NCBI GenBank assembly: GCA_016198905.1
Contig: JACQHR010000041.1
Coordinates: forward strand, 15,434-79,433
Reading direction: 5' to 3'
Source of the DNA: Candidatus Omnitrophota bacterium
GTDB lineage: Bacteria; Omnitrophota; Gorgyraeia; Aquiviventales; Aquiviventaceae
DNA length: 64,000 nucleotides
Shown: piece after piece, positions 1 through 64,000 of the stretch
Layout of the letters: each line of letters starts with the position of its first letter
Numbering within the stretch: position 1 is the first letter of the stretch
Notes under the pieces: generated by a model
Told to the model about the DNA's origin: nothing
Seen by the model: only the letters and a program-made list of their open reading frames with translations
Databases searched by the model: none
Translations under genes and position numbers: made by a program

Positions 1-437
1 GCCATCCCCATCACGCGCTGGCGAGGAAACCCGCTGCGTTGCAGCGCCAAAGCGACCATGATGTCGAGCGGGTTCGTCACGACGATGATGACGGCCTCGG
101 AAGCGACGCGCGCCAGACGCTCGACAATCGGGCCGACGATATTGGCATTCGCGATGAGCAAATCATCCCGGGACATCCCCGGTTTGCGCGCCAACCCTGC
201 CGTGATGACCACTGCGCGGCTCTCCGCCATCGCCGAGAAATCGGTGGTCCCCTCGACGCGGCCCGCGAACCCTTCGATCGGTGCGGACTGCGTCATGTCC
301 AGGGCCTTGCCCTGGGCCAGGCCCTCGACGATGTCGATGAGCGTCACGTCGGCGAGGCCCTTGAGCGCCAAGAGATGCGCGGTTGTCGCACCGACTTGAC
401 CGGCTCCAATGACGGAAACTTTCGGTCGCGTAGTCAT
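1..437 (-). CDS. mdh: malate dehydrogenase (LDH-like MDH), N-terminal part; C-terminus lies beyond the window edge
   Basis: My minus-strand translation from the ATG at 437: MTTRPKVSVIGAGQVGATTAHLLALKG...GLARKPGMSRDDL...VVTNPLDIM. It shows a Rossmann GxGxxG motif and the MDH-type R in ARKPGMSRDDL. Absent from the ORF track because it is open at the edge. Confidence 0.85.
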   Translation of the reverse strand, partial: MTTRPKVSVIGAGQVGATTAHLLALKGLADVTLIDIVEGLAQGKALDMTQSAPIEGFAGRVEGTTDFSAMAESRAVVITAGLARKPGMSRDDLLIANANIVGPIVERLARVASEAVIIVVTNPLDIMVALALQRSGFPRQRVMGM

Positions 438-463
438 GAGTGGGAGAGGGTGCTCGTGGGGGG

Positions 464-748
464 TTAGACGTGCCAGAATAACTGCAGGCCCAAACTCATC
501 AGGCACACCCCGGCGGCCACCCACCCGATCAAGACTGCGGCGGCGACCAGCCAGTGCGTTCCCGTCGTGATTCCCGAAAACCCGCGCAGGAACCACGAGG
601 ACCATCCTTCTGGCATCGTATCGGACAAGACGGCGATCCTCCTGGAGAAACGGCCGGCGAGCTGCAGGCGACGCATCGCCATCAGCACGCCGACGACCAT
701 CGCAATGGCCCCCATCACGATCACGAGCCCGCTGATCAGCCGTTCCAT
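464..748 (-). CDS. small integral membrane protein, unknown function
   Basis: ORF 464..808, probable start at MERLISGLVIVMGAIAMVVGVLM. About three hydrophobic segments. No recognisable family. Confidence 0.4.
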   Translation of the reverse strand: MERLISGLVIVMGAIAMVVGVLMAMRRLQLAGRFSRRIAVLSDTMPEGWSSWFLRGFSGITTGTHWLVAAAVLIGWVAAGVCLMSLGLQLFWHV

Positions 749-955
749 CAGGCGGCGCCGGCAAAGGTGCTGGGGTGTCGCTGCATGCGTTAGGCCCGTG
801 CACCTCACGCGACGTCGCGCGAATCTGCACGATGGCCTTCAGTCTAGCAAAGCCCTCCACCAGCGTCAAACGATTCTATGTGGTAGATGCTCCGGCCTTC
901 GCTTGACACTCCCCAAGGGGTCTGCTCTAATACCTTGAAGACACAGGAGGTTGTC

Positions 956-1420
956 ATGATGCGCACAGTCATTCGTGGGTTCGCTGGTCTGGTGGTCATT
1001 GGTCTAGCCGTTCCACTGAGAGTGGCCGCTGCCGCCTCGACGGAGCAGCACACGATCGTGGGTGAAGTCGTTGATCCCGGTCTCTACTTAAAGGAAGGGC
1101 GGCACGGGCCGGAGACTACGGATCAAACCTACCAAGCGGTCGATGGTGGCCAAACCTTGGCCCTCCTCGACTCGGCCAATGGCACGCTGTACCTCTTGCT
1201 GCCCGAGGAGCCGGGAGAGGATCCCAACGAGCTCGTGTACGACCATGTGAACAAGCAGGTGAAGGTCACCGGCGCGGTCTACGAGCGCGACGGCGTGCAT
1301 GGGATCGTCCCTGCCGCCGTGGAGCCGCTCGAAAGCAACGACGCGACAGCCTCATCCTCATCCAACGCACAGCCGTCCAACACCTCGGGCTCCACCCCCC
1401 CGCCGGCTTCTGCACCGTAA
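956..1420 (+). CDS. secreted hypothetical protein with S/T/P-rich tail
   Basis: AGGAGG at 945-950 precedes the ATG at 956. Signal-peptide-like N-terminus MMRTVIRGFAGLVVIGLAVPLRVAAAAS. It is the only plus-strand gene left of the origin. Confidence 0.5.
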   Translation: MMRTVIRGFAGLVVIGLAVPLRVAAAASTEQHTIVGEVVDPGLYLKEGRHGPETTDQTYQAVDGGQTLALLDSANGTLYLLLPEEPGEDPNELVYDHVNKQVKVTGAVYERDGVHGIVPAAVEPLESNDATASSSSNAQPSNTSGSTPPPASAP

Positions 1421-1440
1421 CCTCGCGTACGATCACCAAG

Positions 1441-1470
1441 ACGCCTCGGCACGTACGTGCCGAGGCGTTT
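1441..1470. terminator. bidirectional stem-loop between convergent genes
   Basis: Perfect 13-bp inverted repeat acgcctcggcacg-ta-cgtgccgaggcgt followed by tt. It lies between the convergent stops at 1420 (+) and 1499 (-). Confidence 0.6.
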
Positions 1471-1498
1471 GTCGTTGTACCCCATCACGTCCAATCGG

Positions 1499-3196
1499 CT
1501 AGGTGGTTGTCTCCAGTCGCTCAAGCCGTCTTAGCCCTCGAGACACAGGAACAACACCCAGCCCAATGCTCGTCCCCAACAAGGCTGCGCTGGCCAAGAG
1601 CGGGCCGTGCGACGTCGCACCGAAGGCGTTCAGCCACACGACGACCAGCACCGCCACCACGCAGGCAACATAACCCAGCATGAGCACCAGGACCAGCGCG
1701 CCGCTGGAGGAAGACACGACGCGCGCGGCATCTTGTGCGCCGGGCTCGATCCACAACGCCCCGAAGCCGATGGTCATGCCCACGATGGTCAGCGCGGCCA
1801 GAATCCCGATGCCCCCTAACGACCATTGCACGACGATCGGGACGCCGAGTCTCGTCGAAGACAGCGCCAGCAATCCTTCGATGATCACCACCCCCATGGT
1901 CCCGTAGAGGAGCAGTTTGGAAACCAGGAGTTGCCGCATGCCGTTAGGCACGATGCGCAGCAGCCAGAGGGTGCGGCTCTCTACACTCATCTGCGGAAAG
2001 AGAAAGCGCACCGCCAGCGACCCGAACACGAGCAGCGTGCACGCGAGATTCAGCGACGCAATCCCGATCCGCCATGAGGGTTCTCCGCTGAATTCCGTGA
2101 GCCGATGGATGTTGGCGAAGTACGCCCCGAGCAGTCCGAAGAACACGACGGCCTGGCTCCACTGCAGCGGATCACGCACCACGAGCAGCACGTCTTTCGC
2201 GAACAGCGTCCACAGCGGACGGCGCGCCCACCAGGCCACGCGAAGAACCGGTGCTCCCGCGCGTCGTGCAGACGCGGACGAGGCTGGCGCCTGTCCGGCT
2301 CGACGCAGCACGGGAAGCAGCAGTTGTGCCGCGACGTGATCGAAGAGGCGCCAACAGAGGAGCGTCGTGCTCCACAACAGCGCGGTGTAGAGTGCCGCGT
2401 CCGTCCATCGCTCATTGAGCATCGCGTCAAGGACCGTCGCCGCCCAGCTGCTCGGCAACCACATCGACATTGCGATCTGCATGCGCGGCAACAAGGCTTG
2501 GATCGCGAGGAACCAGACCTCTTCGTGGCGGGTCTCGTGGCGTTCCCCTAACGTCCAAAACAGCGCCGCGCAGACGGCAAGGAATGTGCCCACCATGACT
2601 TCGCGCCGAATCACGATGCGTCCGCCCCACCGCAGCCACACGAGCAGCAGGGTCGTCGACAACGCCGTCGTGATCCCCAGCAGCGGCAGCATGGCCATCG
2701 TCAAGGCCCCGGCGGCCATCACCCAGGGCCGGTGCAGGACCGCCAGATACGCCAGCAAGAGCGGCAGGACGAGTAGGGCGACGGCCCACGCGCTGTAAAA
2801 GCTGCTCTCCAGCCATTTCGCCCGCCCCAGCGTCCTGGCCGATACTGGCAACGTCGCCCACCACAACGTCTCCGGCGCGCGCACGAGGGTCGCGTACGCG
2901 CTGGTAAGTTGGCTGATGAGCAGCATGAGCATCACCACGAACAGAAAGAGAAACCACAGCCGGCTCATGAGAAACGGGCCTAGCCCCGCCGTGTCATAGA
3001 TCAGGCGGATCCCGCGCCACGCCAGTCCGTAGAGCCCGACGAGCAGGATCGACCATACCGCCACGATGACGCCCAGCTTGACGGGAGCGCGCCAGAGTGC
3101 TCGCATCCCAACGCGCCAGGTGCGCCATCGCACCCAGTAAAAAAGCCGCACGCCCTTGGGCGGCAGCGGGATGCTCTGAGGTTGTGATGGGATCAT
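1499..3196 (-). CDS. large polytopic membrane protein, putative permease partner of the adjacent ABC ATPase
   Basis: 565 aa with more than 10 hydrophobic segments. It starts 20 nt downstream of the ABC ATPase stop on the same strand. Confidence 0.6.
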   Translation of the reverse strand: MIPSQPQSIPLPPKGVRLFYWVRWRTWRVGMRALWRAPVKLGVIVAVWSILLVGLYGLAWRGIRLIYDTAGLGPFLMSRLWFLFLFVVMLMLLISQLTSAYATLVRAPETLWWATLPVSARTLGRAKWLESSFYSAWAVALLVLPLLLAYLAVLHRPWVMAAGALTMAMLPLLGITTALSTTLLLVWLRWGGRIVIRREVMVGTFLAVCAALFWTLGERHETRHEEVWFLAIQALLPRMQIAMSMWLPSSWAATVLDAMLNERWTDAALYTALLWSTTLLCWRLFDHVAAQLLLPVLRRAGQAPASSASARRAGAPVLRVAWWARRPLWTLFAKDVLLVVRDPLQWSQAVVFFGLLGAYFANIHRLTEFSGEPSWRIGIASLNLACTLLVFGSLAVRFLFPQMSVESRTLWLLRIVPNGMRQLLVSKLLLYGTMGVVIIEGLLALSSTRLGVPIVVQWSLGGIGILAALTIVGMTIGFGALWIEPGAQDAARVVSSSSGALVLVLMLGYVACVVAVLVVVWLNAFGATSHGPLLASAALLGTSIGLGVVPVSRGLRRLERLETTT

Positions 3197-3215
3197 CGCA
3201 CGAGCCGTTCCTGCC

Positions 3216-3938
3216 TCACGGCCCGGAACTCGTCAGCCGGAAGAACACTTCTTCCAGCCGCGTCCCTCCGTAGAGGCGCCGCAACTCCTCCCAGGTGCCG
3301 ACGGCCAGGCTCCGGCCCTGATGCAAAATGACAATGCGGTGCGCCACATCCTCGACAATCGGCAACTGATGGGTCGAGAGGAAAATCGCCATGCCGCGAG
3401 CCGCGCATTCCATGAGGAGCCGTTTAACCAGCCGCAACGTTTGCGGATCCAGTCCAAAGAACGGCTCATCGAGCAAGAAGGCGTGGGGCTCATGCAGCAG
3501 GCTCATGATCAGGGCCAGGCGGCTCTTCATGCCATAGGAGAGCTCGCCCACTCGATCGTTCAGGCGCTCCATCAGACCGAAGGTCTGGAGCAGCGCATTC
3601 GCCCGCTGCTGAAGTACCTCCGGTGCCAGTCCGTACATGCCGCCGATAAAACCCAGGCACTCGCCCACCGTCAACGCCTCATACAGAAACGGCTGGTCCG
3701 GCAAGAACGCGAGCAGCCGCTTCGCCTCGACCGGGTTGCGCTGCACGTCATACCCGCCCAGCGACACGGATCCCGCCGTCGGTGCGAGCAGGCCGACGAG
3801 CAATTTGAGCGCCGTCGTCTTGCCGGCCCCATTGGGGCCCACAAGGGCCACGATTTCACCCGGATGGACGTCCAAGGAAAAGTCTCTCAGCGCATCGACG
3901 GAGCCGTACCGCTTGGACAATCCGACCGCGCGAATCAT
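3216..3938 (-). CDS. ABC transporter ATP-binding protein
   Basis: Walker A GPNGAGKTT, signature LSYGMKSRL, Walker B FLLDEPFFGLD, and an H-loop STHQ. Confidence 0.9.
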   Translation of the reverse strand: MIRAVGLSKRYGSVDALRDFSLDVHPGEIVALVGPNGAGKTTALKLLVGLLAPTAGSVSLGGYDVQRNPVEAKRLLAFLPDQPFLYEALTVGECLGFIGGMYGLAPEVLQQRANALLQTFGLMERLNDRVGELSYGMKSRLALIMSLLHEPHAFLLDEPFFGLDPQTLRLVKRLLMECAARGMAIFLSTHQLPIVEDVAHRIVILHQGRSLAVGTWEELRRLYGGTRLEEVFFRLTSSGP

Positions 3939-5500
3939 GGGACCGCGTCTCCTGCGGCGGAACGGGATGCTGGCGGGGCGGCCGCGTGCGTGTCCAGCAC
4001 ATGCAGACGCATCTTGCCCACGAACTGGCCAAGGCTGATGAGCTGCTCATTCTCCGCCTCGACGAGCGCTATATGCGTCAGGTCCGCAACAAGTTGCCCG
4101 AGTGTCGGGTCTGTCGGGATCCACTGCCCTATCCAGACTTCCGGCCACGCGTGATAGTAGAATTGGCCCTGCATATAGACGAGCCCGGCGATCATCCGCG
4201 TCGGCAGCCCGACACTGCGCGCGAGTGCGGTAAACAACACCGTATGCTCATGACAATCGCCGATGGGCGTTTGGAGGACATCGACGGCGGATGGCAGCCC
4301 CACCGTCAGCCGTTTCGTCATCGTCGAGAACACCCACCGGTGCAACGCCTGGACGCGGTCCCACGGATCGGTGCGCGACCCGATGATCTTCGCGGCTTTC
4401 GCGCGAATACGCGGATCGTCCGACTGGACGAAGAGGCTTGCGTGTTGATAGGCGGCCACGCGTTCCGGAACGGATGCGGGGGTGTCCGGTCGTACGGGGC
4501 GTGTCATCTGAAGCAGACACCACGGGCCCTCGGGGGCAGCACGACGGTATTGCTGAAGACGCTCGGCGGGAAGCACCTGCTGCCAGGGACGCTGCACCGT
4601 CAAGCGCTCCGCGCCGACGCCTTCAACCAGCAGGGTGAGCTCCGTAAGTGCAGCGACATCGTCAAGCGGTTGATCGAGCGGCACGGCGGCTGTCGAGAGC
4701 AGATCAAGCGTAGGGGTTGTCGAGGCGGTATGTGCGAGCGCGTACTCGCGAGTCTCATGGCGCAGCTCCCAGCCCAACGGTGAGAGCTCTTTGAGCACGT
4801 CGCCTTCTCGTGTTACCCAACTGGTCGAGGTCATGCCGCTGACGTCCGTCTCCACGACGAGGGCTTCTTGGCCATCGATCATGTCCGTCCGTCGTACGAC
4901 GAAATAGACGGCCTCCGGACTCAACGCGAGCGGGTTGAGCACCCAGGCTTTGCCGCTTTGCCCCACGCGAAGACGATGAAACGCCGCCCATGACGACAAC
5001 CCATTGACGAAGGCTCCCCCCGTCGGATCGCGCACCCATTTCGTGACCGTGTTGCCCGGCGTGCTGACGACTAGGCGCAGGACATCGCCGTGCCGCTCGC
5101 CGACCCATTTCAAGCGATACGCGGCCGCGCGGATTTCCGCGGTGAAGGTCTGCAGCCGCCAGTCGGCGTCGATGAAGGCGCGGGCAAACACCTCGAGCTG
5201 CTGCGGCGCACCCAACAGATTGAACACCAACCGTCCGCGATCGGTTACGCTCACCCCCGGGATGCCGTTGCGCTCGTCCGGCGTCATCGTCATCTCGGAA
5301 AATCCGATGCGCTGGCCGTGGTAGTAAATGCCGAACCACTGCTCTTTCGCATCGAGGGTGGCCCCCAGCGACGTCAGCGGATGGCCGCGCCCTTTCCACC
5401 AGCCGCCTCGCTCATGCAGCGCCACCAGCCCGACGCAGATGAGCCAACTGAAGAGTATCGCCGCATCAAGCGCAATCGAACGAATACTGCGAGACACCAT
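3935..5500 (-). CDS. transglutaminase-like domain protein with an N-terminal membrane anchor
   Basis: The C-terminal core GDCHEHTVLFTALARSVGLPTRMIAGLVY...YYHAWPEVW is a Cys-His transglutaminase-like fold. Its stop overlaps the ABC ATPase start. The start is taken at MVSRSIRS (5500) because the upstream codons (to 5542) fall within the palindromic repeat. Confidence 0.75.
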   Translation of the reverse strand: MVSRSIRSIALDAAILFSWLICVGLVALHERGGWWKGRGHPLTSLGATLDAKEQWFGIYYHGQRIGFSEMTMTPDERNGIPGVSVTDRGRLVFNLLGAPQQLEVFARAFIDADWRLQTFTAEIRAAAYRLKWVGERHGDVLRLVVSTPGNTVTKWVRDPTGGAFVNGLSSWAAFHRLRVGQSGKAWVLNPLALSPEAVYFVVRRTDMIDGQEALVVETDVSGMTSTSWVTREGDVLKELSPLGWELRHETREYALAHTASTTPTLDLLSTAAVPLDQPLDDVAALTELTLLVEGVGAERLTVQRPWQQVLPAERLQQYRRAAPEGPWCLLQMTRPVRPDTPASVPERVAAYQHASLFVQSDDPRIRAKAAKIIGSRTDPWDRVQALHRWVFSTMTKRLTVGLPSAVDVLQTPIGDCHEHTVLFTALARSVGLPTRMIAGLVYMQGQFYYHAWPEVWIGQWIPTDPTLGQLVADLTHIALVEAENEQLISLGQFVGKMRLHVLDTHAAAPPASRSAAGDAVP

Positions 5501-5512
5501 CTCAGAGGTTGT

Positions 5513-5544
5513 GTCCAAGTGACCGTGTGGCCACGCGGCCACCC
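5513..5544. repeat. REP-like palindromic intergenic element, copy A
   Basis: The reverse complement of gtccaagtgaccgtgtggccacgcggccaccc shares the 15-mer tggccacacggtcac with copy C. Built from gtggccac/ggtcac octamer units. Confidence 0.6.
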
Positions 5545-5564
5545 AATCACCTCACCATGCTGAT

Positions 5565-6548
5565 TCAGGCTACCCGCTTGATTGTCACTCGTCGGAGCAT
5601 TCGCATGACGTCGGCGCGATGGCATAACTCGGTCCCCGGCGTCATGGCCGTCGCCGTGCCGCTTGCGACGCCGAGGCGAAACGCGTCCTGCAAGGGCTGG
5701 CCGCGCACCCATCCGGTGAGAAATCCTCCGATGAGCGAATCCCCGGCACCGACCGCCGAGCGCGCTCGAATGCGTGGAGGGACTGCTTGCCACACCTCGC
5801 GCGTGTGCGCGCAGCCAAGGAGCGCGCCATCACGGCCCAGAGAGAGCATCACGATGCGCGGCCCCATCTGCAGCAGCCGCTGCATGCCGTGTACGCATTG
5901 AGTGACGGTCGTCAGTCGAGTCCTGAGCACTTCCGCAGCTTCGTCACGGTTAGGTTTGATGCACCACGGGTGCGCCCGGAGTCCGTGCCGCAGGGCTGCT
6001 CCTGAAGCGTCCAGCACCGTCGGGATATCTCGTGCTTGTAACAGTCGAATCCATCGCTGATACACATGGACCGGTGCGCCTGGCGGCAGGCTGCCGGAGA
6101 GGACGACGGCGGCGGGTGCGGGGCGATGCGTCAGCACCGTGCGCTGCAATGCCGCCAGCACGCGGCGAGAGACGACCGGCCCGGCGGTGTTGATTTCCGT
6201 GAGTCCTGCCGGATCGTCGGTGAGAATCTTGTAGTTGTTTCTCGTCGAGCCCGCCACAGGGATAAACCGATGCGGCAGAGCAAGCCGATTCATCAGCTCG
6301 CGCAGGATAAGCCCGTCGTCTCCTCCGGCCAGTCCAAATGCGACCGTATGTCCGCCGAGTTCATGCACGACGCGAGAGACGTTGATGCCCTTGCCGCCGG
6401 GATAGCGCGCGAAGCCGGTGGCGCGGTTGAGGCGGCCCACGCGCAGTGATGAGAGCTGCATCCATTCATCGAGGGAGGGATTGAGCGTGATGGTCGCGAT
6501 CACGGGATGCGCGCGACCGAGTGAGGGGGCTGGCCCGCGTGCGGCCAT
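5565..6548 (-). CDS. PfkB-family sugar kinase (1-phosphofructokinase/tagatose-6-P kinase type)
   Basis: ITLNPSLDEW N-terminal motif, GGKGINVSRV, and the C-terminal GAGDSLIGGF motif. Confidence 0.8.
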   Translation of the reverse strand: MAARGPAPSLGRAHPVIATITLNPSLDEWMQLSSLRVGRLNRATGFARYPGGKGINVSRVVHELGGHTVAFGLAGGDDGLILRELMNRLALPHRFIPVAGSTRNNYKILTDDPAGLTEINTAGPVVSRRVLAALQRTVLTHRPAPAAVVLSGSLPPGAPVHVYQRWIRLLQARDIPTVLDASGAALRHGLRAHPWCIKPNRDEAAEVLRTRLTTVTQCVHGMQRLLQMGPRIVMLSLGRDGALLGCAHTREVWQAVPPRIRARSAVGAGDSLIGGFLTGWVRGQPLQDAFRLGVASGTATAMTPGTELCHRADVMRMLRRVTIKRVA

Positions 6549-6554
6549 GCGGCC

Positions 6555-8039
6555 TTACCGGTGGGCGAGCCGCCGTGCGGACGCGGCCTGCGCCCGCTCA
6601 TACACCTGCACGTAGGCGCGCGCCGAACGGCCCCACGAGAAATCCTGCCGCATGCCGGTTTGCATGAGTGACGCCCAAAGGGCGTGGTCCTGGTACGCCG
6701 AGACCGCGCGTTTGACGGCCTCGACCAGCGCGGAGGCCGCGTGCTCCTGAAACACGAACCCCGTTGCGGATGCGGCCTTCGTCGTCTTGGGCGTGGTGTC
6801 GGTCACGGTATCCGCGAGTCCGCCGACGCGTTTGACGATCGGCACCGCGCCAAACCGCATGCTGTACATTTGATTGAGCCCGCAGGGCTCAAACCGCGAG
6901 GGCATGAGAAACGCGTCCGCCCCGGCTTCGATTTGATGCGCCAATGCGTTATCAAAGGTCAGGTTCACCGCGAGCTGCTTGGGAAACCGCGTGGCCATCT
7001 GCTCGAGCTGCCGGTGGTACACCGGATCGCCGGTGCCGAGGATGACGATCTGCAGCGGCAGCGCCATGAGCGCGTCCAAACCCTGGACAAAAATATCGAT
7101 GCCCTTTTGCTCCGCCAGACGCTGGATCATGCCGATCAGGAGATGCTGCTGTTCCGGCAACCGCTGGCTCTTCTGCAGGGCGAGCTTGCACAAGGATTTC
7201 CCCGCCGGTGTCTGCGCCGAATAGTGCGCGGCGATGTAGGGGTCGGTCTGTGGATTCCATTCCTCCGGATCGATTCCGTTCACGATCCCCACCAGGTCCG
7301 GCTTGCGCGTCGCCAGCACGCCGTCGAGCCCGCATCCGAACTCCTGTGTTTGAATTTCGCGCATGTAGGTCGGGCTCACCGTCGTGATGAGCCGCGCGGA
7401 GACGAGCCCGGCTTTCAAACAATTGATCTGCCCGTAGAACTCGGCGCGGTCGATGGAGAAGGCGGCGTCCGGCAACTGCGTCAGCGTCCATTGCTCCCGA
7501 GGAAATAGGCCTTGGTACGCCAGATTATGCACCGTCAGGACCGTGGCCATCGAGGAGAAGAACGGCTCCTCGCCGAGCGCACCCCACGCCAACTGCGCGC
7601 ACGCCAGCGACGCCTGCCAATCATGGCAGTGCACCACCTCGGGCTGCCACCCCAGCAGCGGCAGCGCGCGCAGAGCCGCCTGCGAGAAGAAGCTGAAGCG
7701 CTCGAGATTATCCGGATAGTCCTTGCCCTGCTCCTGATACAAGCTGCCGCGCTCGAACAGCGCGGCGCACTCGATGAAGTAGATCGTCACACGACTCTTC
7801 GGCACCATCGCTTCCCAGACGCGCCCGGCTCGTTCTTGGGAGCCGCATGAGACCGTCACGGTGTGCGTCGTCGGCTTGAGCCCAAACTTCTCGCGGTTCA
7901 CCTGCTTGTAGAGCGGCATGATGATGCGCACGTCGTGCCCTAAGGCGCTGAGGGCCTTGGGGAGCGCGGCGGCGACGTCGGCCAGCCCCCCGGTTTTGGC
8001 AAACGGGTCGACTTCAGACGCGAGAAAGAGGATCTTCAT
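6555..8039 (-). CDS. glgA: glycogen synthase
   Basis: MKILFLASEVDPFAKTGGLADV is the canonical GlgA N-terminus. The ORF-track extension up to 8273 is not homologous. Confidence 0.9.
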   Translation of the reverse strand: MKILFLASEVDPFAKTGGLADVAAALPKALSALGHDVRIIMPLYKQVNREKFGLKPTTHTVTVSCGSQERAGRVWEAMVPKSRVTIYFIECAALFERGSLYQEQGKDYPDNLERFSFFSQAALRALPLLGWQPEVVHCHDWQASLACAQLAWGALGEEPFFSSMATVLTVHNLAYQGLFPREQWTLTQLPDAAFSIDRAEFYGQINCLKAGLVSARLITTVSPTYMREIQTQEFGCGLDGVLATRKPDLVGIVNGIDPEEWNPQTDPYIAAHYSAQTPAGKSLCKLALQKSQRLPEQQHLLIGMIQRLAEQKGIDIFVQGLDALMALPLQIVILGTGDPVYHRQLEQMATRFPKQLAVNLTFDNALAHQIEAGADAFLMPSRFEPCGLNQMYSMRFGAVPIVKRVGGLADTVTDTTPKTTKAASATGFVFQEHAASALVEAVKRAVSAYQDHALWASLMQTGMRQDFSWGRSARAYVQVYERAQAASARRLAHR

Positions 8040-8077
8040 GGACGGAGCGCTCCTGTGGCGAGGCCGGCACGGACAGT

Positions 8078-9673
8078 CTATGGCGAGGCGGCGTACACCC
8101 GGTAGTCGAGAAACGGGAAGAGATTGTCTTTGGCTTCGAGCTCGGCGAGTCGTGTCTCGTCGATGGCGCCATGACGCACCGACTCGTAGAGGTGATTGAA
8201 CCGCGCCAGATGATCGTGGATGCGCCGATAGGCGTAGGCGGTGTGCGACTGGGTCTTGAGGATGAAGGCCCAATCCGAGGACTGCGCCAGCAGCAGCTCC
8301 CGCGCCATCTGGTTCAGCGCGCGCGTGCGCAGCGCATCGGCCTGGCGATGAGACGTGGCGACTTCCGTCATGCGGTCCGCCATTTTATGCAGGTGCCGGT
8401 AGATCCAATCGTTCGAGCCATTGAGCCACACGTCGCTGTACCCGCCATTGCCCCAACTCGACATGGACGGCTCCAGCACCTGATTCGTCGGAAACATCTC
8501 GAGATAGTCCCCGGGCGTGATCAGCCGGAACGTCTGCTGATCGTAGTGCGCTTTGCGAATCAGGTACTCCAGCCAATCCGGCCCCTCGAACCACCAGTGG
8601 CCGTAGAGCTCCGAATCGTAGGGGCTGACGATGATAGGCGCTCTGTCCATGACGGAGCGCACGTGCTGCACTTGCTTCTCACGATTGAACATGAAGTTGC
8701 CGGCGTGCTGGGCGGCTTTTTCCAGGGCGCGGTCCGGATCGTAGGGTTGCTTCTCATTGGTCTGCCCGGTGATGCGGTAGTATTTGATGCCCGTGTTCAA
8801 GCGCGCGCCGTCGCCGTTCAAGTACGGCCGCACGTAGTCGTAGTCGAGGTCGAAGCCGATGTCGCGGTAGAATTCGCGATAGTCATAATCGCCGGGATAG
8901 CCTTCCTCCGCGCTCCAAACACTTTTCGATGATTCGAGGTCCCGCCCGAACGCCGCCACCCCGCTGGGGCAGATGGCCGGCGCGTACACGCCGTACTTCG
9001 GACGCGGCGAGCCAAACACGATGCCGTGCGCATCGATGAGGAAGTACCGCACGCCCAACTCTTTCAGGAACGCATCATGGCCGGGCTGGTAGCCGCATTC
9101 CGGCAGCCAGAATCCTCGTGGCGGCATCCCGAAGGCGTGCTCAAAGGCTTGCGCTCCGATCCGCATCTGCGCGCGGACGGCGATCGGCTTGGTTTCCATG
9201 AGCGGGAGGTAGCCGTGCGTCGCACTCGACGCGATGGGCTCGAGCACACCGCGTTCGACGAGCTGCCGAAACGGGTGGATGAGGTTGCGGCGGTAGGTGT
9301 CGACGTAGAGCTGTCGCGCCGTCAAGAAGCGATGATGGTAGAACAGCGCCAGCCGATGAAACGGCGGCTGCCAACGGGTGCGCTCAATCTCTTTCGCGGA
9401 GAGCTCGATCAAGGCGTCGAGGTGCCGGACGTAGCGCGCCTGCAGCAGCGGATCGGCGAGCATCGCCAAAAGGGTCGGTGTAAACGACATCGTGATCCGA
9501 AACGGCACGCGGTCGTTGCAGAGCCGCTCGAATCGCTCCAGCAACGGCAGGTACGTTTCCGTGATGGCCTCGAAGAGCCAGCGCTCCTCGAGAAACTCCG
9601 GATGCTCCGGATGGCGGATGAAGGGCAAGTGCGTGTGGAGGACCAGGGCAAGATAGCCTTGAGGGTCGCTCAT
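8078..9673 (-). CDS. GH57-family glycoside hydrolase, probable 1,4-alpha-glucan branching enzyme
   Basis: MSDPQGYLALVLHTHLPFIRHPEHPEFLEERWLFEAITETYLPLL resembles the GH57 branching-enzyme N-terminus. Its ATG overlaps the upstream gene's stop (ATGA at 9670-9673). Confidence 0.85.
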   Translation of the reverse strand: MSDPQGYLALVLHTHLPFIRHPEHPEFLEERWLFEAITETYLPLLERFERLCNDRVPFRITMSFTPTLLAMLADPLLQARYVRHLDALIELSAKEIERTRWQPPFHRLALFYHHRFLTARQLYVDTYRRNLIHPFRQLVERGVLEPIASSATHGYLPLMETKPIAVRAQMRIGAQAFEHAFGMPPRGFWLPECGYQPGHDAFLKELGVRYFLIDAHGIVFGSPRPKYGVYAPAICPSGVAAFGRDLESSKSVWSAEEGYPGDYDYREFYRDIGFDLDYDYVRPYLNGDGARLNTGIKYYRITGQTNEKQPYDPDRALEKAAQHAGNFMFNREKQVQHVRSVMDRAPIIVSPYDSELYGHWWFEGPDWLEYLIRKAHYDQQTFRLITPGDYLEMFPTNQVLEPSMSSWGNGGYSDVWLNGSNDWIYRHLHKMADRMTEVATSHRQADALRTRALNQMARELLLAQSSDWAFILKTQSHTAYAYRRIHDHLARFNHLYESVRHGAIDETRLAELEAKDNLFPFLDYRVYAASP

Positions 9674-11067
9674 GCATGCTCCGGGCCGCTCGGCCGAGAC
9701 GGCGACGGCGCAGAACTCTTCGTCTTGGACGGATCCGACGCCAGGTTGCCGGACCACGTCAAATTCACAATGGGGGTGATGGTCCGCGTGTGTTGCCCAT
9801 TGGACGAGGTCACGTCAATCGCGATCGTCTGCGTGCCCTCGGGCAACGCGACGCGGAGGCTGAAGGTGCCGTCTTTGCGCACGACGACCGGCTGGCCTTG
9901 CACGACCACGGTGGCCTTTGGCTCGGTCGCCCCATGGATGATGAGATCCGTATTGACGCGGCACCAGAAGCCGCGAACCGCCGCCGGCTTGCTCGGTCCG
10001 AGGAAACCCACGGATGACCCGCCGGCCGAGGACAGCTGTTGCGCAATGAGTCGTCCCCAAGCGGAGGGGCTTGAGCCTCCGATCCCGGGCGGCATCCCAA
10101 AGAGTTTCCAGTAGGCGTCGTCCGTCGTCATCCAGGCCTCATCGATCACATCCGAGGGCCCCCAACGCGGAGCCGTAACGCGATTGGAGCGCGCCAACAG
10201 GAGAAACTTCCCACCCTTGGTCAGCAAGCCGATCTCGACGATGAACGAGCGGCCCGGCGCGTCGGTTTGGATGTACCAGTTCGTCGCCAACCCGGAGAGC
10301 CCGATGTCGAAGAAGCGGTGCGCGGGCTGCCCAGGATAGTGGATGCCGGTCACGTCGTAGACGCGCAGGATGGATTGTAGGCCAGGAATTTCCGAGGGCA
10401 ACAAGTGGCTGCGCGCGGCGCGCTCGGTCGCGGGTTGAATCTCCCAGTAGGCGTAGAGCCAGAAGGGGTCCTTCACCATCAAGGCGATGAGATCGTCGCC
10501 ATAGCCCGTCGGAATGGAAAATTTCTCTTCCGGAGCCACGGGATGGGAGGCGGCGGCCGGGTGGCTATGGACGGAGTGCGCGGGCGGTGGAGAAACGGAC
10601 GGCGGCGTCCGGGTGGCCGGGGTCGCCCCTGTCGCGGAAATGGCCGGCTTCGGTTCACGCGATGCGGGTCGCCGCGTTCGTGTGGCCGATGCTGGGCGGC
10701 GTCGCATGCGCGCACTCTCCGTGGGTGGTGCGCTCGCGCGTGCGGCGCGCACCGTCGGCCCGCGAGCCGGCTTGCGCACGACAGAGACTCGGCGGACGTG
10801 CGCCGGCGTCGCCGGAGGCGTCTTGCGGGTCGGAGACTCTGGGGGGCGCGGACGTGCGGATGTCTTGCGTGTTATCGACCGCGCGCCTTGAGCGATCGCG
10901 GAGACGAGCGAGGACAGCGTTGACTTCCGTCGAGAGGGTGTGGCGGCCGCCGGTGTCGAGGACTTTCGGTTCTTGGAAGAGACGGGAGCGCTTTTAGCAG
11001 CAGAACGCGAGGTGGAGGATGTCGATGAGCGGGCGGCGTCCTTGCGGGACGATGCGCGACGTGCCAT
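9670..11067 (-). CDS. DUF4912-domain protein with ~180-aa basic S/T/P/R-rich N-terminal region
   Basis: DLIALMVKDPFWLYAYWEI is a DUF4912-type motif. A C-terminal beta-rich segment follows. The start codon within the low-complexity region is uncertain. Confidence 0.7.
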   Translation of the reverse strand: MARRASSRKDAARSSTSSTSRSAAKSAPVSSKNRKSSTPAAATPSRRKSTLSSLVSAIAQGARSITRKTSARPRPPESPTRKTPPATPAHVRRVSVVRKPARGPTVRAARASAPPTESARMRRRPASATRTRRPASREPKPAISATGATPATRTPPSVSPPPAHSVHSHPAAASHPVAPEEKFSIPTGYGDDLIALMVKDPFWLYAYWEIQPATERAARSHLLPSEIPGLQSILRVYDVTGIHYPGQPAHRFFDIGLSGLATNWYIQTDAPGRSFIVEIGLLTKGGKFLLLARSNRVTAPRWGPSDVIDEAWMTTDDAYWKLFGMPPGIGGSSPSAWGRLIAQQLSSAGGSSVGFLGPSKPAAVRGFWCRVNTDLIIHGATEPKATVVVQGQPVVVRKDGTFSLRVALPEGTQTIAIDVTSSNGQHTRTITPIVNLTWSGNLASDPSKTKSSAPSPSRPSGPEHA

Positions 11068-11130
11068 ACGGATGACCCCCCAGGTGCCTCACGAGCACGG
11101 AACTATTCCACGGACTTGTATTATAAAGCG

Positions 11131-11160
11131 TGCCGCCGCGCGCATGCAAATCCAAAGTCA
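11131..11160 (-). promoter_or_regulatory. candidate sigma70-type promoter of the glycogen operon
   Basis: The minus strand reads TTGCAT-18 nt-TATAAT, about 65 nt upstream of the DUF4912 ORF start. Confidence 0.35.
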
Positions 11161-11184
11161 CAAACGGCCGCGCCCCATCGGACG

Positions 11185-12405
11185 CTACCGCGGACTCACG
11201 CGCCATCCGTAACGGAAGAGGTCTGTGAACGACCGGCGAAACGCGCGGTTGGCGAGGTAGCTCAATGCGATCACGAGATAGCCGTACCCTAAGAGCATGC
11301 GAATGGCCGGCGTCGGAAACAGAAACTGCAGGAAAAACAGGCCCAGCAGCAGGAGCGCTTCCCACAATCCAAACTGCAGGTTCGCGAGAATGACGAGTCC
11401 TAGGAGCGATTGCGCAGCGGTCAAGAAGATTTCCTCGACCTGGCGCACATCGAGCGGCATCGGTTGCAGATGGCCTCCCGAGATCGAATAGACCAGCGGC
11501 AGCATCCCGACGAGCAGCGTCCACTGATTCACTTTCGAGGAGATCAACGTGCCCAAGCCGGCGGTGGGGTTGCGGCGCAAGGCAAAAATGATGGCGACGA
11601 TGAATTCGGGCGCTTCCGACGCCAGGGGTGCCAGCCACTGAATCAGGATGAATTCCTCAATCCTCAGGCGCCGGGCGTTATGGAGCAATCCGTTGGCGAA
11701 GGGCTCGGCGGAAATGAAAATCGCGTACGCCGGCAGCAGAAAAAGCATCGCAGTGACCACGCGTCTCCACGAACGCGGCAACAAGGCCAGCCGCTCCGGC
11801 GGACCGGCAAGCCCGGGTTCCTCCATATGACCGCGGCTGGCGCAGCGAATGTACACGACGAAGAGACTGAGGAAGAAGCCCGTGTCCCAGATGGAGAGCG
11901 TGCGCTTGATGGGAATGATGAACGCGTAGCACGTCGCCAGCAGGAGCGTGACGAGCTCGAGCCGCTGGCCGGGTTTGACCTTGATGGCGCCCTTGCGCGT
12001 GGCCGTCCAGGATGCCAACAAGACCGCGGACCATCCCATCCCGATGAGCAAACGATTCGCGCCCGTCATGTTGGCCGCCGCGAAGGCGATGTAGGACGGA
12101 TCGTGCGCGGCTTTCCACGCCAGGTACATGTCGACCGCGTATTCGGGTAGAACCGCCACGAGCGCGAGAAACGCGAGCGCCAGCGCCTGGGAAATTTCCA
12201 TCTGTGCCAGCTCCGCACCCCAGGACAGCAAGGCGGCGGCCCCAAAAATGGCCAGTCCCGGCAAGACGGTTTCCGCCACCGGTCCGAGGGAAAGATGCGC
12301 GAGGGAGTGGACGATGATCCATTGCCCGACGAGCCCGAGGGCAACCCCGAGAATCAGGTAGTCCCGGATCAAAGCCCGGAGCGGGCGGGCGGGTATTACG
12401 GACAT
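11185..12405 (-). CDS. cation/Ca2+ exchanger (CaCA-type) membrane protein
   Basis: 406 aa, polytopic. GAAALLSWGAELAQMEISQALALAFLALVAVLPEYAVD is alpha-repeat-like, and a second half repeat is present. Confidence 0.65.
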   Translation of the reverse strand: MSVIPARPLRALIRDYLILGVALGLVGQWIIVHSLAHLSLGPVAETVLPGLAIFGAAALLSWGAELAQMEISQALALAFLALVAVLPEYAVDMYLAWKAAHDPSYIAFAAANMTGANRLLIGMGWSAVLLASWTATRKGAIKVKPGQRLELVTLLLATCYAFIIPIKRTLSIWDTGFFLSLFVVYIRCASRGHMEEPGLAGPPERLALLPRSWRRVVTAMLFLLPAYAIFISAEPFANGLLHNARRLRIEEFILIQWLAPLASEAPEFIVAIIFALRRNPTAGLGTLISSKVNQWTLLVGMLPLVYSISGGHLQPMPLDVRQVEEIFLTAAQSLLGLVILANLQFGLWEALLLLGLFFLQFLFPTPAIRMLLGYGYLVIALSYLANRAFRRSFTDLFRYGWRVSPR

Positions 12406-12451
12406 CGCATCGGGTCGTGCGCTGGTGAGGGTCCGGCGGTGTGCGGGGCGC

Positions 12452-12694
12452 TTACGAGCTGACGACGTCCCCGACGACGGGTTCGACTTTGATGCCCTTC
12501 TTTTCCAGGAATTGGACCGCCTTCTTGAGCCCGTCCTCGGAGCCTTCGAGCTCGAGGGTCACTTCTCCGATGCTGTCCGTGACCCGCGCGCGGCGGATGT
12601 TGGGAATGATGTCATACTCTTTGGACATCATGTAGATGACCGGTTCCTTGATGAGATGCTGCGGAAAAATGAGGGTGACCTGTTTCCGTGCCAT
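12452..12694 (-). CDS. stand-alone NIL-domain protein
   Basis: GGAGG RBS before the ATG at 12694. MARKQVTLIFPQHLIKEPVIYMMSKEYDIIPNIRRARVTDSIGEVTLELEG...FLEKKGIKVEPV matches the NIL fold pattern seen at the MetN C-terminus. Confidence 0.7.
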   Translation of the reverse strand: MARKQVTLIFPQHLIKEPVIYMMSKEYDIIPNIRRARVTDSIGEVTLELEGSEDGLKKAVQFLEKKGIKVEPVVGDVVSS

Positions 12695-12747
12695 GCGTCT
12701 CCTGACCTCCTTAGTTGCGCCTGATGGCCTCACAATGATCCCGAATG

Positions 12748-13551
12748 TCACGCCGTCCCGGCGCACAGCGGTTCCAGTTCCATGAGCGTCCGGATGGTGG
12801 GCTGCTCGCCGCAGACCGCGCACTGCGTATTGCGACGCACCGGCACGTCACGGACACGGCTTGTCATGCCGTCAAACATGAAGAGCCGATCGACCACGGG
12901 CTCCCCAAGACCCAAAAGGACTTTCAGCGTCTCATGCGCCATGAGGCTGCCGAGGATGCCGGCGACCGCTCCCACCACGCCGGCTTCCTGACAACTGGGA
13001 ATCGACCCTGCAGGCGGGGGTTCAGGAAACACACAGCGAAAGCACGCCCCTTGCCGAGGGAGAATCGTCATCACCTGCCCACCGAAATGGACGACACCGC
13101 CATGGATCAGCGGTTTGCCGAGCAACACGGCCGCGTCATTGACGAGATAGCGCGTGGAAAAATTATCCGACCCATCCACGACCACGTCATACGCATCGAG
13201 GATGTCTGCCGCATTGGCCGCACTCAGCCGCTCTTGAATTGGAATCACGGTCACGTGCGGATTGAGCGCTTCCAGCCGCGCCTGTGCCGAGCGCGCTTTG
13301 GGGGAGCCCACAGCTTCCGTCGTATGCAGAATTTGGCGATGGAGATTGCTCAGCGCCACGGACTCGGGGTCGATGATGCCAATGGTCCCCACGCCGGCCG
13401 CCGCCAGATAGAACGCCGCCGGCGAGCCCAATCCTCCGGCTCCGATGATGAGCACGGCCGCGTGGGTCAACTGCTGCTGCCCGGCCACCCCGATTTCCGG
13501 CAGGATCAGCTGACGACCATATCGCAAGATTTGTTCTTTAGATAATGTCAT
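12748..13551 (-). CDS. moeB: MoeB/ThiF-family E1-like adenylyltransferase, no rhodanese domain
   Basis: YGRQLILPEIGVAGQQQLTHAAVLIIGAGGLGSPAAFYLAAAGVG nucleotide-binding motif. CFRC...CAVC zinc motifs. Confidence 0.9.
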   Translation of the reverse strand: MTLSKEQILRYGRQLILPEIGVAGQQQLTHAAVLIIGAGGLGSPAAFYLAAAGVGTIGIIDPESVALSNLHRQILHTTEAVGSPKARSAQARLEALNPHVTVIPIQERLSAANAADILDAYDVVVDGSDNFSTRYLVNDAAVLLGKPLIHGGVVHFGGQVMTILPRQGACFRCVFPEPPPAGSIPSCQEAGVVGAVAGILGSLMAHETLKVLLGLGEPVVDRLFMFDGMTSRVRDVPVRRNTQCAVCGEQPTIRTLMELEPLCAGTA

Positions 13552-13560
13552 CGCGTTATG

Positions 13561-13601
13561 GGTGGCCTGGTGGCCACGAGGTCACACGGTCACGTGGCCA
13601 C
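13561..13601. repeat. REP-like palindromic element, copy B; overlaps the 3' end of the sulfur-carrier CDS
   Basis: ggtggcctggtggccacgaggtcacacggtcacgtggccac. It shares the 18-mer cacacggtcacgtggcca with copy C and has two self-complementary gtggccac octamers. Confidence 0.6.
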
Positions 13602-13881
13602 TGTATGATCCGCCGGCGATCGCAGGGATAATGGACACTTCGTCGCCGTCTTTGACCGCGGTCTGGTCGCCCTGGAGAAACCGGATGTCTTCCTCGTTCA
13701 CGAAGACGTTGACGAACCGGCGCAGCTTGCCCTGCGGGTCGCAGATGCGCTCTTTGATCCCCGGGTAGCGACGCTCCAGGTCACCCAAGAGCTCGGTGAC
13801 CGTCTTGCCGTCACAGGAGACTTCGCCCTGCCCGTTGGTGAGCCGCTGCAGCGGTGTCGGAATGCGCACGGTAATCGCCAT
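13582..13881 (-). CDS. MoaD/ThiS/CysO-like ubiquitin-fold sulfur carrier with 8-aa extension after the Gly-Gly
   Basis: GGAGG RBS. MAITVRIPTPLQRL...GDEVSIIPAIAGG-SYSGHVTV. About 90 aa of beta-grasp pattern ends in GG, then a tail follows. Confidence 0.8.
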   Translation of the reverse strand: MAITVRIPTPLQRLTNGQGEVSCDGKTVTELLGDLERRYPGIKERICDPQGKLRRFVNVFVNEEDIRFLQGDQTAVKDGDEVSIIPAIAGGSYSGHVTV

Positions 13882-13903
13882 GAAACCTCCTGCGTGGTGA
13901 GGG

Positions 13904-15154
13904 TTATCGCGCCGAGACGCCCCTGATGCGATCGCCAAGATTGTCTTCGAACGACGCCAGTGTGGGCTTGATGCGCGTCGCACTGCCCAGCCGATTCATG
14001 AGGGGTTCTTGCGTTTTCAATCCATTGCCGGTGATGCACACGACAATGGATTCGTCGCGTGGAATGGTTCCCTGCTCGATGAGCTTCTTGGTGACGGCAA
14101 GCGTCACCCCGCCGGCCGTCTCGGTGAAGACGCCTTCGGTTTCCGCGAGGAGCTTCATGGCCTCGATAATTTCATCGTCGCTGGCGGACTCGGCCCAGCC
14201 GCCGGAGTCCAGGACCGTTTTAGTGGCCGAGTAGCCATCAGCAGGATTGCCGATGGCGAGCGATTTGGCAATCGTGTTGGGCTTCACCGGCTTGACGATA
14301 TCGGCGCGCGCTTTGATCGTCGTGACGATCGGCGCGCAGCCTGTTGCCTGCGCGCAGTAAAATTTGGTGTGCGCCTCGGAGAGCAGCCCGAGGAGTGTCA
14401 GTTCCTTGAAGGCCTTGCCGATCTTCGTGATCAATGAGCCGCCCGCAGCGGGAATCACAATGTGCTGCGGCACGCGCCAGCCGAGCTGCTCGGCGATCTC
14501 GTAGCCGTAGGTCTTCGAGCCTTCCGCGTAGTAGGGGCGGATGTTGATGTTGACGAAGGCCCACGGGTACTTGGCCCCGATCTCGGCGCACAACCGGTTC
14601 ACTTCATCGTAGGTGCCTTCCACCGCAATGAGCGTGGGTTGATAGATGAGCGAGGCGATGACCTTGCCCATCTCCAGATCCGCGGGAATGAAGATGAAGC
14701 GCTTCAAGCCGGCTTTCGCCGCATGCGCGGAGACGGAATTGGCCAGGTTGCCCGTCGAGGCGCAGGCGACGGTATCGAAGCCGAACTCTTTCGCGCGGGT
14801 GAGTGCGACGGAGACGACGCGATCTTTGAAAGAGAGGGTCGGATGCGAGACGGAGTCGTCTTTGATGTAGAGTTCGCGCACGCCCAACGCGGTCGCGAGA
14901 CGGTCGGCCCTGAAGAAGGGGGTGAACCCCGAGGTCAAACCCACGGTCGGTTCCCCCTCGATAGGCAGCAACTCGCGATACCGCCACAGCGACTTGGGAC
15001 GCGACGCAAGGGCGGTTTTGGTCAGCACGCGGCGAATCGCGTCGTAGTCGTAATCCACCTCAACGCCGCCGAAACAGTACTCGCAGACGAACACCACCTC
15101 TTTGGGATAGCGGCGGCCGCATTCGCGACATTTGAGTCCAATGACGTAACTCAT
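13904..15154 (-). CDS. thrC: threonine synthase family PLP enzyme
   Basis: N-terminal zinc ribbon CRECGRRYP...CEYC and the PLP-lysine motif TLSFKDR. The start at MSYVIGLKC fits homologs. Confidence 0.85.
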   Translation of the reverse strand: MSYVIGLKCRECGRRYPKEVVFVCEYCFGGVEVDYDYDAIRRVLTKTALASRPKSLWRYRELLPIEGEPTVGLTSGFTPFFRADRLATALGVRELYIKDDSVSHPTLSFKDRVVSVALTRAKEFGFDTVACASTGNLANSVSAHAAKAGLKRFIFIPADLEMGKVIASLIYQPTLIAVEGTYDEVNRLCAEIGAKYPWAFVNINIRPYYAEGSKTYGYEIAEQLGWRVPQHIVIPAAGGSLITKIGKAFKELTLLGLLSEAHTKFYCAQATGCAPIVTTIKARADIVKPVKPNTIAKSLAIGNPADGYSATKTVLDSGGWAESASDDEIIEAMKLLAETEGVFTETAGGVTLAVTKKLIEQGTIPRDESIVVCITGNGLKTQEPLMNRLGSATRIKPTLASFEDNLGDRIRGVSAR

Positions 15155-15212
15155 GCGTTGGTGCGCTCGAGTTCTCGGACGTGGAATAAGATGCGTTGGT
15201 CCCACACGAGCC

Positions 15213-15473
15213 TCACGTGATGAGTGCTCGTTTTCTCACGAGCAGCCGCACGCCAGTCGTGGCCGGCTCGCTGACGAGGATCTCATGGCCTTCCGCGCGG
15301 AGCCCAAACGGAATGGTGTTCAACGGTTCGCCTTCATCGATGTAGAGTTCGAGGATTTCGTGCTCGGCCATTCCCTGCAATTGGACGACGGCTTTCTGAT
15401 AGCTCTCGGGACGATCGATCCCCCGAGCATCAAGAGACGCGTCGACGCGCAGGCCCGTCAGCGGTGTGGACAT
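15213..15473 (-). CDS. TusA/SirA-fold protein lacking the catalytic cysteine
   Basis: LDARGIDRPESY...ELYIDEGEPLNTIPFGLRAEGHEIL...LVRKR aligns by eye with E. coli TusA LDALGLRCPEP...IIADDPATTRDIP...LIRKG, but Cys is replaced by Arg. Confidence 0.5.
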   Translation of the reverse strand: MSTPLTGLRVDASLDARGIDRPESYQKAVVQLQGMAEHEILELYIDEGEPLNTIPFGLRAEGHEILVSEPATTGVRLLVRKRALIT

Positions 15474-16414
15474 TAGCTCTCAAAAAAGGCGTAGATGCTC
15501 AAGTACCGTTCTCCCGTATCAGAAAATACCGTGACCACGGTTTTACCGCTGCCCAGTTCTTTGGCGACCTTCAGCGCGGCCCAGCAGGCGGCTCCGGAGG
15601 AAATGCCGACGAAGAGCCCTTCTTCTTTCGCCAAGCGCCTTGAGGTCTCGTAGGCCTGCTCATCCGTGACTGGTATGATCTCATCAATGACGGCGCGATT
15701 CAAGACCTGCGGCACGAATCCCGCTCCGATGCCTTGAATCATGTGCGGCCCAGGGGCCCCACCGGAAAGCACCGGGGACGCCTTCGGTTCCACCGCCACA
15801 ATCTTCACGTTCGGATTCCTGCGTTTGAGGACTTCGCCGACTCCGGTCATGGTGCCGCCGGTGCCGACACCCGCCACGAACGCATCGATGGCGCCGTCGG
15901 TGACACGCAGAATTTCCTGCGCGGTCGTTTTGCGATGCGCCTCGGGATTGGCCGGATTGATGAACTGTTGGGGCATGAACGCGTTGGGGGTCTCTTTCGT
16001 GATTTTCTCGGCGCGTCTGACGGCTCCGATCATGCCTTCGGCGGCCGGCGTCAGCACGACCTCGGCGCCGTAGCCTTTGAGAATTTGGATGCGTTCGGCG
16101 CTCATCGTTTCCGGCATCGTCAGGACGATTTGGTAGCCTTTGGCCGCGCAAATCATCGCCAGGCCAATGCCGGTATTACCGCTCGTGGGCTCGACCACCG
16201 TCGAGCCGGGCTTGAGGAGTCCCTTGGCCTCGGCGTCTTCGATCATCGCCAGACAGATGCGGTCCTTCACGCTGCCGCCCGGATTGAACGATTCGAGCTT
16301 CGCAATGATGGTTGCCATGCGCGGTTCGACGATCCGCTGCAGGCGCAGCATCGGCGTATTCCCGATGAGTTCGACCACGCTCTCGGCGACTTTATGTTTG
16401 ACCGTATTCATCAT
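15473..16414 (-). CDS. cysK: cysteine synthase (O-acetyl/O-phosphoserine sulfhydrylase family)
   Basis: GNTPMLRL, the PLP-lysine [14 protein letters not shown], and GTGGT motifs. The A versus B/M subtype cannot be decided by eye. Confidence 0.9.
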
Positions 16415-16680
16415 CTCGTGTGTTCGCGGTGGGGAAGGATGCGCAGGGTCCGGTGTGCGCGTTCATGAACCGAGTGCCCTTGACTTGCGGCCCAGACGCG
16501 CAGATCCGCGGCGACATCCATCGTATTGTACATGACGTCAAGCGCCTGACTAGGCTGGAGCGCGTTCACGGCTTGCGCGACCACCGCCAGCGCCTGCGCG
16601 CAGAGCATGTCGCGCGCGTCCACGGTCAGCGTCGGAAGTTCGGCCATTATACCAGGTTGATTGAATCCTGTCTGCGTCAC
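16411..16680 (-). CDS. TusA/SirA-like sulfurtransferase, Cys retained
   Basis: [34 protein letters not shown] compares with TusA LDALGLRCPEPVMMVRKTV. ATGA overlaps on both sides. Confidence 0.65.
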
Positions 16681-17084
16681 CCGCCCGACTCGATGGTCAC
16701 AGGCTCTGGCGCAATCGTCTGCCCGTTAATCCGATAACTTTTGACATCCGGATGCGCCTGATCGTTCAACGACACGAGCACGTAGGATACGTCCGGCGAA
16801 ATGGCCAGACTGACATCCACCGATGACGGATACGCAGCGCTGGCCGTGTGGGAATGGAAAATTCCCAGGAGCTGCTGCCCCTGCCGGCGCATCTGCTGTT
16901 CCACCCGGAGCTGTTCGCGCGGGTCCATCGCGTAGCCGATCGAGCTGTCTTCGATGTTTGTCATCGGGTAGACCTGCATGACGCGGCCGTCGTTCCCTGC
17001 CAAGAGTCCGCACGCTTCTTTCGGATAACGGCTGCGGCAATGCGCGACCATCCGGTCCTGCAGGGCGTGCGGCATCCGCAGCAT
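16677..17084 (-). CDS. JAMM/MPN+ metallopeptidase (Mec/HcyD/QbsD-like)
   Basis: EACGLL glutamate motif plus HSHTASAAYPSSVD, which fits H-x-H-x7-S-x2-D. The start is 1 nt after the permease stop. Confidence 0.85.
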   Translation of the reverse strand: MLRMPHALQDRMVAHCRSRYPKEACGLLAGNDGRVMQVYPMTNIEDSSIGYAMDPREQLRVEQQMRRQGQQLLGIFHSHTASAAYPSSVDVSLAISPDVSYVLVSLNDQAHPDVKSYRINGQTIAPEPVTIESGG

Positions 17085-17085
17085 G

Positions 17086-17847
17086 TCACAGCGTTCCCGT
17101 GCCCCAGCGTTCGCGGACACGCCGCTCCAGGGGAGCAAAGGCCATCCGATCAACGAGGAGCCCCAAGGCCACGATCACCGCCATAACCGCAATCACTTGG
17201 CTCATGTCGTTCAATTCGCGTCCCATCATCAGCAAGTGCCCTAACCCGACGTGGCCGTACAATAACTCCCCGGCCATCAGCGCGCGCCAGGCAAACGACC
17301 AGCCCAGCTTCATGCCGGTGACAATCCCGGGCAACGCGGCCGGAAGCATCACCTGCAGATACAGCCGCCAGCCTGATGCCCCCATGTTTTTTGCCGCGCG
17401 GATTTGCTGTCTGGGAGTATGCTGCACGCCATCTTCCGCCGATAAACTGATAGACAGCACGGCCCCCATGACGACGACGAAGATAATCGCGCGTTCGTTC
17501 AGTCCGAACCAGAGCAAGGCCAAGGGCAACCAGCAGATGCTCGGCAGTGTTTGCAATCCCAGCAGCAGCGCTCCTATTGTTTGATGCAGCCAGCGAATCG
17601 AGCCGGTCAAGAGTCCCAATGGCAATCCGATCGCCAACGACATCCCGTAGCCAATGACGAGCCGCGTGAGACTCACGCCGAGCGCCCGCACGAGCGTGCC
17701 GTCTCGCAGGCTGTGGACGAGCATGGCGGCCACGCTCTGTGGCGAGGGAAACAGGAAGTCCGGCCACACGCGCAACAGATAGAGGGCCTGCCATCCCAGC
17801 AGCAGGCTTGCAAAAAACGCGACGCGGTACCACACCACTCGTTGCAT
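17086..17847 (-). CDS. ABC transporter permease, NitT/TauT (sulfonate/taurine/nitrate) family
   Basis: 6-TM pattern. EAA-loop RAAKNMGASGWRLYLQVMLPAALP is typical of SsuC/TauC-type permeases. Confidence 0.85.
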   Translation of the reverse strand: MQRVVWYRVAFFASLLLGWQALYLLRVWPDFLFPSPQSVAAMLVHSLRDGTLVRALGVSLTRLVIGYGMSLAIGLPLGLLTGSIRWLHQTIGALLLGLQTLPSICWLPLALLWFGLNERAIIFVVVMGAVLSISLSAEDGVQHTPRQQIRAAKNMGASGWRLYLQVMLPAALPGIVTGMKLGWSFAWRALMAGELLYGHVGLGHLLMMGRELNDMSQVIAVMAVIVALGLLVDRMAFAPLERRVRERWGTGTL

Positions 17848-17862
17848 CGAATACCTTGGGCC

Positions 17863-18927
17863 TCACGAGCCAGACACGTCTGGCAGTTGTTGTTCCCGCA
17901 GAACGGTATTGAGCAAGGTCGCATCGACCAGCCCGCTGAGGTTCGGGTTCGACGCTCCTAAGAATCCAACCGTGAACGCATGCTGCGCGCAGGCTTGCAA
18001 AGACGTCGCGAGCGGATCGTACGTCACCGTCAGCCTGGACCAGGCGTCATCCAGCACGGCAGCCGCAATGGGTTTGCCGGTCAGCCGCTGGAGCTCTGTA
18101 TTCAGCATCGCCTTGGCATCAACGGGATGCGCCGCAATCCAACGCGTCAGCTCCACATGCGCGCGCAACCATCGAAGAATCAACTCCTGGCGATCGTGCA
18201 GCGCCTGTGCGCTGACAATGACCACGGCGGTTGGGAATTGCCGCGTGGGCCAGAGGTCTCGTTCATCGACGAGGATCCGCCCATGGGCCTCATGCACGAG
18301 ACGAGCCCCCCACGGTTCCGGCACCCAGGCCGCGTCAATCTCCTTGCGCAGGAATCCACTGAGGATATCCGCATTCTGCATCGGCGTGACGCGGACCGTG
18401 CCTCCCCGCTCCGTCGCCTCAAGGTCGTGCTGGCGCAAGTAATGCCGCAGCGCGATGTCTTGCGTATTCCCTAATTGCGGCGTGGCGATGATCCGATTTG
18501 GAAAATCCTGCACCGACGTGATCCCGCTGTCCTCGCGCACGACGAGCACGGCGCCTCCGCTGGCCGCCCCCGCGACAATGCGCAAAGCCTGGCCATGAGA
18601 TTTCACAAAGCCATTGATGGCCGGATTCGGACCGATATACACCAGATCGAGTTCCCCGGCAAAGAGCGCTTCAATGGCAGCAGGGCCGGCATTCAGCGCA
18701 AAGGGGCGGATGTGCGCGTCCTCGCCCAGCGCCCGCTGAAACGCCCCGTTTGATAGACCAATCAGGGCTTGGGCATGAGTGATGTTCGGAAAGTAACCCA
18801 CGCGCAACTCCATCGCCCTGGGCTGTGGCTTGTCACAACCGCTGAGGAGCAGCAGCCCCATCGAGAGGGGGAGTCCCCAGCTCGACACGCTCCTGAACGA
18901 TTGCCACAACGACACGCCCATCCCCAT
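17863..18927 (-). CDS. ABC substrate-binding lipoprotein, NMT1/SsuA/TauA-like
   Basis: Lipobox LLLLSGC. VGYFPNITHAQALIG and LVYIGPNPAING are typical of this SBP family. Confidence 0.75.
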   Translation of the reverse strand: MGMGVSLWQSFRSVSSWGLPLSMGLLLLSGCDKPQPRAMELRVGYFPNITHAQALIGLSNGAFQRALGEDAHIRPFALNAGPAAIEALFAGELDLVYIGPNPAINGFVKSHGQALRIVAGAASGGAVLVVREDSGITSVQDFPNRIIATPQLGNTQDIALRHYLRQHDLEATERGGTVRVTPMQNADILSGFLRKEIDAAWVPEPWGARLVHEAHGRILVDERDLWPTRQFPTAVVIVSAQALHDRQELILRWLRAHVELTRWIAAHPVDAKAMLNTELQRLTGKPIAAAVLDDAWSRLTVTYDPLATSLQACAQHAFTVGFLGASNPNLSGLVDATLLNTVLREQQLPDVSGS

Positions 18928-18936
18928 GCCCTCCTG

Positions 18937-19776
18937 TTAAATATGCATCCCCAGCGATCGATCGGCAGCCACGCGCTGCGTTCCCTCGGGATAGCGCACC
19001 GACTCCCCCAACTCATCGCGCAACACTTTCTCGATTTCCTCTGCCAGCGACTGCAAGATTTTCTGTTGAGCCTGCGCGAGGGCCGGATGATCCGCATGCC
19101 GCGGTCGAGGCACGTCGATCCGTTCCACATCGCGAATGCGAGCCGGCCGCGCAGAGAGGACATACACGCGATCCGCCAACCCGATAGCTTCCCGTACGCT
19201 ATGCGTCACGAACAGCACCGAGCATCCGGTTTTCCGCCAAATCTCCAACAGCTCCTCTTGCAGGACCGCGCGCGTCTGCGCATCCAGTGCGCCAAAGGGC
19301 TCGTCCATTAAGAGGATGTCGGGCTGCATCACGAGCCCGCGGGCAATCGCGACCCGCTGGCGCATGCCGCCGGAGAGCTGATGCGGATAGGCGTGAGCAA
19401 ACTTCGAGAGGTGCACCAATTTGATGTAGGCCATCGCCGCGACGCGCCGTTCCTGCTTGGGCACATTCGCCATGCGCAGCCCAAACTCGACATTGCCCAA
19501 CACCGTCAGCCACGGAAAGAGCGCCGCGTCCTGGAAGACAACCACCCGGCGAGGTCCTGGACCAGTCACCGGCGTTCCGTCGACCAAAACGGTTCCGGCA
19601 TCGGGCGCATCGAGGCCGGCCACGAGATTCAGGATGGTGCTCTTGCCACAGCCCGTCGGGCCCAGCAGACACACAAACTCGCCCGGCTCTACAGCGAGGT
19701 TGATGTCCTGCAACACGTCAACCGCGTGGCCGTTGTGACGAAAGGACTTTGAGATGTGCTGAAGCTCAATGCGCAT
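18937..19776 (-). CDS. ABC transporter ATP-binding protein, NitT/TauT family
   Basis: Walker A GPTGCGKST, signature LSGGMRQRVAIARGL, Walker B LLMDEPFGALD. Confidence 0.9.
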   Translation of the reverse strand: MRIELQHISKSFRHNGHAVDVLQDINLAVEPGEFVCLLGPTGCGKSTILNLVAGLDAPDAGTVLVDGTPVTGPGPRRVVVFQDAALFPWLTVLGNVEFGLRMANVPKQERRVAAMAYIKLVHLSKFAHAYPHQLSGGMRQRVAIARGLVMQPDILLMDEPFGALDAQTRAVLQEELLEIWRKTGCSVLFVTHSVREAIGLADRVYVLSARPARIRDVERIDVPRPRHADHPALAQAQQKILQSLAEEIEKVLRDELGESVRYPEGTQRVAADRSLGMHI

Positions 19777-19824
19777 ACCGATGTCCTGTGCGAACGCTGG
19801 AATGCCTCCAACCGCCTGGCGAGC

Positions 19825-21006
19825 TCAGCGAGCGGCTGAGGCGTTCTGCCGCATCGCGGCAACCAAGATGGCCGCCACCTCAGGGCGAGAGATTTCATGC
19901 GGGGGCGGCGTTCCGGCCTGCAAGAGTTCTCGGACTTTCGTCCCGCTGAGCGACACGTGCTTCTCTGCCGGATGCGGGCACGTCTTGCTGGACACCATCC
20001 CCTCGCAGACGGTGCAGAACGCCATATTCTCGAAATTCAGCGGGGTGATGCCAATTTCTTCCGGTGTGAATGCATCAAAGATCTTCTGCGCGTCGTACGT
20101 GCCGTAGTATTTGCCTACACCGGCGTGGTCGCGCCCGACGATGAAATGCGTGCAGCCGTAATTCTTGCGGATGAGCGCATGGAAGATCGCTTCGCGCGGC
20201 CCGCCGTAGCGCATCGAAGCCGGGTTGACCGCCAAGATCACGCGATCCTTCGGATAATAATTCGCCAGAAGCGCTTCGTAACATTGCATGCGCACGGCCG
20301 CCGGGACGTCGTCCCCTTTGGTTTCGCCAATGATCGGGTGCAGGAGCATCCCATCGCAAATTTCCAGCGCGCATTTCTGAATGTATTCGTGGGCGCGGTG
20401 AATGGGATTGCGCGTCTGGAACGCCACGATGCGTCGCCAACCGCGCCGTGCAAACAGCGCTCGGGTATCTTTCGGGTCAAGCCGATAGGGTGCAAACGTC
20501 GTCGCCTTGGGGCGGTTCACGACGCTCACGCGTCCACCTAGATACGTGTCGCCAATGGCCTGAAGTCTGGCCACGCCAGGATGCGCGGCGTCGGTCGTCC
20601 GAAACACATGCTGCGCTTCGTTGGTTTTATCTGGCGTGTGGGCTTCGACCCGGTGCAGGATCGCGACAACCGTCCCGTTGGAGGTCAGCGCGATGTCTCC
20701 TTTCAGCCCTTGCGCCTGCGTTTTTGAGACGGCGAGGGTCACAGGGATCGTCCAGACCAATCCATTGGCGAGCCGGCGGTTGACCACGACGCTCTCGTAA
20801 TCGGCCTTGCCCATGAACCCTTGCAGCGGGCTGAAGCCTCCGATCGCGATCATCTCCACATCGGAGAGCGCCCACGCATCCAGCTCCACGGTTGGAAGCG
20901 TGCCGGCTGCTGCCAGCAGCGCGTCCCGTTCCTTGCCTTCTACGATGCGATTCACCAATGTGCCGCCATGCGCGTCAATCATGGGATCGTGCTCCAGTCG
21001 TGTCAT
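19825..21006 (-). CDS. sat: sulfate adenylyltransferase (ATP sulfurylase)
   Basis: QTRNPIHRAHE and VGRDHAGVG motifs. About 390 aa, the homo-oligomeric Sat type. Confidence 0.9.
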   Translation of the reverse strand: MTRLEHDPMIDAHGGTLVNRIVEGKERDALLAAAGTLPTVELDAWALSDVEMIAIGGFSPLQGFMGKADYESVVVNRRLANGLVWTIPVTLAVSKTQAQGLKGDIALTSNGTVVAILHRVEAHTPDKTNEAQHVFRTTDAAHPGVARLQAIGDTYLGGRVSVVNRPKATTFAPYRLDPKDTRALFARRGWRRIVAFQTRNPIHRAHEYIQKCALEICDGMLLHPIIGETKGDDVPAAVRMQCYEALLANYYPKDRVILAVNPASMRYGGPREAIFHALIRKNYGCTHFIVGRDHAGVGKYYGTYDAQKIFDAFTPEEIGITPLNFENMAFCTVCEGMVSSKTCPHPAEKHVSLSGTKVRELLQAGTPPPHEISRPEVAAILVAAMRQNASAAR

Positions 21007-21141
21007 TGGTCAATGAGAACCACGCGAGTTGCCCATTCCGCTTCAGGCAAAGTGATCTTAAAGATGCCATAGATGACAAATCATGTCAATATATAAAACG
21101 AAAGAAGTCCATAGTAGATTAGTGAAATGGTAGGATAAATA

Positions 21142-22467
21142 TTAACTGCTTCGCTGCTCAAATTGCTGCAACCAGGCTTTAATCGTTTTTTCGAACCCAA
21201 GGTCGGTCGGTTCGTAATACACGCGACGGGTAGGAAGGTAGTCCTGCTTCACGTGGTGCTGTGGATAATCATGCGCATATTTGTAGCCTGTGCCGCGACC
21301 GAGCTTCTTGGCGCTCTGATAACTGGCGTCCTTGAGATGTTGCGGCACCTCCAGCGTGCGCCCCTCTTTGACATCCTGCATCGCCTTCTCGATCCCGAGA
21401 TAGGCGGCGTTGGATTTTGGCGCGCACGCGATGTACACCGTAGCTTGCGCTAACGGAATGCGCGCTTCAGGCAGCCCTACGAATTCCGCTGCGTGCAGTG
21501 CGGCGGTCGCCAGCATCAGGGCTTGCGGATCTGCGTTGCCGACATCTTCAGAGGCACAGATGATGATGCGTCGGGCGATGAACCGCGGATCTTCGCCGGC
21601 ATAGAGCATTTTTGCCAGCCAATAGAGCGACGCGTGCGGATCGGAGCCGCGCATCGATTTGATGAAGGCGGAAATCGTATCGTAGTGCGCATCGCCGTCT
21701 CGATCGTAGATGACCGCTTTCTTCTGAATCGACTGCTCAACGGCTGCAACGGTGAGATGGATCATCTCATCGGGTCCTGCTGGTGTCGTCAGCGCCGCGA
21801 CCTCGAGGGCGTTGAGCGCACGACGCGCGTCGCCATCACATGCCTCGGCCAGATGCGCGAGAGCGGCGTCATCGGCGCGAATCGGCATGACCCCAAGTCC
21901 CCGCTCCTTGTCACGCAACGCGCGCTGCAGCAGCGTGCTGATATCCGTTGCGGCCAGCGGACGAAACTCGCAGACGAGCGACCGCGAGACGAGCGCCGGC
22001 GCAATGACGAAGAACGGGTTGAGTGTTGTGGCCCCGATCAAGATCGGATTGCCCTGCTCCACATCGGGCATGAGGACGTCCTGCTGCGCTTTGTTGAATC
22101 GATGGATTTCGTCGACGAACAGGATGGTGCGTTTGCCGGAGGTCTTCGCGCGCTGCTTGGCTTGAGTGAGCGCTTTGCGCACCTCGTCGACGCCCGCGGC
22201 CGTCGCGTTCAGCGGCTCAAAGGAGGCCTGGGTCGCACCGGCGATGATGTGAGCAAGCGCGGTCTTGCCTGTCCCTGGCGGGCCATAGAGGATGAGTGAG
22301 GTGATGCGATCGGCGTGAATGGCGCGGTGCAGGAGCTGCCCCGGACCCACGAGGTGCTGCTGGCCCACGAACTCTTCCAGGCTGCGCGGCCGCATCCGCG
22401 CAGCCAACGGTTGCGGTGTCGAGGCAGGTTCCTGGGGAGCACTAAACAAATCCATCAAGTTCGGCAC
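21142..22467 (-). CDS. rarA: replication-associated recombination protein A (AAA+ ATPase)
   Basis: RPRSLEEFVGQQHL, Walker A GPPGTGKTALA, FVDEIHRFNK, and the C-terminal MgsA helical domain YDxISAFIKSMRGSDP. Confidence 0.9.
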   Translation of the reverse strand: MPNLMDLFSAPQEPASTPQPLAARMRPRSLEEFVGQQHLVGPGQLLHRAIHADRITSLILYGPPGTGKTALAHIIAGATQASFEPLNATAAGVDEVRKALTQAKQRAKTSGKRTILFVDEIHRFNKAQQDVLMPDVEQGNPILIGATTLNPFFVIAPALVSRSLVCEFRPLAATDISTLLQRALRDKERGLGVMPIRADDAALAHLAEACDGDARRALNALEVAALTTPAGPDEMIHLTVAAVEQSIQKKAVIYDRDGDAHYDTISAFIKSMRGSDPHASLYWLAKMLYAGEDPRFIARRIIICASEDVGNADPQALMLATAALHAAEFVGLPEARIPLAQATVYIACAPKSNAAYLGIEKAMQDVKEGRTLEVPQHLKDASYQSAKKLGRGTGYKYAHDYPQHHVKQDYLPTRRVYYEPTDLGFEKTIKAWLQQFEQRSS

Positions 22468-22800
22468 TAAGAAAAAACGGCAAACAATTCTTGGACTTGG
22501 CGAGGTTGTTGCGCATCCTAACGGGCAGGAAAATCACTCAGCACGTCTATCTTAGTACTGAGTGCTTAGTGCTCTGTGCTAAGAAAAAGCCCCGTCTCTG
22601 CCGTTGGTTCCGTCCACGTTGAACCCTACCTCAACAGGTGGGTACCCTCTCCGATGGGGGATAGCGTCCCGTGTTTCGTTCTGGGCGTGCGAACCCCAAC
22701 GAAAGCCGGATTCCCGGTCACGTGGTGTTGGCTCACGTCGACTGGAACCTGACGCGCAGTACAGGGCTCATGTTTACGCTAGCACTGGGGCCGGCCAATT

Positions 22801-23547
22801 TCAAGGAGTTTTCGGCCCCGAGGTCGGAGGCGCCGGGGGCTTGCCGATCTCGTGGATGCCGCATTCGGTTTTTCCCTGCCCGGCCCAGCGTCCTGAGCGC
22901 GGATCATTCGGATCGACTGGTTTCTGGGTGTGCAACGCGCAGCCGATCGATGTGTAGCCCTGAAACCACAGCGGGTGATATGGAAGCCGGTGTTGTGTCA
23001 TGTAGGCGTGGACTTGCTTCGCCGTCCAGGCGGCAAGCGGGGCGACTTTGACGATCCCATTGCTGAGCCCCTCAACGATCGGGGTTTCGCGACGAGTGGC
23101 CGCCTCTTCCCGCATCAACCCCGCGATCCAGCAGCGCACGCCTGCGAGCGCTCGTTCGGTAGCTGCTCGCTTGTAGGCGCCGCAGCAGTAGTTGTCATCG
23201 ATCGGTTGAGTCGGATGTTGGCGCTTCAGCCGTTCAATGGTCGCGTCATCGAGTGTTGTGCGATAGACCGTCAGGTTCAGATGGAGGCGCCGGGTGAGAT
23301 CCGCCATGTGGTGGAGCGTTTCGGGAAACAAGAATCCCGTATCCACCGTGCGGATACTGATGTGCGGGTCGACGGACAGCGCCATGTGGAGAATCGCCGC
23401 GCTATCCGTCCCGAACGACGAGGTCAGCGCCACATTCGGACGGAATGTCTCGACTGCCCAGCGGATGATCTCCGTCGGGTGCGCGGACTCAAACGTGGCG
23501 TTGAGTCGCTGAACCTCTTGAGGGGTCAGGGCTGAGGCATTGGACAT
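22801..23547 (-). CDS. cysH: (phospho)adenylylsulfate reductase, thioredoxin-dependent family
   Basis: SSFGTDSAAILH P-loop-like motif, DTGFLFPET, CC pair (NYCCGAYK), SIGCALHT, and the C-terminal KTECGIHE. An alternative start lies at 23586. Confidence 0.85.
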   Translation of the reverse strand: MSNASALTPQEVQRLNATFESAHPTEIIRWAVETFRPNVALTSSFGTDSAAILHMALSVDPHISIRTVDTGFLFPETLHHMADLTRRLHLNLTVYRTTLDDATIERLKRQHPTQPIDDNYCCGAYKRAATERALAGVRCWIAGLMREEAATRRETPIVEGLSNGIVKVAPLAAWTAKQVHAYMTQHRLPYHPLWFQGYTSIGCALHTQKPVDPNDPRSGRWAGQGKTECGIHEIGKPPAPPTSGPKTP

Positions 23548-23592
23548 GCTGCTGGCTCCAACGAAAACACGCGCGCTGCGAAACATCCAGCA

Positions 23593-24147
23593 TCAGGATT
23601 TCGTCGCGTGCGCCTTGGCGGAAGGAATCCATCCTTCGCGCTCCAGGTAGCTCAGGATCGTCCTGAGGCTTTCCTGCTCGCTTTGGTGCTCGCTATCAAT
23701 GGTGATCTCGGGCTTCAGCGGGGCTTCGTACGGATCAGAGACGCCGGTAAAGTTCTTGAGCTCTCCGGCAATCGCTTTTTTGTAGAGCCCCTTCACGTCG
23801 CGCCGTGTGAGCTCCTCGATGGAGCACTGGACGTAGACCTCGATAAACCGGCCGATCTGCTCACGGTTATAGTCGCGGATTTCCCGGTAGGGTGAAATGG
23901 CCGCGCTGATGGCGATAACGCCATTGCGACTCAGGAGCTTGCAAACGTAGCCGATGCGCTTGATATTGGTGTCGCGGTCTTCCTTGCTAAAGCCGAGCCC
24001 CTTGCTGAGGTTCGTGCGCACTTCATCTCCGTCAAGAATTTCTACGTTGAGCCCGCGGTGCCGTAGCTCCTTGGCGACATAGTGCGAGAGCGTGGATTTG
24101 CCTGCCCCCGACAACCCGGTAAACCATAACGTGAACCCTTTGCGCAT
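23593..24147 (-). CDS. cysC: adenylylsulfate kinase
   Basis: [22 protein letters not shown]-loop, then [21 protein letters not shown]. Confidence 0.9.
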
Positions 24148-24267
24148 CCGAGCATCCTCTCTGCTAGCGGGTGATGAAATGACCGGGACCGACGGTCTCA
24201 GCCCCGGAATACGGTGCCTGTAGTATAGCACAGCGTCGAGCGCACGTCTGCGTGCGCCTGTGTGCGT

Positions 24268-26379
24268 CTAGCGCAACGTCACGCCGAATCGGGTCATCAG
24301 CGTTTGGCCGATGCGCTGATGCACGGCGTCGACCTCCGCTGCGGTCAAGGTCCTCGCTGGATCGCGATACTCGATGGAAAACGTCAGGCTCGTTTTGCCT
24401 GCGGGGATTTGTTTGCCCGCGTAGCGGTCGATAAGTTCGATGATAGTCGCAAGCGGCCGTCCCGTCTCGCGCATGACCTGATGAAGGGCCGCAAACGGGA
24501 TCGTGTGGTCGATGATAAGGGACAGATCCCGCTTCACCGGTGGAAATGTGGCCGGCGCGTGCGCGTGCGGGGTTGCGCGCGTCAAGGCAAGCAGCGCAGG
24601 AACGGAGAGCTCTGCAAACCAGACGTCCTCTTCGAGATCAAGGGGCCGTGTGATGTGGCGCGCCACTTGTGCGGCCACGCCGACTGGCCGACCATCGATG
24701 GCGATATCGGCGCTCTGCCCAGGCTCGGCCCAGGCCAGCGACGCTGGGCTCATCTGAAGGATGGCTCCGGTGGTGTGCTGGGCGATCGACGTTATGAGCC
24801 CTTTGAGCCGAAAGAAATCCGCAGGCGTCTTGGTCTGCCAGTCCCGCGCCCACAGTCCTGAGAGGATGACGCCCAGGTGCGCGCATTCCGCCCTGTCTTC
24901 TTGCCCGAGCACGGATTGCGTCACGTGGCCGATTTCAAACAGACGCACTCCCAAAGCCCCTTGCGTGAGGTTGCGCCGCACGACATCGAGCAAGCCCACG
25001 AGCAGCGTCGGGCGCAGGTACGCATGGTCTTGGCTCAATGGGTTGGCCAGGCGCGCCGCGCGCGTCGCGTCACAGCGGCAACGAGCCAGGTCGCTCTCTG
25101 AAATCAACGACCACGTCACCGCCTCGGTGAGCCCAAGACCAGCGCACCGTTCACGAAGGGCGTGTGTCTGTTCGTGGGCGTGGTCTGGCGCTGCCTGTGG
25201 CTGACGCAGCGTCGTCGTGGGCAGAAGAGCCGGGACATGCTCATAGCCTGTGACGCGCACGACCTCTTCGATCAGGTCGACATCCTGCGTGAGGTCGCGG
25301 CGAAACGAAGGGACGGCGACGCGCAAGGAAGCTCCGGAGGCATCCGATGCGACATGGCACGAGAGGCGTGCGAAGGTCGTCCGCAGCGTCGGCACGCTGA
25401 TCGGCGCGCCGAGCAGCTGTGTGACGCGCGCGACATCGAGCGCGATCGTCGTCCGTTTGAACGTCGTCGTCCCGACATCTTGCACCGCGGTTTCGGTGCC
25501 GCCGGCGAGCTCTTGCATCAAGCGGGCCGCGCGAATTGAGGCCGCTTCGACGCCCATCGGGTCGACCCCGCGCTCAAAGCGGTACGAAGATTCGCTCACC
25601 AGTCCGAGGCTGCGCGCCGTGCGCCGGATCATCCACGGATCAAAGCAAGCACTTTCGAGCAGGATGTCCGTGGTCTGCGCGGTCACTTCACTGCCCACCC
25701 CGCCCATGATACCGGCAACCGCAACAGGATGCCGCGCATCCGCAATCACGAGCACGTCCGCGGCGAGTTTGCGAGCGACCCCATCGAGCGTCGTGATGGG
25801 CTCTGCGACCTGTGCCCGTCTGACGATAATCGTCCGCTGAGCCAGCCGCTGAAGATCAAAAGCGTGAAGCGGTTGCCCGTATTCGAACAGCACGTAGTTG
25901 GTGATGTCCACGATGGTGTTGATCGGCCGTGCGCCGCACGCGAGGAGCCGTCGCTGCATCCACGCGGGTGATGGGCCGATGGCAACACCCTCGATGACGC
26001 GGCCGATGTACCGTGAACAGCCGTGGTGATCCTCAATTCGAATGATGGGGCGGGGGGCGTGCTCGCCCCGGCTCTTGTCGTCGGCGGGCCGGGGGGGCGT
26101 GGGGCGAGTTTTGCTTTTCTCGTGTCTTGTGTCTTGTGTCTTGTGTCCCAAAGGCGGTTTCAGCCTCTGACCGGTGAGTGCCGCGACTTCGCGCGCCACG
26201 CCGATGATCGAGAGCCAGTCGGCGCGGTTCGGCGTGATTTCGACGTCGAAGATCGGCCCGCCGTCGACCTGTTCGATGCCTGTGACTTCGAGCCCCGCCA
26301 TCGTCAGCCGATGCGCGAGCGCTTCCGGTTTCAGCCGAATCGGCACGTACTCTTTCAGCCACTCCAGCGGAATTTTCAT
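24268..26379 (-). CDS. pheT: phenylalanine--tRNA ligase beta subunit, lacking the OB-fold tRNA-binding (B2) domain
   Basis: MKIPLEWLKEYV start. EITPNRADWLS, B3/4, B5 and FDX-ACB-like C-terminus (SLTFSIEYR). 703 aa. Confidence 0.9.
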   Translation of the reverse strand: MKIPLEWLKEYVPIRLKPEALAHRLTMAGLEVTGIEQVDGGPIFDVEITPNRADWLSIIGVAREVAALTGQRLKPPLGHKTQDTRHEKSKTRPTPPRPADDKSRGEHAPRPIIRIEDHHGCSRYIGRVIEGVAIGPSPAWMQRRLLACGARPINTIVDITNYVLFEYGQPLHAFDLQRLAQRTIIVRRAQVAEPITTLDGVARKLAADVLVIADARHPVAVAGIMGGVGSEVTAQTTDILLESACFDPWMIRRTARSLGLVSESSYRFERGVDPMGVEAASIRAARLMQELAGGTETAVQDVGTTTFKRTTIALDVARVTQLLGAPISVPTLRTTFARLSCHVASDASGASLRVAVPSFRRDLTQDVDLIEEVVRVTGYEHVPALLPTTTLRQPQAAPDHAHEQTHALRERCAGLGLTEAVTWSLISESDLARCRCDATRAARLANPLSQDHAYLRPTLLVGLLDVVRRNLTQGALGVRLFEIGHVTQSVLGQEDRAECAHLGVILSGLWARDWQTKTPADFFRLKGLITSIAQHTTGAILQMSPASLAWAEPGQSADIAIDGRPVGVAAQVARHITRPLDLEEDVWFAELSVPALLALTRATPHAHAPATFPPVKRDLSLIIDHTIPFAALHQVMRETGRPLATIIELIDRYAGKQIPAGKTSLTFSIEYRDPARTLTAAEVDAVHQRIGQTLMTRFGVTLR
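26122..26148. repeat. tandem heptanucleotide array (gtgtctt x3 plus partial) inside pheT
   Basis: The sequence reads gtgtctt gtgtctt gtgtctt gtgtcc. It encodes part of the linker HKTQDTRHEK on the minus strand. Confidence 0.8.
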
Positions 26380-26385
26380 CGCAAG

Positions 26386-27420
26386 TTAGAATTGCTCTAG
26401 AAACCGCAAGTCGTTCTCGAAGAACAAGCGGATGTCCTTGATGCCGTGCTTCAGCATGGCGATCCGTTCCACACCCATCCCGAAGGCAAAGCCTTGCACC
26501 TTGGCCGGATCGTAGCCGACGGCTTTGAAGACGTGCGGATGCACCATCCCGCAGCCCATGATCTCGATCCAGCCTTTGCGCCCGCACGTCGAGCAGCCGG
26601 TTCCGTCACATGAGGCGCACGCGATGTCGACTTCCGCCGAGGGTTCTGTAAATGGAAAGAAGTGCGGACGAAACCGCGTCTTGGTCGCCGGGCCGAACAG
26701 CGCCTTGAGAAACGCATCGAGAACGCCTTTCAGATGCGCAAAGGTGATGCGCGAGTCGACCATGAGTCCCTCCACCTGATGAAACATGAAGCTGTGGCTG
26801 GGGTCGAGCGGATCCGGGCGATACACTTTGCCGGGGACGACGATGCGCAGCGGAGGCCGGCATCGTTCCATCATGCGGATCTGCACCGGCGAGGTATGGC
26901 TGCGCAACAGCAGTCGGCCTTTGGCCGGATCCGGCGAGGGCAGATCGACGAAAAACGTATCGAAGGATTCTCGCGAGGGATGATCCTTGGGGATATTGAG
27001 CGCATCGAAGTTGTAGTACTCGAACTCCATCTCCGGGCCTTCGACGATTTCAAATCCCATTGGCGTGAAGACGGCCAGGATGGCTTCGATGGTCTGCGTG
27101 ATGGGGTGCAACCGCCCGTGGGCGACGGCGCTGCCCGGGAGGGTCACATCGAGGGGTGCAGCCACTGGAGCGGCGGCCAGTGCGTCGCGCCGCTGGGCGA
27201 GGCAAGTTTCGATGGCCGCCTTGAACTGGTTGGCGTGCTTGCCGGTCTGCGCGCGTTCCTCCGATGAGAGCGTCGGGAGGGAGCGCATGATCTCGGTGAG
27301 CCGGCTCTTGCGTCCGAGGAATGTGACGCGCACGTGCTCGAGTGCGTCTGGCGAGGCCGCCTGATTGATTAGGGCGACCGCTTCTGAGAGGAGCTGTTCC
27401 AGCTCAGCGGTCGGTGTCAT
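26386..27420 (-). CDS. pheS: phenylalanine--tRNA ligase alpha subunit
   Basis: HPITQT, class II motifs FRPHFFPFTEPSAEVD and GMGVERIAML. Confidence 0.95.
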   Translation of the reverse strand: MTPTAELEQLLSEAVALINQAASPDALEHVRVTFLGRKSRLTEIMRSLPTLSSEERAQTGKHANQFKAAIETCLAQRRDALAAAPVAAPLDVTLPGSAVAHGRLHPITQTIEAILAVFTPMGFEIVEGPEMEFEYYNFDALNIPKDHPSRESFDTFFVDLPSPDPAKGRLLLRSHTSPVQIRMMERCRPPLRIVVPGKVYRPDPLDPSHSFMFHQVEGLMVDSRITFAHLKGVLDAFLKALFGPATKTRFRPHFFPFTEPSAEVDIACASCDGTGCSTCGRKGWIEIMGCGMVHPHVFKAVGYDPAKVQGFAFGMGVERIAMLKHGIKDIRLFFENDLRFLEQF

Positions 27421-27463
27421 GCAGGGCTCGTCGCGCGGGCGAAAAGGCCGTCAGCCGTATGGC

Positions 27464-27814
27464 TTATGCGCTCGTCACTTGGGCGACGAGCTGGTCAAAC
27501 GCGCCTTGATCATTAATCGCCAGCTCGGAAAGCTGCTTGCGATTGAGTTGCACATGCGCCTTGCGACACGCGGACATGAATCGGCTATACGTCAGGCCGC
27601 GCGCTCGCGTCGCCGCGTTGAGGCGGATCACCCACAAGTTGCGATACTCGCGTTTCTTCACCTTGCGGTCGCGGGTGCGATAGACCTTGGCCCGCAGGAC
27701 CGTTTCTTTCGCTTTCAGCAGATGCAACCGGCGTGCGCCTCGATACCCTTTGGCCTGCTTGAGCAATCGCTTGCGCCGCTTGCGCGCCGCGACGGCCCAC
27801 TTCACTTTTGCCAT
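27464..27814 (-). CDS. rplT: 50S ribosomal protein L20
   Basis: MAKVKWAVAARKRRKRLLKQAKGYRGARRRL...YRDRKVKKREYRNLWVIRLNAA. Confidence 0.95.
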   Translation of the reverse strand: MAKVKWAVAARKRRKRLLKQAKGYRGARRLHLLKAKETVLRAKVYRTRDRKVKKREYRNLWVIRLNAATRARGLTYSRFMSACRKAHVQLNRKQLSELAINDQGAFDQLVAQVTSA

Positions 27815-27843
27815 TGTTTTGTCCTCCTCGCTCGCTGAATGCT

Positions 27844-27872
27844 GTCACATGGCCACACGGTCACGTGGCCAT
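27844..27872. repeat. REP-like palindromic element, copy C
   Basis: gtcacatggccacacggtcacgtggccat. An 8-bp stem atggccac/gtggccat flanks the loop acggtcac. It sits in the rpmI-rplT intercistronic gap. Confidence 0.6.
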
Positions 27873-27882
27873 TCCTCTTCAG

Positions 27883-28092
27883 TTACGCATACGGGATGAG
27901 CGTCTTGATCTTGCGCTGGTCGACGAATGCCACGAGCTGCGCCCGACGCAAGTGGCGCTTGAGTTTCGCGCGCTTGCCGTGCAGCAGGTGGCGGCGTCCT
28001 GCGCGGTGGCCGAGCAGTTTGCCGGTCCCAGTCACTTTGAGCCGCGCCTTCACGCCTTTCACCGTCTTGAGTTTGAACCGTCCTTTAGCCAT
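27883..28092 (-). CDS. rpmI: 50S ribosomal protein L35
   Basis: MAKGRFKLKTVKGVKARLKVTGTGKLLGHRAGRRHLL. Lies in the infC-rpmI-rplT order. Confidence 0.9.
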   Translation of the reverse strand: MAKGRFKLKTVKGVKARLKVTGTGKLLGHRAGRRHLLHGKRAKLKRHLRRAQLVAFVDQRKIKTLIPYA

Positions 28093-28747
28093 TGGAGGCT
28101 CCTTCTGCTGGGGTGGATGTCGCTGTCGTCGTGCCGCTTGCCGGCGAAGCGCTTGGCCCTTGCGCCTTGGCGGCCTTGTCGGCGCGGCTCGCGCCGGATT
28201 TGGCCTTGCGCGCCTCTTCCCGTTCCAAACGCTTGATCTTGTCGCGATCCGGGCCGAAGACCATCGTCATGAACCGTCCGTCGAGCATCGGCGTGCGCTC
28301 GACTTTGCTGATGGGCTGCAGATCGCCGATGAGGCGCTCGAGGATCCTGCGTCCCAGCTCCGTGTGCGCCAGCTCGCGGCCGCGATAGACCATCGTCACT
28401 TTCGCTTGATCGCCGCGCATGAGGAAGCGCGTGAGCATGCCGAGCTTGACCTTATAATCGTGCTCCTCGATGTGCGGCTTGAACTTCACTTCCTTGAGCT
28501 TCGCAACATGGTGCTTCTTTTTGGCTTCGCGTTCGCGCCGCTGCTCCTCGTAGCGGAACTTGTTGAAATCCATGATGCGGCACACCGGAGGGCTGACGAG
28601 CGGGGCGACTTCGACGAGGTCCAAGCCTTGCTCGCGCGCCAGGCGCAGCGCGTCGAGCGGCACCATGACACCGAGCTGCGCGCCATCCGCGCCGATGACC
28701 CGAACCTGACTGATCCGAATGCGCTCATTCACCCGCAACTGTTTCAC
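28085..28747 (-). CDS. infC: translation initiation factor IF-3 with an A/S/T-rich C-terminal tail
   Basis: NERIRISQVRVIGADGAQLGVM...LAREQGLDLVEVAP. GTG start preceded by AGGAGGAAGGG. Confidence 0.9.
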   Translation of the reverse strand: MKQLRVNERIRISQVRVIGADGAQLGVMVPLDALRLAREQGLDLVEVAPLVSPPVCRIMDFNKFRYEEQRREREAKKKHHVAKLKEVKFKPHIEEHDYKVKLGMLTRFLMRGDQAKVTMVYRGRELAHTELGRRILERLIGDLQPISKVERTPMLDGRFMTMVFGPDRDKIKRLEREEARKAKSGASRADKAAKAQGPSASPASGTTTATSTPAEGASNG

Positions 28748-28774
28748 GCTCGCCCTTCCTCCTGTGTGGAGCCG

Positions 28775-30532
28775 CTACGTCGCTCGTCGGCTCGCCGCTT
28801 CTTCGAGCACCCGATCCCCGAACGGCCCAAGGCCCATGGCGCCGAGGTCGCCGTCCTTGCGGTGACGCACCGCGACCGCGCCGGCTTGCGCTTCCCGCTC
28901 GCCGACAACGGCCATGTAGGGGATTTTCTGCAATTGGGCATCGCGAATCTTCGCCTGCATTTTTTCGTTGCGCTCGTCGCATTGCACGCGAAGGCCGCGC
29001 TGTTGCAGCGTCGACGCCACGGTTTTCGCGTAGTCCAGCACGCGGTCGCCGATAGGAATCACGACCACCTGCACGGGCGACAGCCACACGGGCAGTGCGC
29101 CCGCGTAGTGCTCGAGGAGCATGCCAAGGAACCGCTCGAGGCTGCCCAAGAGCGCGCGATGCACCATGATGGGCCGGTGCACCTTGCCATCCTGTCCGGC
29201 ATAGGTTAAGTCAAACCGTTCCGGCAAATTAAAATCGCACTGGATCGTGCCGCATTGCCAGCTGCGCCCAATCGCATCTTTGATTTTGATGTCGATCTTT
29301 GGGCCGTAAAACGCTCCTTCGCCTTCGTGGACGGTGTAGGGCAGCTTCCGCGCCTCCAGGGCTTGGCGTAACGCGGCCTCGGCATGATTCCACGCGTCGA
29401 GCTGGCCGATGTATTTTTCGGGGCGAGTCGACAGCTCAATGTCCCAGTCCGTAAAGCCGTACGCGCGCACCACCTCGAACTCGAAATCAATGATCCGCTC
29501 GATTTCCTCGACGAGCTGATCTTCGCGCAGAAAGATGTGCGCGTCGTCTTGCGTAAACCCGCGTACCCGCAAGAGGCCGTGCAGCACGCCGGATTTTTCG
29601 TTGCGGTACACCGTGCCGAGCTCGAAGAAGCGCAGCGGCAGCTCCCGGTAGCTGCGGGTTTTGCTCGCATAAATCAAGATGTGGCCGGGGCAATTCATGG
29701 GCTTGAGCCCGAATGACTGCTCCTCGGCCTCGAAGAGAAACATGTAGTCCTTGTAGTACTCGAGGTGCCCGGAGCGCTGCCACATGTCCGTGCGAAACAT
29801 GTGCGGGGTCGCCACGAAATCGTAGCCTCGTTCAAGATGGCGGCGCTTCAAGTCCTCCTCGATGAGGTGGCGCACCAACGCCCCTTTCGGATGATAGAAC
29901 ACCACTCCAGGGCCGGCGAGGTCCTGGAAACTAAAGAGCTCCAGCTCGGTGCCGAGCCGCCGATGATCCCGGCGTTTCGCTTCTTCGAGTCGATGGAGAT
30001 ACGCGTCGAGCTCGGCTGTGGTTGAAAACGCCGTGCCGTAAATGCGCTGCAGCTGCGTGTTGTGCTCATCACCGCGCCAGTACGCCCCGGCGACGCTGAG
30101 GAGTTTGATGGCCTTGACGTCGCCGGTGGATGGGACGTGCGGCCCTTCACAGAGATCGGCAAATTCCCCATCGGTATAGAGCGAGACATTGCCATCGGCA
30201 ATCCCCTCGGCGATCTCCAGCTTATACCGCTCGCCCTGCTGCTGGAACAGTTTCATCGCCTCGTCTCGCGGCATGAAGGATTGTCGAAACGCGTGGTGTT
30301 CCTTGATGATCTTCGCCATTTCGGCTTCGATCTTCGGCAGATCCTCGTCGGTCAGTTTCGTGGGCAGGTCCAGGTCGTAGTAAAACCCGTCTTCGATCGG
30401 CGGGCCGATGGCCAGCTTCACGTTCGGATAGAGCCGCCGCACCGCTTGCGCCATGATGTGCGCCGCGCTGTGCCGCAAGGCGTACAGCGGGTCTTTCACT
30501 TTGAGTTCGTCAGATTTCCCTGCGTGGCCCAT
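28775..30532 (-). CDS. thrS: threonine--tRNA ligase lacking the N-terminal TGS domain
   Basis: RHSAAHIMAQAV editing-domain motif near the N-terminus. Class II core FRNEKSGVLHGLLRVRGFTQDDAHIF. 585 aa. Confidence 0.9.
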   Translation of the reverse strand: MGHAGKSDELKVKDPLYALRHSAAHIMAQAVRRLYPNVKLAIGPPIEDGFYYDLDLPTKLTDEDLPKIEAEMAKIIKEHHAFRQSFMPRDEAMKLFQQQGERYKLEIAEGIADGNVSLYTDGEFADLCEGPHVPSTGDVKAIKLLSVAGAYWRGDEHNTQLQRIYGTAFSTTAELDAYLHRLEEAKRRDHRRLGTELELFSFQDLAGPGVVFYHPKGALVRHLIEEDLKRRHLERGYDFVATPHMFRTDMWQRSGHLEYYKDYMFLFEAEEQSFGLKPMNCPGHILIYASKTRSYRELPLRFFELGTVYRNEKSGVLHGLLRVRGFTQDDAHIFLREDQLVEEIERIIDFEFEVVRAYGFTDWDIELSTRPEKYIGQLDAWNHAEAALRQALEARKLPYTVHEGEGAFYGPKIDIKIKDAIGRSWQCGTIQCDFNLPERFDLTYAGQDGKVHRPIMVHRALLGSLERFLGMLLEHYAGALPVWLSPVQVVVIPIGDRVLDYAKTVASTLQQRGLRVQCDERNEKMQAKIRDAQLQKIPYMAVVGEREAQAGAVAVRHRKDGDLGAMGLGPFGDRVLEEAASRRAT

Positions 30533-30534
30533 TG

Positions 30535-31197
30535 TTAGAAGTACACGTTCCCTGCTGCATCGATCCAGAACGTCCGCCGCTTCGCAAAAACCAGGGTGTC
30601 GGTCGAGGCTACGTCATCCTCATTATCGAGCACCATAGATCCTTCGCGGGTCTCGCGGCGCTCTGTGGTCCGGACTGTGCGATGTCCGTCTGCTTGAGGT
30701 GTCTCGACCGTCGTGCGCTGCGCCGTGGTTTCCCGCCACGGGCTGCGATAGCCAACCACAATGTCGCCATCGCGGACCGTATACGTCGTCCCTGGCTCAA
30801 CGTACGGCACCGTCACGACAAACAGCCTCCTCGTCCCCAGCACCCAAAGTGAATCGCCGCGCCACTCACGCCACTCAATCGTTGCATGCGTCCAAAGAAG
30901 CTCCTGTTGGGCCGCCTCAGGCATGTGTCGCTGCAGGGCTTGGCGAATCGCTTCGCCGTGCTCCTCGAACCGCTGACGAAGCAGGTCGACGGAATCGACT
31001 GCGCCAACGGCTACCTGCAGCGGCCTCGCTTCACCCGTCGGCGGCGTCGCCATCGCCGGTGGCCCGATCACGCTTTGTGCCGCGAACAGCGTAATCGAAA
31101 CTAGCGACGGCCTGAGTCCGCCGTGCGCGGCATAACGCTGCTGTACGTGCACCACGTGCGTCACTTCTAGTTTCTTAGTCGATCCGGCAGGCCCCAT
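30535..31197 (-). CDS. hypothetical exported protein
   Basis: Signal-like LRPSLVSITLFAAQSVIGPPAMA. No recognisable domain. The start is uncertain and overlaps the upstream ORF. Confidence 0.4.
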   Translation of the reverse strand: MGPAGSTKKLEVTHVVHVQQRYAAHGGLRPSLVSITLFAAQSVIGPPAMATPPTGEARPLQVAVGAVDSVDLLRQRFEEHGEAIRQALQRHMPEAAQQELLWTHATIEWREWRGDSLWVLGTRRLFVVTVPYVEPGTTYTVRDGDIVVGYRSPWRETTAQRTTVETPQADGHRTVRTTERRETREGSMVLDNEDDVASTDTLVFAKRRTFWIDAAGNVYF

Positions 31198-31532
31198 GCT
31201 GGCACCAGGTCACCTTCGTCCGTCAACACGCTGTGCCCCGATCCAGACATTCCGTCAGCCAGCAGGCCACTCCCGCGACCTGACACTATTTTGGCAAGTT
31301 CAGTCTGCCCCTGGCCGCGGACGAGCGAATTCACGTATTCCGCTGGAATCGTAAACGGATCCTCATGAGGATTCAGCTTCGTGTACGTGCTCTCGCTCCA
31401 CGATCGCCCGGGGATACCATGCCTCTTCAACCAATAGTGGACTGTCGCGTGGGTCGTCCGGAGCCTTTGCGAGATCTCCATCATGGAGAGATGCCGCCGG
31501 CAATATAAGTCTTCAAGTTGTGTTTTGATCAT
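31167..31532 (-). CDS. helix-turn-helix domain protein
   Basis: LYCRRHLSMMEISQRLRTTHATVHYWLKRHGIPGR has the pattern of a sigma-r4/HTH DNA-binding module. The remainder is unassigned. Confidence 0.5.
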   Translation of the reverse strand: MIKTQLEDLYCRRHLSMMEISQRLRTTHATVHYWLKRHGIPGRSWSESTYTKLNPHEDPFTIPAEYVNSLVRGQGQTELAKIVSGRGSGLLADGMSGSGHSVLTDEGDLVPAWGLPDRLRN

Positions 31533-31544
31533 GAGTGTAAATAA

Positions 31545-31618
31545 TGGGCGGTAGAGGATTCGAACCTCTGGCCTTCACTATGTCAAAGTGACGCTCTAAC
31601 CAACTGAGCTAACCGCCC
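31545..31618 (-). tRNA. tRNA-Val (anticodon GAC)
   Basis: The reverse complement folds as a cloverleaf: acceptor GGGCGGT/ACCGCCC, anticodon arm TCACT-TTGACAT-AGTGA, T arm AGAGG-TTCGAAT-CCTCT. Confidence 0.9.
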
Positions 31619-31656
31619 GTGCTGCGGTGTGCTTCGATACCCGCGAGAACAGAACA

Positions 31657-31742
31657 TGCCGGGGGTGGGACTCGAACCCACACGTCCCTTTCGGGACAAG
31701 AGATTTTAAGTCTCTCGCGGATGCCAGTTTCGCCACCCCGGC
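31657..31742 (-). tRNA. tRNA-Leu (anticodon TAA)
   Basis: Acceptor GCCGGGG/CCCCGGC, anticodon arm AGAGA-CTTAAAA-TCTCT, long variable arm GTCCC-GAAA-GGGAC, T loop TTCGAGT. Confidence 0.9.
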
Positions 31743-31772
31743 GCATCTGGCGTATGCCTCGATGAAGTGACG

Positions 31773-31844
31773 AGGCGCGGATCGGAATCGAACCGATGTA
31801 TAAGGGTTTTGCAGACCCTCGCCTTACCACTTGGCTACCGCGCC
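31773..31844 (-). tRNA. tRNA-Cys (anticodon GCA)
   Basis: Acceptor GGCGCGG/CCGCGCC, anticodon arm AGGGT-CTGCAAA-ACCCT, T arm ATCGG-TTCGATT-CCGAT, discriminator U. Confidence 0.9.
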
Positions 31845-31967
31845 GTCGCGCACGAGCGGCTGCGCCGTTGTGCGAGTCGCATCCTGATGCTTGTGTGCGC
31901 ACCGATGACAGATCCGCCAACGCGGGAATACGGGGGAGCCTCTGCACATGGCGCGTGGTGGAAACGC

Positions 31968-32432
31968 TTACGGCTTGGCGGCCGACTTTGTCTTGGGCTC
32001 AAAGTCGACCTGTCCACCAACGCGAAGGATGTTCACGCCGTCGGGGTGGTTGCCGTCCTTATCCTGCGCAAGGGCTTCGGTGGAACGACTCGCAGGAGAC
32101 AGGCCGGCTTGGTAGTCGTAATCGCCTCCCGCCCCGGATGCCGGCACCGGATGCGCGGACGATGGGCACTTGAAGACCTGCAGGTCGTCGATGTAGTTGT
32201 CGTAGAGCGCGTCAAGCGAATCGGGATACTGCTCGTTGTGGTCTTCTCGATACGCAGAGATCGCGTAATAGAGTTGCTTCAGGTTGTTTTGACACTTCGA
32301 GCGGCGCGCCTTTTCGCGCATCTTCATCGCGCCGGGCGCCAAAAACCCCACCAAGATGCCGATGATCGCGATGACCACCAGCAACTCGATGAGGGTAAAC
32401 CCTGTTGCGACTCGTCGCCAATGCCACTTCAT
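31968..32432 (-). CDS. prepilin-type N-terminal cleavage/methylation domain protein (type II secretion/pseudopilin-like)
   Basis: [21 protein letters not shown] class III signal. C-terminal [16 protein letters not shown] resembles the H-X9-DG motif. Confidence 0.8.
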
Positions 32433-33097
32433 CGATGCGCCCTGAGGCTGGCTTGACCGTACCAGAGCCCTTCTACTTTGTCAAGGAGCACCCGTGCAAT
32501 GGCGGGCTTGGCGCACCGTCCCAGCGGCGTCACCACGCCGTTTCGTTCCACCAGCCAGGCGCGCACGCGCGTGCGCCCAAACGGCGTCTGGCGCGCGCTC
32601 GCGGCTTGGGCGAGGATGACGTCCAACCGCTTGGTGCGAAGCTTCCGTACCGCACGTGCGAGCACCGATCCTGTTTCCAAGGCAAACCCCACGATCAGCT
32701 GTCCTTTGTGTCTGGGCAATCCGCCTACAATGTCCGGCGTGGCGGTGAGCCGCAACGTGTGCGTCCGCGCCCGCGGCAATTTCCGTGCGGCTCGTCGTAC
32801 CGGCCGGAAATCGGCGATTGCGGCCGCCATCATGACCACGTCCGCGCGCGGAGCCCGTCGCTGAAGCGCGTGCGCCATGTCTTGCGCCCGCTCAACGGGG
32901 ATGACGCGCGCGCCGGCCGGCATCGGTTCCCTGACGGGCCCGGTCACCACGGTGACCCGGTGGCCGCGCGCCAACGCCTGGGTCGCGAGCTGCGCGCCCA
33001 TGTACCCGGTCGAATAGTTTGAGAGAAAGCGCACCGGATCGATGGGCTCGCGCGTTGGGCCGGCGCTGATGAGCACCCGCAGCGGTCGCCGGCGCAT
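32429..33097 (-). CDS. coaB: phosphopantothenate--cysteine ligase (CoaB), encoded separately
   Basis: [34 protein letters not shown] is the canonical CoaB motif. The start lies 20 nt after the coaC stop. Confidence 0.8.
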
Positions 33098-33117
33098 CGC
33101 AACACGCACGGCTCTCG

Positions 33118-33753
33118 TTAGCGTTTTCTCGTAGGCCGTTTCGCCGCCCGGCGCGCCGGCCTGGACTTCGCCTTCGGGGTCGCCGCGGCGGCGGGCCCCG
33201 TGGGCGCGCCGACGACGGGGACCAGCTGCTTGACCGCCCGGACAATCTCTTCGGGCTCGGACAAGTGTCCGATGGCCTCGTAGCCGCAGGCGAGCTTGCC
33301 GACATCCGGTCCGACGAAGCGCACTCCAAGTCGTTTGAGGGTCGTCACGTTGCGCTGGACGGTCGGGTGCTGCCACATGTGCACGTTCATCGCCGGCGCA
33401 AAGAGGATCTTCGCGCGCGTCGCGAGCAGGATGCAGGAGAGCAGGTCATCCGCGAGGCCGTTGGCGAACTTCGCGATGATGTTCGCCGTCGCCGGTGCCA
33501 CGAGAACGACGCGCGCGTGGTCTGCTAGCGTCGTGTGCAGGATGTGCGGGCCCTCCAAATCGAAGAGGTCCGTATAGACTTTGCGGTCAGACAGCGCTTG
33601 CAGCGAGACGGGCGTCATGAATTTGGTGGCCCGATGCGTCAGCACGCACGTGACCCCATAGCCGGCATCGCGCAGGTGCCGCACGAGGTCTCCCGCCTTA
33701 TACGCGCCAATCGATCCTGTAACCCCAAGGACGATCTCCGGTGCGTTGGTCAT
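33118..33753 (-). CDS. coaC: phosphopantothenoylcysteine decarboxylase flavoprotein (CoaC), encoded separately
   Basis: VLGVTGSIGAYKAGDLVRHL and PAMNVHMW motifs. Basic low-complexity C-terminal tail. Confidence 0.85.
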   Translation of the reverse strand: MTNAPEIVLGVTGSIGAYKAGDLVRHLRDAGYGVTCVLTHRATKFMTPVSLQALSDRKVYTDLFDLEGPHILHTTLADHARVVLVAPATANIIAKFANGLADDLLSCILLATRAKILFAPAMNVHMWQHPTVQRNVTTLKRLGVRFVGPDVGKLACGYEAIGHLSEPEEIVRAVKQLVPVVGAPTGPAAAATPKAKSRPARRAAKRPTRKR

Positions 33754-34014
33754 TTAACTTGTCCTCTTCTTTCCCTCTTTGCCTTTCGCTCCACGCTCTT
33801 TCTTGCCCGCGTGCGCTGCCTCATTCGCCTTGTAGAGGACTTTACCTTGAAGAATTTCGTCGAGCGCGACCGAGGTGACTTTGCGGTGAGGCGTTTCCAC
33901 CAACGCCGGCGAGCCCTGCGCCAGTTCCTTGGCACGCTTCGCGGCCAAGATCACCAATTTGTAGACGCTTCCGCACCGCTTGAGCAGTTCTTCAATTGGA
34001 ACTTGCGCCATCAC
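33754..34014 (-). CDS. rpoZ: DNA-directed RNA polymerase subunit omega
   Basis: VPIEELLKRCGSVYKLVILAAKRAKEL is the omega motif. Lys-rich tail. Confidence 0.85.
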   Translation of the reverse strand: MMAQVPIEELLKRCGSVYKLVILAAKRAKELAQGSPALVETPHRKVTSVALDEILQGKVLYKANEAAHAGKKERGAKGKEGKKRTS

Positions 34015-34691
34015 TGGGGTTCCCCTTTCGGTCTCCGGGCGATCGTCCGCGTTGGCGCCCGCTGGGCTGTACGAATAATCCGTGCGACACGTCGCACGGT
34101 GTGGTCGAGTCGATCGTTGACGACGGCGTAGTCATACCACGCCGCGCAGGCCATCTCGCGTCTCGCCGCGGCGAGTCGCCGTCGAATGGCCATGGGCGTT
34201 TCGGTGTTGCGCGCCGCCAGGCGCTGTCGCAGGTGTGTCATGGAGGGCGGCAGTAAAAAGATCAGCGCGGCCTGCGGACCGAGCGCACGGCGGATTTGCC
34301 GCGCGCCCTGCACATCGATGCTTAACACGATCGAGCCTCCTCGACGCAGGGTGTCGAGCACGCGGCGGCGCGGCGTTCCATACGAGGCCCCGTGCACCCG
34401 TGCCCACTCCAACAGTTGCCCCGACCGCTGCAAGCGCTGGAATGTCGCGCGCGAAACGAACCGGTAGTCGCGCCCTTTGCGTTCCCCGGAACGCGGCGTG
34501 CGCGTCGTCACGGACACCGACCGTGATAACTGCGGCATCATCCGCCGCAGCCGTTCCACCACGGTCGTTTTCCCTCCGCCCGACGGGCTGGAGATCACAA
34601 AGACCCGTCCCGGCGCCCGCGTGCGAGCGGCCGCGGGGATTGGCCGTGCCGCGCGCACGGCGCGACGACACTGAGTCGGTGACGCACTCAT
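34011..34691 (-). CDS. gmk: guanylate kinase
   Basis: VFVISSPSGGGKTTVVERL P-loop, then TTRTPRSGERKGRDYRFV. Confidence 0.9.
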   Translation of the reverse strand: MSASPTQCRRAVRAARPIPAAARTRAPGRVFVISSPSGGGKTTVVERLRRMMPQLSRSVSVTTRTPRSGERKGRDYRFVSRATFQRLQRSGQLLEWARVHGASYGTPRRRVLDTLRRGGSIVLSIDVQGARQIRRALGPQAALIFLLPPSMTHLRQRLAARNTETPMAIRRRLAAARREMACAAWYDYAVVNDRLDHTVRRVARIIRTAQRAPTRTIARRPKGEPQ

Positions 34692-34942
34692 CCGCCTTTC
34701 AACTCGAGCACGCGCTGCACCACCGTCTCAGGTTGTAGGCTGGACAGCACGATGTGATCCGAGTCCGTTACAATGACGGTGCGTGTGCGTCGCCCGTTCG
34801 TTGCATCGATCAGCTTCTGATGGCGGCTGGCGGCTTCCCGCAAGCGCTTGATCGGCGAGGGGTCGGCCGACACAACGGCGATGACCCGTTCCAGCGCGAT
34901 GGCATTGTCAAACCCGACATTGAGCAGCGTCGGAGCGCTCAT
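34688..34942 (-). CDS. remA: RemA/DUF370-family protein
   Basis: LLNVGFDNAIALERVIAVVSADPSPIKRL...LIDATNGRRTRTVIVTDSDHIVLSSLQPETV. Confidence 0.8.
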   Translation of the reverse strand: MSAPTLLNVGFDNAIALERVIAVVSADPSPIKRLREAASRHQKLIDATNGRRTRTVIVTDSDHIVLSSLQPETVVQRVLELKGG

Positions 34943-34967
34943 CCGTGATGGCTCGCAGGCATGCGGC

Positions 34968-35867
34968 TCACTCGAGATTCTGCACTTGCTCGCGAATTTT
35001 CTCGATGCACCCTTTGATGTCCACGACGTGTTGGACCGCTTCGGGGTCGTTTACTTTCGCGCCCATCGTATTCGCCTCGCGCATCAGCTCCTGCGCAATA
35101 AAGTCCATCCGCTTGCCGACCAGGGCTTTGCCCTGCAACGTCTGCCGCATGTAGACCAGGTGGCTTTCCAACCGGACGAGCTCTTCGTGGATGTCGCTTT
35201 CCTTGACCATCGCCGCGGCTTGCTCCAACTGAGACGTCGACAATGTGGCGCTGGTCCCCAGGAGCTCCCGCAAGCGCTCGCGCAGGCGCCCCCGTTGCTG
35301 GTGCAGCGCCAACGGCAGCCGTCGCTTGACCGCCCGCGCGTGCTGCTCGATCAGGCGCAATTGGTTGCGCAGGTCGGCGGTCAACTTCGCGCCTTCTCGT
35401 CGACGAGCACGGACCAGTTCTTGCACCGCGGCTTGCGTGGTCCGTCGAATCGGTTCCCACAGCTGTTCCGCCGGCACGCGCTCGTCCGCCACGCTCACCG
35501 CTTGTGGCAGCGCGAGCAGATGATCCAGCGTGATGTGATCTTTCAGGCCAAACCGACTTGTGAGCTCGAGCAGCGCGGCGTGGTATCGTCGAAGGAGCGG
35601 TTCATCGAACGTGACGCGTTTGGATTCGCCTTGTTCCGCTTGGACAAAGATGGTGGCCTCGATGCGCCCGCGACGAATGTGCGTGCGGATGAGCTCCGCA
35701 AAACGTCCTTGGAGAGCCGCCAACCCATTGGCGAGGCGATGTTCAATTTCAAGATAGCGATGGTTGGTGCTGCGCAACTCGATGGTCACAGCCCCGGTGC
35801 CGGTCCGCCGTGTGGCTCGGCCGTACCCCGTCATGCTTTGGATGCTCGCGGCTGATGCCATCGTCAC
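34968..35867 (-). CDS. yicC: YicC-family stress-induced protein
   Basis: IQSMTGYGRA N-terminus, SVNHRYLE-like TNHRYLEI, and the C-terminal EKIREQVQNLE. Confidence 0.85.
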   Translation of the reverse strand: MTMASAASIQSMTGYGRATRRTGTGAVTIELRSTNHRYLEIEHRLANGLAALQGRFAELIRTHIRRGRIEATIFVQAEQGESKRVTFDEPLLRRYHAALLELTSRFGLKDHITLDHLLALPQAVSVADERVPAEQLWEPIRRTTQAAVQELVRARRREGAKLTADLRNQLRLIEQHARAVKRRLPLALHQQRGRLRERLRELLGTSATLSTSQLEQAAAMVKESDIHEELVRLESHLVYMRQTLQGKALVGKRMDFIAQELMREANTMGAKVNDPEAVQHVVDIKGCIEKIREQVQNLE

Positions 35868-36346
35868 CGCTGCGCCCCTGCGCTCGATGATCCCGCCGGC
35901 CGCAAGAGTTCACTCGGTTGAAACCACAGTTGAATCTCTCGCTGCGCCTCAATCGGGTCCGACGAGGCGTGCACGACGTTTTCCATCAGCCCCTCCGTTT
36001 TCATGCGCCCAAACGCTCCACGGATCGTTGTCGGTTCGGCCTGTTCCGGATGTGTCGCTCCGGTGACGCGGCGCAAGCGTTCAATCGCATCTGGCCCCCA
36101 CAGCACAAACGCGAGCACCGAGGAGATGCCGTGGCGCTTTCCCTCGAGATACTCCACCGTTTCATTAAAAAACGCTTTGCTGCGAATGTGCTTGTAGTGC
36201 TCTTCCGCAAGCGCCCGACTGACCGGCGTCACTTTCGCTCCAATGATCTCGAGGCCGAGCGGCTCAATTTTGGAAAACACCGCCCCCACGATGCCGCGCT
36301 GGATCGCGTCGGGCTTGATGATAAACAGGGTGGCCTGCTCGGCCAT
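35864..36346 (-). CDS. ndk: nucleoside-diphosphate kinase
   Basis: TLFIIKPDAIQRGIVGAVFSKIE ... NVVHASSDPIEAQREIQLWF. Confidence 0.9.
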   Translation of the reverse strand: MAEQATLFIIKPDAIQRGIVGAVFSKIEPLGLEIIGAKVTPVSRALAEEHYKHIRSKAFFNETVEYLEGKRHGISSVLAFVLWGPDAIERLRRVTGATHPEQAEPTTIRGAFGRMKTEGLMENVVHASSDPIEAQREIQLWFQPSELLRPAGSSSAGAQR

Positions 36347-37203
36347 TACGTCTGCACCCCGAGCGCGTGCAGAATGCGCGTCAGATCCTCCGAGGAGAAG
36401 TAGTCGATGGTGATGCGTCCGCCTTTTTTTCGCCCATGAATGTGGACGCGCGTGCCAAGCGTGCGCTGGAGCTCTTCCTCCAGTGTCCGCGCGTGGGGAT
36501 CGGCCTGGCGGACGCGTCGTCTAGCACCACCCGCGTCCGCGCGCGCGCCTGCCTCGGCCTGCCGGACGGAGAGTCCGCTGCGCAGCACGTGTCGATACAA
36601 CGCGAGTTGCTTCGTTGTATCCTCGACGCTGAGGAGGGCCTTCGCGTGCCCCAGCGTCACGCGTCCTTCGCTCAATCCTTGCCGGATCTCCTGGGGCAAG
36701 GCGAGGATCCGCAGGAGGTTCGAGACCGTGGCGCGATCCTTGCCGACGGCGCTCGCGACGTCTTCTTGGGTATATCCGAATTCGTGGAGCAGGCGTTCGT
36801 AGCCCTTGGCTTCTTCGAGGGGATTGAGATTTTCCCGCTGGATATTCTCAATGAGTGAGACCTCCAGCGTTTCTTTATCGGACAGCGTCCTGATAATCGC
36901 CGGGATCTCTGGAATGTTGAGCGCTTGAGTGGCGCGCAGCCGTCGTTCGCCTGCGACCACTTCGTAGGTCCCGTGCGCAAGCGGCCGGACGATAACGGGT
37001 TCGATCACTCCTGAGCGCTTGATCGACGCTTTCAAATCCTCGAGCCCTGCGTCAGAGATGGCCGTGCGCGGCTGAAATCGTCCTGCACGGATCTGCTCTG
37101 TTCGCAGCATGACAAAACTTGACGATCCGCTTGGCACAGTCGTTGAAACGTGAGTGTTGGTCGTAATGATATCGGCAAGTCCGCGTCCAAGCCGCTTCGT
37201 CAT
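36346..37203 (-). CDS. parB: chromosome partitioning protein ParB
   Basis: RGLADI..., GVIEPVIVRP, GERRLRA, and the HTH LIENIQRENLNPLEEA...TQEDVA. Confidence 0.9.
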   Translation of the reverse strand: MTKRLGRGLADIITTNTHVSTTVPSGSSSFVMLRTEQIRAGRFQPRTAISDAGLEDLKASIKRSGVIEPVIVRPLAHGTYEVVAGERRLRATQALNIPEIPAIIRTLSDKETLEVSLIENIQRENLNPLEEAKGYERLLHEFGYTQEDVASAVGKDRATVSNLLRILALPQEIRQGLSEGRVTLGHAKALLSVEDTTKQLALYRHVLRSGLSVRQAEAGARADAGGARRRVRQADPHARTLEEELQRTLGTRVHIHGRKKGGRITIDYFSSEDLTRILHALGVQT

Positions 37204-37979
37204 ACCACCACCTCGGATTCTTTTGATATAACCTCTTGTGTGAGAAGTTGATACGCCAACGCTCCTGTTGAGTGAGGGTCGTAGAGACAGATGGGTTTTC
37301 CAAAACTTGGAGACTCCGCCAACCGGATATTTCTCGGAATGGCGGTATCGAAGACAAGGTCCTTGAAGAATTGTTTGACCTCTTCGGCCACTTCTCTTGT
37401 GAGATTCGCGCGAAAATCCGTCATCGTTAACACAATCCCCCCCACGCGCAATGAGGGATTAAGATTCTGCTTAATGAGGTTCACCGTGCGTATGAGTGAA
37501 TTCAATCCCTCAAGCGCGAGATACTCGCACTGGACAGGAATAAGCGTGCTGTCGGCTGCAACGAGCGCGTTGACCGTCAGCATGCCGAGGGACGGAGGAC
37601 AATCGAAAATGATGAAATCATAGGAGGCTTTGATCGGCTCGCATAGTTTTTTTAGGACAGTTTCCCGCTCATCCGTCGTCGTCAAGTACGGCTCGGCTCC
37701 TGCAAGGTCGAGGCTTGAGGGGACGATTTCCAGGAGGTTGATCTGTGTACGCTGTGTCGCCTCTTGCACCGTGGCGCGGTTGACCAGGACATCGTAGACG
37801 TCTTTCTCCAGCTCGCTTCGTTTGACACCGCACGCGGTGGTCGCATTCCCTTGCGGGTCAAGATCTACGAGCAACGTCCGCTTGCCTGAGAGCGCAAGAT
37901 ATGACCCAACGTTGACGGCCGTCGTGGACTTTCCGACGCCGCCTTTTTGATTACAGACTGCAATAATTCGCCCCATCAC
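37200..37979 (-). CDS. parA: chromosome partitioning ATPase ParA/Soj
   Basis: IIAVCNQKGGVGKSTTAVN is a deviant Walker A. DLDPQGNAT follows. Confidence 0.9.
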   Translation of the reverse strand: MMGRIIAVCNQKGGVGKSTTAVNVGSYLALSGKRTLLVDLDPQGNATTACGVKRSELEKDVYDVLVNRATVQEATQRTQINLLEIVPSSLDLAGAEPYLTTTDERETVLKKLCEPIKASYDFIIFDCPPSLGMLTVNALVAADSTLIPVQCEYLALEGLNSLIRTVNLIKQNLNPSLRVGGIVLTMTDFRANLTREVAEEVKQFFKDLVFDTAIPRNIRLAESPSFGKPICLYDPHSTGALAYQLLTQEVISKESEVVV

Positions 37980-38056
37980 GGATATGCGTGCTCGTGTCCG
38001 CCATTGTACTCAACGCTTAGGATAAATCCAACTGAAAAGTGCGGCTGAGATTCACG

Positions 38057-38087
38057 ATTTCCACAGCCTATTCACAATTGTGGAAAT
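38057..38087. promoter_or_regulatory. DnaA-box cluster in the parA-yidC spacer
   Basis: atTTCCACA (38057-38065), cTATTCACA (38068-38076) and TGTGGAAAt (38079-38087) are close matches to TTATCCACA/TGTGGATAA, arranged as an inverted pair. Confidence 0.5.
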
Positions 38088-39638
38088 CTAGGATGCTAGG
38101 CGATACCAGACAAGCGACATGATGCTATTCGTTAACCAATACAAGACAAGTCCTGACGGAAATTGATAAAACATGACGCCAAAGAGCACAGGCATGATCG
38201 GTCCGCTCATCATCTGTGCGGTAGGATTCCCGCTAGAACCTCCCATGTTTTTCTGAGACATCTTCGTTTGAAAATACATCGTCCCTGCCATAACGATGGG
38301 TAGCAGATTAACTTCATTACTAAGAAATGGAATCGTCACCGGTAGCTGCGCGATGCGATCCGGCAATGACAGGTCTTTTATCCACAGAAAGCCTGCTCCT
38401 CGCAGGCCGATAAAATGCGAAATAGCTTGAAAGAGCGCGATGAAAACCGGCATCTGGAGCAGCATGGGGAGGCAGCCACTAAGGGGACTGACCCGGTGCT
38501 GTTTGTACAGGGCAAATACCTCCACATTAGCCTTCTTCGGATCGTCCTTATGTTTCGCCATAATCCGGTCAAGCTCTGGTTTTAACTCTTGCATCTTCTT
38601 CATTGAGCGGAAGCTCAGCAGCGTAAACGGCGCCATCAGCGACGTCACCAGCACAGAAAGGAGAATGAGTGCTACTCCGTAATTCCTTGTGACGCCTGCG
38701 GTCCAGTCAAGAATCTTCACTAGGACAAGCCCGATCTGTCCTAACACGCCGATCTTAAAGGCTTTTTCGAATCCGGCCTTTTGGAGTTGGAAAAAATCTC
38801 TTGGCCCAAGATAGATGCTTGCGTGAAACTCCGTTGTAGGAGAGGCTCCTCCGATGCTTGCTATTGCCTCTGCGGCAATCGTCCCGTTCGAGGTTGGAAG
38901 AATTTTCACGTTGGTCCCCTGGGGCAATTTCACCGACTGACAAAAGTACCGCTCAGCCAGTGATGCCATCGATGTTCCACGTGGAACATCTTTTTCTGCC
39001 CTCATCGGCGCCATCATTCTCCGGTACGTGTTCCCCCGCTCCCCTCCAACGAATACGGCTTCGAGTGGATTGTTTCGATTGCTTAGGGTATCGCCCTTCA
39101 CCCACGTCGTCGTCAGTGCTAGATCGCCCACATCCACAGATCCGCCCTCATGATAGACTGTTATATCAATGATCGGGTTGGTCTCCGATACCGAATAAAC
39201 TAGCCTGTACTGTCCTTGTCTGGCGTCAGATAAGCTGAATTCTGCTTTCCTTACCGAGGTCGAAATTATTTTCCAGTTGCTCGTAGCACTTCCTACCTGC
39301 ACGCTGATGAGCGGGTATGTGCCAGAGAATTTCAGCGAGGCGCCAAGATCATTGCCTGCGTGGTATTTCTTAAGCGTCGCGTTTCGAACCGCTGCACTTG
39401 TCACTCCAATTTCTAGTTTGAGCTGCTGCGTTTCCATAATCACAACCTCTTCTTCAGAAATTGGATGCATTGATGTTGTGGTTGCAATGATGGCTGCCGG
39501 TGTTTCAGTTACGGTTGGTGCGGTGTTATTGGACGCGGCTTTCGAGTCGGCAGGTTTACCAATTTTCAGCACGTACTGCGAATACAGGCTCAATACAATA
39601 GCAGACAACAGTGCAGCAATAATAGTACGTTTTTCCAT
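38088..39638 (-). CDS. yidC: membrane protein insertase YidC
   Basis: N-terminal TM, a large periplasmic domain, and the C-terminal core LSGCLPMLLQMPVFIALF...LVLYWLTNSI. Confidence 0.9.
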   Translation of the reverse strand: MEKRTIIAALLSAIVLSLYSQYVLKIGKPADSKAASNNTAPTVTETPAAIIATTTSMHPISEEEVVIMETQQLKLEIGVTSAAVRNATLKKYHAGNDLGASLKFSGTYPLISVQVGSATSNWKIISTSVRKAEFSLSDARQGQYRLVYSVSETNPIIDITVYHEGGSVDVGDLALTTTWVKGDTLSNRNNPLEAVFVGGERGNTYRRMMAPMRAEKDVPRGTSMASLAERYFCQSVKLPQGTNVKILPTSNGTIAAEAIASIGGASPTTEFHASIYLGPRDFFQLQKAGFEKAFKIGVLGQIGLVLVKILDWTAGVTRNYGVALILLSVLVTSLMAPFTLLSFRSMKKMQELKPELDRIMAKHKDDPKKANVEVFALYKQHRVSPLSGCLPMLLQMPVFIALFQAISHFIGLRGAGFLWIKDLSLPDRIAQLPVTIPFLSNEVNLLPIVMAGTMYFQTKMSQKNMGGSSGNPTAQMMSGPIMPVLFGVMFYQFPSGLVLYWLTNSIMSLVWYRLAS

Positions 39639-39652
39639 CTAATAACTTTTCT

Positions 39653-39886
39653 TTACGTTAGCGGATCGTATCCGAATGGCCCAAACGGCTGACATTTTAT
39701 TGCCCGACGAGTCGTTTTGAAAAATCCCCGAAGGATTCCGTAGCGAGAAAAAGCCTCTTGCGCGTACAACGAACACGTCGGCGTAAATCTACATGAATGC
39801 AACATCCAGTGAGACAAGGTGTTTCGATAAATACGAATAAGGAAGATGACGAGTATTGTCATCAAATGGCGGCGATTCTTTTGCAT
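39653..39886 (-). CDS. yidD: membrane protein insertion efficiency factor YidD
   Basis: CRFTPTCSLYAQEAFSRYGILRG motif. An alternative start at 39862 (MTILV) overlaps the rnpA stop by 1 nt. Confidence 0.85.
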   Translation of the reverse strand: MQKNRRHLMTILVIFLIRIYRNTLSHWMLHSCRFTPTCSLYAQEAFSRYGILRGFFKTTRRAIKCQPFGPFGYDPLT

Positions 39887-40215
39887 AATAAACGAAACTC
39901 CTGATCAAGATCGGTGGTTTTAACGGGAAGGGTACGCGGGTGAATCACCACGATCAGGTCAAGCCCTGTCCGCAGGAAACTTGGGCCTGTCCTGATAACG
40001 GCACGCAGCTGACGTTTGAGTCTGTTCCGTTGGGGCGCACTCTTGAGGCCTCGCTTCACTCGAAGACCAACGCGCGTGAACCCTTCTTGATTCGTTGCGC
40101 CGCCGACGGAAAGCACGGGGCCGTGCGCCCACCGTCCACGACGAGACACGTGACGAAACACGCGCGTGAGCTTCAAGCGCTTGACAGATGCCGGTCGGCC
40201 GAATCCCTTGGCCAC
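39862..40215 (-). CDS. rnpA: ribonuclease P protein component
   Basis: Basic 117-aa protein with RNRLKRQLRAV (RNR motif), in the rpmH-rnpA-yidD-yidC order. Confidence 0.8.
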   Translation of the reverse strand: MAKGFGRPASVKRLKLTRVFRHVSRRGRWAHGPVLSVGGATNQEGFTRVGLRVKRGLKSAPQRNRLKRQLRAVIRTGPSFLRTGLDLIVVIHPRTLPVKTTDLDQEFRLLCKRIAAI

Positions 40216-40221
40216 TGGGCT

Positions 40222-40362
40222 TTAGGCTGGGATGAGTTGCCAGCGCCCTTTTTGTCGACGACGCCGAAGCGTCCCGCGCCCTCCGCGCGAACTCATGCGA
40301 CGGAGAAATCCGTGCGTACGTACGCGTTTTCGATTCGACCGATTCCTCAGGTGTTTTTTCAT
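40222..40362 (-). CDS. rpmH: 50S ribosomal protein L34
   Basis: My translation, below the ORF-track cutoff: MKKHLRNRSNRKRVRTHGFLRRMSSRGGRGTLRRRRQKGRWQLIPA (46 aa). Confidence 0.9.
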   Translation of the reverse strand: MKKHLRNRSNRKRVRTHGFLRRMSSRGGRGTLRRRRQKGRWQLIPA

Positions 40363-40408
40363 CGTCGCCATTATACGGGCGCGCTTCAAGGGAATCAAGG
40401 AGAAATCG

Positions 40409-40437
40409 CTTGAGCGCTTCGTTGAGAGTTGTTATAA
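40409..40437 (+). promoter_or_regulatory. candidate sigma70 promoter of dnaA
   Basis: TTGAGC (40409-40414), a 17-nt spacer, then TATAAT (40432-40437), 55 nt upstream of the dnaA GTG. Confidence 0.5.
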
Positions 40438-40479
40438 TGCCGTCTCTGCGTGAGATCTCTCAGGCCCGTAACCTAGAGC

Positions 40480-40508
40480 CTGTGCAAAACGTGTGGAAAC
40501 TGTGCAAA
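40480..40508 (+). promoter_or_regulatory. three tandem DnaA-box-like 9-mers overlapping the dnaA start codon
   Basis: tgtgcaaaa (40480), tgtggaaac (40491) and tgtgcaaaa (40500). The 11-nt direct repeat ctgtgcaaaac occurs twice. Confidence 0.5.
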
Positions 40509-41881
40509 ACTCTCCATTTGATTGGGTCGCAGCCAGGGAAATCCTTAAAGCTAGGCTTGGATCCGAGGTTGTCAGCCGGTGGCTCGACCCGCTTTCGCTT
40601 GCGGCTGTCACGGACCAATTGATCGTCCTCGAGGCTCCCAATGCGTTTTTCAGAGATTGGGTAGCGGCGCATTACCTTGAGGCGATCCGATCTTTGCTTG
40701 GTGACCGCGCGCTGCACCTCGTCACGGCAACCGCCAATATCCACGATCCTGTGGGTCAGCGAGTCATCGCGCCGCTCAAGCCTGCAATTCTAGAGAGTCG
40801 CCCCCACACAAGCGGCCCGCCTCCCGCCGGCGCACACGAATGGAATCATCCCCTCAATTTGAAATTTACGTTTGACCGATTTGTCGTGGGCCCCAGCAAT
40901 CGCTTCGCGCACGCAGCCTCATTGGCCGTTGCGGAGTCTCCCGCCAAAGCTTACAATCCGCTCTTTATTTACGGCGGGGTCGGATTAGGCAAGACGCATC
41001 TCATGCAGGCCATTGGGCACGCGATTCTCCAGCGCTGGCCCGCACAACGGATCGTGTACACCTCGAGCGAACGATTCACCAACGAACTGATTGCGGCCAT
41101 TCAAACGAAGACGACCACGAAGTTCCGCGACCGGTATCGCTCGGTTGACGTCCTGCTGGTTGACGACATCCACTTCATCGCGCAGAAGGAGGCCACGCAG
41201 GAGGAGTTCTTCCACACCTTTAACGCGCTCTACGACGCGCACAAACAAATCGTGATTTCAAGCGATCGCTCCCCGAAAGACATCGCCGGGTTGGAAGAGC
41301 GCCTTGTATCGCGGTTTGAGTGGGGACTGGTCACCGACATTCAGTCGCCGGATCTGGAAACGCGGATTGCGATTTTGCGCAAGAAAGCGGAGGAGGCGCA
41401 ACTGACCGTGCCTGACGAAGTCACGGACTTTATCGCGCAGCAAGTCACCGCCAATATTCGCGAACTCGAAGGGGCGCTTATCCGTGTGCTGGCCTATTGT
41501 AACCTGTTCAATAAAGCTCCTACCGCAGATGTGGCCCGTGAGGTTTTGAAGGACCTTGTGCGTGAGGTGCGTTCTCGCGTCACGGTGGTTGGAATCCAGC
41601 GGCGGATTGCCGAGTACTTTCAGTTGGAGGTGGTGGAGCTGCGTGGAGCGAGACGGCAGCGCTCCGTTTTATATCCGCGCCAAGTGGCGATGTTCTTGTG
41701 TCGTCGTTTAACAGAGGCGTCGCTCCCTGAGATTGGACAAGCGTTTGGAGGAAGAGACCATACCACCGTGATGCACGCAGTAGAAAAAATAGAACGAGAA
41801 ATTGCACAAGATGCGCACAAGAAGCAGCTTGTGGAGCAGCTCCACCAATTGGTTGTGACCGCATCGCACACGGCACAGTAG
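40493..41881 (+). CDS. dnaA: chromosomal replication initiator protein DnaA
   Basis: [13 protein letters not shown], Walker [24 protein letters not shown], and the C-terminal [14 protein letters not shown]-binding motif. Confidence 0.95.
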
Positions 41882-41885
41882 TGTG

Positions 41886-41984
41886 TTATCCACATTTCCA
41901 GAACACCGGGTACTACCACGTTCTTTCTTTAAGAAGATAAAGATAGTACTAACCGTATCGGGTTTTTCATTAAGTTGTGGAAAA
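41886..41984. other. candidate oriC core: DnaA boxes flanking an AT-rich tract in the dnaA-dnaN spacer
   Basis: A perfect TTATCCACA at 41886-41894 and TGTGGAAAA at 41976-41984. Between them lies the AT-rich tract ttctttctttaagaagataaagatagtactaa. Confidence 0.55.
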
Positions 41985-42034
41985 CACAACCCCACAACCA
42001 CATCTCAATCTCAGGCCACACAAAGGAACACACA

Positions 42035-43138
42035 ATGCGCATTAGTATTCCAAAACCACAACTCCTCAAAAGCCTCCAAATGGTCGAGCACGCGGTAAAC
42101 GACCGAAGCGCGCTACCCATTCTTGCCAACGTGCTCCTTGAAACGAACGATAAAGAGCTTATCTTGACAGCGACGGACCTTGATGTGGGGATTCAATGCC
42201 GCTTCCCACTAACATTGCCTACAGAGACAGGCGCTGTGGCTCTTCCCGCAAGAAAACTCGCAACAATCATTCGGGAGTTACCGGAAGAGCTTGTGGTGTT
42301 GGAGGCCAAAAAAAACCACACCGCAACAGTCCAGTGCGGGACAAGCAGCTTTCGGATTCCAGGACTTCCCGCGGAAGACTTCCCAACACTTCCCGTAAGA
42401 CCAGAAGAAGGGAAAAGCATCATCGCGCAAGCCGCACTGAAAGCGCTTATTACACAAACCGCACACGCAATGTCGTCCGAGGAGACGCGGTTCATCCTCA
42501 ACGGCGCGTTGCTCACCATACAGAAAAATGATCTGGTAGTGGTTGCCACGGACGGGCGCCGGCTTGCGGTGGCGCGCGCGCCGTTGACCGTCAAAGGAGA
42601 GCTGCCGCTTCACGTCGTGGTGCCTGCAAAAACGATCCGCGAGCTCGGCCGTTTGCTGCAAGATGATGCCCCGGACGATGTGTCGCTCGCGCTGCTCAAA
42701 GATCATCAACTCGCATTCAGTTTCGGCGCGGCGACTGTCATTACAAGATTAATCGAAGGGCAGTTCCCGCAGTACGAGAAGGTGATCCCGCCCGTTGCCA
42801 AACACAAAGTCACCGCTGACCGGCAAGCCCTCATCGACGCCATCCGACGGGCCAGCCTCATGACGACCGCGACTTCACAAGCGGTCGTCTTTGAGCTCGA
42901 GGAGAAGCGCGTGATCGTCTCGAAAGAGTCTGCAGAGCTTGGAAGCTCGCGAGAAGAACTTCCTGTCCACTACACCGGCGAGCGCACCACGATGGCCTTC
43001 AACCCGGAATTTTGGCTCGATGTCTTAAAAGTGCTCGAGACGACCGATGTGGCGATCGAAATTAGCGGCCCGGAACGCCCAGCGGTGATCCGGCAACCCG
43101 AATTCACCTATGTGGTCCTCCCAATGAAAGTGGCGTAA
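42035..43138 (+). CDS. dnaN: DNA polymerase III beta sliding clamp
   Basis: MRISIPKPQLLKSLQMVEHAV...ILANVLLE...LTATDLD. Three-domain length of 367 aa. Confidence 0.9.
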   Translation: MRISIPKPQLLKSLQMVEHAVNDRSALPILANVLLETNDKELILTATDLDVGIQCRFPLTLPTETGAVALPARKLATIIRELPEELVVLEAKKNHTATVQCGTSSFRIPGLPAEDFPTLPVRPEEGKSIIAQAALKALITQTAHAMSSEETRFILNGALLTIQKNDLVVVATDGRRLAVARAPLTVKGELPLHVVVPAKTIRELGRLLQDDAPDDVSLALLKDHQLAFSFGAATVITRLIEGQFPQYEKVIPPVAKHKVTADRQALIDAIRRASLMTTATSQAVVFELEEKRVIVSKESAELGSSREELPVHYTGERTTMAFNPEFWLDVLKVLETTDVAIEISGPERPAVIRQPEFTYVVLPMKVA

Positions 43139-43153
43139 CGGAACCGACGTCGC

Positions 43154-43456
43154 ATGGCCGCGGATTCCCCACAGCCTGTCAGCGCGATTCTCTCCACGGT
43201 CTTGAGGCAGATGGAGCAACAACACAGTCCGCTGGCGGCGATCCAAGGCCAGTGGCGCGCGCTCGTTGGGAAGCGGCTCGCGGCGCACACCACGCCCGTC
43301 AGCTTGCGTCGGGGACGACTCGTGGTGTATGTGGAGCGGCCGGGAGACGGGTTCATCCTCAACTATCAACGGGGCGTCCTGCTAGAGCAGGTGCGGGCGC
43401 TCACGCAAGGGAAGGTGGAAGAGCTCGTCATCCGCCCCGGGCCTCCAACGGCGTGA
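43154..43456 (+). CDS. DUF721/DciA-like protein
   Basis: ILSTVLRQM...IQGQWRALVGKRLAAHTTPVSLRRGRLVVYVERP...LNYQRGVLLEQV is the DUF721 pattern, in the typical position after dnaN. Confidence 0.75.
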   Translation: MAADSPQPVSAILSTVLRQMEQQHSPLAAIQGQWRALVGKRLAAHTTPVSLRRGRLVVYVERPGDGFILNYQRGVLLEQVRALTQGKVEELVIRPGPPTA

Positions 43457-43463
43457 TGGGATA

Positions 43464-46248
<2,785 letters not shown>

Positions 46249-46251
46249 TCC

Positions 46252-50280
<4,029 letters not shown>

Positions 50281-50313
50281 CTGCGCGACACGCAACGCAG
50301 CGCTGTCCGTCAC

Positions 50314-50385
50314 GTCCCCATCGTCTAATGGTTAGGACAACAGCCTTTCGAGCTGACAATGGGGGTTCGATTCCCCCTGGGGACA
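50314..50385 (+). tRNA. tRNA-Glu (anticodon TTC)
   Basis: Acceptor GTCCCCA/TGGGGAC, anticodon loop CTTTCGA, T arm GGGGG-TTCGATT-CCCCC. Confidence 0.9.
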
Positions 50386-50409
50386 CGTTTTTGAAGGACA
50401 CGTGAGACC

Positions 50410-51480
50410 GTGGAAACCTTGTGGGTTACCCACGCGCGACTTGTGACGCCCCGCGGGACGCGTGAGGGCGCGGTGAAAGTCGTTCGAGGGCGCATCGCAG
50501 AGATTCGCACGCAGGCACCGCAACAGGGAAAACGCGTGAACCTGACAGGTGCGTATCTCGCGCCAGGGTTCATTGATCTGCACATTTGGGGAGACCCCCA
50601 CATCGTGTCGAGCGACGCGGCGCGCACGGGCACGACGGCGTTCTTAAGCGCTACCGGCCCAGCCTCGGCGGCATCGCTGCTGAAATACCTGGCGTTCATT
50701 AACGCGCAACGAGGATTGGAAGGCGCGCGATGCCTCGGAGCCCATCTGGAAGGGCCCTTTCTCAATCCGGTCCGTGCCGGCGCGTTGTCGGCGCGAGGCA
50801 TGCGCCGGCCGACAGCGACGGAGCTGCGCGCCATGGCGCGCACCGGGTGCGTGAAGCTCATGACGATCGCCCCCGAATTGCCCGGAGCCGCTGAGGCCAT
50901 TCGATGGTGCCGCGCGCACGGCATCGCGGCTTCGCTCGGACATAGCGATGCGGATGCCGCGACGGCGGTACGGGCGATCGAAGCCGGCGCCTCAGCGGTA
51001 ACACACGTGTTTAATGGGATGCGGCCCTTGCACCATCGCGTCCCATCGTTGCTTGATGTCGCGTTGACCGACCCGCGGCTGACCACGATGGTCATTCTCG
51101 ACGGTGTGCATATCAGCCCGTCGGCGTTTCGGCTGCTCGTGCGCGCCAAAGGGCCGGACCGAGTCGCCCTGGTGACGGATTCGATTCGCCATCAAGGATG
51201 GGATGTCGTTTCACGGCGTGGGGCGTACTACACGCGGAGAGGAACCCTCGCGGGTAGCCGGTTGACGATGATAAAGGCCGTTCAGCACGCCGTGGAGTAC
51301 GGCGATGTTCCACTGGCCGACGCGGTGCGCATGGCGGCGCAGGTGCCTGCGACGCTGCTCGGGCTGCAACAGGAGTATGGGGCGCTGGCGGTCGGCAAGC
51401 GGGCGGATCTGGTGGCGTTTGATCGGCAGTTTCGTGTTCGGATGACGATGGTCAGCGGCACCGTCGTCCACAGCCATTAG
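50410..51480 (+). CDS. nagA: N-acetylglucosamine-6-phosphate deacetylase
   Basis: PGFIDLHIWG, HLEGPFLNP, GHSDA, and THVFNGM motifs of the amidohydrolase NagA family. Confidence 0.85.
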   Translation: METLWVTHARLVTPRGTREGAVKVVRGRIAEIRTQAPQQGKRVNLTGAYLAPGFIDLHIWGDPHIVSSDAARTGTTAFLSATGPASAASLLKYLAFINAQRGLEGARCLGAHLEGPFLNPVRAGALSARGMRRPTATELRAMARTGCVKLMTIAPELPGAAEAIRWCRAHGIAASLGHSDADAATAVRAIEAGASAVTHVFNGMRPLHHRVPSLLDVALTDPRLTTMVILDGVHISPSAFRLLVRAKGPDRVALVTDSIRHQGWDVVSRRGAYYTRRGTLAGSRLTMIKAVQHAVEYGDVPLADAVRMAAQVPATLLGLQQEYGALAVGKRADLVAFDRQFRVRMTMVSGTVVHSH

Positions 51481-51493
51481 CGAGGGACGTCAA

Positions 51494-53332
51494 ATGTGCG
51501 GGATTGTCGGATATGTCGGCAGCGCGCCGGTGTCGGAGACCATCCTCGATGCGCTCAGCCGTCTGGAGTATCGCGGGTACGACTCCGCGGGCATCGCGAT
51601 CCTGAATAGCAAGGGATTGGAAGTTCGCAAGCGCACCGGCAAGCTCAAAGCGCTGGCGGAAGCCTTGCAACAGGAGCCCGTGGAGGGGCACATCGGCATC
51701 GGGCACACCCGATGGGCGACCCACGGGGAACCGACCGAGGTCAACGCGCATCCGCACACGGACTGCACCGGGACGCTTGCCATCGTCCACAACGGCATCA
51801 TCGAGAACTACGCGGAGCTGAAAGAGCGGCTCCTGGCGCAGGGCCACACGTTTCGCTCGCAGACGGATACCGAAATCTTCGCGCACCTCGTCGAAGAGTT
51901 CCTGAAGGCCCACCCCATCGACGCCGCGTTTCGCCTCGCGCTCAAAGAGCTCAAAGGATCGTACGCGGTCGTCCTGGTCAGCGCGCGCGAGCCGCACCGG
52001 CTCTTCGGCGCGCGCAATGCCAGCCCACTCATCGTCGGCGTGGGCAAAGGGGAAACGTTCTTTGCGAGCGACGTGCCCGCGATCCTCGAGCGGACGCGCA
52101 GCGTGGTCTACCTCAACGATCACGAAGCGGTTGAGCTGACCGTCGACGGGCCGCGCCTCACGACGCTCGAGGGCAAACCTATCCGCCGGCAGCCGACCAA
52201 AATCGAATGGAACCTCGCCGCCGCGCGCAAGGGCGGGTTCCCCCACTTCATGCTCAAGGAGATTCACGAGCAGCCCGCCGCGATTGAGCAGACGCTCATG
52301 AATCGGCTCGATCCGGCCAAGGCGCGCGTGACGTTCGACCGAAAAACGAAAGCGTTTCTCGACACGCTGCACGCCAACGAGCGCGTCATCATCATCGCCT
52401 GCGGCACGGCCTACCATGCGGGCGTCGTCGGGGAATACATGCTCGAAGAGTTCGTCCGGATTCCCGTCGACGTGGATCTGGCCAGCGAGTTTCGCTATCG
52501 CGATCCCATGCTCGATCGCCGCACGACCGTGATCGCGATCACGCAATCCGGCGAGACCGCGGACACGCTAGCCGGTGTGCGGCTGGCCAAAGAGCACGGA
52601 GCCAAAATCCTGACCATCTGTAATGTGATGGGCTCCTCCATCGCGCGCGCTTCCGACGCGGTCATCTACACGCACGCCGGACCGGAAATCGCCGTCGCCT
52701 CGACCAAGGCCTACACCTCGCAAGTCACCGCACTGGCGCTGCTCACGCTCTATCTTGCGAAGAAGCGCGGGCATCTCAGCGGAGCGCCGTGGCGTCGTCT
52801 GGTCGAGGGATTGGCGAACGTGCCGCGTCTGATCGAACAAGCCTTGCAGGCGGAGCCGGAGATCAAGGCGATCGCCGCCAAGTACGCCGCCGCGCGCAAC
52901 TTCTACTATTTAGGGCGCCGCTACAATGTCCCGACGGCGCTCGAAGGGGCGCTGAAGCTCAAGGAAATCTGCCCGCTCATCCACGCGGAAGGGTACGCCG
53001 CAGGGGAGATGAAGCATGGGCCGATCTCGCTCATCCGCGACGGCTGGCCCGTCGTGGTGATCGCGACCCACTCCTCCGTGTACGACAAGGTCGTCTCCAA
53101 CATCGAGGAAGTCCGCGCCCGCAAAGGCCACTGCATCGTCATCGCCTCCGAAGGCGACCACGCGATCAAGCGCCACGCCAATAGCCTGATTACCGTGCCA
53201 AAGACCGAAGAGATCTTCTCGCCGATCATCGCCGCCATTCCGTCGCAGCTATTCGCCTATTACGTGGCGGACGCCAACGGCTGCGACATCGATCAGCCGC
53301 CCAACCTCGCGAAGAGCGTCACGGTGGAATGA
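51494..53332 (+). CDS. glmS: glutamine--fructose-6-phosphate aminotransferase
   Basis: MCGIVGYVG with the Ntn Cys. Two SIS domains (ACGTAYHAG, TQSGETADT). C-terminal AKSVTVE. Confidence 0.95.
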   Translation: MCGIVGYVGSAPVSETILDALSRLEYRGYDSAGIAILNSKGLEVRKRTGKLKALAEALQQEPVEGHIGIGHTRWATHGEPTEVNAHPHTDCTGTLAIVHNGIIENYAELKERLLAQGHTFRSQTDTEIFAHLVEEFLKAHPIDAAFRLALKELKGSYAVVLVSAREPHRLFGARNASPLIVGVGKGETFFASDVPAILERTRSVVYLNDHEAVELTVDGPRLTTLEGKPIRRQPTKIEWNLAAARKGGFPHFMLKEIHEQPAAIEQTLMNRLDPAKARVTFDRKTKAFLDTLHANERVIIIACGTAYHAGVVGEYMLEEFVRIPVDVDLASEFRYRDPMLDRRTTVIAITQSGETADTLAGVRLAKEHGAKILTICNVMGSSIARASDAVIYTHAGPEIAVASTKAYTSQVTALALLTLYLAKKRGHLSGAPWRRLVEGLANVPRLIEQALQAEPEIKAIAAKYAAARNFYYLGRRYNVPTALEGALKLKEICPLIHAEGYAAGEMKHGPISLIRDGWPVVVIATHSSVYDKVVSNIEEVRARKGHCIVIASEGDHAIKRHANSLITVPKTEEIFSPIIAAIPSQLFAYYVADANGCDIDQPPNLAKSVTVE

Positions 53333-53338
53333 CGGACG

Positions 53339-54043
53339 ATGGCCGGAACGCTCTCCATCGTCGCCACACCCATCGGCAACCTCAAAGACATCACGCTGCG
53401 GGCGATTGATACGCTCAAATCCGCCGACCTCATTGCGTGCGAAGATACGCGGCACGCCTCGATTCTTTTGAAGACGTATGACATCCGCACCCCGACGACG
53501 AGTTATCACAGTTACAGCACCGCAGGCAAGGAAGACCGGTTGCTCGACACGCTCCGCGAAGGGAAGCACGTGGCCTTGATCTCCGACGCAGGGCTCCCGG
53601 GCATTTCTGACCCAGGTGCGGGGCTCATCCAGCGCGCGATCGCCGCACACATGTCCGTGACGGTGATTCCCGGGGCGACCGCGGCACTCGCCGCATTGGT
53701 GCTCTCGGGTTTTCCGACGGATCGTTTTCTCTTTGAAGGCTTTCTTCCGGTGAAGGCGGGGGCGCGGACGACGCGGCTTGAAGCCTTGCGGGCCGAAACC
53801 CGCACGGTCGTCTTGTACGAGTCTCCGCATCGGCTGCTGAAGACGCTCGAGGCTGTGGAAACGGTGTTCGGGGACATCCCGCTTTCCGTGAGCCGAGAGC
53901 TGACCAAGTATTTTGAGGAGACGCGGCGCGAACCGGTCAGCCAGGCGCGGGCCCATTTCGCGGCGCATCCGCCGAAAGGCGAGTTTGTCATCGTGATCCC
54001 TCCCAAACGTCGACGAGACCATGGCGAACACGATTCATCCTAG
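53339..54043 (+). CDS. rsmI: 16S rRNA (cytidine1402-2'-O)-methyltransferase
   Basis: LSIVATPIGNLKDITLRAIDTLKSADLIACEDTRH ... SDAGLPGISDPG. Confidence 0.9.
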   Translation: MAGTLSIVATPIGNLKDITLRAIDTLKSADLIACEDTRHASILLKTYDIRTPTTSYHSYSTAGKEDRLLDTLREGKHVALISDAGLPGISDPGAGLIQRAIAAHMSVTVIPGATAALAALVLSGFPTDRFLFEGFLPVKAGARTTRLEALRAETRTVVLYESPHRLLKTLEAVETVFGDIPLSVSRELTKYFEETRREPVSQARAHFAAHPPKGEFVIVIPPKRRRDHGEHDSS

Positions 54044-54893
54044 CGCGATCATCGGCAAGCGCGTGCAGTTAGGCGACGGCAACGACATCGGTCCGGGATG
54101 CGTCCTAGAAGAGGGCGTCGTGCTCGGCTCGCGCAATCGGTTGTGGATGAACGTGTACCTAGGATTCGGCACGACGCTGGGCGATGAGAATCAGCTCCAC
54201 ATGGGCGCGGTCGTCGGGCACCTTCCGCAAGATCACGCCTTCACCGGAGCGCCGAGCTACACGCGCATCGGCCATCGCAACACCGTTCGCGAGTACGTGA
54301 CCATTCACCGGGGCGCGACCGCGGACTCATCGACCATCGTGGGCGACGAGAACTTTCTCATGACGGGCGCGCACCTGGGCCACAATTGCCGCGTGGGCCA
54401 TCGCACCACCCTCGTGAACCTCGCCACGTTCGCGGGGCACTGCCAGATCGATGATGGCGCGATCGTCTCCGGCATGGTCGTGGTGCATCAGTTCGTCCGC
54501 ATTGGAACGCTCGCGATGATCAGCGGACTCTCGGCGGTCAATAAAGACGTGCCAGCGTTCATGCTCTGCGGCGGACGTCCCGCGGTGATTCAAGGGCTCA
54601 ACGTCGTGGGGTTGCGCCGCGCAGGATTGACCGCCGAGGTTCGTGAAGAGATCAAGAAAGCCTACAAGCTCCTCTATCGTTCCGGACTGAACGTGGCGCA
54701 CGCCGTTGAGGCGATCGAGCGCGAATGCCGTTCACCGCAAGTCCATGCGATACTTGAGGTGGTGAAGCAATCGACTCGAGGAATTTGCGCCGGCATCGGC
54801 GCAGAAGACGCCGAAGAGGGCGAGTCCATCCTCCCCCGCAAGACGATGCGAACGACGAGCGCAGAAACCGGAGAGCGGGAGACAGAAGTCTAG
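54021..54893 (+). CDS. lpxA: acyl-ACP--UDP-N-acetylglucosamine O-acyltransferase
   Basis: IHPSAIIG start, left-handed beta-helix hexapeptide repeats, and an LpxA-type helical C-terminal domain plus an acidic tail. Confidence 0.85.
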   Translation: MANTIHPSAIIGKRVQLGDGNDIGPGCVLEEGVVLGSRNRLWMNVYLGFGTTLGDENQLHMGAVVGHLPQDHAFTGAPSYTRIGHRNTVREYVTIHRGATADSSTIVGDENFLMTGAHLGHNCRVGHRTTLVNLATFAGHCQIDDGAIVSGMVVVHQFVRIGTLAMISGLSAVNKDVPAFMLCGGRPAVIQGLNVVGLRRAGLTAEVREEIKKAYKLLYRSGLNVAHAVEAIERECRSPQVHAILEVVKQSTRGICAGIGAEDAEEGESILPRKTMRTTSAETGERETEV

Positions 54894-54904
54894 CGAAATA
54901 GCCG

Positions 54905-54934
54905 TTGACAGATTCAACGGTTCTTTAGTATAAT
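54905..54934 (+). promoter_or_regulatory. consensus sigma70 promoter of the pyr operon
   Basis: TTGACA (54905-54910), an 18-nt spacer, then TATAAT (54929-54934). Confidence 0.55.
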
Positions 54935-54950
54935 AACTCCAACGTTCGCA

Positions 54951-54982
54951 CCTTTAAGGCCCGTCCTGTGAGGCGGGAAAGG
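54951..54982 (+). promoter_or_regulatory. PyrR-binding RNA hairpin (anti-antiterminator)
   Basis: CCUUUAAGGCCCGUCCUGUGAGGCGGGAAAGG. Stems are CCUUU/AAAGG and CCCG/CGGG. The loop UCCUGUGAGG is close to the PyrR consensus UCCAGAGAGG. Confidence 0.65.
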
Positions 54983-55008
54983 CACATGACGCACACACAT
55001 CTTCCTGA

Positions 55009-56601
<1,593 letters not shown>

Positions 56602-56621
<20 letters not shown>

Positions 56622-57876
56622 GGGCGGACGCGTCATCGATCCGTCGCAGACGCGCGATGGCGCGGCGGATGTGTTGATCGAGGAGGGCCACATCGCGGCG
56701 GTCGACACCGCCATTCCAGTAAACGGCGCTCGTGTGCTTGACGTCAGCGGCAAGATTGTCGCACCCGGACTCGTCGATCTGCACACGCATTTGCGGCAAC
56801 CCGGGCGCGAGGACAAAGAGACCATCGAAACCGGCTGCCGTGCGGCGCGGCGCGGCGGGTTTACGACGATCTGCGCGATGCCCAATACGACGCCCGCGAT
56901 GGACCAGCGGGGGATTGTCGACTTCGTGCATCAGGAGGCCGAACGGCTGGGGCTCGTGAGCGTGCGGACGATCGGCGCGATCACGAAAGGCCGCCAAGGG
57001 CGCGAGCTGACGGACTTCAGCGAGCTCTTTGATGCCGGATGCATCGCCCTCTCCGATGACGGGAATCCGGTCGCCGACGGCTTCTTGATGCGCCGGGCGC
57101 TCGAGTACGCCAAAGTGTTTGACCGTCCGCTCATTCAGCACGCCGAAGACCCGGCCCTCGTCGCCGGCGGCGTGATGCACGAAGGGCTCGTCTCGACGAC
57201 GTTAGGCTTGCGAGGCATTCCGAGCGAAGCAGAATCCATCATGGTCGCGCGCGACATCGCGCTTGCAGAGCTGACGGGCGGGTGGGTCCATGTCGCGCAT
57301 CTGTCCAGCGCGCAGTCCGTCGAGCTCATCCGCCAGGCGAAGCGGCGCGGCGTGCACGTCACGTGCGAAGTGACCCCGCACCACCTGGCCCTCACCCACG
57401 AAGCCGTCGGGGAGTTCGACACGCGAGCCAAAGTGAATCCCCCGTTGCGGACCGAAAAAGATCGCGCGAGTCTTGTTGAGGGGCTGCGCGATGGGACGAT
57501 TGATTGCATTGCCACCGATCACGCGCCGCATACCGACTGGGAAAAAGAAGCCGACTTCGACGCGGCTCCCTTCGGCATCAGCGGCCTGGAAACGGCGTTG
57601 GCGGTCTGCGTGGAGGCGCTCATCACGACCAAGGTTCTGACGTGGAGCCAGCTCATCGAGAAGCTCGCCACGGCGCCGGCGCGCATCGCGGACCTCCGTG
57701 CCGGGACGCTCGCTGTTGGAGCCAGCGCCGATCTGGTTGTCATCGATCCATCGGCGCACTGGACCGTCGAGCCGCAGCGGTTTGTCTCGAAAGGCCGCCA
57801 CTCGCCCTTTGCAGGGCGCGTGGTCACAGGAGCGGTGGAGCGCGTGTGCTACCGCGGAGTCGAGTCGGAACCATGA
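56602..57876 (+). CDS. pyrC: dihydroorotase
   Basis: [28 protein letters not shown], and TDHAPH motifs. Confidence 0.9.
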
Positions 57877-59048
57877 GGACAGCAACACGAGTGGCGTGGC
57901 TGGTCTTGGAGGACGGCACGGCGTTTCGAGGCCGAGCCGTCGGCGCTGATGGCGAAGTCTTCGGCGAAGCGGTGTTCAATACCGCCATGACCGGCTACCA
58001 AGAAATCCTCACCGACCCTTCCTATAAAGGGCAGATCGTGTGCATGACGTATCCGCACATCGGCAACTACGGCGTCAACGACGAAGACGTCGAGTCGCGA
58101 CGGCCGTGGGTCGAAGGGTTCATTCTCCGTGAACTCTCTCCTGTGGCGAGCAATTTCCGTTCGCAGGAGTCCCTGGACGCGTACTTCACGCGCCATCACG
58201 TGGTGGCCATCGACGAGGTCGACACGCGAGCGCTCACGCTCATCTTGCGCCGGCGCGGCACGATGAAAGCGGGACTCTCCACGACGGAACCGGACCCCCA
58301 GCGGCTGCTGCAGCGCGTGCGCGACTCGGCCGACATCGAAGGCGCCGATCTCGTCAAGACGGTCACGTGCGAGGCGCCGTATGACTGGCCCCCAAAACAG
58401 GGGCAGGGGGCGGGAGACGCGGGGCGGGAAAAATCTTCGGCGACTGTTTTTGCCTACCCCACGCCCCACGCCCCACGCCCCATCGATATTGTGGTGATGG
58501 ATTTCGGCGTGAAGTTCAACATCCTCCGGCAGCTCGCAGCCCGTGGCTGTCGTGTCACGGTTGTTCCGGCCACGACGGCGGCGGCGGACATCCTCGCGCA
58601 GAAGCCGGACGGCGTCGTGCTCTCCAACGGGCCGGGCGATCCCGCGGCGGTGACGTATGCCATCGCGACCATTCAAAACCTCATGGGGCACGTGCCGATG
58701 CTGGGGATCTGCCTGGGCCACCAGCTCCTCGGCCTGGCGTACGGCGGAGAAACCTTCAAGCTCAAGTTCGGCCATCACGGCGGCAACCACCCGGTGCAAG
58801 ATCTCGAGACACAGAAAGTCGAGATCACCACGCAGAACCACAACTTTGCCGTGCGGATGGAGTCCATCCCCGGCCGGCACGTTGAGGTGACGCACAAGAA
58901 TCTCAATGACGGCACCGTTGAAGGCATGCGCCATCAGGAGTTGCCGATCGTGAGTCTGCAGTACCACCCCGAAGCCGCCCCCGGCCCGCACGACGCGCGG
59001 TATTTCTTCCAACGCTTCCTCGATCTCGTGGAGGGCGTGCATGCCTAA
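57873..59048 (+). CDS. carA: carbamoyl-phosphate synthase small (glutaminase) subunit
   Basis: LVLEDGTAFRGRAVGA...GEAVFNTAMTGYQEILTDPSY. GATase with GICLGHQLL and HHGGNHPV. ATGA overlap with pyrC. Confidence 0.9.
   Translation: MRTATRVAWLVLEDGTAFRGRAVGADGEVFGEAVFNTAMTGYQEILTDPSYKGQIVCMTYPHIGNYGVNDEDVESRRPWVEGFILRELSPVASNFRSQESLDAYFTRHHVVAIDEVDTRALTLILRRRGTMKAGLSTTEPDPQRLLQRVRDSADIEGADLVKTVTCEAPYDWPPKQGQGAGDAGREKSSATVFAYPTPHAPRPIDIVVMDFGVKFNILRQLAARGCRVTVVPATTAAADILAQKPDGVVLSNGPGDPAAVTYAIATIQNLMGHVPMLGICLGHQLLGLAYGGETFKLKFGHHGGNHPVQDLETQKVEITTQNHNFAVRMESIPGRHVEVTHKNLNDGTVEGMRHQELPIVSLQYHPEAAPGPHDARYFFQRFLDLVEGVHA
58457..58482. repeat. tandem heptanucleotide array (ccccacg x3 plus partial) inside the carA linker
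   Basis: ccccacg ccccacg ccccacg cccca. It is preceded at 58400-58428 by a G-rich partly complementary arm with 7-nt periodicity. Confidence 0.8.
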
Positions 59049-60282
59049 ATTCATTGCGGATTTCCACATCCACTCCCGCTACAGCCGGGCGTGCTCGAAA
59101 TCTCTGACCATCCAAGAACTCGCCAAGTGGGCGAAGATCAAAGGCATCGGCGTCCTCGGCACCGGCGATTTCACACACCCGTTGTGGCTCCAGGACATCA
59201 AAGACGCGGCGCGCGACACGGGCCACGGGCTCTTCGAGTGCCAGGGCACGCAGTTCATCTTAACCGCGGAAGTCAACACGCTCTTCTACAAGCACGGCAA
59301 AGCGCATCAGATTCACCACGTGCTGCTCGCCCCAAGCCTCGAGGCGGTGGAGCGCATCAATCGCGAGCTCGAGGCGTTTGGCGATCTCAGTCTCGATGGC
59401 CGGCCGATGCTGCGGATGGAGGCGTGGCGGCTCGTCGAAATCGTCCTCGGTGTTGAGCCGCGTTGCCTCGTGGTCCCGGCGCACGTGTGGACGCCGTGGT
59501 TTGCGCTCTTTGGCTCGACCTCCGGGTTCGATGCGATCGAGGAGTGCTTCGAGCAGCAGACCGGCAACATCTTCGCGCTCGAAACCGGGCTCTCGTCGGA
59601 TCCCGCAATGAACTGGCGCTTGAGCGCGCTCGACCGCTACACGCTGCTCTCCAATTCCGATTCCCACTCCGCGCGGCGCATCGGGCGCGAGGCCAATCTC
59701 TTTGAGTGCGAGCAGGACTACGAGACGATCGTGGGCGCGATCAAGACGAAGGATCGGGCCAAGCTGCGCGGCACGCTCGAGTTCTTTCCGGAAGAAGGCA
59801 AATACCATTACGACGGGCATCGCGCGTGCGGCGTGCGCTGGTCGCCTGAAGACACGAAGCGCCACGGGTTGCGCTGCACCGGCTGCGGCAAGAAGGTGAC
59901 CGTCGGCGTCATGCATCGCGTGGACGCGTTGGCCGACCGGGCCGAAGGATTCGCGCCGCCCAACGCGATCCCCTTCACCCGCGTCGTACCGCTCGACGAG
60001 ATCATCGCGGAAGCGCTGTCCGTCGGGGTGGGCACGCAGGCGGTGGAACGCGACTATCAACAGCTCATCTATAAATGCGGCACCGAACTGGATGTCCTGC
60101 TGACGGTTCCTGAGGAGACGTTGCGAAAAGCTGCGACCGAACGCGTCGTTGAGGGTATTCTGCGCATGCGCCAGGGACGCCTCGTGGTCGAACCCGGCTA
60201 CGATGGGGTCTATGGCACGGTGCGCCTGTTCGACGAGGAACAGCCGGCCCAACCCGAGGAGCAGCAGTTGACGTTGTTTTAA
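59041..60282 (+). CDS. PHP-domain endonuclease Q-like protein
   Basis: [17 protein letters not shown] motif, [24 protein letters not shown], the zinc ribbon [16 protein letters not shown], and the C-terminal PGYDGVYG. The pattern matches Pyrococcus EndoQ as I recall it. Confidence 0.75.
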
Positions 60283-60287
60283 AGACG

Positions 60288-63200
60288 ATGCCGAAGCGAA
60301 CCGACATCAAGAAGATTCTCATCATCGGCTCCGGGCCGATCGTCATCTCCCAAGCCTGCGAATTCGATTATTCGGGCACCCAGGCGTGCAAAGCGCTGCG
60401 CGAGGAGGGCGTGAGCGTCGTGCTCGTCAATTCGAACCCCGCGACGATTATGACGGATCCCGAAACCGCCGATCGCACGTACATCGAGCCGATCACCGCG
60501 GAGATCGTCGAGAAAATCATCGACGCGGAGCATCCGGATGCGCTGTTGCCCACGCTCGGCGGCCAAACCGCGCTCAACGTGACGGTGCAGCTCGCGGAAC
60601 GCGGCGTGCTCGAGCGCTACAAGGTCGAGCTCATCGGCGCGAACATCCAGGCGATCAAGCGGGCGGAAGACCGCGCGCAATTCAAGGCGACCATGGATAC
60701 GATCGGGCTCGAAGTCCCGCGCGCCGGCTACGCCCACGCGCTGGAAGACGCCCGCGCCATCGCGGACACCATCGGTTTTCCCTGCGTGATCCGTCCGAGC
60801 TTCACGCTCGGCGGGACAGGAGGCGGGGTGGCCTATAACCCCGAAGAGTTCGACCGGATCGTGAAGCTCGGGCTGGAACTCTCCATGATCACCGAAGTCT
60901 CCATCGAGGAATCGGTGATCGGCTGGAAGGAGTTTGAGCTCGAGGTGATGCGCGATCGCGCGGATAACGTCGTGGTCGTCTGCTCCATTGAAAATTTCGA
61001 TCCGATGGGTGTGCATACGGGCGACTCCATCACGGTGGCCCCTGCGCAGACGCTGACGGACCGCGAGTACCAGGAGATGCGCGACGCGGCGATCAAGATC
61101 ATCCGTGCGATCGGGGTGGAAACCGGCGGCTCGAACATCCAATTCGCGGTGCATCCGGATTCCGGGCGGCTGCTGGTCATTGAGATGAACCCGCGCGTCT
61201 CCCGTTCCTCGGCGCTGGCGTCGAAGGCGACGGGGTTTCCGATCGCCAAAATCGCCGCGAAACTCGCCATCGGCTATACCCTCCACGAGCTGAGCAACGA
61301 CATCACGAAGCAAACGCCGGCCTGTTTCGAGCCGGCGATTGATTACGTGGTCGTCAAAATCCCGCGCTTTGCCTTCGAAAAGTTTCCCGGCGCCGATCCG
61401 ACGCTGACGATTCAAATGAAGTCCGTCGGAGAAACCATGGCGATCGGGCGGACCTTCACCGAAGCGCTGCAGAAGGGCCTGCGGGGATTGGAGATCAAGA
61501 AGGACGGCTGGGAAGCGGCGAGCGCCCTGCCCGTCGACGTCTTGCGGCAGAAGCTGGCCGTACCCACCGCCGAGCGGATGTTCTATCTGAAAGAAGCGTT
61601 CACCGCCGGGCTCTCCATCGACGAGCTCTTCCAGCTCACCAAAATCGACCGGTGGTTCCTGCGCCAACTCTACACGCTGACCGTGGAAGAATCGACGGTG
61701 CAAGCCGCCGCGGAGCAGATGCGCGCCGCGGCCGATGCGCCGATGGGCAGTCCGGTGCAGGTCAGCGCGGTGGAGGTTCTCCGCCGGGCCAAACGGTACG
61801 GGTTCAGCGACCGGCAGCTGGGAAAACTTTGGAGTCTTGACGAGGCGACGATTCGCGACTGGCGCGCGCGATGGCAGCTGCAGCCGACCTATTACCTCGT
61901 GGATACGTGCGCGGCCGAGTTCGAAGCGAGGACGCCGTATTATTACTCCACCTACGAACAACCAGTGCTGCGATGCGATGATGGAAGCTGGAAACTAGAA
62001 GCTGGAACAAGCACTCCAGCCTCCAGCCTCCAGCCTCCAGCCTCCCAGAATCGAAAGGTAATGATCCTCGGGGGCGGCCCCAACCGGATCGGTCAGGGGA
62101 TCGAGTTTGATTACTGCTGCGTGCACGCGGCGTTTGCGCTGCGCGAGCTGGGCATCGAAGTCATCATGGTCAACTCGAACCCGGAAACCGTCTCGACGGA
62201 CTACGACACATCGGATAAGCTCTACTTCGAACCGGTCACGCTCGAGGACGTGCTGAACATCGTTCAGCGCGAACAACCCGAAGGCGTCATCGTGCAATTC
62301 GGCGGGCAAACCCCCTTGAATCTGACGATGGGGTTGGCCAAGGCCGGCGTCCCGATCCTGGGCACGAGTGCCACCACCATCGACGTGGCCGAGGATCGGG
62401 AGAAATTCAAGCGCCTGCTGGATGAGCTGGGGTTGCGGCAGCCGCCGAGCGGGACGGCGATGACCATGGGGGAAGCCCAGCTGACCGCGCGCACCATCGG
62501 CTACCCGTGCCTCGTGCGCCCCTCGTATGTGTTGGGCGGACGCGCGATGGAAATCGTCTACGACGATGATCAGCTCACGCGCTTTGCGCAATACGCGCTT
62601 GACGTCTCGCCAGGCTTTCCTGTCCTCATCGACAAGTTTTTGGAGGACGCGATCGAGGTGGACGTCGATGTCGTCGGCGACGGCGAGACCTTCGTGATCG
62701 GCGGGGTCCTGGAGCACATCGAGGAAGCCGGCATCCACTCCGGCGATAGCGCGATGGTCCTGCCGCCGCACACGCTCACGGATGAGATCCTCGCGGACAT
62801 CCGCACGGCCGCGCACAAGCTCGCGCAGGCGCTGAAGATCGTCGGGCTCATGAACGTGCAACTGGCGATCAAGGACGACGTCGTCCATATTCTTGAGGTC
62901 AACCCGCGCGCCTCGCGCACGGTGCCGTTCATCTCCAAGGCCATCGGCACCCCGCTGGCAAAGATCGCCACGCGCGCGATGGTCGGCGTCTCCCTGCGCC
63001 AACAAGGCTACACGGAAGAGATCATCCCGCCGTTTCTGGCGGTGAAGGAATCCGTCTTTCCGTTCTCGCGCTTCGCGGGCGTGGACATCATCTTGGGCCC
63101 GGAGATGCGCTCCACCGGCGAAGTCATGGGCCTCGACGAGGATTTCGGGCGCGCCTTCATCAAATCGCAGATCGCGGCAGGACAGCTCTTGCCGCGCGCC

Positions 63201-63605
63201 GGCACCGTGTTCATCAGCGTCAAGAATCGCGATAAGCGGGCGATCATTCTCGTGGCCCAGCGCCTGGAAGAGATGGGGTTTCAGCTCGTCGCGACCCACG
63301 GCACCGTGAACGCGCTGCAGCGCTACGGGCTGCACGCCACCCTCGTGAACAAGATTCACGAAGGCCGGCCAAACGTCCTGGATCTCTTGAAAAGCGGGCA
63401 GATCCAACTGGTCATCAATACGCCCTCCGGCCGGTTGCCGCGCGCGGATGAAATTCACATTCGGTCGGCGGCAGCGACCCTCGGGATTCCGTGCGTCACC
63501 ACGGTCGCCGGCGCGCAAGCCTCCGTCAGCGGCATCGGGGCCTTGTTGAAGCATCAGCTGACGGTCAAGCCGATCCAAGCCTATCACCAACTGCTGCATC
63601 GATGA
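60288..63605 (+). CDS. carB: carbamoyl-phosphate synthase large subunit
   Basis: [25 protein letters not shown], and a duplicate ATP-grasp half starting [27 protein letters not shown]-like C-terminus. Confidence 0.95.
62014..62048. repeat. tandem heptanucleotide array (ctccagc x4 plus variant) inside carB
   Basis: ctccagc x4 then ctcccag. It is preceded by two copies of gaagctggaa (61984-61993 and 61998-62007), whose gctgga is complementary to tccagc. Confidence 0.8.
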
Positions 63606-63946
63606 CGCGAGAGCGACGCGAGTTTCACCGCATTCCCCAAGAATTTCGCGCGCAGTACCGCCTCTACGACGACCTGACGGCGTCGTGGTCCGAGATCGTC
63701 CTGGTGAACTTAAGCGCAGGCGGGATGCGGTTCCGCAGCGAAGACACCCTTCTCAAAGACGCCGTTATTGAGATGAAACTCCACCTGCCCCATGCGCACG
63801 CACCGCTCTTGCTCCACGGGGTGGTGGCCTGGAGCCAATTGCAAGCCTCCGGTGTCATTGAAACCGGCGTGCAGTTCATGGACGTGACGATTGAACAGCA
63901 AGCGCAAATCGATTATCTCGTGCAGTTCCTGAGGAAAAGCGCCTGA
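63602..63946 (+). CDS. PilZ-domain protein
   Basis: RREFHRI (RxxxR) and NLSAGGMRF (D/NxSxxG) c-di-GMP-binding motifs. The ATG overlaps the carB TGA (ATGA). Confidence 0.75.
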
Positions 63947-64000
63947 ACGGGTGATCGGCCGACAGCCGCCACACACCATCTTCGAGATGCCTGATCTGCG

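Follow-up and report, generated by a model that had tools for sequence, protein, structure and literature searches.

A sulfur-carrier operon of an Omnitrophota bacterium with a probable MetM/MetO-type homocysteine route and a NIL-domain partner of the carrier

Introduction

Which amino acids receive their sulfur from a ubiquitin-like carrier that is encoded, in a 64-kb stretch of DNA from an uncultured Omnitrophota bacterium (64,000 nucleotides; the window), beside two PLP-dependent enzymes, two TusA-fold proteins and a stand-alone NIL domain? A reading made from the letters alone (the sequence-only reading) had described a complete sulfate-activation and import supercluster with unusual additions. 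Profile searches and a survey of 80 genome loci from more than 10 phyla now lead us to regard the locus, with a probability of about 0.7, as an assimilatory sulfur operon with a protein-thiocarboxylate homocysteine route of the MetM/MetO type and an attached cysteine synthase. The operon is of a known type, and its carrier probably delivers sulfur into homocysteine and also into cysteine. The one new point is that the carrier regularly goes together with a small NIL domain resembling a methionine sensor, in many cases as a fusion.

Results

Gene content and limits of the operon

Open reading frames together with Pfam and NCBIfam profile searches confirmed all 15 minus-strand protein genes at the positions given earlier. 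The claimed 1- and 4-nt overlaps were borne out, with the junctions 17086/17084, 16680/16677, 16414/16411 and 15473 as described. The features are:

12452 to 12694, minus strand: stand-alone NIL protein, 80 residues, no cysteine (PF09383, 53.7 bits)
12748 to 13551, minus strand: ThiF/MoeB-family E1-like adenylyltransferase, 267 residues (PF00899, 275 bits)
13582 to 13881, minus strand: ubiquitin-like ThiS/MoaD carrier of CysO/MetO type (PF02597, 67.6 bits)
13904 to 15154, minus strand: ThrC-family enzyme with N-terminal Zn ribbon, candidate MetM-type homocysteine synthase (PALP, 217 bits)
15213 to 15473, minus strand: TusA-fold protein without the catalytic cysteine (RGIDRPESY; PF01206, 26.2 bits, E 7e-6)
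15473 to 16414, minus strand: cysteine synthase of CysK/OASS-A type (TIGR01139, 464 bits, cutoff 351)
16411 to 16647/16680, minus strand: divergent TusA-like protein with a single cysteine (DMLCAQAL, no CP motif; PF01206, 28.1 bits, E 1.9e-6)
16677 to 17084, minus strand: JAMM/Prok-JAB metallopeptidase, Mec/HcyD-like (PF14464, 87 bits)
17086 to 17847, minus strand: permease of a NitT/TauT-family importer (Pfam/NCBIfam)
17863 to 18927, minus strand: SsuA-family binding protein (TIGR01728, 178 bits, cutoff 163.5)
18937 to 19776, minus strand: ABC ATPase of the NitT/TauT-family importer (Pfam/NCBIfam)
19825 to 21006, minus strand: sat, ATP sulfurylase, opening the core operon (NF003166, 556 bits)
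21142 to 22467, minus strand: rarA, which with the 6S RNA gene separates cysCH from the core operon
22585 to 22770, minus strand: 6S RNA gene (Rfam RF00013, 78.9 bits)
22801 to 23586, minus strand: cysH, PAPS reductase (profile match, 225 bits)
23593 to 24150, minus strand: cysC, APS kinase (profile match, 265 bits)

The cluster had been taken for a single run, which was not borne out, because the 6S RNA gene and rarA interrupt it and leave cysC-cysH as a unit separate from sat onward. In relatives, the placement of these two sulfate-reduction genes differs: in the locus L001 cysH follows rarA and cysC is missing, and neither gene was found in the retrieved region of L002. Their linkage to the module is loose. 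The 6S RNA gene had been overlooked in the sequence-only reading; 6S RNA also lies upstream of rarA in both L001 and L002, and the pair is conserved. The word complete was an overstatement, as no sulfite reductase was found anywhere in the 64-kb window and the importer belongs to the NitT/TauT (SsuA) type and not to the CysPTWA type for sulfate. The gene for its binding protein is not present in L001 or L002. Homoserine kinase and cysE are both absent from the window.

Carrier, E1 and JAMM peptidase

The best solved relative of the carrier is CysO from Mycobacterium tuberculosis (3dwg_C, 93.5 bits). The E1 contains the GxGxxG motif, two CxxC pairs and Cys187 and lacks a rhodanese domain, the MoeZ and MoeB-rhodanese models matching its E1 part only. 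In the JAMM peptidase, the motifs EACG and HSHx9SxxD are intact. These families, the closeness of the carrier to CysO and the sulfur context support the earlier proposal of a module for sulfur incorporation via a protein thiocarboxylate. Ubiquitin-like protein conjugation of the SAMP/TtuB kind, instead of or besides sulfur transfer, would be suggested by the presence of SAMP1 (57.5 bits, cutoff 60), the SAMP-activating E1 UbaA and desampylase (78.5 bits, cutoff 130) among the best NCBIfam matches. However, all three score under their cutoffs, the neighbouring genes concern nothing but sulfur and amino-acid metabolism, CysO is, as mentioned, the closest carrier of solved structure, and riboswitch control (see below) ties the module to methionine; we consider conjugation very unlikely.

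The carrier reads ...AIAGG at its C-terminus and then continues with an 8-residue tail, SYSGHVTV, overlooked previously. This tail stems from a TGA-to-TCA change, the genes of two close relatives ending at GG-TGA, and an assembly error could be its source.

The ThrC-family enzyme

The NCBIfam thrC model (TIGR00260) recognizes the ThrC-like protein with 289 bits against a cutoff of 167, true threonine synthases are its best matches among solved structures, and all database names read 'threonine synthase'. Taken by themselves, these matches would make this the threonine synthase of the organism, with the carrier, E1 and JAMM forming a cysteine-only route of CysO/CysM type. The survey of the clade, within which identities are 55-69% among relatives from more than 10 phyla, argues against this. 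A CysO-like carrier adjoins the ThrC-like gene in 69 of the 80 loci, many of which are without a cysteine synthase. A SAM-I riboswitch lies directly upstream of the ThrC-like gene in 32 of the 80 loci, and also in L084 and L086. Every one of these riboswitches shares the strand of its ThrC-like gene and lies immediately 5' of it, none occurs elsewhere in 1.37 Mb, and 11 were confirmed with Rfam. The clade is under SAM-riboswitch control; the window itself contains no SAM riboswitch, so that this genome's copy is without one. Also, a separate housekeeping ThrC is encoded alongside the ThrC-like gene in four loci, and this orthologue group shows 63% identity between Nitrospirota and Nostoc versus 32-36% to the ThrC-like clade. 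The literature, as represented by a preprint's account of Hasebe 2024, describes MetM as a ThrC homologue that is often, indeed routinely, misannotated as threonine synthase and that works with the carrier MetO (bioRxiv 10.1101/2024.10.14.618325). A threonine synthase at this place is therefore, in our judgement, extremely unlikely.

With its counterpart in the Microcystis locus, the ThrC-like protein of the window shares 58% identity. From Microcystis, a ThrC-like protein with 51.6% identity to MetM and a neighbour with 47% identity to MetO have been reported (PMC12172450); the homologue had threonine deaminase activity, and full MetM action in vivo was not seen by the authors. Because MetM of Streptomyces albulus itself lies outside the comparison, orthology rests on this Microcystis chain, which together with the shared riboswitch and carrier context plausibly makes the ThrC-like gene a MetM-type enzyme of the homocysteine pathway. 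The cluster therefore plausibly serves both cysteine and homocysteine, in line with the earlier idea of a carrier feeding more than one PLP enzyme. The neighbourhood survey, suggested in that same reading, recovered the carrier pairing, the riboswitch and the NIL pairing.

The cysteine synthase

Subtyping by profile search, likewise suggested before, gave the CysK type and not the O-phosphoserine type of M. tuberculosis CysM. Both cysM models score below their own cutoffs, the best solved relatives are CysK-type enzymes (8srt, 398 bits; M. tuberculosis CysK1 2q3b, 389 bits), and the best 60 solved relatives do not include M. tuberculosis CysM. Of the match with M. tuberculosis CysO/MoeZ/CysM/Mec drawn previously, the architecture stands and the CysM identity falls. 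By sequence, this CysK is of the classical sulfide/O-acetylserine type.

Because the enzyme is CysK-type and not M. tuberculosis CysM-type, it may or may not draw on the carrier. The carrier may serve homocysteine only, with CysK as a plain O-acetylserine sulfhydrylase that works with sulfide and is linked to the sulfur-assimilation genes by co-expression alone. In many ThrC-like/carrier loci, among them every cyanobacterial one and most of those with riboswitches, no cysteine synthase lies nearby. Against this, CysK is translationally coupled between both TusA genes just after the JAMM gene (4-nt and 1-nt overlaps), cysE is absent nearby, and close orthologues of the same subtype (375-460 bits) are part of the module in 10 loci, with Planctomycetia, Nitrospirota, Nitrospinota and Actinomycetota represented, plus one unclassified MAG. 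We give a homocysteine-only carrier somewhat less than even odds; a carrier that also donates sulfur to CysK would fit the coupling.

Two TusA-fold proteins

Both TusA matches fall slightly under the Pfam gathering score of 28.6. Orthologues of the Cys-less protein in other phyla retain G-x-[IV]-CP (L013, L016, L033 and L084), and the orthologue in the relative L002 is also without the cysteine, having Gln there. The TusA that is part of the module in other phyla has lost its cysteine in this lineage. Apart from the window, the Cys-bearing divergent TusA was found only in L001 and L002, both of them close relatives, and is a lineage-specific addition. Both the loss and the second TusA are new, and they weaken the persulfide relay by TusA that had been envisaged.

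The NIL domain as partner of the carrier

The NIL gene, preceded by a good RBS before MARKQ, encodes a protein that is 85-100% identical in many Omnitrophota contigs. NIL adjoins the carrier in 37 of the 80 loci; of 40 NIL matches, 39 are on the same strand and no more than 4 kb downstream, in most cases immediately next to the gene for the carrier. A carrier-NIL fusion is encoded in 6 of the 80. Fusions of the layout carrier-GG-linker-NIL form a large protein family, and the best 120 database matches to the fusion all contain PF02597 and PF09383. The stand-alone protein aligns at 44-48% identity with the NIL half of fusions, from just past their GG linker, and by sequence is the split form of this C-terminal half. 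The sequence-only reading had overlooked the conserved pairing and the fusion. In the searchable literature we found no mention of NIL in connection with the MetM/MetO pathway.

An AF2 model of the fusion consists of CysO and a domain like C2 of MetN with a lower-confidence GG linker between them; confident inter-domain docking was not seen (pTM 0.53). The modelled NIL half superimposes on the MetN C2 domain (3tui_C) with an rmsd of 1.1 A over 74 columns, and a fusion-plus-NIL profile matches 3dhx_A (E 8e-7). This closeness to the methionine-binding C2 domain fits the ligand sensor proposed earlier, and by likeness to it and to the methanogen NIL-ferredoxin subunit, NIL may act in the manner of a methionine sensor. 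Alternatively, NIL might shield the C-terminal end of the carrier as a pro-domain or cap, or it might serve the homocysteine synthase as a docking subunit, comparable to MoaE in MoaD-MoaE fusions. All 5 fusion loci with enough flank have a JAMM gene nearby, whereas of the 63 unfused loci 8 do (Fisher p = 1.2e-4), and in the published JAMM-cleaved MoaD-MoaE fusions the partner is a subunit of the thiocarboxylate-using enzyme. We find a cap or docking subunit less likely than not, since NIL is closest to the MetN C2 domain, methionine binding is ascribed to the NIL domain of the methanogen homocysteine enzyme, and many loci, all cyanobacterial ones included, do without NIL. Because of these last loci, NIL is not catalytically essential.

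Discussion

Proposed pathway

From the observed family assignments, gene linkage, SAM-riboswitch control of the ThrC-like clade and adjacency and fusion of NIL and carrier, we infer the chemical steps, the sulfur donor and the roles of CysK and NIL as follows. Sat, together with CysC and CysH from the genes further upstream, would activate and reduce sulfate to sulfite, from which a sulfite reductase with its gene outside the window would provide sulfide. JAMM would remove the 8-residue tail of the carrier to expose Gly-Gly, the rhodanese-less E1 would adenylate this C-terminus, and carrier-COSH would form with sulfur from free sulfide or from a persulfide on the Cys-bearing TusA. The MetM-type ThrC paralogue would then exchange the phosphate of O-phosphohomoserine for the thiocarboxylate sulfur, and after an acyl shift JAMM would free homocysteine, as Mec does with CysO-cysteine. 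Cysteine would arise via CysK with sulfur from the same carrier or free sulfide. NIL, a partner that is fused to the carrier in many lineages, would most likely tie maturation or use of the carrier to how much methionine is present.

Comparison with known systems

Most of what had been listed as unusual was already published, the rhodanese-less E1 with SirA/TusA in 2006 and the ThrC homologue with its carrier in 2024. Row 4e of Table 1 in Iyer, Burroughs and Aravind 2006 combines ThiS/MoaD, JAB, an E1 always without rhodanese, SirA (=TusA) and sulfate-assimilation genes, and includes the HcyS/HcyD/HcyF/MetY cluster of Wolinella succinogenes (PMC1779556). With these operons our locus shares the carrier, JAB, E1, SirA/TusA, an ABC transporter, PAPS reductase, ATP sulfurylase and APS kinase. 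It differs in its acceptor enzymes, a ThrC paralogue and CysK instead of O-acetylhomoserine sulfhydrylase, in lacking sulfite reductase, in the added NIL and in the Cys-less module TusA.

With MetM/MetO of S. albulus it has in common a ThrC-homologous PLP enzyme directly upstream of a MoaD/ThiS-family carrier, the requirement for JAMM (Mec) and E1, and, in relatives of this locus, SAM-riboswitch control. According to the GapMind 2026 preprint, which cites Hasebe 2024, MetO is matured by Mec and charged by MoeZ (bioRxiv 10.1101/2024.10.14.618325), and PMC12172450 places a SAM riboswitch upstream of S. albulus metM. Unlike that system, the pair here sits in a sulfate-assimilation operon with its own rhodanese-less E1, JAMM, CysK, two TusA-fold proteins and NIL, and the riboswitch is missing from this genome's copy. 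The M. tuberculosis CysO/CysM/Mec/MoeZ pathway shares the CysO-like carrier, JAMM peptidase and clustered cysteine synthase, whereas here the synthase is CysK-type, not the O-phosphoserine-dependent CysM, and the E1 has no rhodanese domain.

MoaD-MoaE fusions that a JAMM peptidase has to cut behind GG have been published from M. tuberculosis (MoaX, PMC4326299) and Deinococcus (DRJAMM, PMC8832034). The carrier-NIL fusions of relatives share their carrier-GG-partner layout and co-occurrence with JAMM, but the partner is an 80-residue NIL and not the catalytic MoaE, the pathway concerns methionine and not molybdopterin, and in the window carrier and NIL are separate genes. Finally, NIL domains are found in MetN (C2) and in the NIL-ferredoxin subunit of the L-aspartate-semialdehyde sulfurtransferase of methanogens and Desulfovibrio. 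Whereas the NIL studied here is stand-alone or carrier-fused and has no ferredoxin domain, cysteine or COG1900/DUF39 partner, it shares with them both the fold and the theme of methionine/homocysteine supply.

Gene content and limits of the sulfur cluster

ORF calling and searches against Pfam and NCBIfam placed all genes listed in the sequence-only reading on the minus strand at the coordinates claimed for them, and the 1-nt and 4-nt gene junctions were confirmed as well. The features are given in the order in which they are read.

23593-24150 (-), cysC
22801-23586 (-), cysH
22585-22770 (-), 6S RNA gene (RF00013, 78.9 bits)
21142-22467 (-), rarA
19825-21006 (-), sat
17086-19776 (-), ABC importer: ATPase, SsuA-family binding protein, permease
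16677-17084 (-), Prok-JAB (JAMM) peptidase
16411-16680 (-), TusA-like protein with one Cys
15473-16414 (-), CysK
15213-15473 (-), TusA-like protein with no Cys (module TusA)
13904-15154 (-), ThrC-family PLP enzyme (ThrC-like protein)
13582-13881 (-), ThiS/MoaD carrier
12748-13551 (-), 267-aa ThiF/MoeB E1 without rhodanese domain
12452-12694 (-), 80-aa NIL protein

The single continuous run proposed for these genes did not hold, as Rfam places a 6S RNA gene between cysH and rarA. In the window, this RNA lies directly 5' of rarA, as it does in two close Omnitrophota relatives (L001, 2903-3087; L002, 1204-1389; RF00013, 79-82 bits), and on all three contigs the 6S-rarA arrangement is found downstream of pheST. 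Because of the intervening 6S RNA gene and the conservation of the 6S-rarA pair in two relatives, cysC-cysH is outside the transcription unit of the remaining sulfur genes; the placement of cysC-cysH differs among relatives. A promoter/terminator scan of the region 12-24.5 kb, which gave a terminator-like count equal to the shuffled expectation and weak promoter-like sites, was left out of the definition of operon boundaries.

The description as a complete set for sulfate activation and import was also too strong, since no sulfite reductase was found among the ORFs of the 64-kb window and the importer is of the NitT/TauT type with an SsuA-family binding protein. Among the same ORFs there was no O-acetylhomoserine sulfhydrylase. 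For the ABC genes, the identity "Sao", a name for a selenoprotein-linked transporter, was dropped, the best NCBIfam matches (SaoA, SaoP and SaoX) being far under their cutoffs.

Downstream of the sulfur cluster, glycogen-type genes at 5565-11067 (-) encode a PfkB kinase, a starch synthase-like GT5, a GH57 branching enzyme and a DUF4912 protein, a set that is syntenic in L002. Around the chromosomal replication origin (36346-50280), parB, parA and yidC are encoded by the minus strand, the GC content dips to 0.49 at 38-40 kb, and dnaA (40493-41881), dnaN, gyrB and gyrA then follow on the plus strand. The 1342-aa product of gyrA (46252-50280, +) carries an intein splicing domain (PF14890, residues ~150-630) within its topoisomerase domain. 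Outside the sulfur cluster, c-di-GMP-I-GGC riboswitches (RF03167) were seen in L001 (13358-13436, -) and L002 (18752-18828, -).

The ThrC-like protein and its orthologues

When subtyped by profile, the ThrC-like protein passes the NCBI thrC model (NCBIfam); the solved structures that match it best are those of true threonine synthases, and the database names are all "threonine synthase". Such labelling is a known pitfall for MetM, which is often misannotated as threonine synthase. In published accounts of the MetM/MetO pathway of Streptomyces albulus, MetM is a ThrC homologue that converts O-phosphohomoserine to homocysteine, with sulfur from the thiocarboxylate of the small carrier MetO, and MetO is matured by a Mec-type JAMM and charged by MoeZ (Hasebe et al. 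2024, as cited in bioRxiv 10.1101/2024.10.14.618325 and PMC12172450). A SAM riboswitch is reported upstream of S. albulus metM, and a homologue from Microcystis aeruginosa is 51.6% identical to S. albulus MetM, with its neighbour 47% identical to MetO (PMC12172450).

An alignment of the window ThrC-like protein with 15 diverse representatives was used to search GTDB species genomes and yielded 80 loci, each with a protein 55-69% identical to that of the window. They came from Planctomycetota, Nitrospirota, Verrucomicrobiota, Acidobacteriota, Chloroflexota, Cyanobacteria, Thermodesulfobacteriota, Methylomirabilota, Nitrospinota, Actinomycetota and others. ORFs were called in these loci and searched with the window proteins (phmmer, jackhmmer). 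In this neighbourhood survey, of the kind proposed in the sequence-only reading, a CysO-like carrier adjoins the ThrC-like gene in 69 of the 80 loci. In the window, the carrier begins 22 nt downstream of the ThrC-like gene and has the motif AIAGG.

Directly 5' of the ThrC-like gene, Rfam detected a SAM-I riboswitch (RF00162, 62-98 bits) in 8 of 17 short loci. These 8 riboswitches were used to build a covariance model, which gave 35 matches in 33 of 86 sources, all on the gene strand and just 5' of the ThrC-like gene, and no SAM riboswitch elsewhere in the 1.37 Mb surveyed. Overall, a SAM-I riboswitch precedes the ThrC-like orthologue in 32 of the 80 loci and also in the additional loci L084 and L086, where three matches were independently confirmed by Rfam. 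In L086, tandem SAM-I riboswitches (4779-4881 and 5014-5118) stand before one ThrC-like gene. Neither Rfam nor the SAM covariance model detected a riboswitch in the window.

In four loci there is also another ThrC of shorter length. Between Nitrospirota and Nostoc these additional copies share 63% identity, but with the ThrC-like clade only 32-36%, so that, by identity comparison within the survey loci, the ThrC-like protein is separate from the housekeeping threonine synthase and paralogous to it. The window protein shares 58% identity with that of the Microcystis locus (L083), and it is through this Microcystis homologue that the link to S. albulus MetM runs. From these results, we conclude that the ThrC-like gene is probably a member of a MetM-type orthologue group of the methionine pathway.

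Carrier, E1 and JAMM peptidase

The closest solved relative of the carrier is M. tuberculosis CysO (3dwg_C, 93.5 bits, E 8e-26). The moaD model TIGR01682 gives it 20 bits versus a cutoff of 66, and neither MoaE nor ThiG was found in the window. Its C-terminus reads AIAGG followed by the eight residues SYSGHVTV. Two relatives stop directly after Gly-Gly (GG-TGA), and the window has the codon TCA there (~13606-13608), reading through and gaining the extra residues (13582-13608, -). This may be a real stop-codon loss made tolerable by the JAMM peptidase, or an assembly error. Short tails after Gly-Gly are common in the carrier family, which fits a need for JAMM maturation. The JAMM peptidase (PF14464, 87 bits) has intact metal-site motifs, HSHTASAAYPSSVD and EACG, and the E1 has intact GxGxxG and CxxC motifs and Cys187. 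Of the 392 positions of the MoeZ model, the 267-aa E1 covers 14-274 alone, and so has no rhodanese part.

In six Nitrospirota loci (L024, L032, L044, L050, L055 and L074), the gene order is CysK-E1-ThrC-like-carrier-NIL-E1, two E1 genes thus flanking the ThrC-like, carrier and NIL genes. JAMM comes next in five of these loci, the downstream side of L024 being truncated. In an Actinomycetota locus (L016, ~11235-12302), a carrier is joined through Gly-Gly to an E1, and the 168-aa "MoaD related protein" of Thermus thermophilus (PDB 1v8c) continues after VAGG for ~77 extra residues, which belong to an unassigned domain.

Cysteine synthase and TusA-like proteins

Subtyping of the cysteine synthase gave the CysK type (TIGR01139, 464 bits versus a cutoff of 351) and not the CysM type, as the cysM models scored 314 and 301 bits, under their cutoffs of 394 and 413. 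The solved structures that match it best are of the CysK type, including M. tuberculosis CysK1 (2q3b, 389 bits), and M. tuberculosis CysM was not among the best 60. As profile and solved relatives agree on CysK, the analogy to CysO/CysM is architectural only. The window CysK is translationally coupled inside the module by gene overlaps, and the same subtype occurs inside the module in 10 loci of several phyla. Coupling and recurrence speak in favour of a functional link to the module, in which the sulfur source would be either the carrier or free sulfide.

For both TusA-like proteins the Pfam scores are marginal, at 28.1 and 26.2 bits where the gathering score is 28.6 (E about 1e-6). Orthologues of the module TusA in other phyla (L013, L016, L033 and L084) normally have G-x-[IV]-CP, and its cysteine was lost in the window lineage (RGIDRPESY in the window, RGVEQPASY in L002); in L001, the cysteine-less copy is missing. 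The second protein is divergent, has its cysteine in the non-canonical context DMLCAQAL and occurs only in the window and close relatives. The combination of an E1 lacking a rhodanese domain with TusA, which had been regarded as unusual, was already described in 2006 (PMC1779556).

The NIL protein and carrier-NIL fusions

The 80-aa NIL protein has zero cysteines, which rules it out as a persulfide carrier. Many Omnitrophota contigs carry it with 85-100% conservation, and 37 of the 80 loci have a NIL gene along with the ThrC-like gene. Counting L001 and L002 with the survey loci, 39 of 40 NIL matches are on the same strand and no more than 4 kb downstream, and most of them abut the carrier gene. 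Six survey loci, from Omnitrophota, Planctomycetia, three Thermodesulfobacteriota-type deltaproteobacteria and one unclassified MAG, encode carrier and NIL in a single ORF in which AIAGG is followed by a linker of 4-25 residues and then NIL. The window NIL is 44-48% identical to the NIL half of these fusions, the alignment beginning just past the linker.

A search with one fusion against a set of 5.8 billion proteins gave 4864 matches at E < 1e-10. The best 120 of these (58-100% identical, 167-189 aa) all have PF02597 and PF09383; their database names go no further than "MoaD family protein" or "molybdopterin synthase sulfur carrier subunit". In three further contexts, the fusion directly follows a 414-419-aa PALP enzyme, with SAM riboswitches in two of them, and in L084 the fusion is followed by E1, TusA, cysteine synthase and JAB. 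The cysteine synthase of L084 was tested for likeness to M. tuberculosis CysM and is not specifically CysM-like. A JAMM gene is nearby in all five fusion loci with enough flank versus 8 of 63 unfused loci (Fisher p = 1.2e-4).

In our scheme, NIL and carrier are stoichiometric partners. An AlphaFold model of the fusion (mean pLDDT 89.9, with a dip at the GG linker) is confident for both domains, and its pTM of 0.53 means that it gives nothing reliable on the contact between NIL and carrier. Domain 1 is CysO-like (3dwg_C, TM 0.91), and domain 2 matches C2 of the methionine importer MetN with an rmsd of 1.1 A over 74 columns (3tui_C). The structure matches include the selenomethionine-soaked crystal form, and a sequence profile of fusions and stand-alone NIL proteins also matches MetN C2 (E 8e-7). 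The NIL domain of the homocysteine enzyme of methanogens has been described as methionine-binding and regulatory (PMC12068725), and homocysteine synthesis in Desulfovibrio genetically requires a NIL-ferredoxin (PMC5764234). By analogy, our preferred, still tentative reading is that through NIL methionine might feed back on the maturation or use of the carrier. The chief alternative, for which JAMM-dependent cleavage of carrier-GG-partner fusions, established for MoaD-MoaE (PMC4326299, PMC8832034), offers a precedent, is that NIL might be a pro-domain or docking subunit, in analogy to MoaE; we regard this as only slightly less likely. A further reading, which we consider unlikely, would make NIL a dedicated third component of the thiocarboxylate route to homocysteine, produced as part of a carrier-GG-NIL pro-protein or as a subunit of its own, whose methionine-bound state gates JAMM processing, E1 charging or use of the carrier by MetM. 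If NIL gating were true, it would be a metabolite-controlled maturation step in bacterial amino-acid synthesis resembling that of ubiquitin precursors, and it would give the MetM/MetO pathway a mechanistic link with the NIL-ferredoxin subunit that serves homocysteine synthesis in methanogens and Desulfovibrio. In the literature searched, we found no tie of NIL to ThiS/MoaD-type carriers, which may still be published.

Proposed mechanism and significance

Building on the observed family assignments, gene linkage, riboswitch control and fusions, we consider a core scheme most likely (probability roughly 0.7) in which sulfate reduction supplies a carrier thiocarboxylate (carrier-COSH) for homocysteine, and CysK makes cysteine. 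Sat, CysC and CysH would generate sulfite, which an unlinked sulfite reductase would convert to sulfide. The carrier tail would be trimmed by JAMM and the terminal Gly adenylated by E1, whereupon sulfide or a TusA persulfide would give carrier-COSH. The MetM-type enzyme would then move the sulfur to O-phosphohomoserine, JAMM would free homocysteine from the adduct, and CysK would make cysteine from carrier or sulfide. We infer all of this chemistry, including the thiocarboxylate-dependent step from O-phosphohomoserine to homocysteine.

The window cluster combines modules that have already been published, namely an operon of the Iyer 4e type, the MetM/MetO pathway and a carrier of the CysO type, and its gene set is therefore unsurprising to a specialist. 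Three aspects seem to be undescribed: the conserved NIL partnership with its JAMM-tied family of carrier-NIL fusions, the pairing of a cysteine-less module TusA with a lineage-specific Cys-bearing paralogue, and a cysteine synthase of the CysK rather than the CysM type in such a module. In at least 10 phyla, a methionine-pathway enzyme and its carrier most likely lie concealed under thousands of labels reading "threonine synthase" and "MoaD family / molybdopterin synthase sulfur carrier subunit". The SAM-riboswitch survey provides independent, sequence-level support for re-annotating the ThrC-like clade as MetM-type. The tight NIL-carrier pairing and the JAMM-linked fusions point to a so far undescribed accessory or regulatory layer on protein-thiocarboxylate sulfur transfer, and carrier-NIL offers a simple soluble system for learning the function of NIL in homocysteine synthesis.

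Comparison with known systems

The L-aspartate-semialdehyde sulfurtransferase has NIL fused to a 4Fe-4S ferredoxin and a COG1900/DUF39 partner, whereas the window NIL is stand-alone and Cys-less, and no DUF39 match occurred among the window ORFs scanned. In molybdopterin synthase (MoaD/MoaE) and thiamin (ThiS/ThiG) systems, MoaE or ThiG/ThiH would be the expected neighbours of the carrier; the window ORFs gave no MoaE and no ThiG. The match to the M. tuberculosis CysO/CysM/Mec/MoeZ route proposed in the sequence-only reading was borne out in part: the window has a CysO-type carrier and a JAMM (Mec) with intact metal site, but M. tuberculosis has CysM and a MoeZ E1-rhodanese fusion, whereas the window has CysK and an E1 without rhodanese.

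With the type 4e operon of Iyer 2006, the window shares ThiS/MoaD, JAB, E1 without rhodanese, SirA/TusA, ATP sulfurylase, PAPS reductase, APS kinase and an ABC transporter (PMC1779556). Type 4e also has sulfite reductase and O-acetylhomoserine sulfhydrylase in the cluster, whereas neither was found among the window ORFs, and the acceptor role would there be taken by the ThrC paralogue and CysK, replacing O-acetylhomoserine sulfhydrylase. As in MetM/MetO, a ThrC-homologous PLP paralogue stands beside a MoaD/ThiS-family carrier with Gly-Gly; as for regulation, S. albulus metM has a riboswitch, the window gene is without one, and orthologues in 32 of the 80 loci have one.

Follow-up and report, generated by a model that had tools for sequence, protein, structure and literature searches.

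Extended sulfur carriers and their proteases

The enzymology of the ThiS, MoaD and CysO carriers has established that an unprocessed tail blocks adenylation of the Gly-Gly end. CysO of Mycobacterium tuberculosis is tail-less and ends at Gly-Gly; in this organism Mec+ hydrolyses the CysO-cysteine adduct. HcyS of Wolinella has one Ala after the Gly-Gly. JAMM trimming of extended carriers has been documented or proposed for the pairs QbsE-CF/QbsD and CxnE-SEAARAEESR/CxnF (PMC5925218), in agreement with the original prediction, which had named QbsD/QbsE as a precedent, and Iyer et al. 2006 (PMC1779556) predicted that JAB proteins release fused ThiS/MoaD domains. DRJAMM has been reported to cleave a MoaD-MoaE fusion (PMC8832034), and the GapMind preprint, citing Hasebe 2024, states that MetO of the MetM/MetO pathway does not mature without Mec.

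The carrier gene considered here lies in a 64-kb stretch of DNA that was analysed as a whole (the window), and the carrier is probably a further instance of a scheme already known, the removal of such tails by a protease encoded nearby. Like QbsE/QbsD (thioquinolobactin), HcyS/HcyD (Wolinella) and CxnE/CxnF (chuangxinmycin), it combines residues after Gly-Gly with a JAMM gene in the cluster, and the JAMM motif ExnH(S/T)Hx7Sx2D is common to those clusters and this one; the CxnE tail also starts with Ser, like the tail SYSGHVTV found here. However, whereas the tails of QbsE, HcyS and CxnE have been described as fixed features of single proteins, the present tail differs from one near-identical orthologue to the next, and in this genome a dispersed palindrome serves as its template. 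The CysO/Mec+/CysM/MoeZ system of M. tuberculosis, which performs protein-thiocarboxylate cysteine synthesis, likewise combines an E1 enzyme with a synthase of the CysK/M type and a protease of the JAMM family, but differs in its carrier without a tail and in the rhodanese domain of MoeZ, which is missing from the E1 protein here, two TusA-like genes being present instead. The homocysteine pathway of Streptomyces albulus (MetO/MetM/Mec/MoeZ; Hasebe et al. 2024), as described in citing papers, is alike in having the carrier directly downstream of a threonine-synthase-like PLP enzyme and a JAMM gene in the cluster, but the cluster here also holds CysK/M, TusA-like and NIL genes.

The carrier gene and its operon

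The features of the carrier gene and its immediate surroundings are as follows.

13582..13881, minus strand: sulfur-carrier precursor gene of the CysO/MetO-type ThiS/MoaD beta-grasp family, 99 codons and TGA (open reading frame and translation); NCBI record MBI3997312.1, Candidatus Omnitrophota MAG
13609..13614, minus strand: Gly90-Gly91 codons GGC GGA, the activation site required as a free C-terminus (sequence; ends of the Pfam and CysO alignments)
13585..13608, minus strand: tail S92-V99, codons TCA TAC AGT GGC CAC GTG ACC GTG, i.e. SYSGHVTV (translation)
13582..13584, minus strand: carrier UGA stop, within palindrome copy B (three-copy comparison and translation)
13552..13581, minus strand: 30-nt spacer from carrier stop to thiF ATG; translation across the junction GSYSGHVTV, stop, PRGHQATHNAMTLSKEQ

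The ThiS domain covers carrier residues 5-91 (Pfam, 6e-19, profile positions 1-76 of 76), so that Gly91 is the exact end of the profile match. The best PDB match, M. tuberculosis CysO (3DWG_C, 8e-26), aligns end to end with residues 1-91, and the chain stops at the Gly-Gly aligned to Gly90-Gly91. The translation product, in contrast, ends ...AIAGG-SYSGHVTV; the Gly-Gly is followed by eight residues, as had been predicted, and the reading frame, its translation and the ends of both alignments bear this out. A terminal Gly-Gly, presumably, exists only after trimming. The eight extra residues are probably present because a palindromic repeat sits between the carrier gene and the next gene. In the spacer, which is in the carrier frame, neither a second stop codon nor a Shine-Dalgarno-like sequence was found.

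The neighbouring genes, all on the same strand, encode the putative machinery of carrier activation and use.

12452..12694, minus strand: NIL-domain protein of about 80 aa (Pfam NIL, 1.9e-14)
12748..13551, minus strand: ThiF/MoeB-type E1 adenylyltransferase, 267 aa, no rhodanese domain (Pfam ThiF, 3.8e-82; NCBIfam MoeB/UbaA-like)
13904..15205, minus strand: PLP enzyme resembling threonine synthase, its N-terminal segment Cys-rich (Pfam PALP, NCBIfam thrC)
15213..15473, minus strand: TusA-like small protein (Pfam TusA, 7e-6, 26.2 bits, below the gathering cut-off of 28.6)
15473..16414, minus strand: CysK/CysM-type cysteine synthase (NCBIfam cysK, 1.7e-139)
16411..16680, minus strand: second TusA-like small protein (Pfam TusA, 1.9e-6, 28.1 bits, below the gathering cut-off of 28.6)
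16677..17084, minus strand: JAMM/Mec-type metalloprotease, Prok-JAB (Pfam, 7.7e-25; related PDB structures 2KKS and 5LDA, the latter of JAMM1), with a possible extension of the reading frame to 17153

The partner E1 gene begins 30 nt beyond the carrier stop. The JAMM protein retains the intact motif EACG...HSHTASAAYPSSVD, i.e. E...HSHx7SxxD (regular-expression search), which, together with the Prok-JAB match, confirms the predicted presence of a JAMM peptidase with an intact E...HxHx7Sx2D motif in the carrier operon. The C-terminal Gly-Gly of the JAMM protein itself is not conserved in relatives and was dismissed as coincidence. Judging from sequence matches, the CysK/M-type and MetM-like PLP enzymes are putative consumers of the carrier thiocarboxylate; the threonine-synthase-like gene, which adjoins the carrier gene upstream in most of 80 related loci, is a candidate for a MetM-type homocysteine synthase using the thiocarboxylate. 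No SAM riboswitch was found in a scan of the whole window with Rfam 15.

A dispersed palindromic repeat encodes most of the tail

Three copies of the repeat are visible in the 64-kb window.

13561..13601, no strand assigned: copy B, 41-nt compound palindrome, GGTGGCCTGGTGGCCACGAGGTCACACGGTCACGTGGCCAC
13570..13578 and 13593..13601: 9-bp arms of copy B, GTGGCCACG and CGTGGCCAC
13562..13577: 6-bp inner hairpin of copy B, GTGGCC-TGGT-GGCCAC
5511..5551: copy A, in opposite orientation, in the gap between genes of a pfkB-family kinase and a transglutaminase-like protein, both on the minus strand
27849..27872: copy C, ATGGCCACACGGTCACGTGGCCAT, within the 68 nt that separate rpmI (L35) from rplT (L20)

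Copies A and C confirm that the palindrome also occurs in two non-coding gaps, as was claimed at the outset. The accompanying claim that the codons of SGHVTV and the stop lie within copy B holds for G95, H96, V97, T98 and V99 and for the stop, all of which are wholly inside the element, but not for the codon of S94, which is only partly inside; the codons of S92 and Y93 are outside. Copies A and B are equal at 32 of 41 positions, and an exact 18-nt stretch is common to copies C and B. The carrier UGA exists because of a single base specific to copy B, T13582, which in copies A and C is C and would give TGG.

The possibility that the three copies are chance resemblances of GC-rich palindromes rather than a repeat element has next to no probability in our estimation, albeit none of the pairwise matches is, taken singly, more than moderately improbable and the self-complementary sequence GTGGCCAC is not rare (3 matches vs 1.2 expected). 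In 200 windows simulated with a first-order Markov model, the best match to the 41-mer of copy B was 28/41, as compared to 32/41 observed, and the 24-mer of copy C reached at most 19, as compared to 20/24 against A and B; neither observed value was ever attained. The core GGYCACACGGTCAC has 4 matches vs 0.6 expected, and TGGCCA-N(4-24)-TGGCCA occurs twice vs 0.11 expected. Moreover, all three copies are located in short intergenic gaps, which constitute a small share of the window. The similarity of copies A, B and C is beyond chance, and the repeat family is real. A scan of JGI metagenomes with TGGCCACN{0,8}ACGGTCACGTGGCCA yielded no further genuine copy of the palindrome, which would fit chance resemblance; its sole match to the element is in a probable coding region of an unrelated contig and was itself judged to be due to chance. 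A candidate fourth copy at 32942 was rejected, since it is within a coding sequence and fails to align.

The element resembles REP elements: it is short, GC-rich and imperfectly palindromic, and several copies, facing either way, are scattered over small gaps that separate genes of the same direction; with 41 nt and a possible stem-loop it is close in size to REPs (20-40 nt). However, REP elements occur in tens to hundreds of copies per genome, as compared to the three visible here in 64 kb, and are extragenic, which is true of copies A and C, whereas copy B reaches into the carrier gene, taking up its final 5-6 codons and the stop. REP elements are associated with a RAYT (IS200/IS605-like) transposase in their genome. 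The predicted hairpins also are without unusual stability, and the folding energy of each copy was not better than that of shuffled sequences (z -0.8 to -1.7). Some MITEs, the Rickettsia palindromic elements among them, insert in frame into genes (PMC10969869). The present case is similar to the latter in that a palindromic repeat adds translated codons while the gene stays functional, but Rickettsia palindromic elements are about 150 bp long and reside inside the mature protein, whereas here 5-6 codons and the stop are affected at the extreme C-terminus, presumably to be removed post-translationally. Considered as a possible terminator, copy B was discarded: positions 13550-13610 contain no terminator-like site and no U-tract, the hairpin being followed by CAGGCCACCCAUAACG. 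One promoter-like match (9/12, plus strand, 13581-13609) overlaps copy B.

The junction in near relatives

The tail SYSGHVTV was seen only together with an identical element-bearing junction, i.e. in the window, in a second strain recovered twice, from different samples (L089, L090), and in L086, a Logan assembly made independently, all of which share the same 57 nt. Carriers that are 98% identical (P0126, P0128; L087, L088, L091) have no element and a stop directly after the Gly-Gly, the stop either overlapping the thiF ATG or being followed by a 17-nt spacer. L001, L011 and L013 have tails of 1-2 aa and a stop overlapping the thiF ATG (ATGA). Orthologue comparison had been named as a test that might refute an insertion, namely if repeat-free orthologues carried the same tail; they do not, and the predicted origin of the tail by insertion is supported by this presence/absence polymorphism. 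Since the repeat-free orthologues are without the tail, the most economical reading is a lineage-specific gain of an element-bearing spacer of ~55 nt, which would have moved the stop eight codons downstream. An ancestral junction GGA TCA TGA was considered, which would have had S as its tail and an ATGA overlap and would have received the insertion behind TCAT; it was dropped, because the S-tailed relative L097 has TCG TAA and a 72-nt spacer.

The direction of the indel is inferred by parsimony, the ancestral state being uncertain given the variable junction. According to the reverse scenario, the spacer and palindrome are ancestral and were deleted in relatives, the tail being the older state with no insertion at all. 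Polarity is hard to fix because the junction is hypervariable, with distances from Gly-Gly to ATG of about 2, 5, 20, 51, 57, 78, 80 and 236 nt, and three lineages have a common tail start S-[Y/H/W]-S-G and TCAY..AGYGGC-like codons. We nevertheless consider an ancestral spacer improbable: the genome has paralogous copies of the element, while its 14-nt core had no match in 80 related genome loci; none of ~15 close-relative junctions outside the window lineage (L086, L089, L090) contains the element; no homology above that of shuffled sequences was detectable between spacers of different lineages; and stop/start overlaps occur in near as well as distant relatives (L087, L001, L011, L013).

Between the window and L089, the 57 nt of the junction (119 nt with flanking codons) show zero differences, whereas third codon positions differ by 23%; an unchanged junction has a probability of about 4e-7 if the rate of third positions is taken as the basis, and of 0.004 with the overall rate. 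This argues for constraint or recent recombination or exchange rather than neutrality, suggesting that tail and spacer are not evolving like junk between the two strains. One interpretation would be that the element is not a passive insertion but has been selected as a signal between the two cistrons, at the level of RNA or DNA, and that the tail is a side effect of its placement behind the Gly-Gly; its hairpin could set the carrier-to-E1 ratio, stabilise the upstream transcript, or couple carrier termination to thiF initiation. Besides the unchanged junction, the location of all three copies between co-directional genes inside operons would fit such a role, as would the tendency of post-carrier spacers of at least 40 nt to fold somewhat better than shuffles (mean z -1.27 vs -0.36), with very strong hairpins at L097 (z -5.8), L081 (z -4.6) and L017 (z -4.3). 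In addition, thiF is without a Shine-Dalgarno sequence here, whereas relatives rely on the Gly-Gly codons (GGAGG) and on a stop codon that overlaps the start. In E. coli, translation is reportedly modulated by REPs located no more than about 15 nt from a stop codon (Liang, Rudd and Deutscher 2015). On the other hand, copy B folds no better than shuffled sequences (z -0.83; z -1.09 in its 131-nt context), RNA structure over the 119-nt conserved patch is not significant (z -1.09), the site has no U-tract terminator and no match to Rfam 15 at E <= 1 (13400-13750), and relatives manage without any spacer; over the whole window, Rfam 15 detected 6S RNA and four tRNAs only. The identical patch, moreover, reaches synonymous sites of both flanking genes, which fits recent recombination at least as well. 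A selected signal is conceivable, but we regard it as doubtful. It would be compatible with JAMM trimming.

Probable trimming of the carrier

We consider it probable that the carrier is a 99-aa precursor, that its residues 92-99 are accidental translation of spacer DNA, and that JAMM trimming makes the tail tolerable. A spacer of ~55 nt around the 41-nt genome-specific palindrome appears to have come to lie between the Gly-Gly codons and the thiF start, where the nearest spacer-free relatives terminate directly after Gly-Gly, overlapping the thiF ATG or ~17 nt before it. With a spacer gained beyond the Gly-Gly, the carrier frame would therefore run on into the repeat up to its internal UGA. 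The JAMM/Mec-type zinc protease of the operon is expected to cut after Gly91, whatever residues come next; the ThiF/MoeB-type E1 would then adenylate Gly91, which would be converted to the thiocarboxylate, and the latter may feed the adjacent CysM-type and MetM-type PLP enzymes for the formation of cysteine and homocysteine. Cleavage after Gly91 by the JAMM protein is inferred from homology and from the precedents, with indirect support from the small first residue of most tails and from the co-occurrence of tails and proteases: a JAMM gene is present within about 5 kb at 11 of 14 loci with tails of at least 5 aa vs 12 of 39 whose tails are shorter (p = 0.004 by Fisher's test, without correction for phylogeny), where loci scored as JAMM-negative may have JAMM genes elsewhere in the genome.

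A different fate is conceivable if the tailed carrier were a decaying, unprocessed allele, inactive because its tail would block adenylation of Gly91, with another carrier doing the work. This appears very unlikely, as the carrier core is under strong purifying selection: at 94% nucleotide identity it differs from L089 by 17 nt, 16 of them at third positions, but by only 2 aa, and it has 98% amino acid identity to L087 at 86% nucleotide identity, the latter value also applying to L091. The tailed form is, furthermore, found in at least two strains and four assemblies, the whole carrier operon is intact, and tails are the majority state in the clade. Similarly, the UGA within the palindrome might be leaky, yielding some carrier-linker-ThiF fusion protein to be resolved by the JAMM protease, comparable to carrier-NIL fusions. 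The thiF gene continues the frame of the carrier, the 10 codons between the two are free of further stops, and the UGA is followed by C, a context in which termination is weak in E. coli; in-frame carrier fusions do exist in relatives. However, sharing of a frame has a 1 in 3 chance, 10 stop-free GC-rich codons are unremarkable, and where other relatives have a spacer, thiF is in a different frame or a second stop is present, so that we give leaky termination very little credence.

Tails across the clade

The probable status of the carrier as a precursor has to be seen in the context of its homologues. Among the 120 closest, which are representatives of 90%-identity clusters at identities of 80-96%, 87 have non-homologous tails of 1-75 aa, a share that is inflated because different tails fall into different clusters. 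The 90% cluster of the window's own carrier alone comprises lengths of 91, 92, 95, 96, 99, 100 and 129 aa. L092 and L093-096 have almost the same junction apart from one TGA>GGA change, which gives L092 a tail, and in more distant relatives (L004, L005, L007-L009, L020, L021) a NIL domain is fused in frame directly after the Gly-Gly. In two other genomes different dispersed repeats occupy this junction: the element of L003 is MITE-like and 167 nt long, and L097 has arrays of heptamers. The notion of the tail as a special event is not borne out by these data; it is one instance of a clade-wide, hypervariable read-through beyond the Gly-Gly.

The position of the carrier stop codon would be weakly selected across the clade because everything after Gly-Gly is removed, and tails may appear and vanish via spacer turnover, repeat insertion and simple stop-codon mutation. 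If so, the locus provides a clean natural example of a processing protease that relaxes selection on the stop codon of a gene, since carriers that are nearly identical may be tail-less, end in one extra residue, in eight residues encoded by the repeat or in a tail due to a single stop-codon mutation, or have a whole domain fused to them. Current understanding is not overturned by the findings on tail and repeat. In annotation, 'MoaD/ThiS family' proteins of 92-130 aa encoded beside JAMM genes should be read as precursors, and for a neighbouring 'threonine synthase' a role as MetM-type homocysteine synthase should be considered.

Trimming and selection might also have acted in succession. JAMM trimming would have freed the 3' end of the carrier gene from selection on stop position, the first few dozen bases behind the Gly-Gly would be translated intergenic DNA where genome-specific repeats and hairpins repeatedly settle, and the palindrome of the window lineage would by now be functional, as an intercistronic element conserved in its nucleotides, with the stop in its loop, setting thiF expression or the fate of the carrier mRNA. 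Taken as a whole, we think this combination rather unlikely; if true, the protease would be an evolutionary buffer, thanks to which regulatory DNA can spread into the end of a coding sequence.

The first tail residue is S, A or G in 73 of the 87 tails, and natural tails of this kind represent a ready-made substrate panel for the specificity of JAMM/Mec proteases. The tail of P0059 reads SYR. The tail of P0001, ...KRVTCNVTR, looks palindrome-encoded, judging from its protein sequence.

The sulfur-assimilation cluster and its carrier

The minus strand of the window harbors a sulfur-assimilation cluster at 12.4–21 kb, with the following genes in order:

minus strand: ATP sulfurylase, followed by an ABC transporter (ATPase, NMT1-like binding protein, permease)
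16677–17084, minus strand: Prok-JAB/JAMM protease
minus strand: TusA-like protein, CysK/M-type cysteine synthase, second TusA-like protein
13904–15205, minus strand: threonine-synthase-like PLP enzyme
13881–13582, minus strand: ThiS/MoaD-family carrier of 99 aa (NCBI MBI3997312.1, Candidatus Omnitrophota groundwater MAG)
12748–13551, minus strand: ThiF/MoeB-type E1 (thiF)
12452–12694, minus strand: small NIL-domain protein

The threonine-synthase-like gene is located directly upstream of the carrier gene in the window and in most of 80 related loci, in keeping with descriptions of MetM-type homocysteine synthases; its automatic designation as “threonine synthase” (TIGR00260, 289 bits) is probably wrong. 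Residue Gly91 of the carrier is the exact end of the Pfam ThiS profile match, and is followed by the eight residues SYSGHVTV and a UGA stop. The best solved relative, CysO of M. tuberculosis (3DWG_C, E 8e-26), can be aligned end to end, but terminates at the aligned Gly-Gly (GG), whereas the window carrier continues for eight more residues.

A palindromic element in the tail

According to the original prediction, the tail is encoded by a REP-like palindrome that also occurs in two non-coding gaps. Three copies are visible in the window:

5511–5551, copy A, in opposite orientation to B: 32/41 ungapped match to B, between a pfkB-family kinase gene and a transglutaminase-like gene
13561–13601, copy B: GGTGGCCTGGTGGCCACGAGGTCACACGGTCACGTGGCCAC, at the carrier–thiF junction
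27849–27872, copy C: exact stretch of 18 nt in common with B, between rpmI and rplT

Copy B consists of 9-bp outer arms (13570–78 and 13593–601) around the inner hairpin GTGGCC-TGGT-GGCCAC. It contains the codons of G95–V99 and the stop; that of S94 spans its edge, and those of S92 and Y93 lie outside. Simulation of 200 Markov-1 windows gave matches of at best 28/41 for the 41-mer of B (observed, 32) and 19/24 for the 24-mer of C (observed, 20). Since both matches exceed the simulated best, and all three copies fall between closely spaced, co-directional genes of the minus strand, the predicted repeat was confirmed. The predicted hairpins of the copies did not exceed shuffled sequence in stability (z -0.8 to -1.7), neither a U-tract terminator nor an Rfam match was found at the element, and a JGI metagenome scan for it yielded no genuine additional copy. 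“REP-like” is a fair description, while these results do not establish REP membership.

Origin of the tail

The exact window protein is also encoded, by identical DNA, in an independent Logan assembly (L086), and P0127, a variant that keeps the tail but differs by two substitutions in the core, occurs in two further samples (L089, L090). An identical stretch of 57 nt from the GG codons to the thiF ATG is common to all four. Two further carriers with 98% protein identity (86% at the DNA level) end at GG and lack the element. At the junction of locus L087, a stop placed directly after GG shares bases with the thiF start (TGATG); TAA plus 17 nt is found in L091, and TAA followed by unrelated sequence in L088. 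Tails of only 1–2 aa occur in the more distantly related L001, L011 and L013, because the stop overlaps the thiF ATG (ATGA); here, the GG codons (GGAGG) double as Shine-Dalgarno sequence. No homology was detectable between the spacers of the different lineages compared. The most economical reading of these junctions is that this lineage alone gained a spacer of about 55 nt around the repeat, which shifted the stop downstream by eight codons. Within the limits of sequence comparison, this supports the insertion proposed originally: tail and element occur together, and the same tail was not found in orthologues without the repeat.

The stop in use depends on T13582, a base specific to copy B. 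Copies A and C have C at this position and would read TGG in the same frame. Carrier and thiF share one reading frame, separated at 13552–13584 by a single UGA (context UGA-C) and ten sense codons, and no Shine-Dalgarno sequence precedes the thiF ATG in the window. Given the shared frame, the consensus base would have resulted in an in-frame carrier–ThiF fusion. UGA read-through at 13582–13584 would likewise yield such a fusion.

The tail start S-[Y/H/W]-S-G (TCA YRN WSN GGC) is common to three lineages (window, 13597–13608; L081, 479–490; L083, 340–351) with otherwise unrelated spacers. It may have been retained from a common ancestor or reflect a cleavage-site preference.

Conservation of the junction

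In the alignment of window and L089, 88 of 960 positions differ, as do 23% of third codon positions. Within the carrier core, 16 of the 17 nucleotide differences are at third positions, and only two amino acids differ, indicating that the core is clearly functional. Positions 13520–13638, comprising the last nine core codons, the tail, the element and the first eleven thiF codons, are free of differences between the window and L089/L090; these 119 nt, centered on the element, are the longest invariant run of the 960-nt comparison. For the 57 nt of tail and spacer to remain unchanged, the probability is about 4e-7 if the third-position rate is applied and 0.004 if the overall rate is used. This suggests either constraint at the nucleotide level or recent exchange of the patch by recombination, which the window/L089 comparison does not separate, since the flanking synonymous sites are frozen as well. 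Structure after the carrier gene showed a modest excess in spacer-bearing loci (mean z -1.27 vs -0.36). The invariant junction does not fit a purely passive tail; a role of the conserved element as functional intercistronic signal would increase its interest.

Carrier ends across the clade

Among the best 120 homologues (80–96% identity, representatives of 90% clusters), 33 end at GG and 87 carry unrelated tails of 1–75 aa. The share of tailed carriers is overestimated, since carriers with different tails fall into different clusters. The 90% cluster of the window carrier itself comprises proteins of 91, 92, 95, 96, 99, 100 and 129 aa, and tail lengths in the genomes of 80 species representatives span 0–99 aa. 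In L092 (513–542), the stop after GG is changed from TGA to GGA, giving the 9-aa tail GRLTVSGRR that extends as far as the next in-frame TGA. This single change distinguishes L092 from tail-less L093 (718–770) and L094–L096, core and spacer being otherwise near-identical; the change is due either to natural stop loss or to a sequencing error in one 552-nt contig.

Other repeats occur at this junction. The carrier–thiF spacer of L003 contains a MITE-like element of 167 nt (6337–6503) whose inverted ends measure about 55 nt; a copy with 98% identity lies 6.3 kb upstream (1–167). In L097, heptamer arrays (GCCTTGA / CCTCCAA-like) directly precede start codons at three intergenic sites (7967–8006, 14978–15042, 17805–17882), one of them the carrier–thiF junction. 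Tail endings recur, namely ...WPGSR or ...WPASR (P0002, P0005, P0037, P0064) and ...RVTCNVTR or ...RVTCDVSR (P0001, P0022), suggesting that translation of further repeated or palindromic sequences takes place at this junction elsewhere; a perfect palindrome with a 10-bp stem can encode RVTCNVTR.

The NIL domain, encoded separately in the window, is fused in frame to the carrier directly after GG in seven loci among the 80 species representatives (L004, L005, L007, L008, L009, L020, L021; e.g. L005, 6274–6540) of more distant relatives, labelled as Planctomycetia, Omnitrophota and Desulfuromonadales MAGs. Release of a free carrier would require cleavage.

Clade-wide, the post-GG end behaves like translated intergenic DNA, presumably because a protease removes whatever is made. 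This behavior is of more interest than the window tail itself. Carriers accompanied by a JAMM protease are already known, as are palindromic repeats contributing codons, with the Rickettsia palindromic elements as precedent (PMC10969869); the window case is new in combining the two.

Proposed processing by the JAMM protease

Adenylation of ThiS, MoaD and CysO requires a free Gly-Gly carboxylate, hence the precursor has to be trimmed. The JAMM protease predicted to do so indeed has a complete E...HSHx7SxxD motif. Cleavage after Gly91 by this enzyme would be followed by adenylation of Gly91 by ThiF and sulfur loading, possibly via the TusA-like proteins, and the thiocarboxylate would then be used by the CysM-type and MetM-type enzymes. 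A direct precedent invoked originally, QbsE (tail CF) with QbsD, is documented or proposed, as is CxnE (tail SEAARAEESR) with CxnF (PMC5925218). For the MetM/MetO homocysteine pathway, a GapMind preprint citing Hasebe et al. 2024 describes the JAMM protease Mec as required for MetO maturation. A MoaD–MoaE fusion is reportedly cleaved by DRJAMM (PMC8832034), and release of fused ThiS/MoaD by JAB proteins was predicted by Iyer et al. 2006 (PMC1779556).

Of 14 loci with tails of ≥5 aa, 11 have a JAMM gene at a distance of up to about 5 kb, as compared to 12 of 39 with shorter or absent tails (Fisher p = 0.004, loci counted regardless of phylogeny). Where cyanobacterial loci lack a JAMM gene in the vicinity, their tails measure 0 or 1 aa. 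Ser (43), Ala (24) or Gly (6) occupies the first position after GG in 73 of 87 tails (84%), which may reflect a protease preference for the residue after the cut. The C-terminal ...IESGG of the JAMM protein itself (16677–16682) is not conserved in L001, L002, L003 and L097, and is thus probably a coincidence.

RNA genes in the window are a 6S RNA gene (22585–22770, minus strand; 78.9 bits), a cluster of three tRNA genes (31545–31844, minus strand) and one further tRNA gene (50314–50385, plus strand).

Follow-up and report, generated by a model that had tools for sequence, protein, structure and literature searches.

[quoted passage not shown] These repeats have been a puzzle since 1990. Within the RNase P RNA, the repeats are said to lengthen a helix. 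Other repeats offer related comparisons. These include the Rickettsia palindromic elements (RPEs) (Ogata et al., 2000), the MITEs that lie within genes of Coxiella (PMC5896051) and the coding palindromes of Nematomorpha mitochondria (PMC6649704). REP elements and REPINs owe their mobility to RAYT transposases (Bertels and Rainey, 2011; PMC3116915), and the tandem repeats of Borgs evolve fast and make new disordered protein regions (Schoelmerich et al., 2023; PMC9879509).

Here we analyse a repeat cassette within the carB gene of a Candidatus Omnitrophota metagenome-assembled genome (MAG), in a 64,000-nt stretch that we call the window. The cassette resembles both the cyanobacterial STRR and the RPEs. 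Our search of the literature turned up neither heptamer arrays described from Omnitrophota nor coding-sequence hairpins made of inverted heptamer arrays.

Results

Anatomy of the carB element

The cassette is hosted by carB (60288–63605, + strand), which encodes the 1105-aa large subunit of carbamoyl-phosphate synthase. The assignment draws on the ORF, its translation, and profile and structure matches: CarB scores 1656 bits against NCBIfam PRK05294, matches the E. coli CarB structure 1bxr at E = 0 and shows 100% identity to MBI3997361.1, which comes from a Candidatus Omnitrophota MAG. As a preliminary description made from the sequence alone had stated, the 65-nt cassette sits in frame right before the start of the second half of CarB. 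The 1105-aa ORF is intact. The same description listed two repeat types, and we located both: GAAGCTGGAA at 61984–61993 and 61998–62007, and a CTCCAGC array at 62014–62045 (+), in which Tandem Repeats Finder counts 4.6 copies, all exact (score 64, 100% matches), followed by cag at 62046–62048. The two types are not separate, however. Both copies of GAAGCTGGAA lie in a left (5′) arm (61970–62010, +), which pairs with the CTCCAGC right (3′) arm in the minimum free energy (MFE) fold, and they represent the decayed complementary arm of one heptamer array. In the register given by the orthologue alignment, the units of the left arm are GCGATGC, GATGATG, GAAGCTG, GAAACTA, GAAGCTG and GAACAAG; in an alternative register the left half of the cassette reads GGAAGCT, GGAAACT, AGAAGCT and GGAACAA, a degenerate complement array.

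Since the left arm complements the right arm, the cassette forms a single hairpin, which spans 61982–62048 (+) and comprises the two arms and an apical loop at ~62008–62015 (RNA fold and AlphaFold2 loop). The MFE is −31.5 kcal/mol with z = −4.8, and none of 200 shuffles equals this fold. The hairpin is stronger than first claimed, the entire left half being an array of the complementary unit. A search of Rfam returned 6S RNA and tRNAs only, with no family matching any heptamer region. Judged by eye, GCAAG or ACAAGC occurs in 7 of about 10 apical loops. We also considered a G-quadruplex, which PMC4692102 invokes to explain GGGNATC repeats. We reject it for the carB copy because CTCCAGC/GCTGGAA has no G-runs, and it may apply to the CCCCACG/GGGGCGG family.

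The CarB linker is 33 aa in the window, as compared with 12–13 aa in E. coli and in most of the other phyla. Alignment to E. coli CarB places ~20 extra residues at the cassette position, in line with the extra residues noted in the preliminary description. The linker exceeds 12 aa in 103/111 Omnitrophota CarB orthologues, and measures 12 aa in the other 8/111 and in 17/19 parsable non-Omnitrophota loci; its peptides are hypervariable throughout the clade. The view of the cassette as an insertion thus holds with respect to E. coli, but it is not a private, recent one, given these long linkers and given that the orthologues of close relatives, L081 and L082, share the element. AlphaFold2 predicts residues 561–586 of the window CarB at pLDDT 25–32 with no secondary structure, flanked by strands 551–555 and 590–594, which suggests a disordered, structurally permissive loop.

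Orthologous CarB genes

Ten CarB orthologues were read as DNA. Full inverted arrays of ~4 units are present in six of them (the window, L081, L082, L083, L085 and L086), with hairpins of z = −2.5 to −4.8. The units differ among these six, and the unit families at the site can be unrelated (CCCCACG in L086 versus CTCCAGC in the window). The CarB linkers of L210 and L211 likewise fold into a hairpin, with complementarity maintained unit by unit in L211, while L088 shows no hairpin (z = −0.9). In L087, from a low-GC lineage, we found single arrays with no complementary arm, so the hairpin is not universal in the repeat class.

Changes in array length preserve the frame. The carB genes of L085 and L209 (94% aa identity) differ by a sole indel of 21 nt, corresponding to three GGCTCAG units that L209 has lost from one arm. 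The window differs from L081 and L082 by +7 nt and −1 nt, which shifts the codon phase of its left arm relative to theirs. Each of the 10 genes read as DNA keeps its frame. Among 120 listed orthologues, the shorter ones are partial sequences only (e.g., P0061, P0065 and P0068), and nothing there points to a frameshift. A gain or loss of one unit had been expected to frameshift an essential gene; the 7-nt unit is indeed not a multiple of 3, but the comparisons show frame-preserving outcomes only, either three units or one unit with a 1-nt indel.

The bases are conserved across this change of frame. The right arm is identical to L081 and L082 at 28–30 of 30 nt, and the hairpin core at 56/61 and 53/61 positions (87–92%), versus 0.47 and 0.55 at four-fold sites. 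The comparison of L083 with L210 replicates this result (~64/71 identical versus 0.60 at four-fold sites). Positions in a repeat are non-independent, and binomial P values for core identity overstate its significance.

For some units, perfect complementarity would introduce a TGA (CTTGAGC, CTGAGCC); in these cases the mismatch of the coding arm falls at precisely that position, and intergenic hairpins retain TGA. As a cause of the one mismatch per unit, stop-codon avoidance fits the arms of L083 and L085, but it was rejected as a general account, the perfect complements of the window CarB and CarA arms being stop-free. We set CarA and PyrD sites that carry an element against empty ones. Their flanks are highly diverged, and no convincing target-site duplication or element termini emerged. 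We saw no terminal inverted repeats apart from the arrays themselves and, in the available sequence, no enzyme associated with the element.

Heptamer arrays elsewhere

The preliminary description had reported similar arrays in carA and pheT, and both are present, with CCCCACG ×3.7 and CACAAGA ×4.3. The carA element (58400–58485, +; Tandem Repeats Finder array, fold and Pfam domain gap) lies within the carA CDS (57873–59048, +), between CPSase_sm_chain and GATase, where the Pfam domain gap covers residues 136–207 of CarA. It consists of a left arm GGGGCAGGGGGCGGGAGACGCGGGGCGGG, a 26-nt loop and the CCCCACG array (58457–58482), which encodes PTPHAPRP, and folds at −46.9 kcal/mol (z = −2.2). The CarA linker is 8–10 aa in L085, L086 and L088 and 27–35 aa in the window, L081 and L083. 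The arms of the carA element recur in the CarB linker of L086: the right arm is identical at 27/27 positions, and the window CarA and L086 CarB have in common an idiosyncratic left arm, GGCGGGAG[AC]CG[CG]GGGGCGGG.

The pheT linker is laden with repeats (26040–26160, − strand; Tandem Repeats Finder array and domain map). Within the pheT CDS (24268–26379, −), the coding strand carries the CACAAGA array at 26118–26147, followed by degenerate CCCCACG-like, palindromic G/C-rich sequence. The linker encodes GHKTQDTRHEKSKTRPTPPRPADDKSRGEHAPRP and separates the N-terminal B1 region from the B3_4 domain (residue 121 onwards); the domain search did not detect a tRNA_bind (B2) domain in the window PheT.

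We scanned the 64-kb window and related loci for tandem heptamers, and found further arrays. Counting exact arrays with three or more copies, the window has three of period 7, against ~0 expected from shuffles, and none of periods 6 or 8–12, making period 7 the sole over-represented repeat period. Four Omnitrophota loci (126 kb) contain 13 arrays, or ~103/Mb, versus 4 arrays in 80 CarB loci of other phyla (1.5 Mb; 2.7/Mb), the latter being other-phylum CarB matches of at most 63% identity among the matches listed. At the protein level, a 7-aa periodicity marks 26/111 Omnitrophota CarB linkers, as compared with 0–7 for other offsets. GGCT-core units make up 29–39% of units versus 8% expected.

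Intragenic arrays occupy loops of CarA, CarB, PheT, PyrD and PyrK, and intergenic ones are found, for example, at nuoK-L, nuoL-M and nuoM-N; the coding fraction is 3/3 in the window and about 11/16 in Omnitrophota loci. In relatives, PyrD arrays fall in the loop after SCPN, and others at the 3′ ends of genes. L083 has GCTCAAG/CTTCAGC units at three places: CarB, PyrD and the 3′ end of pyrD. The three window elements have unrelated units, sharing being limited to unit families. The repeat class is also present on at least one Chloroflexota contig.

Discussion

We think that the carB cassette is probably one copy of a lineage-wide heptamer-hairpin repeat that is kept at the nucleic-acid level, is selfish or self-maintaining, and is tolerated in a permissive loop of CarB. 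As part of this explanation, and with the same likelihood, the site, a surface loop joining the oligomerisation domain to the second ATP-grasp half, would be an old permissive hot spot. The element consists of an inverted pair of ~4-unit heptamer arrays of roughly 65–90 nt, forming a long hairpin with ~1 mismatch per 7 nt. Its carB copy would merely be translated, giving ~21 extra disordered residues, and would be maintained for the nucleic acid and not for the peptide. Units would be gained and lost most simply by replication slippage, while the complementarity of the arms could plausibly be kept up by intra-strand template switching or by conversion from copies elsewhere in the genome. Purifying selection on the host gene would then act as a filter that lets only stop-free, frame-restoring variants survive, either as 3-unit steps or as a 1-unit step balanced by a nearby 1-nt indel. 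We infer that slippage and template switching may together be the generator, that the element is likely selfish or neutral rather than functional for the host, and that copies may move by transposition or copying between loci.

More tentatively, these repeats may form a previously undescribed class of self-propagating elements present across several phyla, made of heptamers, often with a GGCT core, whose bases are selected in their own right and which are made or copied by a dedicated activity. One candidate activity would extend the two 3′ ends at a DNA break by roughly four G-rich 7-nt units each and then join them, producing exactly the [unit]n-loop-[complement]n arrangement that we observe; a hairpin-specific transposase is another candidate. 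Were such a self-propagating class to exist, new disordered loops would be repeatedly seeded in essential enzymes of uncultivated bacteria.

We find it unlikely that the host makes use of the hairpin as a functional nucleic-acid structure, whether as an mRNA stem at domain boundaries that holds back ribosomes and aids co-translational folding, as an RNA stability or processing signal in long operon transcripts, or as a DNA site for a protein reading a GGCT/AGCC motif every 7 nt. Conservation well above synonymous sites, even across a shifted reading frame, could equally reflect such host use, which would also fit the complementarity maintained despite differing orthologue units (unit by unit in L211), the location of elements at domain boundaries of CarA, CarB and PheT, the excess of GGCT-core units (29–39% versus 8%) and the intergenic copies within operons, reminiscent of E. 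coli REP elements. Yet similar elements occur at many unrelated positions (the PyrD loop after SCPN, gene 3′ ends) and are absent from some orthologues (12-aa linkers; L088 at z = −0.9), L209 has dispensed with three units, and the L087 lineage carries arrays with no hairpin. Moreover, unrelated unit families substitute for each other at the CarB site (CCCCACG in L086, CTCCAGC in the window), and self-maintaining mobile repeats such as REPINs are likewise conserved with no host role.

Protein-level selection for a flexible spacer, rich in Pro, Ala and Ser, that separates the two halves of CarB, with the heptamers incidental, is very improbable. While the encoded peptide has a typical linker composition and is predicted to be disordered, and a long linker is retained in most of the clade, a 7-nt unit is not a codon multiple and is read in all three frames, and homologous bases in different frames (the window versus L081/L082) are 87–92% identical. 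Identical arrays also lie in intergenic gaps, linker peptides vary widely within the clade, and 12 aa suffices in 8/111 Omnitrophota orthologues.

Even less credible is a contingency locus, in which 7-nt slippage would toggle CarB by frameshift as in phase variation. As in such loci, the array is intragenic with a unit length not divisible by 3, and relatives differ in unit number. However, the carriers carA, carB, pheT and pyrD are core housekeeping genes, the arrays are short (~4 units) and in mid-gene, and the frame is kept in all observed length changes, with no gene-silencing out-of-frame strain variant among the 10 CarB genes read as DNA or the 120 listed orthologues. An assembly or sequencing artefact has a negligible probability: the source is a MAG and short repeats can in principle mis-assemble, but reads and typical k-mers are longer than the 32-nt array, the ORF is unbroken, the same architecture recurs at this site in independent NCBI, ENA and JGI assemblies, and L083 and L084 (the same protein from two repositories) are identical over 19 kb.

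Should the repeat class be real, a DNA-level repeat process, rather than protein selection, would make and remodel disordered loops in CarA, CarB, PheT, PyrD and PurL, in hosts from phyla known almost solely from metagenomes. The carB element would also offer a natural experiment, in which conserved bases are read in differing frames in close relatives and nucleic-acid and peptide constraints can be separated in one gene. In practice, heptamer arrays can pass for low-complexity protein features, account for hypervariable linker lengths in alignments, and are potential strain markers. The 7-nt period, the four-unit arms and the way in which complementarity arises pose a puzzle like the one that STRR have posed since 1990, and a second and a third phylum with such arrays would make it approachable by comparative genomics.

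Known systems each share part of this picture. In-gene Borg repeats are rapidly evolving tandem repeats within ORFs that give intrinsically disordered segments, as does the carB array. Borg units are divisible by three and are not known to be hairpin-paired, whereas the Omnitrophota unit of 7 nt is read in three frames, in short, paired arrays. REPINs resemble the heptamer element in having two inverted arms that form a hairpin and many genomic copies, some of them intergenic within operons in both cases, and in being conserved with no evident host function. They are, however, extragenic, RAYT-dependent and not heptamer arrays, while the carB copy and many others are intragenic.

The likeness to STRR noted in the preliminary description extends to tandem 7-nt units, many dispersed arrays, several unit sequences per genome and a preference for ~four-unit arrays, the last as in STRR and in long simple sequence repeats with heptameric units (Rehm et al., 2015; PMC4692102). 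STRR1 is CCCCAGT, which the window carA unit CCCCACG resembles, and STRR are tolerated within a functional gene (the RNase P RNA gene), much as Omnitrophota arrays are intragenic. The likeness stops short of membership in STRR or in the small dispersed repeats (SDR). STRR hosts are heterocystous cyanobacteria, and those described here are Omnitrophota and one Chloroflexota contig; the canonical units CCCCAGT, TTGGTCA and CAACAGT differ from CTCCAGC, CCCCACG and CACAAGA; STRR are mainly non-coding, whereas all three window arrays are coding, in frame in essential genes; and inverted array pairs with long hairpins are an Omnitrophota feature, unlike STRR.

The carB element also compares with RPEs and intragenic MITEs, being an in-frame palindrome at a site that appears permissive (z = −4.8, intact ORF, pLDDT <50). 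Elements of the RPE group are hairpin-capable palindromes in frame in housekeeping genes, which add a surface peptide with the protein not destroyed, and the family is also intergenic, as heptamer hairpins are. A shared consensus and, for MITEs, terminal inverted repeats with target-site duplications set RPEs and MITEs apart, since the window units are unrelated and filled-versus-empty CarA and PyrD sites show no visible duplication. RPEs measure 100–150 bp, follow a consensus conserved within the family and are not known to consist of short tandem units. Unlike them, the heptamer element is 65–90 nt long, comes in many unit families and turns over its units fast at a fixed hot spot.

An inverted pair of heptamer arrays in CarB

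The 65-nt cassette at 61984–62048 lies in frame within carB (60288–63605, + strand), an intact 1105-aa ORF whose identity is unambiguous (NCBIfam PRK05294, 1656 bits; E. coli CarB structure 1bxr, E = 0). It encodes 22 residues directly ahead of the conserved 20-residue motif of the second CarB half, and residue-by-residue alignment confirmed the extra residues previously noted relative to E. coli CarB, at about 20. The two GAAGCTGGAA copies (61984–61993 and 61998–62007) and the CTCCAGC run of the preliminary description are both present, the latter forming a right arm at 62014–62045 (+ strand) with 4.6 units and no mismatch, followed by 'cag'. In heptamer register, the left half reads GCGATGC, GATGATG, GAAGCTG, GAAACTA, GAAGCTG, GAACAAG. 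It is a decayed array of the right unit's complement and includes both GAAGCTGGAA copies, so the cassette is an inverted pair of heptamer arrays. The hairpin proposed earlier was thus borne out as pairing, but its "two repeat types" are one array and its decayed complement. The cassette folds as a single stem with about one mismatch per 7 nt (minimum free energy −31.5 kcal/mol, z = −4.8; 0/200 shuffles as stable).

The repeat is beyond chance. Scanning the window for tandem arrays, in line with the earlier suggestion of a genome scan, returned three runs of period 7 in which a unit stands three or more times without mismatch and none of periods 6 or 8–12; composition-preserving shuffles of the window gave about zero.

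Orthologous linkers vary in length and keep the architecture

The window CarB matches the protein MBI3997361.1, encoded by a Candidatus Omnitrophota MAG, at every residue. Aligning orthologs, also proposed earlier, did define the insertion. We delimited the linker, from YYSTYE to the motif starting (K/R), in 111 Omnitrophota CarB proteins. Its length ranges from 12 to 49 aa, with an E. coli-like 12 aa in 8 of them, and its peptide is hypervariable over the clade; outside Omnitrophota, 17 of 19 parsable loci have 12 aa. Runs of at least three identical residues at a 7-aa offset occur in 26/111 linkers, against 0–7 for other offsets. Such exact spacing marks a 7-nt DNA repeat translated in all three frames.

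The DNA of ten CarB ortholog sequences confirmed the inverted-array architecture. The window units (left GCTGGAA, right CTCCAGC) belong to the same family as those of loci L081 and L082, while L083 and L210 carry GCTCAAG/CTTCAGC, L085 carries GGCTCAG/C[ACG]CAGCC, and L086 carries GGGGCGG/CCCCACG. In L211, units are mixed (GGCTNNN), and the opposite arm mirrors each in turn. Folding with shuffle controls covered eight loci, of which six give one long hairpin (z −2.5 to −4.8); the stems of L210 and L211 are similar. The full pattern is missing in three loci: the short linker of L088 does not fold significantly, L087, whose lineage has 47% GC, carries a lone AAACCCG array without a complementary arm, and L209 retains a degenerate right arm with only one left-arm unit.

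Arrays change by whole units, and bases are conserved out of phase

Over 3.3 kb, only one indel separates the carB genes of L085 and L209 (94% aa and 87% nt identity); it is 21 nt long, exactly three GGCTCAG units. In the window, the left arm is one unit (7 nt) longer on its 5′ side than in L081 and L082, and the loop is shorter by 1 nt, which places about 36 homologous nt in a different codon phase. The hairpin core is nonetheless identical at 56/61 (L081) and 53/61 (L082) positions, versus 47% and 55%, respectively, of the four-fold degenerate sites of these genes; P values for such base conservation make it look more significant than it is, as positions in a repeat depend on one another. 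L083 versus L210 repeats the pattern (hairpin ∼64/71 versus 60% at four-fold sites; right arm 31/31). Since hairpin bases are conserved despite the shifted codon phase, the nucleotide sequence, not the peptide, is the conserved object.

The coding arm deviates at the exact base where a perfect complement gives TGA (CTTGAGC, CTGAGCC), and TGA is retained in intergenic hairpins, a pattern in which host-gene selection against stop codons is visible. AlphaFold2 modeled the window CarB with a mean pLDDT of 82.5 and a pTM of 0.86; residues 561–586 (nt 61968–62045) have a pLDDT of 25–32 and no secondary structure, between the conserved strands YYSTY (551–555) and VMILG (590–594). Such a loop, predicted to be disordered, accounts for the host's tolerance of the cassette.

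Heptamer elements beyond carB

The recurrence reported in carA and pheT was upheld. The CarA element (58400–58485) sits in the gap between two Pfam domains, with a CCCCACG right arm of 3.7 units, and the PheT linker holds CACAAGA ×4.3 and degenerate CCCCACG-like sequence at the usual B2 domain position. The right arm of the window CarA element is shared with the CarB element of L086 (27/27), as is its idiosyncratic degenerate left arm. L083 has GCTCAAG/CTTCAGC at three sites within 23 kb. In related loci, arrays lie within genes (the linker of CarA, the loop past SCPN in PyrD, and PyrK), at the 3′ end of pyrD, and in the gaps separating nuo genes. Omnitrophota loci totaling 126 kb contain 13 arrays (103/Mb) versus 4 in 1.5 Mb at 80 CarB loci from other phyla (2.7/Mb), an enrichment limited to period 7. 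Arrays nearly always span 3.3–4.6 units, and GGCT-core units make up 29–39% versus 8% expected. Across 64 kb of the source genome and flanks of at most 10 kb in relatives, these elements are a genome-wide class rather than a CarB peculiarity.

PheT itself (24268–26379, − strand) has only 703 aa; its tRNA_bind (B2) domain was not detected, a low-complexity, repeat-laden linker (residues ∼70–115) stands in its place, and the L087 PheT has the domain. The PyrD loop directly past SCPN is a second insertion hot spot: about 11–14 aa in L085, L088, and L209, it gains 18 aa in L082 (pyrD 13714–14694), 30 aa in L083 (13764–14783), and 65 aa in L081 (13719–14846), where the insert resembles nested hairpins plus a ∼45-nt direct repeat.

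A metagenome scan for three CTCCAGC units returned at least 120 stretches. Among the matches listed, many lie inside long ORFs resembling, by eye, PurL, PTS enzyme I-like, aminotransferase, and GHMP-type kinase proteins; some ten are clearly paired with a G-rich complementary arm into very stable hairpins, and those contigs bear 44 further arrays of other units, again 103/Mb. One 72% GC contig (L153, Ga0209172_10002422; array at 8817–8837, − strand) has a near-perfect GCTGGAG/CTCCAGC hairpin. Judging by its DinG-like gene, whose best named relatives are in Chloroflexota/Dehalococcoidia, it is Chloroflexota, and the heptamer class therefore spans more than one phylum. Just upstream of that gene lies a heptamer-derived peptide, HPSPFTLHPSPFT. 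In another stretch (L114, ∼2000–2300), an ORF that looks aminotransferase-like has a very long insert around its CTCCAGC array, with about 12 seven-residue periods (NQLPATS, NQLPASS, and variants), which would make it a far longer version of this type of expansion.

Genomic neighborhood

Between carA and carB lies a TIGR00375/MJ0043_C-family gene of unassigned function (59041–60282, + strand), overlapping the carA end by 8 nt. This order is conserved over the high-GC clade (L081–L086, L088); in low-GC L087, the gene is instead upstream of carA. Upstream of the pyr cluster, L082 has a GlmS-like gene (1–2005) carrying an intein that includes a LAGLIDADG homing-endonuclease domain (precomputed Pfam).

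Window positions 36346–50280 look like a chromosomal origin region, with parB, parA, yidC (38088–39638, − strand), dnaA (40493), dnaN (41975), gyrB (43774), and gyrA, and a low-GC stretch at 38–40 kb, ahead of dnaA (48.6% versus ∼62% elsewhere). GyrA (46252–50280, + strand; 1342 aa) contains an intein, Pfam Intein_splicing at residues 150–630 interrupting DNA_topoisoIV. A tRNA gene follows just downstream (50314–50385, + strand), and three more cluster at 31545–31844 (− strand). Directly 3′ of the 6S RNA gene (22585–22770, − strand; Rfam RF00013, 78.9 bits), the palindromic period-7/14 stretch CTTAGTACTGAGTGCTTAGTGCTCTGTGCTAAG (22551–22580) may be its terminator or a heptamer-type hairpin.

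Origin and maintenance of the cassette

The best-supported reading takes the cassette for a hairpin-forming heptamer repeat that maintains itself, is probably selfish, and sits in a permissive loop. Slippage fits the gain and loss of units, template switching or conversion fits the complementarity of the arms, and host-gene selection would pass only in-frame, stop-free variants. The main rival holds that the stem serves the host: it would pause translation, act as an RNA stability signal, or be an array bound by a protein. Base-level conservation of the stem keeps this alive, while the diverse positions of the elements, orthologs without one, lineages with arrays but no hairpin, and the swapping of units for unrelated families at the same site all speak against it. 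Protein-level selection is contradicted by the codon-phase shift between the window and L081/L082 and by arrays between genes. Phase variation is contradicted by the CarB ortholog set, and an assembly artifact by ortholog loci from independent assemblies and by L083/L084, identical across two repositories.

Comparison with known systems

The inverted heptamer-array architecture was not reported in the literature searched, a limited library. Closest in form to the selfish-repeat class proposed here are the cyanobacterial STRR and heptameric long simple sequence repeats, which share its 7-nt units, many unit families, and four-unit preference (for the latter repeats, PMC4692102); the cassette differs from STRR in host, unit sequence, and location. 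Closest in behavior are Rickettsia palindromic elements and intragenic MITEs, as in-frame palindromes in housekeeping genes, from which it departs in consensus, length, and termini. REPINs are alike in geometry, but the cassette, unlike them, is intragenic.
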